NCBI GenBank assembly: GCA_032718475.1
Contig: JAUCBJ010004851.1
Location: 52,791-116,790 of the forward strand
Length of the DNA stretch: 64,000 nt
Reading direction: 5' to 3'
Source: Nemertoderma westbladi
Taxonomy: Eukaryota > Animalia > Xenacoelomorpha
The position numbers and the translations under genes are program-made. Positions 1-64,000 of the stretch are shown piece after piece. A model generated the notes under the pieces. It searched no databases. It worked only from the letters and a program-made list of their open reading frames with translations, and was not told where the DNA came from. The first letter of the stretch is position 1, and each line of letters begins with the position of its first letter.

Positions 1-455
1 GGCATTTTCGAGGCCAATAATACTAATCCCATATCTTTCGGTAGTCGATTGAGAAAGAGCTCAAGTAATAGTTCATCAGAGGTTGTGTCGCCTAGTTGCT
101 TTTCCATATCACGTAGCATCTGCGACGGTTTTCTGTCACCAAGGTGCTCTGCTGAAAGCAGTTTTTGAAGCTCTTGGTGGCGTGTTGGGGCGAACCTTTC
201 AATTAATGCGGTTTTCAAACCTTCATATGGATTCGGTTTCGGTGGATTTTTAATAACATCTCTGATGTACCGCGCTACATCGGGAGGTAATGCAGCGACA
301 ATGTGGTCAAATCGCGTTTGTTGGACTGTGATTCGTCTTGCTCGAAATTGTGCCTCCACTTGAAGGAACCAAAGTTCAGGATCGTCACTCCAAAAGGGTG
401 GAATTTTAATACTTACGGCGTTAACTGTTGGTGTTGGAGCTTCATTGTCGGACAT
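1..455 (-). mobile_element. Ty3/Gypsy (CsRn1-like) gag, 5' part, running off the window edge
   Basis: Manual translation from the ATG at 455 gives MSDNEAPTPTVNAVSIKIPPFWSDDPELWFLQVEAQF...HLGDRKPSQMLRDM...LFLNRLP. These are the PPFW/LWFxQxEAQF and LGDRKPS motifs of this gag class. Confidence 0.8.
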
Positions 456-511
456 GTTGCTAAGTTCTTGTGTAATATATTACTTGCGTCGGTTTCGTTG
501 TGTTCCGTAGT

Positions 512-525
512 CGTCCGGGTCACCA
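512..525 (-). promoter_or_regulatory. tRNA-Trp-type primer-binding site of the Gypsy element
   Basis: The - strand reads TGGTGACCCGGACG, 3 nt after an LTR-like CA end. This is one mismatch from the canonical tRNA-Trp PBS TGGTGACCCCGACG. Confidence 0.75.
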
Positions 526-528
526 ATT

Positions 529-667
529 TGTAGCGGTATCAACAGCAGGAATATATGTAGCTTAATAAAAGTGCAATTAACGCAATTAATCGAAAAGATT
601 TATTTAGTCGTATATTTAATAAATGTTATTTAATGTATATAAAATCTCTTGCCAAAGATGATATACA
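529..667 (-). mobile_element. Putative 5' LTR of the Gypsy element (outer boundary uncertain)
   Basis: CA end next to the PBS and AATAAA on the - strand near 600. There is no second LTR in the window to confirm the length. Confidence 0.4.
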
Positions 668-1059
668 GTACGCACAAAATACCAATGGAATAGTGCAACC
701 AGCTTATACTCATATTGCACGCACGTACATTGAGCTAAGGAAGTTTGAATGTCGTTCATGCAATATTAATGCCACAGGAACAACATTACGCTGCACAGTC
801 GCCAAAACTTCCTCCAACTGCGTCCATATCGGTTGAGCTGTTGGTTATGAGGGAGGCAGTGGGTGAGGGTAAAATGCTGCCTCGACTGGTTCATCGCATT
901 TGCATGAATGTCCCCACACAAAAGTTCTCTGCGAGACAATTCAACTGATCCAAGGTAGCTGTTGTTACAAAAAATAAATATAATAAATAGGCCTAAGTCC
1001 CGTTCTCTGACTGTCGTTTAATAAAAACGTACATATCAACTTTCTGGCTGAAGGAGAAT

Positions 1060-1440
1060 GACTTCAGTTTATTTTCTATATTGATATTCCCATCGAGTTC
1101 ATTAAAACTTGGAATAACATCACGTTCGTATAGTGTGTCTAACTGTCTCTGTTCAACTGGTAAGGTTTTACGTGGAGTTGGAGGAGGAGATGGAACACAA
1201 GAAGAAGGAACGCCTGGAAAGTGAAAGGGCGGAACCGTTGGCCTGAGTGAACCGCCAGGCTGCCATTAACCTTCTTATGTGGAATTGACTCGGGTAATCA
1301 CGGCCCAGCGGCCAGTGGTCGATACATAAAACTGCAGAGTCGCCGTATTTAAATGGCGAACCGTCGCTCTCACCGCGTCGTGGTAGAGCATCACAATCCA
1401 TTGCTCTCTTTCACGTTTCACGTGAGGCAAGCGGAGGGAG
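1060..1440 (-). pseudogene. Degenerate THAP-domain coding remnant (possibly the N-terminus of a P-like transposase)
   Basis: Joining three frames gives LRLPHVKREREQWI / DALPRR...SAVLCIDHWP / LRPTVPPFHFPGVPSSCVPSPPPTPRK, matching the THAP pattern P..R..WI, CxxH and the C-terminal VP box. Confidence 0.55.
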
Positions 1441-1443
1441 CTT

Positions 1444-2355
1444 CCCAGTGAAAAGTGCGCAAGCGTTTCGCTAAGCATGCAACGCAGGCGTATCTGATGT
1501 GATTCCCAAGAGTTATAGCCCGACCTTTACCACAAGCGATCTACTTGAGTTATGTCACATAAATATCGCAACAACTTGCGTTAAGTGAAATAAAAATCAC
1601 AACAACTTGCATCCAGTCGCATAAAACTCACATGCGATTCACTTACGACTTTCAAGTGTCATGACGCATAAATATCGCAAAAATCTACTGGTTGTGATTT
1701 TTGTGTAATATATTGAGACCTTTTGTGACAGAAAATATGATACAGTAGTTGAATTTTCCACTACTGTTTGATACTATGGGCTTCCATATCATCTGCCTAC
1801 TGTACTTACCTTACATTACATTACACTCTCTAGACATAGAACATTAGACATGCTGTATGAATCAATAGTAGAAATGGTTGGTTATATAAAGGATAATAGA
1901 AATAGATTAGAATAACCATGATACACTTTTAACTATTCCCTATAATTTTAAATTCTATAAAATATATTAATATAATCTCTGTATTCGACAGCCATATTAG
2001 ATAATTCATATTCATCAATTTTTTATTTTAAAACTATTTTATTTCTTGATAGGCAACTTTATTTTAATTAATAATCTTTAGTGGAATTAAATTCATGCGA
2101 TTCGCATTGGGAATTAACGCATGATAATCTCATGGTGTAAAACATGCATAAAATAAGCGTTAAATGAGGTGTGATTCCCATGCGATTTACATGCACGGAA
2201 TCATATGCGTAAAATAAGTTGTGAATCGCATGCGTGGAATCGCTTCCCTATTTTACATGCGAATCACAAGAGTTTTATCGCTATTTATTGAGCCGCAATA
2301 AAAACGCATGACGCTTTAAAATCACTTGTAATACGCATGCGCATTTTTCACTGGG
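1444..2355. mobile_element. MITE-like element with CCCAGTGAAAA terminal inverted repeats
   Basis: CCCAGTGAAAAGTGCGCA at 1444 versus TGCGCATTTTTCACTGGG ending at 2355, with many subterminal GCATGCG/GATTC motifs. No clear TSD. Confidence 0.6.
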
Positions 2356-3741
2356 GTAGGTACGATACGAGTCGGGTTACCAACATAATTCCCATTGTGG
2401 CCATATACACAACAGTGCTTACTCATAATCACCCATAATATGTGAGTGACAATGCAGAATACACTGCACTAACTAAAGCTCTTTTTTTCTCTTCTTTTTT
2501 AAATCACCTACTTTTGAAAATTTCATCAAAAATAGGTTTTTTCGGTTTTTTTAGTTTAATGTACTATAAATCAGGGCTACTTCTATACACAAGGACTTGG
2601 GACAACTTTTGCCCAATATTTTCTTGATCAACATAAACACTGTTTGTCAGCAATTAATTCTGTAATTAATTAATTAATAATTAATTTTTGTACTAACTGT
2701 AGAGTGCTGTACTACTGTATAGAGCATTAATAGGAGATTCTAACAGTATACATTTTATAGCTGTAGGCCTATTGTGCTAATGCAAATTATACACATGCAT
2801 CCTCTATCATAAAATATGTTCAAATCATATTAATTACAGAATTATGTAATATCTATATACAGATATAACTGTATAATACAAAACCTTAAAAAACCTTTCG
2901 GTTTTTTTAAAAAACTTAACAAGAAATGGATTTTTTGACCCCGAAAACCTTACAGTGGATTATTTTGTTTTGCATTTATTATAACCGGGGCTGTATTCCT
3001 GAATTTCCAGCTTCCGTTTAATGTTTTGGTTAGAAAATGTCGGCCGTCATGTACCTGGCAGTCTACTGCAATCAGTTATTGACTCAACAAAAACCACTCC
3101 ACTTGAATCTCCGCCCTCGAAAACCTATAGTGCATGGTTTCCCTTATTTATAGCCACAATAACATGGGGAATCAAATATCATAAAAAATTACCCCGTTAC
3201 CATGGCAACAGAACGACGTGATATGACCATGAAAATGTCAGAAATGGATTTCTCGACCCCGAAAACCCTATAATGGACTATTTTGTTTTACATTTAAAGC
3301 CGGTTTAGTATGAGAACTGAATGGACCCCGCTAGCGGGGGCTTACTTTTAGCTCTGGCAGTCCTGTAGTAGAGTAGTCAGCTTGGTTTTAACTGAATCGC
3401 TAAATACAATAATAGTGTTTTGGTAATAGGCCCACTACTGTAGGCCTACTAATGGAAATGACTCTCTTCTTCAGGCTAAAACTATAAGGAACTCTCTGAC
3501 TCTAACTAACCGAAAGACTAATTGGTCAAACATACGCCTATTGAGATTGTGATTGAGATTTATTTATACCGAGTTGGTCGTACACATTAATTATAACAAT
3601 AATAATTGCATTATATTTAATTCACAGTGGTAAGCATTTTATAATTTAAAAATTTGCATTAAAGGGATTTAGTTTTTGAGTGTAGATAGTGCACTGATAG
3701 TAGTTGACAGTAGCCGAAGCTACAGTAGTTTTGTCAACAAA

Positions 3742-4386
3742 AATAAGCACAACTAGATGGATTGGCTGAGTTGCTGGTTGATAAAAGATAATGGAGTAGG
3801 TTAACTAGACCAGGTAGACTCTCGGGTTCAAAGGTCACATCAGCGGCGACAATAATATTATATACATCTCTGTCAACCGTTTGATCGTAACTAGACAAAC
3901 TCAAATCAAGGGGCTACACTCTTATGTACAATCATTTTGAAGCTGATGACTCTGTTTGCATTGAGAAGACTTCGAGTTGAGGCAGTTAATGCGAATATTC
4001 TCGCGTAAATTCTCCAGAACGTTTACGTTCGCGTCCGTAAACGTGTACCCCGTAGGAAGTGACGTCATACACGTAATTGTATCGGACAAACCCGCGCCGC
4101 AACCCAACTCTAGGGTTCCTTTACCATCCGTTAGATGGAATCGCCATCTCAACCACTCCGTCAGCGAGAATCCCGCGGGCCAGCTAACAAACCCGGTAGT
4201 TCCCGCAGAAAGGGTGACAATGTTCTCGCGAATAGTCACGCAGCAGTCGTAGGGTAAAACGTAAGTCCGGAAGCAGCTGGTATGCGAATCGGGTCGAGCC
4301 ATAAGTGGAGAGAATCTTTCATACACCATGTCGCTAACTTCGGTAACATTATTAATGAGAAAGCAAGTTCTCGAGGGTGGGAACAC
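3742..4386 (-). pseudogene. EEF2KMT-like pseudogene fragment 1
   Basis: Close match to about 45085-45745 of the intact gene (TTGFVSWPAG, LELGCGAG). It is truncated at both ends, has a small deletion and an in-frame stop at 3922. Confidence 0.9.
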
Positions 4387-5053
4387 AGTAGGAATACCTT
4401 AGTTGGGGTATCCCAGTAACGTGGTTACCGGGATATTCAGCCATGACCGGGATAATTTTGATAAAATGGTAAGACAGTTTAAGGGATTGCAAATAACTAC
4501 ACACAATACCAAACAGGATAATTTAAAATCGAAGATTTATTGTAAAATAAATCCCCATCCTATTGTAAAATTGTTTTATACTATAGAACATTTAGTAGTG
4601 AAACTTATTTATCCTATTGTAAAATTTTCATATTTTGGGGTTTTCTCTTTCATCTGATACAGAATTTAATGGATATTTCAAATACTGTAATACAGTAAAA
4701 CGGCTTGGCGAGATCTTTTTTAAATCTTGAGTTATCGCTGCAATCACCTCAGACCTAACAACAGTTAGACAACAATCCGGCCTACCAATTATTTATACAA
4801 TCTGAGCAGGCTTACACGCCTTCTGCTCAATATTACACTTACAGATAAATAAAACTGACAGAAATAAGTAAAATCCCAATAAAAACCAGGGCTGCAGTCC
4901 CCGATTTAATATTAAGACCTACCGGTATATAATTATCACAATCGAAATAATACTGCTGTACCTGTAAGTACCGGCCCGGATCAGGCGTACAGTTTACCGT
5001 CCTACCGGTACTTTATTGCCTACGGCGCAATAAAGAAACTTGAAATCTATTAA

Positions 5054-7812
5054 TGTTCGCGCTTTTAGACCTTTAGCAGTTTAACCTGCCAATTTTAGTT
5101 GTCCTCTTGTTTATAAATCGACTTTAGCCCTTTACCAATTACCTGGTGTACTGAAGTTACATCAGCCAGTGCCGGATTAACCTTAAGGCATATAAGGCAC
5201 GTGCCTTAAGGCCAGCCGAAAATACGGGCCATTTTTTCTCAGCGAGTCATTCCTGTGAAAATAATATTTTAATCTGAAAAGTCCACATTTTTTCTCACTA
5301 AAATTTGTAGAAAACAGAGCAAGAAAGTGCTTCTTTCGACTACTCTCTATCCCTAAATTTGTGATAGAAAGTGCAAAATTCTAGCTCAGTCGACCGACAG
5401 GTGCTGTTTTATTACTTCGAGACCTAATGGCAGGGAAATAATAAAACAAGGGCAGTAAAACTTTAAAGTGCTAATTATGAACAATGGATAATTTTATTTT
5501 ATTTATTTGTGGGCAATTATTTGTAGTTATGCTCTTAAACTTTCTAGAACAACCAAATAATGACGTGGTGGTGACATACTGGAAACACTGTACATAGTAA
5601 ATGTATGGCGTGGAGATATGGTAGTGCGAAATTTTTTTTTTTACCGGAAACGAGTTTTATAAATATAGGCCCTAATAGATAAAAAAGGATAAATTATGTA
5701 GTAGTAGATAAAATAGTTGTTGATAAAATAGTTGTTGATAAAAAAAACGCGTCAGAAATAACTTTTTGTTACTAATTTAATTTAATTTAACCGAAATTCA
5801 GATGTTCTGCCCTCGTGTATTAAATTTTGCATTCGATGGCGTTTTAGGTGCAATTTCTGCAAAACCTAAAACTCTCGGACAGCATAATTGAATTTGGTTA
5901 AAATAAAATTAGTGACAAATAGTGCTTATTTCCGAGACTGTTCTCTTATAGAAGATCATTACTTTATTAGAGCACAAGCCCACAATTTTGGTGTGTTATA
6001 TTTCTCAGCAAGTCCTGTAAAGATAAGTACCGTGCAAAACCTACAGAAAATAAATACCACATTTTATTCAAAATTGCGATACGATCATTTTGTAGTTTGA
6101 TAGAAAGGCTTTCATAAGGTAACATTTAATTATTTTTGACCAAAAAACTGCTCTTCAACAACATAATATAAAATGCTGATATTTATTTTATTTTCATAGA
6201 AAATAGCCTACATATCTAGGTTCATTTTACCAAAGTCTTGGACCAAGAACTTCAATGCAGGTGGTATTACAGATCCTTAAACATGAGCTAATTTACATAT
6301 AAATGTCTCAAAATTTATAGAATTTTTGAAATAAACCGACCTGCTCAAAAAGTGCCATATTTTTCGAATAAACGGCTTATGAAGCTCTCTATACTCAGTT
6401 TCCGTAGTATATAAAAGATCACATATCATTGTGTTAAGTATTCAGAATAGTAACTTAATAAATAAAACAAATAGATTTGGGGTAATGGTCCCATTAATAT
6501 ATTAAAAATTAAAGCTAGAGAAATTGTACCAAAACCATTACACTTTTTATAGCAAAGGCTTTATAGGCATAATATGCCGTTCAGTAATGTTAAAAATTCT
6601 TGATGAAAACTATTTGTGCAAAGTACTTATAATTAAAGTACTTAGTAGTTATTTGCACGCAGTCATCCAACGAAAATACTTTATATTTCCTTCGCAACAT
6701 TTTCACAATTTCAGTTGTTTTTAGCAGCTTTTTCTTTTGAAAGGGTTTGCGGAAAAATTATATCTTCGGGCCATTTTTGGAAATTACTAAAATGTGCCTT
6801 AGGGCCACCAGAGGCTTAATCCGGCACTGACATCAGCCGAAGCCAGTCCGTGCGCGGCGTATGACCCACGGTGTGGGAGACTGGATTCGGATTGCAGTGT
6901 AGACCTACTGTATTATTCGATTGATCGCTACTATATAATTTCTGACAAATATATTTACTTTCGGGGAAATATTAACAGTTCCTTTATGACGTGGCGCTCT
7001 AAGTATAAAAACAGAGTTATGACTTATACTAATCACAACTAGATGGCCACAGAGTTTCGTAAATAGCGCATTCTTTAGGAGATGCTTTATTAACCTTCAC
7101 ACTACTTCACACTACTTTACACTAGTTCGCACTAATCTGCCGACCATCACTGAATTTGATCATATATAAGGAGAATTGCAACTGACACACGTAGGGATTA
7201 TGAAATAGCATTTAATGCACACTAAAACCACTGTAATGTAAGTCGCAATTGCTACCGGTAAACCTGTTCCTCTAACCTTTAGTAATCAATAAGATTGAGG
7301 GGTTTATGATTATTTATCGGTATTCTCCAAATAATAACATCAATATCCATTAATATAACAACAATTAATACTATAAAACAGAAGTAAAACAGTGCGGTGA
7401 AATGAGTTGTTCAGAGTCAGGTGAAAATTATAATGCATGAAATGTGTATCCAAGGTTAATAGATTTACGTTCTTATAACCAAGGACATCTGATGTTCCTA
7501 GGCCAAAGTCTGAAACTTCCGTACAGAAGCACAGAATTCTGAGTTGTTCTGATTCTCAGAAAATAGTAAACAAAGAGCATAATGCATTGCGCGAGTTTCC
7601 ATAGGTTTCTGTTAGCCGTAAAGTGAAAATTGCTCTGATTGGCTGAATAAGACAGAACAAAGAACTTCCAAGTACACAAAGAATCAGCTGACAGATTTCG
7701 TCATCTTGGTTCTAATTCCTTCCCATCGCGTAGTGGGATAATTTTAGGGCTATTTTAGAGTATTCTGCGCATTGCGTAAAAATGACTTGTTATGTCTGGA
7801 AAAGCTTTTACA
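5054..7812 (-). repeat. 3' LTR of copy 1 (about 1.09 kb, interrupted by a hAT insertion)
   Basis: The - strand begins TGTAAAAGC after GGGAGCAG and ends GCGCGAACA, the same termini as the TSD-defined LTRs of copy 2. Confidence 0.9.
5167..6829. mobile_element. Non-autonomous hAT DNA transposon
   Basis: 14-bp TIR CAGTGCCGGATTAA and 8-bp TSD ACATCAGC (5159-5166 and 6830-6837). The empty site is visible in the other LTR near 26177. Confidence 0.92.
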
Positions 7813-7890
7813 CTGCTCCCATAAAATGGGATTTAAGTCTATAAAATATAAAAAATCACAGTTTCTAAAATACAAAAATACTCTAAACTA

Positions 7891-10800
7891 TTAGTCCTTC
7901 TTTCGTGAACGGCGTTTACGAAGTTTTTTGAGGCTAGTAAGAGTCCTTTTCTCTTTCGGGCGAGCCACTTTACTAGGAGGGCTATAACTCCTGGGTGAGG
8001 GGTGCAATACAATTGCATCGGAAGGTTTTGGATTACGGTCGGTGTATCCGCCGGTCGAGGTACCTGGTTGATCGATATCAACCTCAGTAGAACGAGGTCG
8101 AACAACCTTTAGAGCGCGTTTCAGGACAGCAGCTTTTACTGGTACCTGTCGGGTCGTTTGCACGAGAGCGGTAGGTTGACCGTGAGTAGTGAGAAATTTC
8201 CTCGGTTTGATGGTTCTTTCCAACTCGCATTGTCTGGCTCTATATTCATATGGTCATCTATGAACTTCTTGTAGCTCTGGATGCGAGTTTATGAACAAGT
8301 CACCATATTCCGGATCTTGACGGATGAAGTTGATCAAGTTATAGGAATTCAGTTTGTTAGGATTAATATTCCTAAGGTACTTGCGAACAAATTTAGTTGA
8401 AATATTCTCGCCAACACGCTTCATCAGCTCGTAGCTAGGAGTGCGAGATTTTTGCTCGACAGAAGCAAAAAGATAGGGGTGAAACGCATAGACTCCTTCA
8501 TAAGCATGTCCAGGATAGTATCGATGACGTGATTCGCAATGGAGATCCGCGTTAACTTCCCAAGCTCTGATATAACACAGGGCAACCATTTCGTCTACGC
8601 TTTCTAGATCTCGGTTGAAAGGGCAATCGAAACTTGCGTGTCCTTTAAACTGACAATGATGACATTAAGTAATAAATTGAGGACAGACTGCGAAGATGTG
8701 TAGATTATTGAGTCTACAATACGCACAATAAATCTCCATAGCAGGTTGATCTTTAAAGTAGGACCAGGGTACGCTGGAGTCCACCGTGTAAAGTGATCTC
8801 GTGATGCGCATAATCGGCAACGTTTCCTAGAAACATAATTGGCATGCCGATAATCGTATGCTGTGAGACATTGTGGACCTTGATACCATTCCAGCACGTA
8901 ATCATTGTCACTGCTCCTGGGCGCTCTGGGTTGAATCTCCTCGGACTCTAAGCAAATTGGTTCATCTTCCAATTGCATAGCTGAGGTAGGTGTAGCTGTT
9001 TCTTCAAGTGAACCCATTGTTTGAACTTCCACAATAGAATAACCCGTGGGAATTCGGGGTCTTTGTATGACAGATGAATGTAAGTTCTGTATACAAACGT
9101 CCTTAAAAATAGCGAATCCAGCGCTGTCCAACTTCTCAGCAGCTGAGTCTCTTAAGCTGAGCTTGGTTAAAGCGCGGTCTTTGAGCTGACTATCCACATT
9201 GTGGAACGGAGTCAGAAAACGCCTAAAGCATTCAAATCGGATGAATTTATTGTGTTCATCTAGCTTGGCGAGTTTGGTTCCAAGCAGTAAGGGATGAGCG
9301 CGTATAGTGCGTCTTCACACATCGGCTAGCCAACCGGCAAGTGCGGCGTTCTCGAAGATAGTGTATATAGCTAATGAGAGGCGGAGTGGAACACTCATAA
9401 AGCTATAGTTGACGCCAGGTGCGGTTAATGGTCCGTCAAAGTATAATCGAGAATAATGATCTCCATATACTTGTTGGTAGCTGACAGGGTTTCTGACTTT
9501 GAAATTCCATCCGTATTCTTGGATGTCCGATAGAGGTTCGTTGTACTTTATTGATTCCGCTTGATGTAGCATACATAGTTCGGAAGAAGCCTCGACCTTC
9601 TGCCCATGGCGCAATCAGCTGGGTATCTACAAAAGGATATGGGATATTCTCCATATTTCTGAAGTCATTTTGGTGATCTCCATAAACATCTGAGCCGATT
9701 TTAAGGATTCTCTCGTCAAACAGCATCTCGAGCACTGGCTGGGGTAGCATCGATCCATTTATACCCATGGCCAGTTTGCGCTCGGTATCGGTAACATAAC
9801 GCTGCACGAGTTCGAATTGTCCATGTCGGAGTTTCTTTTGTATCTCGGTGAGAGTCTCAAAAGAATAATCGATCACGTCGGAACACGCTCGAGTAAACAC
9901 ATGGGTAGAACCAGCTAGTCCACGTATGTGTATTATTCGCGTAGTTCCCAGTTCTCCAACCGGAAGGCTACCTTCGTTATCGTAAGTGACAACTCCATAC
10001 ATTTCGATAACATTAAGAGTTTCGTTCCACTCTTTGGTGGTGTTTTCTATGGTCATACCCACTGGATGCCATAAGGTGGCACATTCACTTGCGTTACGTA
10101 GATCGCTATACTTCAGATAATGTGTAGTATAAGTCTCTGCATCTCCATATCGCTGTATTCTCTCTTCCTCGAATAATACATCGAGATTCCAATGGACTAA
10201 TCGAGTTTTAATAAATCCATCGAGATTATACTGAGGCATTATGTCCTTTTATATTCTTGAAACATTATAAGGTTTTCTGAATGAGTTTACTTTAACCAAT
10301 TGATCTACATGTTTCTGTAGTTGTTCGAGTTCGACAAGATCTAGGGGGTTTATCAGTGGTAGAAACCTTAAACTGTGTGTAGTATCTTCTGGTTTCACCA
10401 TATAATATTGAGTTAAATTGACATAATAGGGGTGGTCTTTGATCCCATAAAATGAGTTCGGTAAAGGTCTAGCGCGTAGGTTGACCTCGTGTACCATACA
10501 ACGGACAAGATCCGCTCGATTGTCTGGAGGTTCAACGAGTATACCGTCGACACGAGCCGCCTCGATTGGCGGACATTGTAACATAGGAGCGTCAGCGATA
10601 AGATCTCTAGATCTTAAGTTGATATCAACCGGTTGGGGTTGTACCGTGGCGAAGAGTTTGTCTCCGAAATTGGGAACCATCGAAGGATGAATGATGGTTT
10701 TGGAATAGAGATCAGTCATAAGGATTTGACTTCTGGCTGGGCTAAAGCTCTTCTTCTCTTTTATCCATTTCGATGTGCTTCTCCTCTAGCTGATTTTCTT

Positions 10801-12135
10801 CCGCTTGTCGTTGGAAGCGTTCGTCCAAAAACTCTTGTAGAGAGTATGTTCGTCCAAGTTCGATGTCTTCTTCGAGATTCTGGATTTCCCTATCGAACTG
10901 GGGTAAAGCCAATTCCTTTACCGCTTGTTCTTGCTGCTGCAATTTACGTTTGTCTAAACAATCGTAGGTTCCTTTTCCGATCTTTTGTCGAATAGCGTAT
11001 AACGCGTTTCATACAATGCTCTCCTCCACTTCGGTGACAGGTTGTATCGGGGTTAAACAGGGACGATTATATGGGTTGAACGGTGATATTAGATGTCCGC
11101 ATCCCAATCCGGCTAGGTAGGATGGGCGAATATCTAGAGAGCCCACAACCGGAGTGCCACCGACCAATTGTTCAGGTAACTCTAGATATTTGAACAAGGA
11201 ATACAACTCAGGAGGATCCATCATACTATTAGGATCAAGAGTCTGAGGTCTCACCAGGGAATGAGGAGGTCTGACCGAGTATTCCAGAACTCTGATCATA
11301 GGTTTATTTAAGGATCGTTTGAGTCGAGAGAGCGTAGGTGATACGTCGAACAAGTTTCGCTTGAAACTCCCGTAAGTGTAGCGAGTAAAACTGTGTATAG
11401 CGCAACATCTCCGCGGATGTTTATGTCTTTCCGTTTGTTGGTTGGGTCTAGGGCATTCATCGCAGTAATACCACAGACGCACGTTTTGTAGGGGAAACGC
11501 TGGTGATCTTTCTCCAGTTTTACAATATTCTTCCATCTGTTCGAAGCTATCCGGTACAACAGGTAGCGGTTGATCGGCGGTAAGATACATCATAGTAAAA
11601 TAGAGTCATTTGAGTTCTATCATAGGGTTATGATGTATACCTTGAGGATATCGAGTTTCTAGATTTTGTTGACTGGCTACATTGAGATATGTTTCTCTCA
11701 AGAATTCCAAATATTCGTTGAAGACACTGCGTTTATCCGGCCCTTCAACATCTTCTCTTTCGAGTCGGTTTCGAATAGAAATTTCATGTTCGATTCTCAG
11801 TTTATCATTCCGACTCCACTGGGTATGATATTTAAATAGAATCATTTCCCTTTTGGTGTCAACATCATCCGTGTCGTGTAAATCGATAGGATGATCAGAC
11901 CAGTAGTTAAGAAGTCCATATACGTACCATTACGATGCGTATAGCGAGCGGTGAATTTTCTATAGTCCAATTCACACGTGAGCTGTTCCTTTGACATTGG
12001 CGGTTCGATATAACGGCCATCGTCTTCCGTAGTATGTTGACTAGCGTCGCTGCTTATTAAACTATCAACAAACGCTTGCAATGGTAGGGTATATCGCTCC
12101 CTGATACCAAGATCATCTTCTATTTACTCAGTCAT
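7891..12135 (-). pseudogene. Accessory ORF2 of the BEL/Pao element (about 1400 codons, disrupted): DEDDy-like 3'-5' exonuclease, CCHC knuckles and basic tail
   Basis: Ten consecutive same-strand ORFs join through about four frameshifts and several single stops. Motifs: VVTYDNEG, LPQPVLEMLFDERILKIGSDVYGD, FVDTQLIA, GPLTAPGVNY; CRLCASRDH, CAYCRLNNLHIFAVC, CHHCQFKGHASFDC; KKLRKRRSRKKD. Confidence 0.8.
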
Positions 12136-15100
12136 AGCTGCTATATGAGTTTATCGATATTAGAGTTAATAATAATTAGGCTAGCAGTCGTCGCTGCCTC
12201 CCCCTCAGTGCCCCCGGACAGCGCAAGATCCTCAGCGCTGATGTACTGTCGTCGGAGTGCCTCTCGCCAACGTAGTAGCTACACAACGACAACAATAACC
12301 AGCGCGAGTCACTCCACTGTCCGTCCCAAGGGCTTAGATTTACTGGAGGAACTTGCTACAGATGCAGGGTAACTTTCACAACTGCGACTCGCTACTGTAA
12401 ACATACTTTAGTAGTAACATTCACCTATAAATACACAAATTCCACATTCCTGTCACAATTTGTACAAATTAGGGCCATTTGTCCATTAGTCAAGTGCCTT
12501 CCAGAATGCCACGTTATTATTATGTATCCCTGGATACTAGCAGGGTGCTATTTATTCCGCATGCTATTCAATGGGGCAAGCTTTCTATTGTTCTTTTAAC
12601 TCGCTTCTAATTCTAGCGTGGTTGTTGCTATGGTGACATTATGGAAAGCTAGCGGTAGAATTAGAGTAATTCTCATGCATACAGATTTGGGCTACTATTT
12701 AATAGTAATTCTTTAATTGTCAATATTCCCCTTATACATGATTTTATAAATTTTATCGGCTATTGACTGTACACTGGAAATTCTCTCACACTTAATATAC
12801 TTAATAGGGTGAATCTCCACTCCCATGATCTATTAATTAATGGAATTTTGGGAATGTTATAAATTGTATAAAATGACAATTTATCAAATTCATGAGAGGA
12901 TATGAATTTAAAATTTATTCCCGTAAATTTTATTATTTAATATTAAAATAGGCACAATTTTATTCCAGAACATGTCTGGGGACTAGGATCCTTAATTCCA
13001 GAAATTTGTCTTTTTAAGAGTATCGGTAAGTGCTACGATATCTTATTCGACTAGAATTTTAGAGGATCTAAATTTTAACAGATTTTGATTATTATAGATT
13101 TTCTAGAGTCCATTTGTTAGCATTTCCTCTATTATAGCATTTGTTTTAACAGATTTTATAAATATTTGTTAAATATTTAATATTTAAGATGGGCACCGAT
13201 TTAGACCAGAACATGTCTGGGGACGTTAACCACTGATTCTAGAATTTTGTCTTTCAAGTATATCGGTGGGTGCCGCGATATCTTAATCGACTAGAATTTC
13301 AGATGGTAAAAGGGTTTAACAGATTTATTTGAAGATTTATTAACAGATTTATTTAATAGGTTTCATTAATACTATTAATATTTGTTAATATTTTGAGCTT
13401 CAACACTACTGTTAAATGGACATCATTCTACTATATGTATTATTTAATATACGGTATGAGAGCAATATTGCAAGAAGCAATGTCAGTGAGAAGAGGCAAG
13501 TCGTTTCCAAGGTCTACCCAGAGCTTGGTTTAGCCGAGACACGAGGATCTGAACTTTGCATTCCTAATACTCTACTTACCAATAATACTTGAGTATAGTA
13601 GGGGCGGTATATTGTACTTTTAATAAGTACGGCCATTTCATCTTACTGTAGTCACGTATTTATAGTATGATACGGACAGTAAGGAAAGAGAAAATGGATT
13701 ATTTCTCGCCCTTAAACGAAATATATTATGCTAAGTAATTAAGTAATAAACACGAATATATTGCACTAATCTACTGAATAATCGTTAAAATATTATTCTA
13801 CTAAATAAAATTAAAGAAAACGATTATAATAATAAAATTACATAATAATGCATACATAAATATAAAAATAAAAAAAATAAAATAATGTAGTCACACACCC
13901 ACTCCAGACGCTGTTACGTTGGGGAGTCCCTAGATGTTTGTTGGATGAGGAAGGTGGTCGTGGGAAGAGTCTCTTGCCTTCCATAGTTCCCGGACAACTC
14001 TAGGTCTCTTTCCAGTAAACATAAACGACCAACTGGGCGATTAAGTTGTTGTGTTTCGAATACAATTCCAGGTTTCTTAAAGTTACGTCGCATGACGACG
14101 AGTTCTACCAATCGCACTAAACCATCATATATGAGTCTCGATGATACGACCTGTCTGCCACCTCTTACGTGGAAGATCTGATTCCACGATAAGGACATGT
14201 CTCCTGCGCTGACGTTTTCTTGCTGCGCAAACCACTTTGTTCGAAGTTGTAGCGTAGGAAGATAATGTTTTTCGAAATGGTCAGCGAAACGATGGGATAA
14301 TAACTGCATAAGTTGCCAAGTTTGTTGGCAGTATTAGTCTCCGTCCGTGATTTCCGATTGCGGGAGCATGGCTACAGGTTTCTTTAGTAGGAAATGCGCG
14401 GGTGTTAGCGCTTCTAGGGAGTCGGGACGCAATGAGACTGGCATAAGCGGTCTCTCGTTAAGATAGGCGGTGATTTCTTCCATTAATATCCGCAAAAGTT
14501 CGTTGGTGAGATACGCGCGGCACGGCACTATAAAGTGAAATGCGGTCTTCATGCTCCGTATTAGTCTCTCCCAACTTCCTCCCCACCAAGGGGCGTCGGC
14601 GGCGTTGAAGGTCCAGGTAGATGCCGTTACCCTTAGCTGATCGTCCACCTGTCTTTGGTTCCAATCTTTCACGTAAGCTTTGATCTCATTATTGGTGCCA
14701 ATGAAGTTCGTTCCCTTATCGGATCTCATAGTGTTACTAGTCCCAAAACGAGTGATCTGTCGGCGTAAACTCAGTATGAAGCTGTTTGTAGATAGATCGT
14801 TCACCATATCTAGATGGATCGCTCTACAAGTCATACAGACAAAGATGACACACCATCACTTGACTATAGTCCTAGCACGATATACTTCAATAGGGCCAAA
14901 TAAATCCACACCAATATTAGTAAAGGGTGGTTCATAGAAGCTTACTCGTTCCCTAGGTAATTCTGCCTCTCGCTGTGTTAAAGGCCTACTAAATGCTTTC
15001 CTACAGGGTATACAGATCCTAAGAACTTGGTTTAGAGCTCTACGGGGCTTATGGAAATAATAGCGAGTTCGAATTTCGCTAAGAACTCGTTCTCTACCAG

Positions 15101-15868
15101 CATGGTAAAGTCTACTGTGAACATCTACAATCATCTTGATTTGTATTTCAAGATTTCTAATGAGTATGGGAAACTTAGTGTCAAAGGACAATGGAGCATT
15201 AGTTAATCTCCCTCCGACACGTATTAACCCATCTATCATTGTGCTAGAGAAACAACCCCTTAAGCGCATCTGTGGATTTCTCAACAACAGGAAATACTTA
15301 TCGGAATCTTCGTAGCATTGCAGGAGTCTCAGTATCTGCTTATTGGTATCCTCATGTTCTTGGTAACTGATCTTCTCAGTCAGAAACCTATCAGACACTT
15401 TATAAGTGGGAAGGTCTTTAATAACATGGACTTTTTCGGATATTATTGGAGCGGTATCACTAGCGATCTTCGTCCTGGAATAGTGATGATAGAAACATCT
15501 TTTCAGATACACAACGGCCTTGCAAAGCCGATTCCAGGAGCTATAATGATCTATTGCTCTTTGTAGGAGAGGGGAGAGTCCTTGCGAGACATCTGGTGTT
15601 CCAGATTTCCAGTCTCTTTCCCTGATTTCTATAACGGATTTATTCGTATTTCTTGTAACATCCGTGGGTGAGTTTAGATCCACAGCGTCGTCACCGGAGG
15701 TGTATATTACAGACAGATCTATTACGGGTTTAAATAACTTTGATTTACTGTCCGGGTTTTGGGATTGACTTTCTCTGCTCCCTTGGCTTGTCTAATCTCC
15801 GCTGTGGTGAGATGAGGGGGCCATTCCTCCTCTTCTTTACACAGGAAGTCGGGTCCACCTAACCAGTC

Positions 15869-18195
15869 CATAGTGGGCCAGGGGTGGCCAAAATACCCTA
15901 AAATGAAGTTTGTTTTAGTGGTTTGAAACATATCCTACCTTGTAGCCCATATTTCGAAACCTAAGAAAAAATATTTTTTTTTCCGAAAATATTTGCCAAT
16001 ATTTTTTTCTGAGGTGAAAAATTAAAAATTTTCTATTTTTCACTCAAAATTTCAGTTTTTAGGAAAAATTTCCAAAAAAACGTATTTTTTTAAAAATTGG
16101 ACTACATTGGAAATTTTTTTTTTTAAATGTTCTCCATGGCGAGCCGATTCCAAATATGTGGTTTTTAGAGGTCCCCAGCGTTGTCTTCATGCTCCAAGTT
16201 TCATTTTAACATTTTTTTCCAAAAATATTTCATTTTTCGTAATTAAGGGAAGCCAGACTTTTCGAACTAATCCGACCGCACTGAAAAACATTATCAGACA
16301 TCCAAATACAACCTTCAAACATCATAAATATGAAAAAAAAATTTGCACCTACTTGCACCCCTTCGCATAAGGAGCAATTCAAAAATTCCAGTTTTCAACA
16401 TTTTTCTATTATTATTGCATACATTTAGTCTTATTAATGCAATAACACATCGAATTCCTATCACTACTCTGAATACTTTATTGACCATGATCACTGATGG
16501 TTATAATGATACAAGTAACATCAATACAATTAAGATACATCAATACAAACAACAAGTACATCAATGTACTTACTAATTACTACTTACTAATTATATATAT
16601 GTATATGTATATTACATCTTTATCGTTGAGTCGGGCATTGTCACGCTCTTGTTAAAGTTGTACATGTACATAGTGTAATTACGTTTTATATTGGTTTTAG
16701 GTTAGCATAGTGTAATATTGTATTTGTAACCAAGTAACATAAAGGACCCCCTTGGAAATAAGCTGCAAAGCTTTAGGGGTAATCCTATATGTTATGTAGG
16801 ACAATACCTTTATACCGGTACATTGTTTGGTGTATTTGTTATTGTTTTTACATAATGTATAAATAAATCTATCTATCTATAATGGAATTCTACTTCAGCT
16901 TAGTTGTTATTTGTGATCAGTGATTGGCTGAAAATTTAATCAGCTCTCTAAACTGGAATATAAAACAAATGGCCATAGAAACCAGGTTAGTTGCCTCAAT
17001 GTAAAACTCTGTTGCTTACCATGATTGGCTGATATTATCATGAAAGCAAAAAGCCTCGGCCCTTAGTATACAGTAAATCAACAAACACCTTTGCAGTATG
17101 ATTCATCATTCATTAGGAGCAACAATTATTCAATGTAATATGAATAAGTTATTTTATGATAAAAATCTCAAATACATTCTGCAAAATACTGTAAGACTTA
17201 TTCACTCACAAAGTTTGGTAAACAAATTGCTCATAATATTTTGTGCCATGCTAAACACATGTGCCACATGCTAAAAGTGGTACCTATGTGCCACTAGAGA
17301 ATTCTAAACCGTTTGTAATCGAATCAGCACCTTTAAAAACCTATAAATACCGAAAATGGAACATTTCTATAAAGCTTTAGAGATTTTGACATTTAGTGCC
17401 ATCTAAACACATGTGCCACATGCTAAAAAGTGGCACCTAAGTGCCACTAGAGAATTCGAAACCATTTGTAATCGAATCAGCACCTTTGAAAACCTATAAA
17501 TAGCGAAAATGGAACATTTCTATGAAGCTTTAGAGATTTTGATATTTTGTGCCATGCTAAACACATGTGCCAAATGCTAAAAAGTGGCACCTATGTGCCA
17601 CTAGAGAATTCGAAACCGTTTGTAATCGAATCAGCACCTTTGAAAACCTATAAATACCGAAAATTGAACATTTCTATGAAGCTTTAGAGATTTTAATATT
17701 TTGTGCCATGCTAAACACATGTGCCACATGCTGAAAAGTGGCACCTATGTGCCACTAGAGAATTTGAAAAACATTTGTAATAGAATCAGCACCTTTGGAA
17801 ACCTATAAATACCGAAAATGGAACATTTCTATGAAGCTTTAGATATTTTGATATTTTGTGCCATGCTAAACACATGTGCCATGTGCCACACGCTAAAAAG
17901 TGGCACTTCTACGCTACTAGAGTATTTGAAACCATTTGTTAGTGCTTCAGCACCCTGTTAAACCTTGTGGAACCGAAATCACCGCCATTCTGCCTGTGTC
18001 TATTGGGTTTGCCAAATACGCCAATTTTGGCACGTGCCAGAAATGGCACACAGCTACCCTTTGAGAATTTGAGACCCATCTCAGAAGATTCGCCATTATC
18101 GAAAACCCGTATAGGTTAAAAATAGTGCCCAAACTATGAATATTTTTCGAAATAAGGAATTTTGGCCGCAAAACAGGGTTTCTGGCCTCACTGTG
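15869..18195. mobile_element. Non-autonomous Transib-like DNA transposon inserted in pol
   Basis: Ends CATAGTGGGCCAG and (reverse complement) CACAGTGAGGCCAG, with a 5-bp TSD CAGTC (15864-15868 and 18196-18200). The homologous site in copy 2 (about 57925) is uninterrupted. Confidence 0.85.
17241..17945. repeat. Tandem repeat of about 154 bp, about 4.5 copies, inside the Transib-like element
   Basis: The unit TGTGCCATGCTAAACACATGTGCCAC... restarts near 17242, 17395, 17548, 17702 and 17857. Confidence 0.9.
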
Positions 18196-21100
18196 CAGTC
18201 CGGAGTATCTATCAGTTCTTGAGGAGTTGCTCCTCTGGAGGCGATGTCAGCTGGATTAATCGTCCCAGGGCAAAGTCTCCATTGATCTATATTAGAGCGA
18301 CTGAGTATAATGGCTACTCTGTTGGTAACGAAGACGCTGGACTGACAGACTTCATTTGTTATATACTCCAGAATGAGTAAAGCATCAGTCCAATAGACAG
18401 TTTTCTCTAGTGGATAGTCGATCTGTTCTGTTACATTCAGGCCGATGGCTGTAGCGTATAGAGCCGCCTTTACTCCGCTCTAGGAACTCGTAGTTTGTTG
18501 TTTATTAGGGCCTTGGAGGCGACCAATGCAACCTTAATTCCATCCGGAGTTTCAACTCTCAGGTAGGCTACTATACCTATTCCCATATCGCCGGCGTCTC
18601 CAAACACATGGAGTTGATAGGAATACGTGGGGAGAATGTGACCAAAATATGAACGGGAGATCTTAAAGTTCTCGATGGATGGTAGAGAATCTTCCCACTT
18701 CATCCACTTGTTTAGCAGTTCTCCCTGGAGTGGATCATCCCACGAGTGGTTTTCGAGCCACATTTGTTGTACTAAGCTCCGAGCAACTAATATAACTGGG
18801 CTAATAAATCCCAATGGATCGAAATAAGTGCTCAGGATACTTAAACAAATCCGTTTAGTTCTAACTGGATTATCTCGTTGTTTTAACTGAAAGAATAGGA
18901 TATATCTCTCCGTGTCCCATTTTAATCCAAGCGTCTTGGTTTCCGGAAGATCGTCCTTAATGAGGTCTAGATCTTTAACACCTCGGTCTTCTATCGGGAT
19001 CGATTCCAGAAACTCATGGGAGTTACTAGTGAATTTGGTTAGCCGAAATCCACCGCGTTGTAAGCACTCTACCGTTCCCTTGGCAACATCAATGGCTTCT
19101 TCCACTGATGGGAGGGACTTTAAATAGTCGTCCATGTATATATCCCGTTTGATGTTGTTGATAACCGCTTTAGAGAAGGCATCTCGGTTGTCATCGGCAG
19201 TGGTACACACTACCGAACAAGCGTTCGAGGGGCTCGAGATGATCCCGAAAGCCTGGATGGTCATCCAGTACTCCACCGGTTTTAGGTTGAGGTCTCCTTC
19301 AGGCCACCACAGAAATCGTAGGCTGTCTCGATCCCTATCCAGCACCTTGACTTGTAGGAACATGCCTTCGATGTCCGAAGCGAATGCGATCGCAAGATCG
19401 CAAATATTGCCGCAGTCTTAGTAATATTCCCAACAAAGATTGAAGTAAGTTGGGTCCCGGCAACAGTTCAGAATTCAGGGAATGACCCATGTAAAGGGCG
19501 GAGCCGTCAAACACTACCCGGACTTCGTTGGGTTTACCGGGCTTGGGAACCTAATGATGTGTCAGATAATACGTTCTCTCCATTATGGGTGTTTCTTCCG
19601 GAACTCGCTCCGCATATCCCTTATCTATAAATTTCTTCAGTTGTGTTTTATACATTTCTCTGGCTTGAACGTTAGCCGTCAGACGCCGATGTAGTTGTGC
19701 GATTCTTTTTTCCGCTAAAGGTCGGTTATTTACGAAGCTGGGTTCTCGCCGTCGGAACGGAAGACCAATCTCATAGCGACCTTCATCCTTCAGATAACGT
19801 GTAGTCGTTTCCTGAATCTGCTTGGTTCTCTCTTCTTCAACAGATAAAGCCTTGTCGTAGGAATTAGGCTCTACGGCTTCTTGAGTAAAGAATCGTACGG
19901 CGTGTTCATCGCGTAGTTTGTCATTATATCTATCTACCACTGCGTTTAATTCATCATTATACTTCAATGATTCGCTTGTTTGGTGGATAAGATGACATAG
20001 GTTGACTTGGTTTAGCCAAGTTTGGTTCTCAGTGAGGATATCGATGGCATTTTCCTCATCATATAAGTGGTTGATGTCGTCGTTGTCTGAGGAGTATGGA
20101 GTTTCCTCAGCTGGGATTTCTTCTTCACTGATTTCTTCTTCCCATTCACTCACCTGGTGGATTCGTTCACTTGGGAGTCTTTCCATTAAGGTCCTATGGG
20201 AAGGTCCAGTGAAGTACCAACCTACTCTCGTTCTTCCCGCATACGTCTGAAGTAGTTGCGGTCGAGCAGGCCGTCTTTCTAATGTCTCAAGCGCCTCGTG
20301 CGCATTTTGGCCGAGTAAGATCTGCACCCCTGGATAATCCGTATTGAATCTAGATATATTGTGTTGCTGGGTAAAATGATCTTCATCCCAGTTGTAAGGC
20401 TCCACTTGGCTAGTAGCAAAGTTCTTTATCGCCACCATCTTGACCGACCTTACACTATTTTCACCTTGTTCATCCTGGGGAGTGGACAACGCACCCACAT
20501 AGTAATTTGTGGCTACTGTGGATTTCCAAACCGGCATAATTCTGGGAAGGTTCAATTTGGTTCGGAACTTTGGTTGACCAGCAAAGATGTATTCGGCTAG
20601 TTCTTTGTCGATAAAGGTGCCTGTGCTGCCAGAGTCAAGGAGGGCGTTTACTATCAAGCTCTTCCCTATCCCATGGACCCTCAGTTGCACCACAGGGAAT
20701 TCTCGGATACCGACAGATGAAGTTGGCGCTTTCCAAGATGGCTGTCGATCCGGAATAGACAGTCGGGAATCTTCTCCTTCGGTTTCTGTTTCGTACGTAA
20801 GTGCTCGATACACAGCTGTGTTGATCATATAACAGGATTCATTTTCGTTGGAGAATTCGTCCGTGTAGAATCCTTCCATCTCCGAACTGTGGTCAGTGTC
20901 ATTCACATCACTGAATTGGACATGTAGTTCGGGCTCACTTACCTGACTCGTACGGGTTCTGTCAGATTCTGTGTGCAGCAAGATATGATGTTTCGCTTAT
21001 CCCACATGACATCACGTCTATCCTTCAGGGATTTCTTTAAGAATTCATCACATCCACTCAAGCGATGTGGCCCGTCGCACAATACACATTTAGGTTTGAT

Positions 21101-24100
21101 GTTACTTACTTTAACCTGTGTCGTGTTGTGCACACTTGTTCTTTCTTTGGGCTTTCTTCCATGAATTCTCTTAGGAGACGTAGGGAGAGTTGTTACCTGT
21201 TCTCTCCTGTCACTGGTTCGAGACTTAGATTTACTTACGTCTTTCCTAACTTTATTGACATAATAAGATCTTTCGGTGTCCTTACCGCTGTTCTCATCGT
21301 AGGAAGTTTGACTTTCGCCATCGTCCGTATAACACACTGGTGTTACCTTTCTCCTAGTAACGGGTTTTTCACTTACCTTACTTTCCGGTGTCTTCTCTCT
21401 GGACTGCTTTAGGAGCTGTAATCTTACCTCTCCATTTAAGAATGACATGAGATCAGCCATGGTAGGGTCTCTTTGTTGCTGGTCCATCATATAGAGAACC
21501 CTTTTGTCCCAACGAGTACCTACTCCACCCTTTGGCAAAGTTGATGCTACGGCTCCAACAACCATAGAACTCTGGTATTCCTGAGACTTACCTAACCAAT
21601 CTAGCTGTCTACAGATCTCCTGAATCTCATCGGAAAACTCTATAATCCTGCTGCTAAGAAAGTTTCGGGGCGCTACTAATTTCGCATACAAATATCTTGC
21701 CAAGTTAGTCCTGTTACCATACCTGATGTTTAGTGTATCCCAAACTTGTCTTAATCCGTCTGGATGTCCAATAAACTTTAACGCCATTAACTTGGGAGGT
21801 CCTTCCAAGCACTCGATGAGGAATCAAAGTTTCTCTCCATTGGATAGTACAGAGTTATGTATGTTATTTTTATAATATTCATTAAAAGGTAACCATTTCA
21901 TCTCATCTCTATTGAACTTGACGACCTCTCCCACCTTTACCGCTTGACGAGCTTCGGTTCTAGCCATTTGACATGTAAAACTTTCTTGAGCCATCGTATT
22001 ATTTAATATCGAATTATCGGTATATAAATTTCTCGGATTATGATCAGATCTGTATGGGATATCATTATCAACAGGCTTATAATTACCCTTAATAGGGTTT
22101 ACTATAGGAGTTTCTACTTCGCTAGCAGTATAGATGCATGTAGGCTCCACACCTTGCGCATGAAATACTTCAGACCTAATGGGCTGACACATTGTTACAG
22201 GGGGTGTAGGTATACCCATTTGTATATTTACTAATTTATGGCGCTCTAAAGCGATACTTTGTTGTACTTCTTGCAACTCTAACCTACTCTCTCTTACTGT
22301 TCCCTCTAACAGCTGAACAGTCCCTTCCAATTCTCAGACTTGCTGGGAAGATTGTTTTTTATGAGCTTCCAGCTGTCCGAGCAGCTGCTCCATCCCCCAT
22401 CGTCCACCCACACGACCGCGGAGGCGGGAGACGCCAACTTGGTAGCTGGATGGCACATCGGGACAATGGGAAACAGTTTGATAATGTCTTGCTCGGCGTC
22501 TAGGACAATTTGGGATTCCGGCAATTGTCTACTGGGCACAGGTAGTTTTGTACTGTGCAAAGGGAATTTTGAGTTAGGTTCTTGAAGCAAAGGGGTCTCT
22601 AACAAGGGAGTGGCTTCAATAACAGGCCTAATTATTTCGGGCTCGTCTACTATAGTAGGGAGTCTTTCTCTAATAATTTGGTCTGTAGGCTCTTGATTAC
22701 TTAAGTCTACATTAGCTAGTTGCCTTCTCACCGCAGGAGTCAAATTAGGTAACTTCTGCCGGTGTGGCGCTCTACTACGTCCGCTTGAACGAGATTGTTT
22801 ACCTTTACCCTCGGGATCCGTTGTATCACCTTCATCGGAGGAGGTAATTCCCTGTCTTCTGGGAGTAGATCAACTCAGTAGTTGCATCTGTGTAGCTGCT
22901 CTCTGTTTATTTAAGTAATCTTGCTTTGCTTGAAGATTTTCCAACTCTAATTGTGTTGTCGCTTCAGATGCTCTTCGTTCTGCTTCTGCCACTGTCGCTG
23001 CTGCTGCCGCTTTTCTTTCCGCTTCAGCCACCTTTCTTTCAGCTTCCGCCGCTTTTCTTTCAGCTTCTGCCACTGCCGCTGCTTCTTTTCTTTCAGATTC
23101 TGCTGCTGCCGCTGCTTCTTTTCTTTCAGATTCTGCCGCTGCCGCTGCTTCCTTTCTTTTAGATTCTGCCGCTGCTTCCTTTCTTTTATATTCTGCCCCT
23201 GCCACTAACTTTCGGTCTTCTATTTGCCTTTTCTTTATTTGTTCTTCTTGGTCCATAGCGATGAGGATGCTTTCATCAAATTTAGCCTGCTCTGCAGCTA
23301 ATATTTCCGCATCTAAATAATCTAACACGAATTTGGCTCCCTCACTATTGGGGTGAAGTCCAGCTAGCCTTCTCCTTAGCTCTTTGTCACCTATAAATCG
23401 TTGATAATCCGACAGATAGATGTCAATAGCATCCTTCTTCCTAGGTTTTTCGGATACCGCCTCGCCTTCCAAATGAGAAAAGGTGGTATCCGTTGATTCC
23501 CCGTGGATTATGCACCCAGTTAGCTGAACTTTCCATTGTGTCGTTGCCTGGACCTTAACATTCACTCGCTGAAACCAAGTCTTTACAGCCACTTGCAACG
23601 ACGTGTCTTGGCTTCTCTTCGAGGCTTCCTCAAAGGCTGAAAGGATTAATCTGATCCACAAGATACGTTCTCGCACTTGATAAAGCAGCTCTCCCTGCTC
23701 TTGAGGTCCTTGACGTTGTTGAAATAAATGTTCTTCTAATCGTTCCAAGGAGTTGAAGAATCCCTGGACATATCCTGCTGCTGACCTCTTCCATACAGCT
23801 GGATCTCGAGTGTCCCTTACTATCCCCATTCGGTATAAGTCTTCCCAGGCAGCTTCCGATAAGTTAAACGGGAGTCCGGGTCTGGGGAAGTTCCATTGAG
23901 TCTCTACAATATACCTTAGTTCTTCGATCGTGTATCCCGCATAACTGTCCCTGGTCAATCTCTTATTTCTCATCCAATCAGCTTGATTTTCCTCCACAGC
24001 TATCAATACTCTAGTGAGCGCGGCCCCAGGAAGAATTAGAAGTGGATCTGGATAAACCACTTCTTCCATCCTTGCTCCGATCTCGGGGGTTAACTCTTCA

Positions 24101-26059
24101 GTGTCGGAACTAGAGTTATTCTGCCGTTGAGAAATAAGTTCTCGGTTCGGGTGCTGTTGTTGTTTAACAGCTGTCTCTTGGTCTCACTTAACTTGAGCCC
24201 TAGTGCGTATAATAGACCTATGGTGCTTTACTAGCCAAGGGTCTGATACCACTACCATAGAAATAACCTTTCTCACAGTAGGAGGGGACTTAGACTTCGG
24301 TCTGAGATGTTCGATACTTTGATCTGGGTCACAGATCATTCTTTCTAGGAGACTATCTGACAGTGTTTGCTTTGTGTCAGACATAATTTAATTTTACAGT
24401 TGAATACCTACTACTATAATGACAGTTAAAGCAAGTCTAGAAGAACCAGTATCAACTGTCAGCCTAGTAGTTAGTTACCGATACCGTTACTCAGTGTAAC
24501 GTGATATATATTTAATATTAAAATACCGGTATACACTTATAGTATATATAAGTATTATTACAGACTAGGATCAGTCACAGAATACCAGTATATAATTTCA
24601 GCCTAAATTTATATAAATATAATAAGCTTACCGTAAATACCGGTAATGTCAATTATTTAATAATAACTGAATTTCTAAAATTTAGGGTTACTTCCCTTTA
24701 CTTTATTACTGATATTAAGCAGTAGTTCAACTGATATTAAGACCTAATTGATGTATGACAGGCCTACTATTTTATAAATCTGATTGAGTTGATTTATAAA
24801 TATATATATATACCCGTACAATGGGTTTTGACAATATTTGAAATAAATGTTATTATTTCTGTGTAAGGAGTCACTACACAGAAGCTAAACGCTCTCAGTG
24901 GAGTACTTATCACTACAAATTACTTACGAATCGGTTGAGATTACAATCTCTAAATAAACAATAAACAAGTTACTTGTACAATTTTTTAGGGTAATTTTAC
25001 AAGAAATCTACGAACCAGCCTAACAAGGAGTTAGAATTTCTGGTTCTTACAAACTGACAGGAAAATATGGTAGTTGAAACCAATAAAGCAGTAGTAAGTA
25101 AGTTGCGATGTCCAGATAAGGAAATACCATCGTCTGATGGCTTATAGTCTCAAACTATAAGCACTACGTTATGTACCCGGAGTGTCCTATACCTAGAGGT
25201 TAATTATCGAAGCCAACCAGAGCTAACGGACCTATTAACCACGTTACAACACAAATATACTGCCTACACACTAAATTACTTTCGGAAAGCACTGTACTCT
25301 AAACCCTAAATTAGGTACAAGTACTTAAACAACAAATAACCAGCAGTTAAATATACGTGAACAGCCAAAAGAACCACGGTATCTGCTGGAGTGACCGGAG
25401 CACAAAATCACCAGTATTTACCTACGCCAAGCAGCCCTGATGTAGTACCGGGGTTAATTTAACTATAACGGTATGTATAACAAGCACAATTACTGTAGGA
25501 ATAAACTTGGGGAATTGGAGGTTGCGAATACTCGCATAAACTCTGAATAATAAATATTACGCTACCCGTGCAAATGCTGGCAGACTACTGTCAAGCCTAA
25601 ATAAACTACAGTATTATGCAAACTCCGAAATGGTTAGTTAGTAGGCGTTCTAACCAAGTAGTACGGCTTATTCTTTCATGGAGGATTTACCTTACAGCAC
25701 TGGATGCCTCCACCTTCCTAACTAGCACCTTATCGGACAGACACTTTACATACACTGCAATCACCTCAGACCTAACAACAGTTAGACAACAATCCGGCCT
25801 ACCAATTATTTATACAATCTGAGCAGGCTTACACGCCTTCTGCTCAATATTACACTTACAGATAAATAAAACTGACAGAAATAAGTAAAATTCCAATAAA
25901 AACCAGGGCTGCAGTCCCCGATTTAATATTAAGACCTACCGGTATATAATTATCACAATCGAAATAATACTGCTGTACCTGTAAGTACCGGCCCGGATCA
26001 GGCCTACAGTTTACCGTCCTACCGGTACTTTATTGCCTACGGCGCAATAAAGAAACTTG

Positions 26060-26070
26060 AAATCTATTAA
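26060..26070 (-). promoter_or_regulatory. Non-tRNA primer-binding position of copy 1, complementary to the LTR motif at 26801-26811
   Basis: AAATCTATTAA (26060-26070) abuts the LTR end and is the exact reverse complement of TTAATAGATTT (26801-26811). Confidence 0.75.
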
Positions 26071-27157
26071 TGTTCGCGCTTTTAGACCTTTAGCAGTTTA
26101 ACCTGCCAATTTTAGTTGTCCTCTTGTTTATAAATCGACTTTAGCCCTTTACCAATTACCTGATGTACTGAAGTTACATCAGCCGAAGCCAGTCCGTGCG
26201 CGGCGTATGACCCACGGTGTGGGAGACTGGATTCAGATTCCTTGGGAAGTATTGCAGTGTAGACCTACTATATAATCTCTGACAAATATATTTACTTTCG
26301 GGGAAATATTAACAGTTCCTTTAGGACGTGGTGCTCTAAGTATAAAAACAGAGTTATGACTTATACTAATCACAACTAGATGGCCACAGAGTTTCGTAAA
26401 TAGCGCATTCTTTAGGAGATGCTTTATTAACCTTCACACTACTTCACACGACTTCACACTACTTTACACTAGTTCGCACTAATCTGCCGACTGTCACTGA
26501 ATTTGATCATATATAAGGAGGATTGCAACTGACACACGTAGGGATTATGAAATAGCATTTAATTCACACAAAACCACTATAATTTAAGTCGCAGTTGCTA
26601 CCGGTAGACTCTATTCCTCTTACCTCAGTAATCAATAAGATTGAGGGGTTTATGATTATTTATCGGTATTCTCCAAATATAACATCAATATCCATTAATA
26701 TAACAACAATTAATACTGTAAAACAGAAGTAAAACAGTGCGGTGAAATGAGTTGTTCAGAATCACGTGAAAATCATAATGCATGAAATGTGTATCCAAGG
26801 TTAATAGATTTACGTTCTTATAACCAAGACCATCTGATGTTCCTAGGCCAAAGTCTGAAACTTCCGTACAGAAGCACAGAATTCTGAGTTGTTCTGATTC
26901 TCAGAAAATAGTAAACAAAGACCATAATGCATTGCGCGAGTTTCCATAGGTTTCTGTTAGCCGTAAAGTGAAAATTGCTCTGATTGGCTGAATAAGACAG
27001 AACAAAGAACTTCCACGTACACAAAGAATCAGCTGACAGATTTCGTCATCTTGGTTCTAATTCCTTCCCGTCGTGTAGAGGGGTAATTTTAGGGCTATTT
27101 TAGAGTATTCTGCGCATTGCGTAAAAATGACTTGTTATGTCCGCAAAAGCTTTTACA
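26071..27157 (-). repeat. 5' LTR of copy 1 (1087 bp)
   Basis: TG...CA termini and a direct repeat of the left LTR. The outer end sits inside EEF2KMT fragment 2. Confidence 0.92.
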
Positions 27158-27565
27158 AATATTCTCGCGTAAATTCTCCAGAACGTTTACGTTCACGTCC
27201 GTAAACGTGTACCCCGTAGGAAGTGACGTCATACACGTAATTGTATCGGACAAACCCGCGCCGCATCCCAACTCTAGGGTTCCTTTACCGTCCGTTAGAT
27301 GGAATCGCCATCGCAACCATTCCGTTAGCGAGAATCCCGCGGGCCAGCTAACCAAACCGGTAGTTCCCGCAGAAAGGGTGACAATGTTCTCGCGAATAGT
27401 CATGCAGCAGTCGTAGGGTAAAACGTAAGTCCGGAAGCAGCTGGTCTGCGAATCGGGTCAAGCCATAAGTGGAGAGAATCTTTCATACACCATGTCGCTA
27501 ACTTCGGTAACATTATTAATGAGAAACTTGAGGAAGTTTTTAAAGCAAGTTCTCGAGGGTGGGAA
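27158..27565 (-). pseudogene. EEF2KMT-like pseudogene fragment 2, cut by the LTR insertion
   Basis: Near-identical to 3994-4386. Homology stops exactly at the LTR edge (TTTACA|AATATTCTCGCG). Confidence 0.9.
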
Positions 27566-28552
27566 CACTGTAGGAATACCTTAGTTGGGGTATCCCAGTA
27601 ACGTGGTTACCGGGATATTCAGCCATGACCGGGAGAATTTTGATAAAATGGTAAGACAGTTTAAGGGATTGCAAATAACTACACACAATACCAAACAGGA
27701 TAATTTAAAATCGAAGATTTATTGTAAAATAAATCCCCATCCTATTGTAAAATTGTTTTATACTATAGAAAATTTATTAGTGAAAATTATTTATCCTATT
27801 GTAAAATTTTCATATTTTGGGGTTTTCTCTTTCATCTGATACAGAATTTAATGGATATTTCAAATACTGTAATACAGTAAAACGGCTTGGCGAGATCTTT
27901 TTTAAATCTGAGTTATCGCTGTCTTTCCGTTTACCAGTTTGTCCGTCAAAATTTAGAAAACAGGCAGACAAACCGTCACACAGACATACTATTGGATACC
28001 ACTAAGCACTAAACATTAAAGCCTCCGGAAATGAAATCACCGACCCCAAAAACCCACATATTGATAATTTTAGTGAGTTGGTACGATGCCATAGTGTCAA
28101 ACATTACTGACCGATTAACAGACGGTCAGGTTTGAGCGCGAAGGTTCAAACTTTAAAACAAATTAGAAAAAAATATCAGAATTACATTTTGCGTTTTTAA
28201 TTTTTTGAAGATATTGAAAGATTTTCCAGCACATTTTTGAAAAAATATTTTGCTCAAATATTTTTTACAACATAGATATTGACCTACAATGCGAAGTTAG
28301 AGCTGTTTAAAAAAAAATCTCATGAGGGGAACCCACCCCACCCCACCCCCCCCCCCCCCCCCCCCCACCTAAAATCAGCATCCCTGAAAACGTTAATAAC
28401 CTGGAAATCAATGTATTTATTTGATCAGTTACAAATATATTTCAGTACAAATACAACAATTTTGTTACCGGTAACTTTAAGATTTATGAACAGAATTGTA
28501 AGGGTTGTTTAGGCAGTCTTGCCGGCTGAATTCTGTATGACAGTAACCGCAC

Positions 28553-30571
28553 TTATTTGATATCCTTATGTATAGAGTCGACATGTTGATTTAGTACGTG
28601 TTTGTAACGGAATTCTTTATTACAATAACCGCACTTATGTTTGATATCTTTATGTATAGAGTCGACATGTCGGTTTAGTACGTCTTTTCTAGCAAATGAT
28701 TTTCCACAATCAAAACAGTTGTACTTGATATCTTTATGAAAGTAATTCACATGGGTGGTTAGATACCTTTGCTGACTGAATTCTTTATTACAATAACCGC
28801 ACTTATGTTTGATATCTTTATGTATAGAGTCGACATGTTGATTTAGTACGTGTTTGTAGCTGAATTCTTTATTACAATAAACGCACTTATGTTTGATATC
28901 CTTATGTATAGAGTCGACATGTTGTTTTAGTTCGGCTTTTGCAGCAAATGATTTTCCACAATCGAAACAGTTGTACTTGATATCTTTATGAAAGTAGATC
29001 ACATGGGTGTTTAGATTCCCTTGCTGACTGAATTCTTTATTACAATAACCGCACTTATGTTTGATATCTTTATGTATAGAGTCGATATGTAGTTTTAGGT
29101 GGTGTTTGTAACTGAATTCTTTATTACAATAACCGCACTTATATTTGATATCTTTATGTATAGAGTCGACATGTCGGTTTAGTACGTCTTTTCTAGCAAA
29201 TGATTTTCCACAATCAAAACAGTTGTACTTGATATCTTTATGAAAGTAGTTCACATGGGTGTTTAGACCCCTTTGCAGGTTGAATTCTTTATGACAATAA
29301 CCGCACTTATGTTTGATATCCTTATGTATAGAGTCGACATGTTGATTTAGTACGTGTTTGTAACTGAATTCTTTATTACAATAACCGCACTTATATTTGA
29401 TATCTTTATGTATAGAGTCGACATGTTGTTTTAGTTCGGCTTTTGTAGCAAATGATTTTCCACAATCGAAACAGTTGTACTTGATATCTTTATGAAAGTA
29501 GTTGACATGGGTGTTTAGATTCCCTTGCTGACTGAATTCTTTATTACAATAACCGCACTTATGTTTGATATTTTTATGTATGGAGTCGACATGTAGTTTT
29601 AGTCCGGCTTTTGAAACAAATGATTTTCCACAATCGGAGCAGCTATACTTGATGATACCTTTGTGGGCAAAGATAATGTGGGTGTTTAGACTCCTTTGCT
29701 GGTTGAATTCTTTATTACAATAATCGCATTTATGTTTTATGTCTTTGTGAACGGATTCGATATGTTGATTTATTTCGGCTGTTCTAGCAAATGATTTTCC
29801 ACAATGGAAACAGTTGTACTTGATATCTTTATGTATAGAATCGACATGTCGTTTTATGTCGTGTATGTAACTGAATTCTTTATGACAATAACCGCACTTA
29901 TGTTTGATATGTTTATGTATAGAATCGACATGTCGTTTTAGGTCGAGTTTGTAACTGAATTCTTTATGACAGTAACCGCACTTATGTTTGATATCTTTAT
30001 GAGTAGCGTCAACATGCTTCTTTACATAATTTTTGCGTTTAAACAGTTTCTCACAATAATCGCATTTATACTTAATCTTGACGTCTTTATGAACGGATTC
30101 TATATGTCTCTCTAAAATTTCTTTGTTATTAAATAATTCATTGCAATGCAAAAAGGAACTGGTATCTGAAGAAGATACCAACTCCCCAACAGTTTCATTA
30201 GAACTACCGGAATCTGTTGTTGCACAACTGATTGTCGCTTCTGTACCTTCAGTTCCAATAGGCCTACCATAAGAACACTCTGCGCTGTCGTTTTCCCGTT
30301 TTTCAACAATAAAAGAATCTCCAGATGGTTCATAAGAAATATCTTCGTCATCTAGTACAGGGACAACATCTACTCTAGCGAACAAATTGTTGTGATCTTC
30401 GATGGAAGATGATCCATATACGCAGTTCTCTTGTTTAACATCAAGAGAATAGGGGGTGGAGTCTGTTGGTTCTTTCTTTATAATTATACAGTCTGTTTGT
30501 TCTTTCTTTATAATTATACCGACGCCAGACGATTTCTCTTTCAATAAATTAGTATGTTGATCCATTATCAA
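28553..30571 (-). CDS. Tandem C2H2 zinc-finger protein (18 complete CX2CX12HX4H fingers)
   Basis: 672-aa ORF with mostly 28-aa finger units and HKDIK linkers. The acidic N-terminus has IKKE, IKKE and VKQE sites. Upstream exons cannot be excluded. Confidence 0.88.
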   Translation of the reverse strand: MIMDQHTNLLKEKSSGVGIIIKKEQTDCIIIKKEPTDSTPYSLDVKQENCVYGSSSIEDHNNLFARVDVVPVLDDEDISYEPSGDSFIVEKRENDSAECSYGRPIGTEGTEATISCATTDSGSSNETVGELVSSSDTSSFLHCNELFNNKEILERHIESVHKDVKIKYKCDYCEKLFKRKNYVKKHVDATHKDIKHKCGYCHKEFSYKLDLKRHVDSIHKHIKHKCGYCHKEFSYIHDIKRHVDSIHKDIKYNCFHCGKSFARTAEINQHIESVHKDIKHKCDYCNKEFNQQRSLNTHIIFAHKGIIKYSCSDCGKSFVSKAGLKLHVDSIHKNIKHKCGYCNKEFSQQGNLNTHVNYFHKDIKYNCFDCGKSFATKAELKQHVDSIHKDIKYKCGYCNKEFSYKHVLNQHVDSIHKDIKHKCGYCHKEFNLQRGLNTHVNYFHKDIKYNCFDCGKSFARKDVLNRHVDSIHKDIKYKCGYCNKEFSYKHHLKLHIDSIHKDIKHKCGYCNKEFSQQGNLNTHVIYFHKDIKYNCFDCGKSFAAKAELKQHVDSIHKDIKHKCVYCNKEFSYKHVLNQHVDSIHKDIKHKCGYCNKEFSQQRYLTTHVNYFHKDIKYNCFDCGKSFARKDVLNRHVDSIHKDIKHKCGYCNKEFRYKHVLNQHVDSIHKDIK

Positions 30572-31907
30572 ATCTTCAATAAATATTAATCAATAAATTA
30601 AATACAGGTGGCAGTAGTTTGAGGTATGTCAAGCTCTTCACTAATATAAATTTCATGCGATGTAAATATAATAAATAGATGATATAAGGGCGTTCAAAAG
30701 TTGCATGTCGCTGTAACGGAAAGGAGCAGGTTATACAGTACCGCTTTCAAACAACGTCGCATTGGATCCTAGTAGGATCCAAGTCACTGATTCACTACTG
30801 TAGGAAAACTTTCAATACGTCAATATGCACTATCCGCCTAGAGTAGTAGTTTAAATTAGGGTTGAAACTGACAACCAAACGTATTATTTGGGAAATTCGC
30901 AGGACCGAGCGATGATGCAAAAACATACAACTTTAGAATGCCAACATCTCGGCAATTTCTTGATAGCATTCAAATGTTTTCACAGAGTTTAGAAATATTA
31001 CTCACCCACAGTAAAATAGAAGCAACACCCGGTTTCATTTTTATAAGAATTTTTTTCTACCAACATGTGACAGGGAAGAGGATACATTGAAACAGAGTCT
31101 GGGCTCCAGGGCCAAATTAGCGAAAGGTAATTAAAAGAGAAATATTATAATTATAAATATGTACCTATCTTAACATTTTTACATCGTCCAGCCGATCTCC
31201 TTACTCCAGGTATTGCTTGGTATATTTGCATTTTTCTATACGACAGTTCCTATGTAGCAAACTTCGCCTGCGTTTGAACTTAAGTAATTAACAGTAATTA
31301 ATTACCGGTACCTAATATTTAAACAAAAACTCAAGTTCGCGTAGCTGATTATGAAACTGTAACCTGTAAAGCCCGTCGCTACAGACATTGTCAATACTGC
31401 TAACTTTGAAGGTCGTTTTCACTTGGTTGCTATGGTATTTTCAAAAAACTAAATATGCCATTAAATTCTTCAAATCAAAAATAGTAATCTTCCATAAATT
31501 TTAACTCATCATATCTACAGATCATCTATAGGAGCTGTTGCTATGGCAGTTTCCCCTGTTGCAATGTTTAAGACTCTCTAAAAAACCAGCTCATCCGTTT
31601 GGTGAAGTCAACCCGATTTGTATATAATGTCCCATATCAGTATTAAACATCTATATGGGCTAGCTGAGTCGTATAAAAACACTTACGGGCCATAGGCTGG
31701 AGCCTGTATTACATATAGAAACACCTAGATTTATAAACATTGAGGCAGAAAACAATAGTTCGACATATTTTTTCCGACGAAAATACGAAATTAAACATTG
31801 TAATATTTCCGTTGCTATGTTAACCCAAGCGTGATGTTTAAATTTCAGAATAGATAACAATTCAACCAGTGAGTGTGTAGGAGTGTGGAATAATCCAACC
31901 GGTGTGG

Positions 31908-33810
31908 TAGCGTTAGACCGGAGCCAGATTTTTGCCGGAGCCGGACCGGGTAAATTCCAAAAGTACCGGAGCCGGAACCGGAGCCGGACCGGGTAAGTAA
32001 TATTAAATAAATATATATTGAGGCCTGGTATGACTGTATGACCTACAGGTACCAGTACCACTGTCATAATAGACTAACATACTAGTTATAATACTGTAAT
32101 AGGACCTGGCATGTTGCAGTTAGTCCACTACACAGCTACATTTATTTAGCTTATTTAGTGAGCCAACTTCTGCACTTTCCTGCTTTCTGACTTTGTTTTT
32201 ACTCATAAACCAGTACATTAGTCTGGTAGTTTTAGGCCTATTAGATATTAAACCTAACTGCCTAACAACAGAACAACGATGCAATAGACTGATAGAAGAA
32301 TGGTTGATAGCATCAGCCCAGTCTGTCAGTACTGTAGTAGATCTGTAGATGTAGAGGTATACTAATACTACTGTACTAGGCTAGTGACAGGCAGACAGGC
32401 TACAGGGCTAGACAGAGTTAGTAGGTAGTACAGTGCAGTACAGGGCTGGCAAAAACCATAGGTTTTTCAGAAAAATTTATAGGTTTTAGGTTTTTGCAAG
32501 GTTTTTGTAGGTTTTTGGAAGGTTTTTGCCGGTTTTTGAAGGTTTTCGCTAGGTTTTTGTAGTAATTTCGCTAGGTTTTTGTAGTATTTCTGTATTTGTA
32601 TATTGATTGATTAGATTGACCTGGTTGGTAAATGATTAGCCTAGATAAATTATATGGGGCCAAATTTGGTCAACTGGTAGACTGGTCAAGATTATATTTT
32701 ATAGATACACTATGATACAAACTGACAAAATTGTTTGAAAGAATGAGTCCGTCAGGTTTCATTGTCATATTAGTTCAGACAGTCCCATAATGCAGTCAGG
32801 AACACTGGTCACAATATGTCCAATTTACAGCCAGAATGTGTCCGCGGAAAACGCTCTCAGAGTGAAATTTCTCCATAGAAAACAATGCTAAATTTAATTT
32901 GAAAACCGGCAGTGAAATTTTAACAGCCCATACTGCCATAAAAGCATAACGCAAACCATAACCCGATAACCACCTGACTGCCTGTGACCACCAGCAGACC
33001 AGAGCCAGAGCTACAGAGACCAAGCAGCCAAGACCACCCACTGACGCTGACCCAGCCACCTGGAGCCTGGACCACTGCTGCACTGTACGTACGTGTACAG
33101 TACAGTTATCAGCAGCAACGTACATACTACATACGTCTGTACGTCAGGATGGAGGTCTGTAGTCTAGTCAGGTAGTTGAGTTACCGGTCAGCCGGTACCG
33201 GACCATCTGACTGCTAACTTGCATCAGCTAACTTGCATCAGTCAGCTTGTCCAGTTGTCAGTAGTGACAAGACAACTGGACTGGACTGGAACTCATCAGC
33301 TGACAATGCAAGTTGACTTGTTCAGTTGTTTTGAGTGTACAAATGAAATTAAAAGGCAAATTAAAGATGAAAAATCAAAAACCTAAAAACCTAGTTTTAG
33401 GCTTTTTTCACATTTTAGGTTTTTGACAAAAACCTACAAAAACCTAGGTTTACAAAAACCTACTTTGCCAGCCCTGGTGCAGTACTGTAGGTACTAGTGC
33501 AGTAGTGTACTGACTGCCTGTCTTTCAGTCTTTGTACTGTCTGACTGTTGTAGCCTCAGCCTGGCACCTGCACCTGGTAGGCCAGTCAGCCAGTCTGCCA
33601 GTACTGAGTACAGCAGTAGGCAGTGTAACTCTGTAACTGTACTATGATGGACTAGACTAGACTGCTAGATGACTGTGACGGTCAGACTGTGGACAACTGA
33701 TTGTGCATTGTACATTGTGTTGTGTGTCTCTGTCTGTCTTTTACAGTTTTATACTGGCAACTGGAGCTCCGGTCATTCTCCGGTCAAATTTTTGCCGGAC
33801 CGGAGTCAGC
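31908..33810. mobile_element. Probable non-autonomous DNA transposon with CCGG(A/T) subterminal repeats, hosting a nested hAT
   Basis: Clusters of ACCGG/GCCGG and ATTTTTGCCGGA motifs at both ends. Exact termini and TSD were not resolved. Confidence 0.45.
32441..33476. mobile_element. Non-autonomous hAT DNA transposon
   Basis: TIR CAGGGCTGGCAAA, 8-bp TSD GTGCAGTA (32433-32440 and 33477-33484), and AGGTTTTT/AAAAACCT subterminal repeats. Confidence 0.92.
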
Positions 33811-34770
33811 TGTCCATGTCCATGGCCGACCGAAATTTTCTAACCAAAACAATAAACAAAACTAGATTTCCTAATTAACGGAAAGGAGTAGGTTACAGTG
33901 GCGGGCTTTTCTAACCAAACTGCCAAAACAATAAACGATAACCTGATAACCCAATATAACAGGTTAATGGGTTAGGCCTACATTCTTATTTTGCAAGACG
34001 AAAATACCACGGGCTGACAGGTAGGCGTAGGCCTACTGAGGAACTGACTGACTGATGAATCAGGACTATACCGGTAACTGATTTTTAGTACGTAAACCTG
34101 GTAACGGTCAGGCAGTCAGGGGTCAGCCGCCAGCCGGTAGCAAAATATAATTTTGGAAACGATGATACTGTATAGGCCTACTGTAGGCCTTATTTGTTCT
34201 GGGGAACTGCTGGTCATAATCCTGTATGGAATCCATCCAAAAAGTGCGCCGGATAGCGCGCCGACCAATTTTTATGTGCGCCGCGCGCCGACTGGCCGAA
34301 GCAATTTCGAAGCAAACCCCGGCCAGCCGGCTGCCCCGGCCGACCAAATTATTAAGCGCGCCGCAGATTGAAATAATTAAATTTTGAAGAGCGCTGCTCA
34401 GCCACGCCAATTGCCAATGCAATTTCAACTTTGAAGGAGTGTAACCATAACCAACCAGTCTGCCAATTTCAGTCAGTCAGTAGTACTGCTGTAGCTGCAG
34501 AACTGTCTGACTGTACCAGCAGTACTGCAGTAACCATAACCATGCAACAGAAAAAAAGAAAGGCGAACGACTGAGCGAAGCGAGCCGAAATTTATAATCA
34601 GCTAATAATAATGTAATGTAATTTTTAAGGCAATTCCGTAATTGTTAAACCACTAAATCGGCGCCGGTTTTTATTTTTGGGAGCGCCATGCGCCAAAACC
34701 GGCGCGCTTTACGATTTACTGGTATTGGACTGCTACTGCGCGGTAGGCTGGCAGGCATACCGCGGTAAAA

Positions 34771-34920
34771 CGAACTTAGATCCTGCAAGGCCTGACTTTG
34801 ATGAACTTAGATCTTTCCGAACTTAGGTCCTATGTATGCGAACGTAGATCCTATCTGGGTGAACTTAGATCCTACCTAGGTGAACTTAGATCCCACCTAG
34901 GTGAACTTAGATCCTAACTA
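34771..34920. repeat. GAACTTAGATCC minisatellite of about 21 bp, resuming at 40182-40335
   Basis: About seven copies of GAACTTAGATCC. The same motif reappears right after the EnSpm-like end, suggesting an interrupted host repeat. Confidence 0.7.
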
Positions 34921-37900
34921 GATGATTATAGTACATTTCCTCGAAAACGATAGTGTGGATTGGGCACCATCAACATGGTTGGGCTTGGGAACAAGCGTGG
35001 AGCCACCCAAATCGTCACTTAGTTATATATTCTGGCCCCCAAAGAACGCCGGTGGAATAAGAAGAAGACGAGGTGAAGGCGACGTTACAAAGTATGGCCA
35101 AAATATAAAATAAGGATCCTCCAATATACCAGTTAGTTTCGTTCGTCATTGCATTACAAAATATGAATTTGTATTATTATTACTGTAGTACTGTACTATA
35201 CTATATTAATTAATATATCACGACTATTAATTTTCCAGAAATTGTGACACACACTATACTACTTATGTGTATATATACTAGCAGAATTGCCGTCCAAAAT
35301 GTCTTCATAGCAAAACTACATTGTACTGAGTGTTGCGCGAGTATCAAATTTATTAAAAATGAATGTATTATACTGTATGTTGAAAAGAGTCTATTGTGTC
35401 ATGTATTTTCTCCATTTATTTTCTCCATGTATTTTCTCCTTAATAACCCTAGATCCCTTCCTATAATAAACGTATTTTCTCAAATTATATTACATCATAG
35501 TGCATGACGATCACGATCATGTCATGTTGTTTTTGACTCATGTACATTATTTGTATTATTATCTTCCAGATTCCAATGAACGGGCTGTGATCTTAGCCGC
35601 CAAGGCTGAGAATGATGGATTAATAACCGAACAATCCACATGCGGCGAAGATGAAGAATCGCAGATTGTTTGCGAACCTCTCAGGAAACGACCCAAGATT
35701 AATTATAACATCCTAAACAGTGATGGGTACATTAATGACGGTGATGAATCATCATCAGATCAGGTAAGTGTTTAGTTTAGAAACAACTTAACAACTTAAT
35801 GTTTGCAACAGGATTGTTCTAGAAAGTTTAAATAATATGCATAGTTACAATAATTAATAATTCCCCCAAATAATTCAACTTTCTTTTAAAAATTCACTTT
35901 TTTATCCGCAATTGCGGACATAATAATTATTTATTACATGGGAAAAAAAGTAAAAATTTTTTTTTCATTATTCTCGAGGCATTTTATTTAGCGAGCGTCA
36001 ACGAGGTTAATAAAGGGTCGAGAGCATTTTGAAAGAAAGTGGTCTACGTGTTTTTTCCCATGTAATACGTAATTTTATTCTTAAATTGGTACTTTTTTTT
36101 TAGCTTAAAATATACTAATCCTTTAATTGTAATTAAATTTATCAGCCAAATATATTGGAATATTTTCTTATAGCACTATGAGGCACACTAACTAAATTAA
36201 TATAAACTACCTACCTAACTATATACAAAAGTTCAAGATCAATCTAACCCGCTGACGCGCTGAGTCAGTGGGGGGCGCGGGGGCAGCTGGCGACAAAACC
36301 TCGTCGTAGAGGCCGTCGGACAGAGGGTCCATGGAGCCGAGGATGGAGGCCGTGTTGCCGATCAAGATGGCTACGAGGAGACGTTGGAGGAGGAACCGAT
36401 GGGATCGCGGCTCCTGAGTGGCTGCGTGGAGGCGTCGGCCAACCTCCTTAAGGAATGCAGCCGTCTCAGGACCGGGCCGACTGAAGGTCTCGAATGCTAC
36501 CGGGTCGAAGAGGTAGCTCCCTCGGACGGTCAGTTCCTCGTATTTCTTAATCTTTGAGTTTTCCGCCTCCTCGACAACACGGCGGCCGGCCTGCGTGCTC
36601 TGGGCGAGATGACTGGGAGCGAGGGGATCGACGACGGTCGCATCCCAGGTCATCGGCCGGCCCCCACTCCACGATTCGAGGGTAACGCCATCGACACGCT
36701 TCCCATCAGCTCTACACAACCCGACCGGTTCAAGGCGAGCTCTAACCCCACAGGAGGCCAATGCACGTTTCACTATGTCGTTTAACATAGAGTGGCGTGA
36801 CAGCCTCCCGGCGCTTCTCACACAGGATAGTCCGTGGAGACCATCCGGGTTTACTTCGGATCCGCACCGGGAGCACCTTTTTTGTTGCTTAATTGTTTAA
36901 TAAAACGTAAAGCGATATAGTGTTACAAAATGTATTGAACTGTAGTTTTTTACTATATTGCTTCCATAGTTACTGCAATTTAATTTACTGTACCCTTCAA
37001 CTCCTGATACTGCTTTACTCAATGTTAAATAATATAGTGTTCTAGAATATTTATTACGTAACTAGAGAGCCGCTTAACAACATAAACAAATATTGGATAT
37101 TGAGTCCGTTTTGGAGTTCGCCGCGCAGACACTAAAGTTCCAATAACTTTTGAGTGTGGATATTGCTCAAATTACTTGCTAACCTTTTCTACGTCAATGC
37201 TCATTGAACACATTTAATAAAATTTACGAAATTCCACCAAAAATATTTTGTTTTACTTTTTTTGCCGGGAAAAAAAGTAAAATCAATGCAATCCTATGGG
37301 TCACTTTTTATCCCTAGGCGAAAAAAGTGCAACTTTTTCTCCCGATATTGGTCTAATAAAACAAAAAGGTTATCTTAAATCTGTTCTATTGCGTTTAGTT
37401 TATTGTTTTGGTTAAAATAACGTGCCACTGTAACCTGCTCATTTCCCTAAATTGAGAATTTAACATTGAGGAGGGAAATTAATTCGCCAAGGCGGGTTTT
37501 GCATTCAATCCCCCCCCCCCCCCCATGTCTCGTTTTTCCACACATGTTAGTTCATTAAATGCTAATTTTGTGCATTTTAGGACGATGCATCTCAGTATAA
37601 TACGTGTAGCAGAGGAATAGATAGCAAATTAAGGAAAGATTTCGATTGTAGAATTCTATTTGGAGAAATTCCTCTGTTTCCATCACCAGACCAAGTGCCA
37701 TCTGGGTCTGGTGATATAAGTGCAGCAGGTGTCACGATTGGAGAAGGTACTGGGTCTGGTGATGTAAGTGCAGCGGGTGCCACGATTGGAGAAGGTACTG
37801 GGTCTGGTGATGTAAGTGCAGCGGGAGCCACGATCCCAGAGCCACCTAATGAGGACGAGCAGAATAGAAACGTAGTGCTAGCTACTATTGGACAAGATGC

Positions 37901-40181
37901 ATGGAATTTAATTATGTCTACCGCGGTAGACAATGCCGACATCCAGACACCTTATCCTGCTTCAACGTCATCCCAGGCATTGATCGATGAAGTATCCGTG
38001 TCCGGACTCACAACAAAGTGTGGCGGAACCACATCAAAAGTAGAAAAGCCAAGCGCAGTGGCGCAAATATTATCAAATCAGGAGTATATTAAAGAGAATC
38101 TTAGAGCCTTAACCCGGCTGATGAAGGCAGTTTTATGCCAATTGAAGACGGCTATTCCTATTAACGATGAGGAACTGCAGGATGCTTCCCCATGCACGTA
38201 TCTACCTTTATCATCATTAGATCAATTTCATGCTCTAGAAGCCAAGCTATGCGATCTCTCCTTCTTCAACCGAATGGTTCACGAAATCCAGTGCGTTGGT
38301 GGCCCCGACTCCATGGCCACAGTCCGTGCCGCAATGCGCCATTGCATTACCAATGATCTTGGGGCGCATTTTAATTGGATAGGATCAAATGGAAAGAAGG
38401 CATTTAGAGATACGAAGGTAATTAATATATAGTATTATCAAGCAATTTGTCATCAAATTTTATACTACTCCACTCCATTCCATAATTGTTTGAATTTTAT
38501 ATTTAATTTTTTAAATTTAATAAAATGTAATAAATTTAATTAAAATTTAATAAATTTTAATTTTTTTTTTTAATGTTTTAGAAAATATTATCTATTCATT
38601 TTAAAACAAATGATGTTCTAGAACAATAATTTTTGTTATAGAACATTTTATTACACCATTTTATTATTATTTTTTTTTTATTATTTTATTTATTATTTTT
38701 TTTAAACATACGGTTTATATTTCAACAATAAAATTTGCGTACGATATAAATAAATTAAAATTGTCACGAAAAGATTTTTAGAACAAAAAATATGTATTAT
38801 AGAACATTAATAAATTTAATTAATAATCCATTATTTTTAAAACGAAAAAAGCAAAAACTAAACAATTTTCGTTACCACCTTTTTGTTTCAAAATAATGTC
38901 CTAGTCAAAACGATACCCGGTAGGCCTACTTTAAAATAAAATGTGTTGGTTGTCAGAAATTTAGTGCATAGGGACATGAAATTCTTCATTCCTTCCATTA
39001 AATAATAATACACTTCGATTTTCGTAAAATGGTTCAATCTCGATAGAGTACTCGTCTCTAGAAATGAAATCATCCTATGTTCGAATTTTGAAAAACCTCG
39101 CACATTAATCTTAAAAGGTGTTAGGTTACACGCAAAGTTTTTTTACAGGGCAATAACCAGAGTAGAAAAAATTATTACTTATTATTTTTTCTTATGTGTT
39201 TAGATTTGCAAAGCAATTACAAAGGCAGTTATGCAGTCAGGTGGCGGTGCAGTACTTCACCACATTGAGGAAAAAATGAAGGATTGGCTAAAGCACTCGA
39301 CATCCAGGAAAATGGAAGGAGAAAGGAAGAGTGGACAGGGTCAGAATAAAGATAACTGAATAAGAATAATTTTACAAATTGCCTTTAAAGTTTAGTTTAG
39401 TTTAGTTAAGTTTAGTTTGAATGTTGGTTCTAAGGTTTTTGAGTTAGATATTGAATATAATTTGCCAACATCCCAGAGCTAAAAAACATATTGCATTAGT
39501 TGTCAAATACACTGTTGTGAGTAAATTACCTTTAAAGTTTAATGTTAAGTTAATTTTGAATATTTGTTGGTTATTGATGTTATTGGGAATATATTAATTT
39601 GCTTATCTATTATCAAACTCTATAAAGTGGGACAGTAATACAGTTTAAGATTTTGAGACACATGATAAACTAAGCTATGTGTATCTAGTCTGAGACTTCA
39701 AGCAGCACATGGATAACTAAGCTAACTGGTTATCTAGTTTAAGACTTCAAGCAGAATATGAATAAAATACAAATTCATTTTACAAATTGAGTTCATTGAC
39801 AGTGGAGCTCCGATACAAATGAACGCAACTATGATGTCTATTTAGTCGTACTATAACAATTTCTGAACCGAATTATATAATGTTTAAAAATAGTTCAAAT
39901 AAGTCGTTCAACAATGGGTGATAGCTACATAATTGAACGCACAAATATCCACCTTTTGCGTTTAAATTTAGTTCAGAGCAAAACAATTATACGTTTACTA
40001 ACGATTTTGCGACGTTCAAGGCAATTCCAATATTAACGTTCGTTTGATGGGTATTTTGGTGTTGCAAAATACGTGGAAAAACACGCCATTCATAAACGTG
40101 TACTGGACTTTAACTGAACCACGTTCAGAACGTGGTTTTAACGAATTTCAACGTGAAATAGACGTTATTGTGCTACTAGGG
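34921..40181 (+). mobile_element. 3' part of an EnSpm/CACTA-like transposon with a spliced DUF4806-type ORF2 remnant
   Basis: Exon-like pieces: 34922 (IVHF..SVDWAPSTWL..IFWPP), 35570-35763, about 37581-38417 (LPLSSLDQF..VGG..VRAAM..FNWIG..KKAF) and 39204-39359 (ICKAI..MKDWLKHS), the last joined by a phase-0 GT-AG intron. AACGT-rich subterminal region ending GTGCTACTAGGG. Confidence 0.7.
36219..36877 (-). mobile_element. 5'-truncated RLE-type (CRE-like) non-LTR retrotransposon
   Basis: CCHC knuckle CSRCG..DGLHGLSC followed by RH..LND, DGKRVDG, WDATV, ENSKIKKY and PVAFETF restriction-like endonuclease motifs. GC-rich island within an AT-rich intron. Confidence 0.85.
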
Positions 40182-40514
40182 TAGATCCCAGTTTATGCTA
40201 TTAAAAGCTTTTGGTAATCATCAAGCTCATCGCGAAGCGAAATTAGATCCCACGTTTAAAGCAAAGCGAACTTAGATCTTAGGTGAACTTAGATCCCAAT
40301 TTATACAAATAGAGGAGAAGCGAACTTAGATCCCATGTGTACTGTACGCTTAAAGTACAGTAGTTGCGATCCCGAGTGACTCACCAACCAACTACAATTT
40401 GCCAATTTATAGCTAAATTCGTTGCAATGTATTATTGTGGCTAAGTTCGCTTCCCTTGAAGCGCGTGATAATATTTACAGTAAGGTCTGCGGCTAGCCTA
40501 TGGGAATGACATTG

Positions 40515-41210
40515 CACTTCTAAGCTGATTTGTTAACTAGTCTGGGACTTCGAGTAGCACGTGAACAACTAAACTGACTGGTTAACAAGTCTGGTACTTC
40601 GAGCAACACTTGAACAACTATGCTGACTGGTTAACTGGTCTAGGACTTCGAGCAGCACGTGAACAAATAAACTGGCTGGTTACCTAGTCTGGGACTTCGA
40701 TCAGCAGGTGAACAACTAAACCAGCACGTTAACTAGTCTGGGGCTTCGAGCAGCACGTGAACAACTAAACTGACTGGTTAACTAGTCTGGGACTTCCAGT
40801 AGCACGTGAACAACTAAGCTGACTGGTTAACAAGTCCGGGACTTCGAGCAGCACTTGAACAACTAAGCTGACTGGTTAACAAGTCTGGGACTTCGAGAAA
40901 AATTGCAAATTGAGGAGGGGGGCGATGTACCAGACTAGTTAACCAGACATGTACACTAGTTAACCAGTCAGCTTAGTTGTTCACGTGCTACTCGAAGTCC
41001 CAGACTAGTTGACCACTCAGCTTAGTTGTTCACGTGCTGTTCGAATACCCAAACTTGTTAACCTGTCAGCTTAATTGTTCACGTGCTACTCGAAGTCCCA
41101 GACTAGTTAACCAGTCAGCTTAGTTGTTCACGTGCTACTCGAAGTCCCAGACTAGTTGACCACTCAGCTTAGTTTTTCACGTGCCGCTCGAAGCCCCAGA
41201 CTAGTTAACC
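40515..41210. repeat. 49-bp satellite in two oppositely oriented arrays
   Basis: Unit AACTAGTCTGGGACTTCGAGCAGCACGTGAACAACTAAGCTGACTGGTT. About 8 copies forward to about 40897, then about 5-6 reverse-complement copies from about 40930. Confidence 0.92.
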
Positions 41211-41503
41211 TTCTATCTCCCAGTGTTCCCAATTGGGAGCATTTTTATAAATTCAAGTGGAGGAAATTTAATATAGGCTTATATTACTTTTTTTAATGTT
41301 AATATTTTTAGGAAGAGTGGAATATTGTTTTTTATTTTCAACTTCAAGTGTTTTCAAACTTCAAGTTGGTCTTTTGGCATGCCAATTTTGCCAATTCTCA
41401 TTTTTTTTTTATTTTTGGAACATGCAAACAATAGTGGTCAAAAACGTTACAAATTTGATATTCCAAACCAGTGGCGACATTAAAATTAGACTTTTAAATA
41501 ATA

Positions 41504-42237
41504 CAGTCCCAATCCCAATAAGCATTAACTTGGTCATTTTGGCGGCCAAAATGACCGAAATGGCCAAATATAAATTGCGGCATTCATGAAAGGAACTTCT
41601 GAGGCGAGTTGGCTTGTCAATCACAGCCAGTGAATAGAGGCAGAGTGTAAGTAAAGCCCAGTATGTTGGCAGATAGAAAAAGGCTTCACCGGACATTCCC
41701 TCCCCAACCCCCCACCCGGACAGTTCCGTTCTGTTCGAGTAGGACACGTCTATTTTTCATTTTGTAAGGTAAACGGACCGCTTGTATCCAGACAAGTTTT
41801 ACAGTATCCAATATCCCTTTATATTTTGCATCCCGATTTTACATTTTTTATCCAAATTTTATTTATGGATTTCATCAATTCAATTACACTGTATTGTTCG
41901 TTAATCTTTAAACAATTATGTAATTACTGTAGATATACTGTTTTGTTTACTAGAGTTATAATAATTAATAGTTTTAATTATGAGCATTATTATCTAATTG
42001 TTTTCTTCAAATTGTAGCAGATGTGGTTGACTATTATTGATGCAATCAAAATTTATACCTCTCCAGGGGAAAATCGACATGCGTCGACCTGTATTCTGTG
42101 TTCAGCATTAATGCATGTTAAATCGCTTCGCCAAAACGACCAAGTAGTAGCCCATAGGAATACACTACATTTTTTTGGCGATTTGGTCATTTTGGCCGCC
42201 AAAACGACCAAGTTAATGCTTATTGGGATTGGGAATG
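41504..42237. mobile_element. Tc1/mariner-type MITE
   Basis: TIR of about 60 bp (CAGTCCCAATCCCAATAAGCATTAACTTGGTC...) flanked by TA on both sides. Confidence 0.8.
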
Positions 42238-42804
42238 TATGACATTATTATTTGAAAAAAATTTTTTTAGAAAAACGACCATCTTGTGCCAAATTACTCC
42301 CTTTAAGGGGGGGGGGGGGGGGGGGTGGGGTGTACACCATTTTCGAACAACTCTTCGATTTATCACTCTCAGCGTTTCAAAATTGTTTGGTTCGGGCCTA
42401 AGATGCTATTCTACATGCCAGGTCAGAAAATTTTTTTTTTCGCTATTTAATATTAGTTAATACTAGTTATCAATAAAAAAAACTTGGTTGCGCTTAAAAC
42501 CCTAAGGCTTTTACAGTTTTGAATCTAATCACATGAAAGTTTTTTTATATGATATATCAAAGATGGGGCAACATAACCATCAGGCGAAATTTTGTGAAAA
42601 TAATTCTGCACCGCAGAATTATTTACGTTACGGTAATACGCAAATTATTTTTTTCGGAATTCAGAAACGTAACGTAATTTGGAAATTATTCCGAAATGTA
42701 ATAGCGTAACGTAAAAAGTTCAGTTTTTCAAACGTAACGTAACGTAACGTACAGTATAACATCCTTGATCAGTTGTTTAAAACAAGTGTGACGGTACTGT
42801 ATGA

Positions 42805-43165
42805 AGGTTAAAAGAACAGGTTACAGAGGCATGCTTTTCTAACCACAACAATAAAAGATCACTTTACCAATCGAGGGAAAGGAGCAGGTTACATAGACGG
42901 CAATTTCTAACCAAAACAATAAATGATAACATTACCAAGTGAGTGAAAGGAACAGATTACAGAGGCAGGCTTTTCTAACCAAAACAATTAACAGAAGTAG
43001 GCTTTTCTAAAACAATAAACGTTCACTTTACCAAAAGAGGGAAAGGAACAGGTTGCAGAGGCGGGATTTTCTAACCCGTCCAAAACAATATACGATCACT
43101 TAATTAATTAAAAGAAAAGATAAGGTTACAGGCGGGCTTTTCTAACCAAAACAATAAACTATTAT
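42805..43165. repeat. Degenerate tandem repeat of about 60-65 bp
   Basis: Recurrent AAAGGAACAGGTTACAGAGGC..TTTTCTAACCAAAACAATAAA, with related copies at 33835-33940 and about 30716. Confidence 0.7.
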
Positions 43166-43595
43166 TTAACAATTTAGGAAATGGATTATTTTACGGCGGC
43201 ATGATTTTATGTATATTTGTAAATATCCTTTATTGGGACAACCTCTTTCATCCGGTCTTTTTGGCTAAATACGGCCCGATGGGACTATCCAAGTTGGAAT
43301 GAGTAGTTTTTTCTACCACATACTGTCGGAGTTTGTGGACTGATCTGTTCTGTTGGAACTGGTGGTGCGGCTATCCGTAATACTGTAGTACACAGACAGT
43401 AGATACATTATAAACTGATAAATGTGAAAGGTACAGTAAAGCCTGTTTGGCCTATTAATTATTTGAAATATATTTCGATAACTATTTAAAAGGTAGGCTA
43501 CAGTATCGGCACTGAAGTTAGTTAATTAATTAGCATCATTCTGTCATCACAAGATCAGTACCTAATGTAGTATAATACAGTATTATTCTTTTTAA

Positions 43596-44370
43596 GGGGG
43601 GACTCCCCCCCCCCCCCCCCCCCATGAACACTTTTTTAAAATGTTTACAATTTCTACTGAAATTAAAATATTTTGATTTTATACAGTATGGGATGTTAAA
43701 ATATGGCTAAACATTTGTTTTTTCGAAAAATTTTCAAATTTCAAGTCGCCTTCTAGCGGCCATTGAATGAAACAATATTTGCGGTTAAAATGCTACTAGT
43801 CATTCAATTTTAGGTGAAATTAAAACTTTGATTTAGCCATTTCTTAAAATTAATTAATATTTGGCAAAATTTAAACAAATTTTTGGCTTTAATCTGAAAA
43901 ATTGGCTGTAAAAACAGAAATATGAACTAATAACTTTTAAAGAACAGCCGAATCCCTTTCGAATGAGCCAATAATAAAAAAATTGGTTAAAAAATGGCGG
44001 AGGGGTAGTAATTTTAAAAATGAAAAATGTCATTCCAAGATAATTATGACTTCAAAGTTTTGGTCTGGTTGGTTAATCATTTCTGGCATGATAGAAGCGC
44101 ATCACCGGTGTAAAACTGTCATTATGAGGGTTTTCGGGGTCGCTGATTTCCTTTCAGTGGAATCTAGTCTGCCTGTCTGTTTTGCCAGTCTGTTTTACAA
44201 TTTGACAGACAGACCATCATACAGAAAAACAGCGATAACTCGAGAAATAAAAGAGGTTTAGCTAAGCGGTTTTCAGATTTGAAAACCTCATTAAATTCTG
44301 CTATAGATTAAATCAAAAAACACGATTTGAAATTATGACATGGGGGGGGGGGGGGGGTGGTACTCCCCCC
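43596..44370. mobile_element. Kolobok-like non-autonomous element
   Basis: TTAA on both flanks, GGGGGGA...TCCCCCC termini and inverted C/G runs. A related sequence lies at about 27830-28370. Confidence 0.6.
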
Positions 44371-44785
44371 TTAAGGAATAGTAGGCTTTGGGTACATACT
44401 GTACAATACAGCAATACTGCAAAGTACTGCTGTATACTGATACAGGTACAATACTGGTTGCCTAAGAGAACAGCAGTATAGCTGTATAGATACAGGTGGC
44501 ATGAAACCTAATCGTAAATTTCCGGAGGACATAAAACAGTAAAAAGTCAAAATCAGAGGACACAATGAGTGATTTCAACGAACAAGAAAAATTATTGTGT
44601 ATTTTTAGTAACGATTTATAAAATACACAGCGCGGGAAATTCAAAGTTACAGTAGTTTAAGCTGGTGTCAGCTGTCAGCATCTTCCAATAGGCGGATTAC
44701 AGTTATAGAGGCAATACATAACTTCAGTACCGGTAGGCCTACTTCCATCTGTGTAGCATGGCGGTAGCCATGCGGTAGCCATTAA

Positions 44786-45913
44786 ATGAATTCCAGAATA
44801 CCTAGATCAGAGGGGGTGTCATGCTGTCATATGGATACTGATGGAGGCGGAGGGTCTGACTCTTCCATGGCGACGAAAGAAGGTCGCGACCCCCTTATCC
44901 CTCACATCCAATGCCAATCCAGCCAATCATGTACTCCATCTATATCAATGTTAACGAAACACTTCCTTTCTATGAGGCCGTTGTCGGTAATATTTAAAGA
45001 AGTCATCAATATCCATAGCAACGGCGACGCATCGGCACAGGACACTATACTGAAACTAACGGTGGACCACCCAATAGCGAAGGAATTCCCACCCTCGAGA
45101 ACTTATCTTATAAACTTCCTCAAGTTTCTCATTAATAATGTTACCGAAGTTAGCGACATGGTGTATGAAAGATTCTCTCCGCTTATGGCTCAACCCGATT
45201 CGCAGACCAACTGCTTCCGGACTTACGTTTTACCCTGCGACTGCTGCGTGACTATTCGCGAGAACGTTGTCACCCTATCTGGGGGAACTACCGGTTTGGT
45301 TAGCTGGCCAGCGGGTTTCTCGCTGACGGAATGGTTGAGTGCACGACTCCATCTTACGGACGGTAAACGAATCCTAGAGTTGGGATGCGGCGCGGGTTTG
45401 TCCGGTATAATTACGTGTATGACGTCACTTCCTGCGGGGTACACGTTTACGGACGCGAGCGTAAACGTTCTGGACAATTTACGCGAGAATATTCGCATTA
45501 ACTGCCTCAACTCAAAGTCTTCTCATTGCAAACAGAATCATCAGCTTCAAAAGGATTACATTAGAGTGCAGCCCCTTGATTGGAGTTTGTCTAATTGCGA
45601 TCAAGCGGTTGACAGAGATGTATACGATATTATTGTCGCCGCTGATGTGACCTTTGACCCCGAGAGTCTACCAGGTCTAGTTAACCTACTCCATTATCTG
45701 TTATCAACCAGCAACTCAGCCAATCCATCTCGCTGCGCTTATATTTCTTGCACTATTAGAAATCCAACTACTCATACATTGTTTACTCAGTTGCTGGACA
45801 ACGCCGGTCTTATTACTGTTTACGAAAACATTGACAGACCCGAGTTGTTCTATTACGACAGGAATCAACAATTTGCTGTCCTTAACATAAAAATGAGCTT
45901 CCCTTTCAAATAA
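44786..45913 (+). CDS. EEF2KMT: Protein-lysine N-methyltransferase EEF2KMT/FAM86-like, intronless
   Basis: FAM86-like N-domain (HPIAKEFPPSRTYLINFLKFLI), GTTGLVSWPAG, SAM motif I ILELGCGAGLSG, FTD, LDW, IIVAADVTFDP, TIRNPTT, with AATAAA downstream. The true start may be a downstream Met. Confidence 0.88.
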   Translation: MNSRIPRSEGVSCCHMDTDGGGGSDSSMATKEGRDPLIPHIQCQSSQSCTPSISMLTKHFLSMRPLSVIFKEVINIHSNGDASAQDTILKLTVDHPIAKEFPPSRTYLINFLKFLINNVTEVSDMVYERFSPLMAQPDSQTNCFRTYVLPCDCCVTIRENVVTLSGGTTGLVSWPAGFSLTEWLSARLHLTDGKRILELGCGAGLSGIITCMTSLPAGYTFTDASVNVLDNLRENIRINCLNSKSSHCKQNHQLQKDYIRVQPLDWSLSNCDQAVDRDVYDIIVAADVTFDPESLPGLVNLLHYLLSTSNSANPSRCAYISCTIRNPTTHTLFTQLLDNAGLITVYENIDRPELFYYDRNQQFAVLNIKMSFPFK

Positions 45914-46365
45914 TATTTCTGCAAATTTTGTTATTCTGTATATATATAGGGTGAGTGAGGGAGACTTGAGAGTTATAATCGCTCTAAATAACATATAAAT
46001 AAATTTTTCAATGCCGTTTTAACTTTTTCACATTACATTTATGATTGCTACTGTATCATTATGTGAGAGTTTGAGATTTTCAACTCTTAAACTTTTTTTA
46101 TTAAACCAATTATTCGTATTTTCGAAAAAGCGTCAAGTCTCCCTCAATGGGGGGAGACTTGACACCTAGGGTGGGAGACTTGAACCCCACCTCGCATACT
46201 TGTAAATTCGTTCAAAAATGCAGAGGAAGTGTAATAATTACATGTTCAACATGTCTATTTTCTAGTAGAGCAAAAAAAATTCAAAAAATGCGATTGTTAA
46301 ATTCTTAAAATATTAATCCAAAATTTTATACAAATTTAGGTGGTCGTTCACATGGTTCTCCCAAC

Positions 46366-49300
46366 TTAACTACTACTACTAGGTCGAGCGAACTCGGACA
46401 GTGGAAATGAGATCCTTCCAGGCTTCCCGATTCTCCATAGTTGTCGCAATTTCGTTTCTCCCAAGTTCAGTATCCCTTTCAAGTTGATCTATATATGTTA
46501 CGGCCGGTCGTCCACGACTACGCTTTCCATGAGTTGGTTGCCAGAAAAGTAGATCTGGTATGACCTCGTCTTTACTTCGCCAGCAGTGCCCACTGAATCT
46601 TAATCTGCTTTCATGGAGGGTGGTTGATACAGGTGGTATTGTACCATAAAGCTCGGCATTTGTCATGTGTTGTCTCCAGTTGATGTTTAGGGCTGCCCTT
46701 AGTAGTCTTGTGTAGCAACCATCAATTCATTGTTCAAGTGATTTAGTCAGTGTCCAGGTCTCACCCCCGTATAAAAATACACTTTCCACTGTGGCTCGAA
46801 AGAACTTAGTCTTCAGGTGCCTGGAGAGATCTGATTTCCAGATGGTATTCATTTTTGATAGAGCTACCCAAGCCTTTGCTTTCCTAACTTCTATGTCCTT
46901 TTTGCTACTCTCTATCCATGATCCAAGGTACTGGAAGTCGTCAACCTTCCTTAGTTGATTATTGTCAATGGTTGTCAAGTTTCCATCACCATTAAAGGTC
47001 ATGGATTCGGTCTTGGTAGCATTTATATGCATTCCAACCTCCTTAGCAGCCCTCTTCACTTTATTTAGTAGAAGCTGTGCATCTGCTAGGGTATTAGAGA
47101 GCAGGGCGATGTCATCCGCAAAGTCGGTGTCTGTGACTGTAGTTTCCGGATATCTACTACTTCTGCGTTCTTGAAGTGTGAATGCCAGGTCTTCACCCTT
47201 TGTGGCTGTCCTCATTGCGTAATCCAGCACAATTACAAATAGTAATGGTAATAATGTGTCACCTTGCAGTACGCCAGCCAGGATTGAGAAAAAACCCAGT
47301 TTCATCATCTGGTGAGAGTACCTGCGCTTCTGTGTCACAATATAACAATCCAATGCCAGCAACAATTACTTCTGGTATTCCATAAGCTCTTAGGATTTCA
47401 AGCATTTTACCTCTATGGATGGAGTCGAATGCCTTCTTGAAGTCCACAAAAGTCATGACTGCGGGGAGATTCTTTGACTTAATTCCTTCAATCAGTCTCC
47501 GTAGTGCAAGTATCTGAGCTATTGTTGATCTACTTGGTCGAAATCCGTTTTGGCTCTTACGCAGTAGTTTCTCTATGTGAGGCCTAATCCTATATAGAAT
47601 CATTTTATTCTATATTTTGGCAGCTACCACAAGCAGACAGATCCCACGATAGTTTATTGGTATGCCGAGGTCTCCTTTCTTGGGGAGAGGCTTTAGTTGA
47701 CCTTTAGTCCAAATTGGTGGTGGCTTTTCCCCTTTTAACATCCGGTTGCAAACATTCAATAATGGTCTATTTAGCACTCCGGTTTTCCATACCTCCGCTG
47801 GGATTTCATCTAATCCACTCGCTTTATTATTGGACATGCTTTTAATGCTTCTTTGGAGTTCGGCAGGTGTGAAGTCCCCTGTTTCTACTGTATAGGTAGT
47901 GTCTTGTCATATATTTTCCTTGTAGGGCTGACCTCGATGTTTGGTGGCTGCCCAAGCAAGTTGCTGAAGTGAATTTTCCACTTCCCAACACGTTCTTCAG
48001 GACTATCGGCTTTGAGGCGCCCCTTTGCACAACTTTTCCGACCAGATACCTCATTTACAGTTTGCCAGGTAAGTCTTGATTGTTGCTGTATGTGAGCAGT
48101 TGTAATTGCTTCAGTTTTATCCTGTATGTACTTTTCCTGGCTGATGTTGTAGGCCAATTTAAGATCGTCCTTAGCTTTCTCAACCTTGTTAATGTTTTCG
48201 GTTGTTCGGTTTTAACTTTGTAGGCTATCTTAAGATCTTCTCTCTTACAAGTAACCTCAGAGTTTTGCCATGGCACATACTGTTTTCGTTTAGGTTTCTG
48301 GGGGATATGCCTCTTAGCTGATTACTTGTGGGCTGTTATTATATTCTGGTATATTGAATCGGTGGATTGGTCTTCATCCATTGACTGAAGTGCTTCAAAG
48401 CGGTTTTGAACTTCTACTGTATAAGCATCCTTTACAGCATTGTCAGTTCTGAGTTTCTCTCAGTCATAGTTGATTTGCTTGCTTGTCCTGGGTTTGCTGG
48501 ATCTCAAGCTGAGTCTGATCTCTGCAGTCACAATTCTGTGGTCCGAACCAATTAGGTTGAACGAGCTGTATGCCTCGCAGTTGATCATGCTATTTCTCCA
48601 CCTTTTGTTTATAAGGATGTAATCCAGTTGTGCTTTGGTTCCATTAGGGTATTGAAAGGTCCATAGCTTCCCCTTACTCGTGTTGTTTGTTGGTATCAAT
48701 TCACATTCTTCCATTAGGTTTAAAAGTAAGTACCCATTTCTGTTAGAACTGGTGTTGTAGGTGTAACCCTTGATGTCTTCTGGGCCAATTTGCGCATTCA
48801 GGTCACCAGCAATGACTTTAACATTGTATTTCGGGATGTCCTTAATAAGTCCAGTCAGTTCTTCATAAAACTTGACTGCTTGTTCTGGCTCTGATGCATT
48901 GGTTGGACTGTAGCAACATATAACTGTTGTCTTGGGATTCCCATCAAATGTTGCGATCATAACCCTGGAATTTATAGATTCGATGTTGTTTAGGGTCTTA
49001 AGTGCAAATGGGCTTAGCAGAATTCCTACTCCACCAATTGATGCATTGGCCGAGTTTCTTACTGCTGAGCTTGTTACTAACGTCCATCCATTTCCAATGT
49101 CATTGTACTTCATGGCAGTGTCTTCATGACAAATCCGATGTTCTTGGATGCAGATGATGTCGATGTTATATTCCATTGCCAGAGCAACCATGTCACCCTG
49201 TTTGCTGTGCTTTCAGCGTGCGTGCGTTCATTGTAGCAATCTTTAGTGTCTTTTTACATTTCAACAGGTTGGTTCTTCTTTCTTCTCTGTCTTCTGTTCC

Positions 49301-49907
49301 AGTAGCCAATTTATCGACCCCAGCCTGGTGTACCACTGAGGGACGCGGTCCTTGTTGACCCGGGCGACGACCGAGCCGGTATTTCTCCTGGAGGGTTCTC
49401 ATACTCATATCTTTCAGTTGCGGGAGTAAACTGCTTGTGGTCGCAACTCCTACAAGCGTCTTCGCAGTAGGTCGCCGTTGGTTGATTACCTTCCGCCGAC
49501 CTTGTCAGCATGTCTAGCCGTTGGTTGATTACCTTCCGCCTATCCATGGCCTACAGCCCAGCTGCCGACTGTAGGGGTCCATTTGTTACACCCTGAACCA
49601 AGTGTGCCTCCTGGGTTAGGTTACCTAACACTGGTAGAGGAGCATCCAGTATAGACAGGGCGGGGCGTGTATCATCTCTAATGCAGATGCGGAAGCCTTT
49701 GCCTTCAATGGTGCCCTAGGCGCTATAGCCCTCAATGACTTATTTAGTTGACGGGGCTGAACCAACCCACTCTTGATCAACTAAATAATGAATATTGAAT
49801 AGGCTATGCTTATCGGGCCTGCCCTACTGGGCTGACAGCTACAGGTAGTACCACATTACTGCCATAGTGGTAGCAGGATCTGGGGACCTGACCTGACCTG
49901 ATACAGC
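46366..49907 (-). mobile_element. Apparently full-length but decayed RTE-like LINE (APE endonuclease + RT)
   Basis: IATMNARTL, CIQEHR, GVGILL, CYSPTN, GDLNA, QLDYIL, SDH; QNGFR, FVDFKKAFDSI, GVLQGD, FADDIAL, YLGS. (TAG)n tail right at the stop codon and a 31-bp TSD. Confidence 0.92.
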
Positions 49908-50222
49908 TTTAGGTGGTCGTTCACATGGTTCTCCCAACAAGAACTGAATAAATAATAGTTCATTAAAATTGCATTAAAATTTAACGCGGGAAGGTACTTT
50001 TTATTAATGAATATCTTGTATAATTTTCAATCCAGGCATATATTAATTATTTTCCTGTAATTCTATTGATGTGTGCCGCTTTCTGACGAAGTGGCATCTT
50101 GTTTAACCTGTCAATCACCCAGTTGGCGGGCTACTAACTACATTGCAAAGAAGGAAGGAAGAGTTGGTTGGCTTGGCTGGGTATATCAAGGCCTCTCTCT
50201 CTTTCTCCCTGGCCACTCCATT

Positions 50223-51430
50223 TGTAAAAGCTTTTGCTGAATTGCCCGGTTATTTTTCCTTATTTTTCCCGTAAAATACTCTGTAGTTGGTTTAATAGGC
50301 GTAAGAGGCCGTATTATTGCTGTATCGGTGTTTTTAGAGGATCTAAGAGCTATTTCTTCCGTATGTGTACTGTGGAAGGCATAGTTGATGATTCTATGGC
50401 AATTCCGTGACGCAAAAGGGGATAGCTACTCTTGAACAGTAGTTACTATGACGACGGTTAACAGCTGATATTCATACGTGTCGATTTTCTTTGTTCTACG
50501 GCATCTCTCAGTTCAGTCAACCAATCAGAGCGTTTTTACTGTTCTTGTACAGAAATTTCCTAGAAATCACGCAATGCTGTATGGGCTGTGTTATCATTCT
50601 GTCCTGAGCCAGGAAGAGCGGCTTTGGAATATTTTGTGCTTTTCTGCTTTAGCCTAACACTAGTAGGCTTAATTATAAGGACATATATCCGTTATCTCAA
50701 CTCACACTTAATATCACACTGGTTATCACTGGTTAACTGGCCCATACTGTGCAACTTAACTTAACATTACTGCTTTGCTGTCGGTTATTCATTATATTTG
50801 TTGATGAATTATTATATTTGGAATAACGAGAAATAACCCCGAAACCCAATATTCTTGATATACCGAAGGTAAGAGAGAAAGGTTACATATAACGATTGCG
50901 ACTTATGTTAAAGTGGTTTGAAGTGAATCTAATGTTATTTGATAGACCCTACATGAGTCGGTCTGTGTTCCTTTTATATGTGACTAAAATCAGTGAAGAT
51001 CGGCAGATTAGTGTGCAGTATTGTGCAGCATTGTGTATGAGTGAGACTGATAACGAAGCATTTCCTAAAGAATGCGCCATATATGTGAATTGTAACTAAG
51101 CCATATCGTTGTGAGTAGTTTAAGTCATAACTCTGTTTATATAGATAGAGCGCCACGTCCTAAAGGAACTGTTAATATTCCCCGAAGGTGAATAATATTG
51201 TCAGAGATTATATAATACTGTCAGTCGAATAATACATTAGGCTTACATAGCAATACGATTAAGCCCTCGAAGTCAATCTCCCGGGTATATCCAACGGGTG
51301 AATGATCGCGCACAGATTGGTTTCAACTAGTGTAGTGAATCAAATACTTGTTAGAGGCTAAAGCGATTTATTATCTAGAAGACATCCTAATTTGGCGGGT
51401 TAAACTGCCAAAGGTCTGAAAGCGCGAACA
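50223..51430 (+). repeat. 5' LTR of copy 2 (1208 bp)
   Basis: TGTAAAAGC...GCGCGAACA, bounded by the TSD. Confidence 0.95.
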
Positions 51431-51444
51431 ATAACGGATATATG
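51431..51444 (+). promoter_or_regulatory. Non-tRNA primer-binding position of copy 2, complementary to the LTR motif at 50682-50695
   Basis: ATAACGGATATATG follows the LTR CA directly and is the exact reverse complement of CATATATCCGTTAT (50682-50695, also 63037-63050). Confidence 0.8.
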
Positions 51445-53615
51445 CTTCTTTATTGCAGTAAGCAATAAAGTTGAAAGTACCGGTCAACCGGTAAACCTGA
51501 ACGGTACTTCTGTAGGTCCGTAGGCCCAACTGTCCTAACCGGTACTTCCCGTATAAGTACATTAGTATTATTCGATTTGATTATTGTATACCGGTAGGCT
51601 GTTTAAGAGATTAGGGACTGTACACCCCTTGTTTCTTTTGGAGCTTACTTATTTCTGTCAGTTTAATTTGTTTGTAGGCCAGTATTGAACAGAAGGCGTG
51701 TAAGCCTGATCATATTGTACAGACAATTTGTAGGCTGGGCTGTTGTCTGATTGCTGTTAAGTCTGAACGGATTGCAGTGTGTGTAGATCACCTGTCCGAT
51801 AAAGAATGGTTAGGAAGTAGGGGCAGCCAAAGCTGTAAGGTAAACCCCCAACTAAAGAATAAGTCTTACTACTGGGTTAGAACGCATACTACCTAATCAT
51901 TTCGGAGTCTGCATGTCCTGTAGTTTATTTAGGCTTGAGAGTAGTCTGCCATCGTTTAGTCTGTACTTTGTTTGTGTAGTCTGTACAGGTAGCGTATAAT
52001 ATTTATTTAGATAATTTGTAGGCTGGATAGTTGTCTGGCTGTTATTAGGTCTGAACGGATTGCAGTGTGTGTAGAGCCTCTGTCCGATAAAGAACGGTTA
52101 GGAAGTAGGGGCAGCCAAAGCTGTAAGGTAAACCCCCAACTAAAGAATAAGTCGTACTACTGGGTTAGAACGCATACTACCTAACCATTTCGGAGTCTAC
52201 ATGTCCTGTAGTTTATTTGGGCTTGATAGTAGTCTGTCAGTGTTTGGTCTGCATTTTGTTTGAGTGGTTTGTACGCGTAGCGTAATATTTATTATTCAGA
52301 GTTTATGCGACTATTCGCAACATTCATTCCCCAAGTTTGTTCCTACAATAATTGTGTTTGTTATACATACCGCTATAGTTAAATTAACCCCGGTACTACA
52401 CGGGCTGCTTGGCGTAGGTAAAGACTGGTGATTTTGTGCACCGGTCACTCCAGCAGATGCCGTGGTTCTTTTAGCTGTTCAAGTATATTTAACTACTGAT
52501 TATATGTTGTACAAGTACTCGTACCTAATTTAGGGTTTAGTGTACAGTGCTTTCCGAAAGTAATTAGTGTAGGCATTATATTTGTGTTGTAAAGTGGTTG
52601 ATAGGCACGTTCGATTAGCTCTATTAACTTCTAGGTAGGAACACTCCGTGATACATAACGTAGTACCTATAGCGATACGGCTATAGGTCGTCAGGCGGTG
52701 GTATTTTCCTATCTGGACAACGCAGTGTATTTACTACTACGTATTATTTTCAAATACCGCAGTACCCTGTCCGTTGTAATAACCAGATTCTAACCCTTTG
52801 TTAGGCTGGTTTGTAGACTTCTTGTAAAATTACCCTGAAAATTCGTATTTTGTGTTTTTGTAAATTTTTGTGTTTATTTAGAGATTGCAATCTCACCCGA
52901 ATTGTACGTAATTTGTAGTATTAAGTAACTTATGTAAATTAGCATTATTTGTTTTAGTGTCCTATAAGTAACACTTCACTGAAAGCGCACCGCTTTGTGT
53001 AGTGATTACTCCCCAGAAATAATAACATTTATTTCAAACATTGACAAAACCCATTAAAACGGGTATATATATATCTTATAAATCAAATCTAACGATTTAT
53101 AAATAGTAGGCCTATCATACAACTATTAGGTCTCAATATCAGTTGGACTACTGCTCAAATAGCGGTAATAAAGTAAGTAAAGTAACCAAGTAACCCTAAA
53201 GTTCAGAAATTCAATTATTTAAAATAATTGATATACCGGTATTTACGATAGGCCTATTATCTTTATTTCTATAAATTTCGGCTGAAATTATACCGGTACT
53301 TGTAATTAATTCTAGTCTAGAATTATATATACTACAAACTGTAAGCTGTATACCAGTATTCCCGATAGGCCTATTATATATTTATATATATTTGTACTAA
53401 AATTATACCGGTATTCTGTGATAAACCTAGTCTGTAATAATACTTATATAGTTATATATACTATAAAAGCATACCGGTATTCTAATATATTATATATATC
53501 ACGCTACACTGAGTAGCAGTATCGGTAATTAATTACTAGGCTAGCAGTTAATACTGAATTACTAGACTTGCTTAGACTGTAATATAGCAGTAGGCATTCA
53601 ACTGTACACATAAAC

Positions 53616-56600
53616 ATGTCTGATACTAAGCAGAACCTGTCAGACAGTTTATTAGATATAACTATCTGCGACTCAGATAGAGGCGTAGAACCGTCTAGTC
53701 GTAAGTTCAGTTCACCTCCCACTGTGAGGAAGGTCATCCCTCCTGTAGTAATAACAGAACCTAGGCTGGTCCAACATCGTAGGTCTATCATAGGCACTCG
53801 AGCTCAGGTCAAGCGGGACCAAGAAGCAGCGGAACAGCAACAACCCGTGAGCCAAGAAATTATTTCTCAGCGGCCCGACAGTTCCAGTAGTGAAGACACT
53901 GTAGAACTGACACCCGAGCGCGGAGCAAGGATGACGGATGCGGTTTATTCGGATCCCCTTCTCATCCTTCCTGCAGCCGTACTCACTAGGTTATTGATCG
54001 CTGTGGAAGAACACCAGATCGATTGGGCGAGAAGTAAGCGCTCAACTAAAGATAGTTATGAGGGATACACAAGGGAAGAACTGAAGTCCATGGTCGAGTC
54101 GCAATGGAACTTCCCCGGACCTGGACTCCCGTTTGATTTATCAGAAGCTGCCTGGGAAGACATACACCGGATGGGAGTAGCCAAGGAAACCATCGATCCA
54201 GCTGTGTGGAAGAGGTCCGCAGCCGGATACGCACAGGGATTCTTCAGCTCTATGGAGCGAGTAGAAAAACAACTGTTACAACAACCTCAAGGACCTCAAG
54301 AGCAGGGACAACTGCTTTATCAAGTTAGAGAAAGAATTCTGCGAATCAGCCGTAACGACTTGGTTTCAATGGGTGAGTCGCCAGGTTCAAGGAACAGCTC
54401 AGTGGAAAGCTCAGCTGGAGGAGCGCTCAACCCATGGAGAATCAACAGACGCTACTTTTTCCCAAGTGGAAAGTGAAGCGACGGCAGAGAAACCGCATAA
54501 GAGAGATGCCATTGACATCTATCTGTCAGACTATCAACGTTTTTTAGGTGATGACGAGTTGAGGAGAAGGTTAGATGGACTTAGCCCTAATAGCGAAGGA
54601 ACTCAGCGTGTGTTGGATGCCATCGATGTGGAAATGAGGGCTGCGAATCAGGCTAAATTTGATGAACAACTCCGCCTGACACGAGTCCAAGAAGAACAAG
54701 TAAAGAAAAAACGTATAGAAGACAGAAAGAAAGCAGCAGTGGTAGCTGCAGAAGCAGAAAGAAAAGCGGCAGCGGCAGAAGCAGCGGCAGAGGCAAAAGC
54801 GGCAGCGGCAGCGGCAGAAGCAAAAGCGGCCGAAGCTGAAAGAAAGGCGGCAGAGGCAGTGGCAGAAGCAGAACGGAGAGCGACTGAAGAAACCACCCAA
54901 TTATAATTGGAAAACATTCAGGAGAATCAAGACTGCATAAATAAACAGTTAACAGCTAGTAATATGCAGATGATGAATCGATCTACTCCCAAAAGACAGG
55001 GATATACATCATCTGAGGAAGGCGATACCACCGATACTGAAGGCAAAGGAAATAGATCTCGTCTAAGCAGACGTAGAAGAACATCCCACCGTCAGAAATT
55101 GCCTGATTTGCCTCCAGCTGTTAGAAGGCAACTAAATAACACCAACTTAGGTAGTACAGAGCCCACAGACCAAATAATTAAAATAGAAAGACTCCCTACT
55201 ATAGTAGATGAGCCTGAAATAATTAGGCCTGTTTTTGAAATCACCCCTTCGGTGATAGACACACCTGTGCTCCCTGAAGCTACCTCTAAATTCCCTCTGC
55301 ATAGCACTAAGCTACCTGTGCCCAGTAGAACTGCCCAGGAGACAGTTCAGGTCCTGGACCCCGAGCGAAATATTCATGATTTGTCGCCCGTTGTCCCGCG
55401 TCCGCCCGCTACAACGTTGGCGACTCCCGCTTCGGCGGTCGAATGGGTGGACGAGAGACGGCGGGGGATGGATCTCCTGCTCGGGCAGATGCAGGAGACT
55501 GTTCAGCAATTCAAGGGCACAGTAAGGGAAAGTAGGCTAGAGTTGCAAGAAGTGCAGCAAAGTATCGCGCTAGAACGCGATAAATTAGTAAATACACAAA
55601 GGGGTATACCACCACCCTCGGTAACAATGTGTCAACCTGTTAGGTCTGAAGTATCTCATGCGCAAGGTGTGGAGCCTACACGCATATATACTGCTAGCGA
55701 AGTAGAAACTCCTATAGTGAACCCTATTAAGGGTAATTATAGACCTGTTGATAATGACATTCCCTATAGACCTGATCATAATCCGAGAAATTTATATACC
55801 GATAACTCGATATTAAATAACACGATGGCCCAAGAAAGTTTTACGCGTCAAATGGCTAGAACCGAAGCCCGGCAAGCGGTGAAGGTGGGAGAGATCGTCA
55901 AGTTCAATGGAGATGAGATGAAATGGTTACCTTTTAATGAATATTACAAAGATAACATACAGAACTCTGTACTATCTAATGGAGAGAAACTTAGATTCCT
56001 CATCGAGTGCTTGGAAGGATCTCCCAAGTTAATGGCGTTAAAGTTTATTGGACATCCAGACGGATTAAGACAAGTTTGGGATACACTAAACATCAGGTAT
56101 GGTAATAGGAATAATATAGCTGGGTATTTGTATGCAAAGTTAGTAGCGCCCCGAAAGTTTATTAGCAGCGGGATTATAGAGTTTTCCGATGAGATTCAGG
56201 AGATCTGCAGACAATTAGATTGGCTAGGTAAGTCTCATGAGTATCAGAGTGCTATGGTTATTAGAGCAGTGGCTTCTACTTTACCGAAGGGTGGAGTAGG
56301 TACACGCTGGGATAAGAAAGTGTTATATATGATGGAACAACAACGACAAGACCCTACCATGGCTGATCTCATGTCATTCTTAGATGGAGAAGTGAAATTA
56401 CAGCTCCTAAGGCAGTCCAGAGAGAAGACACTGGAAAACAAGGTAAGTGAGAAACCCGTTTCTAGGAGAAGGGTAACACCAGTGTGTTATACAGACGACG
56501 GCGAAAGCCAGACTTCTCAAGGAGAGGATAGCGGGAAAGACACTGAAAGATCTTATGTCAATAAAACGCCTAAAGACCAGGTAAGTAAATTCAAGTCTCG

Positions 56601-58473
56601 AACCAATGACAGGAGAGAACAGGTAAGAAAAACTCCTCCTACGTCTCCCAAGAGAATTCAGGTGAGAAAGCCCAAGGAAAGAACGAACGTGCACCACACA
56701 GCACATGTTAAAGTAAGTAACATCAAGCCCAAATGTGTGCTGTGCGACGGGCCCCACCGTTTAAATGCGTGTGATAAATTCTTAAAGAAATCATTAAAAG
56801 AGAGACGGGAAGTCATGTGGGATAAGCGGTTGTGTTATAATTGCCTCAGACGAGGACACCAACGGCGAACCTGTTACTCCGACGCAAGGTGTGCAAAGTG
56901 CGGTGCGAAACATCATATCTTGTTGCACACTGAATTCGAGCGAAATAGTCCGAGTCAGGTGAGTGATTCCGAACTACATGTCCAATTCAGTGATGTGAAC
57001 GACACTGATCAATCTGAGATGGAAGGATTCTATACGGACGAATTCTCTGACCAAAACGAATCCTGTTACTTAATAAACACCACCGCAGTGTATCGAGCAC
57101 TCATGTATGAGAAAGACACAGACAGCGACCTCACCCTAACTACTTCAGATCAACAACAATCTTGGAAAGCGCCAACTTCAAATGTAGGAATCCGAGAATT
57201 TCCTGTAGTCCAGTTACGGGTCCACGGACCTCAGAAGAGCTATATAGTGAACGCCCTCCTGGACTCCGGCAGCACAGGAACATTCATCGATAAAGAACTA
57301 GCCGAAGACATCTTTGCTGGACAACCCAAGTTCCGAACCAAGCTAAACATGTCAGGGATCATGCAGGTTTGGAAATCTGCTGTGGCTGCCGACTATTATA
57401 TAGGTGAGTTGTCCACTCCACAGGATAAACTAGGAGAACACAGTATAAGGTCAGTCAAAATGGTGGCAATAAAGATCTTCGCTACCACCCAAGTGGAACC
57501 TTATAATTGGGACGAAGATGATCATGCCCAACAACTTAACATTCCTAGATTCGACACCGATTATCCTGGAGTACAAATATTAATCGGTCAAAACGCGCAT
57601 GAGGCGCTGGAGACATTGGAGAAACGACCTGCTCAACCGCAACCACTTCAGACCTATGCGGTAAGAACTAGAGTAGGTTGGTACCTTACTGGACCTTCCC
57701 GAAGAACGCTCAGAGAAAGACTGCTTCAAGATCGCGTCTGCCAGGTGAGTGAATGGGAAGATGATACTAGTGAGGGAGACGACCCAACTGAGGGAACACC
57801 ATACTCCTCAGATAATGACGATATTAGCTCCAATGTAGATCAATGGAGATATTGCCCCAAGAAGTTTAATCCAACTGACATCGCTTCCAGAGGAGCAACT
57901 CCTCAAGAACTGACAGATACTACAGACCGGTTAGGTGAACCCGACTTCCTGAGTAAGGAGGATGAATGGCCTCCCCATCTTACTCCGACTGAGATTAGAC
58001 CAGCCAAGGGAGCGGAGAAAGTCAAACCTAAAACCCGGACGGGTGGATCGGAGTTATTTGAACCCGGGATAGATCTGTCGGTATTACATATTGCCAGGGA
58101 CGACGCCGTGGATCTGGACCTCCCCACCGCGAGTGGATCCTTCATGAAGATCAGAGAGAGCGATTGGAGCTCTGGAACATCAGACGTCTCGCAGGGACTC
58201 TCACCTCTCCTGCAGGGAGCGACGGACCACTATAGCTCCTGGAATCGGCTTTGTAAGGCCGTCGTGTACCTAGAGCGATGTTTCTATCGTCACTATTCCA
58301 GGACGAAGAGGAAACCTGGAATTGTATTCGGGATGCAGCGACTCAATCACCCAGTCGGTCGTTTGTGTTTACCGGAAGGGAATGGAGGACTCTCCGGAAA
58401 CTGTGGAAGGCAAGATTCTCTTCCCACGACCACCTCCCTAATCCTTCAAACATCTAGGGACTCCATAACGTAA
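53616..58473 (+). pseudogene. gag-protease of copy 2, with RT/RNase H and integrase deleted
   Basis: One frameshift (about 54350) and one stop (54904), then a 1188-aa ORF with BEL gag, three Cys-His boxes (CVLCDGPH..C, CYNCLRRGH..C, CAKCGAKHHILLH) and ALLDSGS. Relative to copy 1 it jumps at about 57823 and about 58308. Confidence 0.92.
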
Positions 58474-60083
58474 CAACATATGGAGTGGGTGTGTGACTCT
58501 ATTATTTTGTATTTGTTTTATTTTTATATTTATGTATGTATTATTATGTAATTTTATTTTAATCGTTTTATTTAATTTTATTTAGTAGTGTGGTATTTTA
58601 GAGATTATTTAGTAGATTAGTGCAATATATATTCGCGTTTATTACTTAATTACGTATATATTATATTTAGTGCGACGGCAAGAAATAATTCTTTTCCTCC
58701 TTCCTTACTGTCCGTATTATATTATAAATACGTAACTACAGTAAGATGAAATGTCCGTACTTATTAAAGTACAATAAAGCCACTACTATATTTAAGTATT
58801 ATTGGTAGGCAGAGTATTAGGAATGCAAAGTTCAGATCCTCGTGTCTCGGCTAAACCAAGCTCTGGGTAGACCTTGGAAACGACTTGCCTCTTCACACTG
58901 ACATTGCTTCGTGCGATATTGCTCTCATACCGTATATTAAATAATACATATAGTAGCGTGATGTCCCTTTAACAGTAGCGTATAACGCAAAATAAATCTG
59001 TTAAACCCTTTGACCATCTGTAATTCTAGTCGATTAAGATATCGCGGCACCCACCGATATACTTGAAAGACAAATTCTAGAATCAGTGGTTAACGTCCCC
59101 AGACAAGTTCTGGAATAAATTGGTGCCCATCTCAAATATTAATTATTTAATATTTGCAAATCTAATAAATCAAAATCTGTAAAATTCAGATCCTTCAACA
59201 ATTCTAGTCAATTAAGATATCGTAGCATTTACCGATATTCTTAAAAAGACAATTTTCATAGAATTAAGGATCTTGTGTCCCCAGACATGTTATAGAATCA
59301 AAATATGTCAATTTAATTATCAAATAATAAAATTTCAGGGAATAAATTTAAATTCATGCCTTTTAATGAATTTAATAAATTGCCATTTTTACGCAATTTA
59401 TAACATTCCCAAAATTCCATTAATTAATAGATCAAGGGAGCGGAGATTTATCTTATTATGCGTATGAGTGTGCGAAAGTCTCCCAAACATAGTCAATAGC
59501 CGATAAAATTCATAAAGCCATGTATAAAACAGGACATTGACCATTAAAGAATTACTATTAAATAACATCCCAGATCTGTATGCATTGGAATTACCCTAAT
59601 TCTACCGCTAGCTTTGCATAATGTCACCATAGCAACAACCACGCTAGAATTAGAATTGAGTTAAAAGAACAATAGAAAGCTTGTCCCATTGAATAGCATA
59701 GGGAATAAATAGCGCACTGCTAGTATCCAAGGATACATGATAATAACGTGACATTCTGGAAGGCACTGACTAACGGACAAGTGACCCGAGTGTGTGTAAT
59801 TTGTGAGTTTATAGGCGAATGTTACTACTAAGGTGTGTTTACAGTAGCGAGTCGCAATTGTGAAAGTAACCCTAACTCTCCAGTAAGAACCTGAGGTGTA
59901 TCTAAGCCTTTGGGACGGACAGTCGAGTGACTTGTGCCGGTTGTCGTTGTCGTTGTGCGGCTACGTCGTTGGCGAAAGTACAGCGGCGACGACACATCTG
60001 CGCTGAGGATCTCGCACTGTCCGGGGGCTGATTGGGGTAGGCAGCGACGCTCGCTAGCCTAAATATAAACTCGTTATAATATT

Positions 60084-61147
60084 AACAAGCTGGCAAGCCT
60101 GGAGGGTTCACGGTCCTCCTACTTAATCAGTACAATAATAATACGTTTTCGTTCGGGTAGGCCTATGTTTCCTTTTCACTTGTTCCCATCGTAGGCGACC
60201 TCATGCTCATCCCACCACGACCACGACCACCAGTTACGAGTTGGGTAGGCGTCTACCGGCAACCGGTAAGTAATTACGCGCCACACGACGTCATCCCGCC
60301 ATCCGCCAACATTTATACCGGTACGGTAAGCCTACCACCTACCGGCTGGCTACCATCGCACCGTAGGTCTACCGCCTACGCCTACCGGTCAACCGGTAAC
60401 GGTAGGCTACCGCGTACCGGTACAGCGGTACTCAAAGTCGTACCGGTATTGTCGTAATTGACAAATGCAGGATTAAACCGTAACCCGTTCCGGTACCGGT
60501 ACCATATGCATCTGAACGACTGGACGGTTAATCTCATAGCATAGCTGCATAGGCCTACCGGTAGTCAGTGCGAAGTCGCCTGCGAACATGGCGAAATATT
60601 ATATTCACTGCTAGGGCTAGGCTAGGACCTACCAGCCTACTGCTGTACTGACCTATGACAGTATGAAGATAGGCAGATAGGCCTACAGTGGTCAGGTAGT
60701 ACCGGTCCGGTATGCCTACTACAGGCAGACAATCAGACAGTACTAGCAGTGCTAATTAATTACCTTAATTAAATCTTCAATTAGGTCATAATGTAGGTCC
60801 AAATTTAAAAATCGGCCTCCGTTAATCGATTTAGAAATAATTCAGGTACCTCCATGCCAAATATCAGAATCATTCATTGCGTTCCCTATGACAAGATAGC
60901 TTTTTCCTAAACCATGCGAAAACACGCAAATATAGCGCTCACATCGCACAAATACCATCTCGACACCCAATTTTTTGTATGAGCCTTCGCCATCCCTATA
61001 TCTAACTTTTGTCCAAATTTTGTTTCGATTGATTAATAAATAACTGAGATATCGCTCTGGACACACACACACACACACTAACACACACACACACACACAC
61101 ACACACATTACGGTAATAATGGTCACTTATGTCAAAGACCGTGAACC
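60084..61147. mobile_element. Helentron-associated (HINE/DINE-like) non-autonomous insertion
   Basis: Absent from copy 1. Subterminal GGTTCACGGTC (60105-60115) is inverted to terminal GACCGTGAACC (61137-61147), with a (CA)n microsatellite near the end and AT-rich flanks. Confidence 0.6.
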
Positions 61148-61169
61148 AATAAACTCATATATAGCAGAT

Positions 61170-62498
61170 ATGACGGAGTTGATAGAAGCTGGTCTTGGTA
61201 TCAGGGAGCGATATACTCTACTTTCAAGCGTTTGTTGATAGCTTGATACGCGGTGATACTAGTCCAACTACTACGAAGGATGATGGTCATTATATCGAAC
61301 CTACGATTTCCTGGAAGTAACTTACGCGTGAATTGGACTATGGAAAATTCACCGCTCGCTACACGCATTGTAATGGTATGTATATGGACTTCTTAACCAT
61401 TGGCCATTCTATCGATTTACACGATACGGACTATGTCGAACATATCCTACCCAGAGGAGTCGAAACGATAAACCAAAATTCTAATGCGAAAATCCTATTC
61501 GAAATCGACTCGAAAGAAAAGACATTAAAGAAACAAATAAACGCGGTAACTCCAACATATATTTGGAATTCTTGATAGAAGCATTGTAACAACAAATAAA
61601 TATCACCCGCGTTTCTCCTTCAAGACGTGCGTCTTTGGTATTATTACGATAAATGCCCTAGACCCAGCCAATAAACGGAAAGACATAAACATCCACGGAA
61701 ACGTTGTGTTAAACACAGTTGTGTTCGTTATATTTACTGGAGTTTCGAGCGAAACTTGTTTGACGTATCACCTATGCTCACTCGGCTCGAACGATCCTGG
61801 AGTAAACCTACGATCAGAGTCCCGGAATACTCGGTCAAACCTCCTCATTCCTTAGTTGGACCTCAGACCTGCGATCCTGGTGGTGTCGCGGATCCTCGCG
61901 GACTGTATTCACTGTTCAAAGATCTAGTGCTACCCTAACAATTAATCGGTAACACTCCGACAGTGATTTCTAGCTAGCCGCCCATCTTACCTAGCCGGAT
62001 TGTGACGCGGACACCTAATATCACTATCCAACCGTATGGTCGTCCCCGTTTAACGCGATACAACCCTTCATCAAGGTGAAGGAGAGCGTTGTACGAAACG
62101 AGTTAAACGCTATTCTATAAAGATCAAAAAAGAAATCTGCGTTTGTTCAGATAAACGTAAGTTATAACAGTAAGTCCAATCGATAAACGAATTAGCCTTA
62201 TCTCAGTTCGATTGGGAAATCTCGAATCTCTAAGAAGATATCAAGCTTAGAAAACCCTATTCTCTGTGAGAGTTTTGGACGAACGTATCCCATGACAAGC
62301 GGAGGAAAATCAGCTCGAGGAGAAGCATATCGAACTGGACGAGACACCGACCGTAAACCCAAACCTTCTAATGCAATTGTATTGCACCCTTTACCCAGGA
62401 GTTATAGCCTTCCTAGTAAAGTGGCTCGCCCCAAAGAGAAAAGGACTCTGGCTAGCCTCGGGAAACTGCGTAAACGCCGTCCGCGCAAAGAAAACTAA
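61170..62498 (+). pseudogene. Heavily decayed and deleted ORF2 of copy 2 (exonuclease and knuckles missing)
   Basis: Homologous to 12135-10760 and then directly to 8050-7891 of copy 1 (KFTARYTH, FDVSP, KPSNAIVLHP..KLRKRR). Confidence 0.85.
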
Positions 62499-62576
62499 CT
62501 GTTTAGAGTATCTTTATGTTTTAGAAACTGTGATTTTTATATTTTATAGACTGAAAATCCCATTTTCTGGGAGCGG

Positions 62577-63764
62577 TGTAAAAGCTTTTGCTGAATTGCC
62601 CGGTTATTTTTCCTTATTTTTCCCGTAAAATACTCTGTAGTTGGTTTAATAGGCGTAAGAGGCCGTATTATTGCTGTATCGGTGTTTTTAGAGGATCTAA
62701 GAGCTATTTCTTCCGTATGTGTACTGTGGAAGGCATAGTTGATGATTCTATGGCAATTCCGTGACGCAAAAGGGGATAGCTACTCTTGAACAGTAGTTAC
62801 TATGACGACGGTTAACAGCTGATATTCATACGTGTCGACTTTCTTTGTTCTACGGCATCTCTCAGTTCAGTCAACCAATCAGAGCGTTTTTACTGTTCTT
62901 GTACAGAAATTTCCTAGAAATCACGCAATGCTGTATGGGCAGTGTTTACATTCTGTCCTGAGCCAGGAGAGAGCGGCTTTGGAATATTTTGTGCTTTTCT
63001 GCTTTAGCCTAACACTAGTAGGCTTAATTATAAGGACATATATCCGTTATCACTGGTTATCACTGGTTAACTGGCCCATACTGTGCAACTTAACTTAACA
63101 TTACTGCTTTGCTGTCGGTTATTCATTATATTTGTTGATGAATTATTATATTTGGGATAACGAGAAATAACCCCGAAACCCAATATTCTTGATATACCGA
63201 AGGTAAGAGAGAAAGGTTACATATAACGATTGCGACTTATGTTAAAGTGGTTTGAAGTGAATCTAATGTTATTTGATAGACCCTACATGAGTCGGTCTGT
63301 GTTCCTTTTATATGTGACTAAAATCAGTGAAGATCGGCAGATTAGTGTGCAGTATTGTGCAGCATTGTGTATGAGTGAGACTGATAACGAAGCATTTCCT
63401 AAAGAATGCGCCATATATGTGAATTGTAACTAAGCCATATCGTTGTGAGTAGTTTAAGTCATAACTCTGTTTATATAGATAGAGCGCCACGTCCTAAAGG
63501 AACTGTTAATATTCCCCGAAGGTGAATAATATTGTCAGAGATTATATAATACTGTCAGTCGAATAATACATTAGGCTTACATAGCAATACGATTAAGCCC
63601 TCGAAGTCAATCTCCCGGGTATATCCTACGGGTGAATGATCGCGCACAGATTGGTTTCAACTAGTGTAGTGAATCAAATACTTGTTAGAGGCTAAAGCGA
63701 TTTATTATCTAGAAGACATCCTAATTTGGCGGGTTAAACTGCCAAAGGTCTGAAAGCGCGAACA
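62577..63764 (+). repeat. 3' LTR of copy 2 (1188 bp)
   Basis: Follows GGGAGCGG, ends GCGCGAACA before the CCATT TSD, and differs from the 5' LTR by an indel of about 20 bp and a few substitutions. Confidence 0.95.
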
Positions 63765-64000
63765 CCATTGTATTCACATTACATTGATAGATTGGTCTGT
63801 GTAAGTGCCGCTCAACTAGTTGGAGTGCTCTGGTGTAATGGTTCTCTACGTGGGTGTATCTCTAGGTAGACGTCAGCATTGAAGGCTTCAAGTCTCCCTC
63901 ACATTCAGGCGTCATGTCTCCCCACATGGGTTTTTTTGATATTAATTGATATAATTTCAAAATGGCTGAACCAAAACTGGAAAACAATATATGGCAGTAT

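Follow-up and report, generated by a model that had tools for sequence, protein, structure and literature searches.

A candidate self-priming system with a co-varying internal RNA partner in a BEL/Pao retrotransposon

How does a BEL/Pao retrotransposon start reverse transcription when the sequence directly behind its LTR offers no tRNA primer site? The question is raised by two related LTR elements in the window, i.e., the whole 64-kb stretch of DNA that was analysed: copy 2 on the forward strand and copy 1 on the reverse strand. BEL/Pao is the third large LTR superfamily. Its replication has been described as poorly understood (PMC8742986).

Anatomy and family assignment of the two elements

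The following parts were recognised in the two copies.

50223-63764 (+): copy 2, whole element; its TG..CA LTRs measure 1208 (5') and 1188 (3') bases
50223-51430 (+): 5' LTR of copy 2, 1208 bases, TG..CA
62577-63764 (+): 3' LTR of copy 2; motif and both arms (see below) kept, the 21 bases right after the motif absent
50218-50222 (left) and 63765-63769 (right) (+): target site duplication of copy 2, CCATT, 5 bp, on both flanks
62569-62576 (+): short purine-rich tract of copy 2, abutting the 3' LTR
53583-58473 (+): gag and protease of copy 2 with DUF1759, three zinc knuckles and DSG
26071-27157 (-): 5' LTR of copy 1, 1087 bases
13914-24384 (-): broken gag-pol of copy 1 with gag, protease, reverse transcriptase (YMDD), RNase H (Peptidase_A17) and integrase (H2C2, DUF5641)
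7891-11605 (-): broken extra reading frame of copy 1 after the integrase, with Cys/His clusters
5054-7812 (-): downstream LTR of copy 1, split by a 1.66-kb insertion, then the primer site again and 316 bases of leader

The initial annotation had considered the LTR end as fixed by the target site duplication. This holds for copy 2, where CCATT is present on both sides; in copy 1 the LTR start is set by two empty-site paralogs, and the LTR end rests on homology to copy 2, the downstream LTR running into the same primer site again. The LTR pair of copy 2 differs by six substitutions, a 1-base indel and a 21-base indel in 1209 columns; this near identity indicates a recent insertion. Between the two subfamilies the aligned LTRs have 67% identity over 964 columns. 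Copy 2 is without reverse transcriptase, most of the RNase H and the integrase core, thus it was probably mobilised by a helper; most of the extra frame is lost as well.

The assignment to BEL/Pao, also made in the initial annotation, was borne out by the proteins. A domain search revealed Peptidase_A17 (6e-29), DUF5641 and Integrase_H2C2 in Pol of copy 1 and DUF1759 in gag. For the reverse transcriptase/RNase H frame of copy 1, 69 protein matches were obtained with best identities of 43-44%, and PF05380 was present in 69/69; the named proteins among them were from sea anemones, abalone, barnacle, fish and insects, which makes an animal host likely. The Pol order protease, reverse transcriptase, RNase H and integrase with Pao-type domains is that of BEL/Pao. 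A gag with three zinc knuckles is a BEL/Pao trait, and three Cys/His arrays were found in the gag frame of copy 2 (aligned to P0005). The TG..CA LTRs, the short target duplication (copy 2 only) and the purine tract agree with the family description, whereas the 18-base tRNA-Arg/Gly site described for BEL/Pao is absent: no TGG-starting site follows the LTR, as noted initially, and the first 8 bases after it contain no TGG in either copy. The chromovirus Pol of Ty3/gypsy, which characterises the Tf1/sushi group, was not found; Pao-type domains are present instead. Classified by its proteins, the element is a member of BEL/Pao that departs from the family in the primer-site trait, on which the phylogeny of the family does not rest.

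Further copies were sought by a pattern scan, which yielded none in genome contigs and viral contigs and a single locus in metagenome contigs, a chance bacterial match without similarity to the window. A protein-based scan of viral contigs and genome contigs detected no related loci.

For the part 9439-10248 of the extra frame of copy 1, no homologue was present among 1.84 billion representatives. Judged by eye, the frame 9436-10248 resembles a DEDDy exonuclease in its motifs; it had no Pfam, PDB or database match, and its structure model (pLDDT 35.6) had no fold match. A function as DEDDy-type primer-trimming enzyme is possible. Extra genes for DEDDy exonucleases have been reported in rotifer LTR elements (PMC5408684).

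Several neighbouring features were observed. The insertion in the downstream LTR of copy 1 (5161-6829, 1.66 kb) has terminal inverted repeats starting with CAGTG and an 8-base target duplication, and in these traits it is like the non-autonomous elements of the hAT family. A FAM86/EEF2KMT-like methyltransferase frame without introns occurs three times (44786-45913 (+), 27158-27921 and 3735-4740): one carries the insertion of copy 1, and at the other two the site is empty. A search with this frame at E<=1e-40 gave no match. The window also contains a C2H2 zinc-finger array with repeats of 84 bases in one frame of 678 codons (28553-30589 (-)), a broken LINE with endonuclease, reverse transcriptase and DUF6451 (46727-49212 (-)), two 49-base-repeat arrays that lie face to face as a long imperfect inverted repeat (40483-41260), and a frame with DUF4806 and 48-base repeats (37581-38432 (+)). 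In copy 2, a 9-bp hairpin in the 2.2-kb leader (52665-52688 (+)) and a 7-bp hairpin at 53662-53680 (+) have three and two compensatory changes between the copies, respectively.

The LTR motif and its two partners

The position at which a primer should bind was compared with the LTR of the same element.

51431-51444 (+): primer-binding position of copy 2, abutting the LTR; complementary to the motif and free of a TGG of the tRNA type
50682-50696 (+): candidate self-primer motif of copy 2; 50682-50695 pairs with the primer site (core 50685-50695), 50682-50688 and 50690-50696 pair with the internal arms
26060-26070 (-): primer-binding position of copy 1, repeated at 5053-5043
26800-26814 (-): motif of copy 1, core 26811-26801
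51448-51470 (+): hairpin of 9 bp that follows the primer site, with the same stem in the two subfamilies and a variable loop; its 3' arm contains AATAAA; no covariation

The pairing described in the initial annotation was reproduced in both copies: 51431-51444 is the exact reverse complement of 50682-50695, and 26070-26060 is the exact complement of 26811-26801 at the homologous LTR position. The primer geometry claimed there was found as well, the 3' base of the motif facing the first base after the LTR in both subfamilies. In both copies the end of the motif lies at a distance of 22 bases from the first T in a TATAAG; the LTR end is 735 (copy 2) or 730 (copy 1) bases further on. Self-priming has been predicted from a complementarity of at least 10 bases to the own 5' LTR, 0-5 bases after the LTR (methods of PMC6317226); here the matches comprise 14 and 11 bases. 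A match of at least 14 bases was reached in 0 of 10000 dinucleotide shuffles of the LTR for copy 2. For copy 1, 13 of 10000 shuffles reached 11 bases, and 49 of 10000 if the match was allowed to start 0-5 bases after the LTR.

The 11-mer cores differ between the subfamilies at four positions, and all four differences are mirrored in the primer site, again as first noted. The chance of an exact compensated partner is about 4e-5, given the substitution spectrum of the two LTRs. A shuffle control reached the covariation of the primer duplex in 33 of 500 cases, a high floor with two rows; all compensation was lost once the partner was slid by 1-3 columns. The duplex is fully Watson-Crick in 22/22 cells, free of G-U pairs, and weak in copy 1 (-7.9 kcal/mol). 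An extension of the duplex over TATAAG was dropped, being out of register between the copies. The window contains no tRNA gene, thus no element-encoded tRNA primer there. Rfam gave no match at E<=1 for 50100-53700, and for 25800-27200 five matches at E 3.6-7.8, all far below the gathering score.

Within the LTR, a second partner of the motif was found.

51049-51055 (+): internal arm 1, pairs with 50690-50696, three compensatory changes
51079-51085 (+): internal arm 2, pairs with 50682-50688, two compensatory changes
51058-51075 (+): hairpin enclosed by the two arms, nearly invariant, and predicted to be helix three of the junction; pairing of its loop with 51446-51452 is possible as well
26395-26431 (-): arms and hairpin of copy 1 (arms 26431-26425 and 26401-26395)

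The arms were obtained in a scan for all shared Watson-Crick helices of at least 7 bp at aligned columns, run over the LTR plus the 100 bases that follow. Five such helices are shared by both copies, and three of them involve the motif: the primer duplex, arm 1 and arm 2. C50689 is the sole motif base that the arms leave unpaired; in the primer duplex of either copy its partner is the central G of the primer site. Read from the aligned sequences, the arms are a look-alike of the primer site, split by a hairpin; the 23-base segment between them has two differences between the copies and folds as a hairpin. All five variable pairs of the arms are compensated and none is broken; the compensated pair at 50683 falls outside the primer duplex of copy 1. 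A shuffle control, again with two rows, reached the arm covariation in 14 of 500 cases, and both arms together were reached in 0 of 5000 column shuffles. The split match was compared with 5000 shuffles of each single sequence; for the four LTR copies it was reached in 0, 3, 2 and 5 of them. As control, four further homologous stretches with 5512 columns in all were scanned and contained 41 shared helices of at least 7 bp; three of these were compensated, 3/3 being local hairpins, and long-range compensated helices numbered zero.

A three-way junction was present in the minimum-energy and centroid folds of each copy folded alone and is predicted to form the base of a domain some 400 bases long. 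Fold z-scores for the sense versus the antisense strand were -2.68 vs -0.17 and -1.58 vs -1.29, the sense strand being more stable. The hairpin loop may dock beside the primer site (-4.3 and -4.4 kcal/mol). The junction had not been predicted beforehand; it emerged when all column pairs were scanned, and its basis is two subfamilies. The internal arms lie beyond renewal by primer copying, thus their covariation is a sign that the RNA fold is under selection. A hammerhead ribozyme was considered on account of the unpaired C between the arms and was rejected, since inspection by eye showed no core of this type and Rfam gave no match. The most conserved block of the LTR (51123-51212 (+), 92% between the copies) coincides with a peak in contig depth and holds a second copy of the hairpin-loop heptamer.

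Contigs of four out of seven public runs (X1, X3, X4, X6) were aligned to copy 2, depth not being equal to copy number. The family is abundant and diverse in the four runs. Among 40 of the 152 rows, 51431 is T in 53%, 34%, 0% and 74% of the depth in X1, X3, X4 and X6, and 51435 is A in 50%, 49% and 74% of the depth in X1, X3 and X6 (X4 uncovered). This variant site is absent from both copies in the window; its A at 51435 predicts T at 50691 in the motif. In three contigs (two of X3, one of X4) the alignment ends at 50694 and the following letter is A, as T at 51431 would predict; these contigs are not linked to a primer site. A group of 26 loose-end contigs of X1 has C in place of 51084, which predicts G at 50683. 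From 50694-50697 to 50698-50701 the alignable depth drops from 135155 to 2544 in X1, from 82055 to 711 in X3, from 640 to 0 in X4 and from 8.5 to 0 in X6, and the loose contig ends past 50697 are unrelated C/A-rich sequences. This drop indicates that the constraint ends where the motif and the arm-1 helix end.

Competing predicted folds and possible routes of priming

The junction and the primer duplex are predicted to be mutually exclusive. With the primer site present, the primer duplex of copy 2 had a probability of at least 0.5 in nine of ten start/end settings; that of copy 1 reached this value in none of ten (highest 0.33), the junction winning, with arm 1 at 0.7 or more in 20/20 settings. 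Forced folds favoured the primer duplex by 16 kcal/mol in copy 2 and the junction by 4 kcal/mol in copy 1, long-range fold predictions being rough. In the absence of the primer site, the junction formed in 7 of 10 settings for copy 2 and in 10 of 10 for copy 1 (arm 1). The result for copy 1 speaks against a Tf1-like mechanism in which the RNA simply loops back spontaneously.

The self-priming system proposed initially remains the best reading, although not as a simple copy of Tf1, since a second co-varying LTR partner competes with the primer site. Its probability is about 0.67, two versions taken together. In the first version, for which we see roughly even odds, motif RNA from the 5' (R) copy primes the minus strand and switches between the primer site and the co-varying junction. 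Transcription would start at or upstream of the motif, and the junction would hold the motif until a rearrangement, e.g., in the particle, passes it to the primer site. The 3'-OH would come from cleavage or trimming directly behind the motif (after 50695), by analogy with the RNase H step of Tf1. Plus-strand synthesis would copy the primer, so that the primer site is renewed in each cycle and the match is kept. Integration requires a DNA end at CA, which leaves no room for another primer and supports self-priming. Against the version with the 5' copy have to be set the match lengths of 14 and 11 bases, a difference that a fixed-length copied primer does not predict. With two linked subfamilies only, each compensation counts as one event.

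Candidate control elements of the transcript bear on the choice between the versions.

50521-50531 (+): CCAAT-box-like block, identical in both subfamilies; putative promoter element
50674-50679 (+): TATAAG, kept in 4/4 LTR copies; candidate TATA box or part of the RNA module
50869-50875 (+): splice-donor-like site between motif and arms, conserved in both subfamilies, with 8/9 and 7/9 consensus letters
51645-51661 (+): first conserved splice-acceptor-like site after the LTR, in both subfamilies

A second conserved donor-like site is located at 51188, and 17 ATGs lie between the motif and the gag start. Splicing of the leader is plausible. On this basis a splicing-gated self-priming in trans may be imagined, a variant that we hold to be rather doubtful. 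Unspliced genomic RNA would keep its motif locked by the arms, so that the template retains its 5' end; splicing from the 50869 donor to an acceptor beyond the primer site would cut out the lock together with the site, leaving a spliced RNA that could supply a free primer to the unspliced genome. Such gating would explain why the duplex of copy 1 loses to the junction. Freeing the 11-mer was cheaper in RNA ending at the donor than in RNA with the arms in 10/10 settings (0.5-3.9 vs 1.5-10.2 kcal/mol), a comparison made without length control, shorter RNAs opening more easily in general. One contig of X6, a run that is only guessed to be RNA, crosses the 50869 donor unspliced, its aligned stretch ending before any acceptor.

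The pairings could also serve an RNA switch that controls translation versus packaging, splicing or dimer formation, with priming by a protein or an unrecognised RNA. The covariation of the junction is no weaker than that of the primer duplex, and copy 1 folds preferentially into the junction; unexplained priming occurs in other LTR elements without a tRNA site, GalEa (PMC5445492) and Skipper (PMC5006619). Against it stand the start of the duplex exactly at the first base after the LTR in both subfamilies, the position required for the primer 3' end, and its full Watson-Crick pairing without a G-U pair in 22/22 cells. We regard this explanation as unlikely.

The second version of self-priming, with the motif of the 3' LTR as primer, is unlikely too. 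It depends on the transcription start. A TATA box usually lies about 30 bases from the start, and TATAAG begins 11 bases before the motif core. If TATAAG is the TATA box, the start is expected near 50704 and the motif belongs to U3, thus it is present only at the RNA 3' end; the 5' end of the RNA then lacks the motif, which speaks against the version with the 5' copy. With a start at or before 50682 the motif belongs to R. In the 3'-LTR version the motif would be held by the junction until the primer site captures it and circularises the RNA; a cut would then prime, and a second RNA of the dimer would be needed for strand transfer. TATAAG and the CCAAT block are conserved, both 5' LTRs have an initiator-like pyrimidine-A at a distance of 31 bases from the first T of TATAAG, and the junction, which covers positions 9-23 of the motif, forms without the primer site in the settings given above; the docking of the hairpin loop beside the primer site fits as well. 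However, the region after 50697, including the initiator and the surroundings of 50704, is unconserved and is deleted in one LTR, the 3' LTR of copy 2. An R of at least 380 bases would be needed, and the LTR has no conserved poly(A) hexamer, the sole shared AATAAA being located in the hairpin after the primer site. A cut at the motif would in addition part R from U3 on that molecule.

Priming by a host RNA, a tRNA fragment or a small RNA which the LTR motif mimics in order to shield the site, is improbable. Priming by tRNA is the rule described for the family (PMC8742986), and half-tRNA primers are known in Ty1/copia (PMC6317226). This explanation requires, however, a separate host RNA for each subfamily, each identical to the motif of that subfamily, and the contigs show at least one further variant of the site; Rfam had no match of note near either LTR, a scan that is blind to 11-base matches. 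Chance, or a functionless DNA-level template switch that copied an inverted stretch, is very improbable: the motifs are AT-rich and the junction came from a scan over all column pairs, but the shuffle controls, the lack of long-range compensated helices in the control stretches, the same register in two subfamilies and the joint change of three partners stand against it.

Comparison with known systems

Self-priming is established for Tf1, the primer being the first 11 bases of its own RNA, cut by RNase H (PMC7175516, PMC4600332, PMC5341516). It has been predicted for the Tf1/sushi and Tcn1 groups of Ty3/gypsy and for the TAR lineage of Ty1/copia (PMC6317226). The occurrence in TAR, outside Ty3/gypsy, implies several origins of the trait. 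The members of Belpaoviridae are described with an 18-base site for host tRNA-Arg or tRNA-Gly (PMC8742986). In the accessible text of the main BEL/Pao survey (PMC3118150) the terms primer, PBS and tRNA are absent, in that of the Sinbad paper (PMC554778) the terms PBS and tRNA. No report of self-priming or of a decoy junction in BEL/Pao was found in the literature searched, mostly open-access main texts, and an earlier description is possible.

A tRNA-free BEL/Pao family, if confirmed, would represent a further origin of self-priming, and it would presumably escape host control via tRNA supply or tRNA fragments. The co-varying lock points to an RNA switch, with the primer itself at its centre, as the regulator of the start of reverse transcription. 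The lock model yields exact predictions that can be tested on start sites, on splicing and on the primer attached to strong-stop cDNA.

The element shares with the Belpaoviridae, as defined by the ICTV, the domain content and order, the LTR ends, the LTR size range, the purine tract and an extra 3' reading frame, and differs in the missing tRNA-Arg/Gly site (PMC8742986). The fungal GalEa elements with their Conserved Hairpin Site likewise lack a tRNA site and carry a conserved hairpin of 9 bp close behind the 5' LTR; there the hairpin starts at the LTR end and an LTR complement is missing, whereas here the hairpin follows the LTR-complementary site (PMC5445492). The TAR lineage of plant Ty1/copia (Houba, Osr-1) resembles the present element in that self-priming was predicted from the complementarity of LTR and primer site; it belongs to another superfamily in another host kingdom, and the accessible text mentions no internal decoy (PMC6317226). 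Closest in the primer site are Tf1/Tf2 of Schizosaccharomyces pombe, Tj1, Tf1/sushi and Tcn1, where the site after the LTR complements about 11 bases of the own LTR and a tRNA site is missing as well. The Tf1/sushi and Tcn1 groups are Ty3/gypsy, in contrast to the BEL/Pao Pol found here; the element thus likely works like Tf1-type self-priming, yet outside the Tf1/sushi group. To the Tf1-type scheme the co-varying internal lock, as deduced from the two subfamilies, is an addition.
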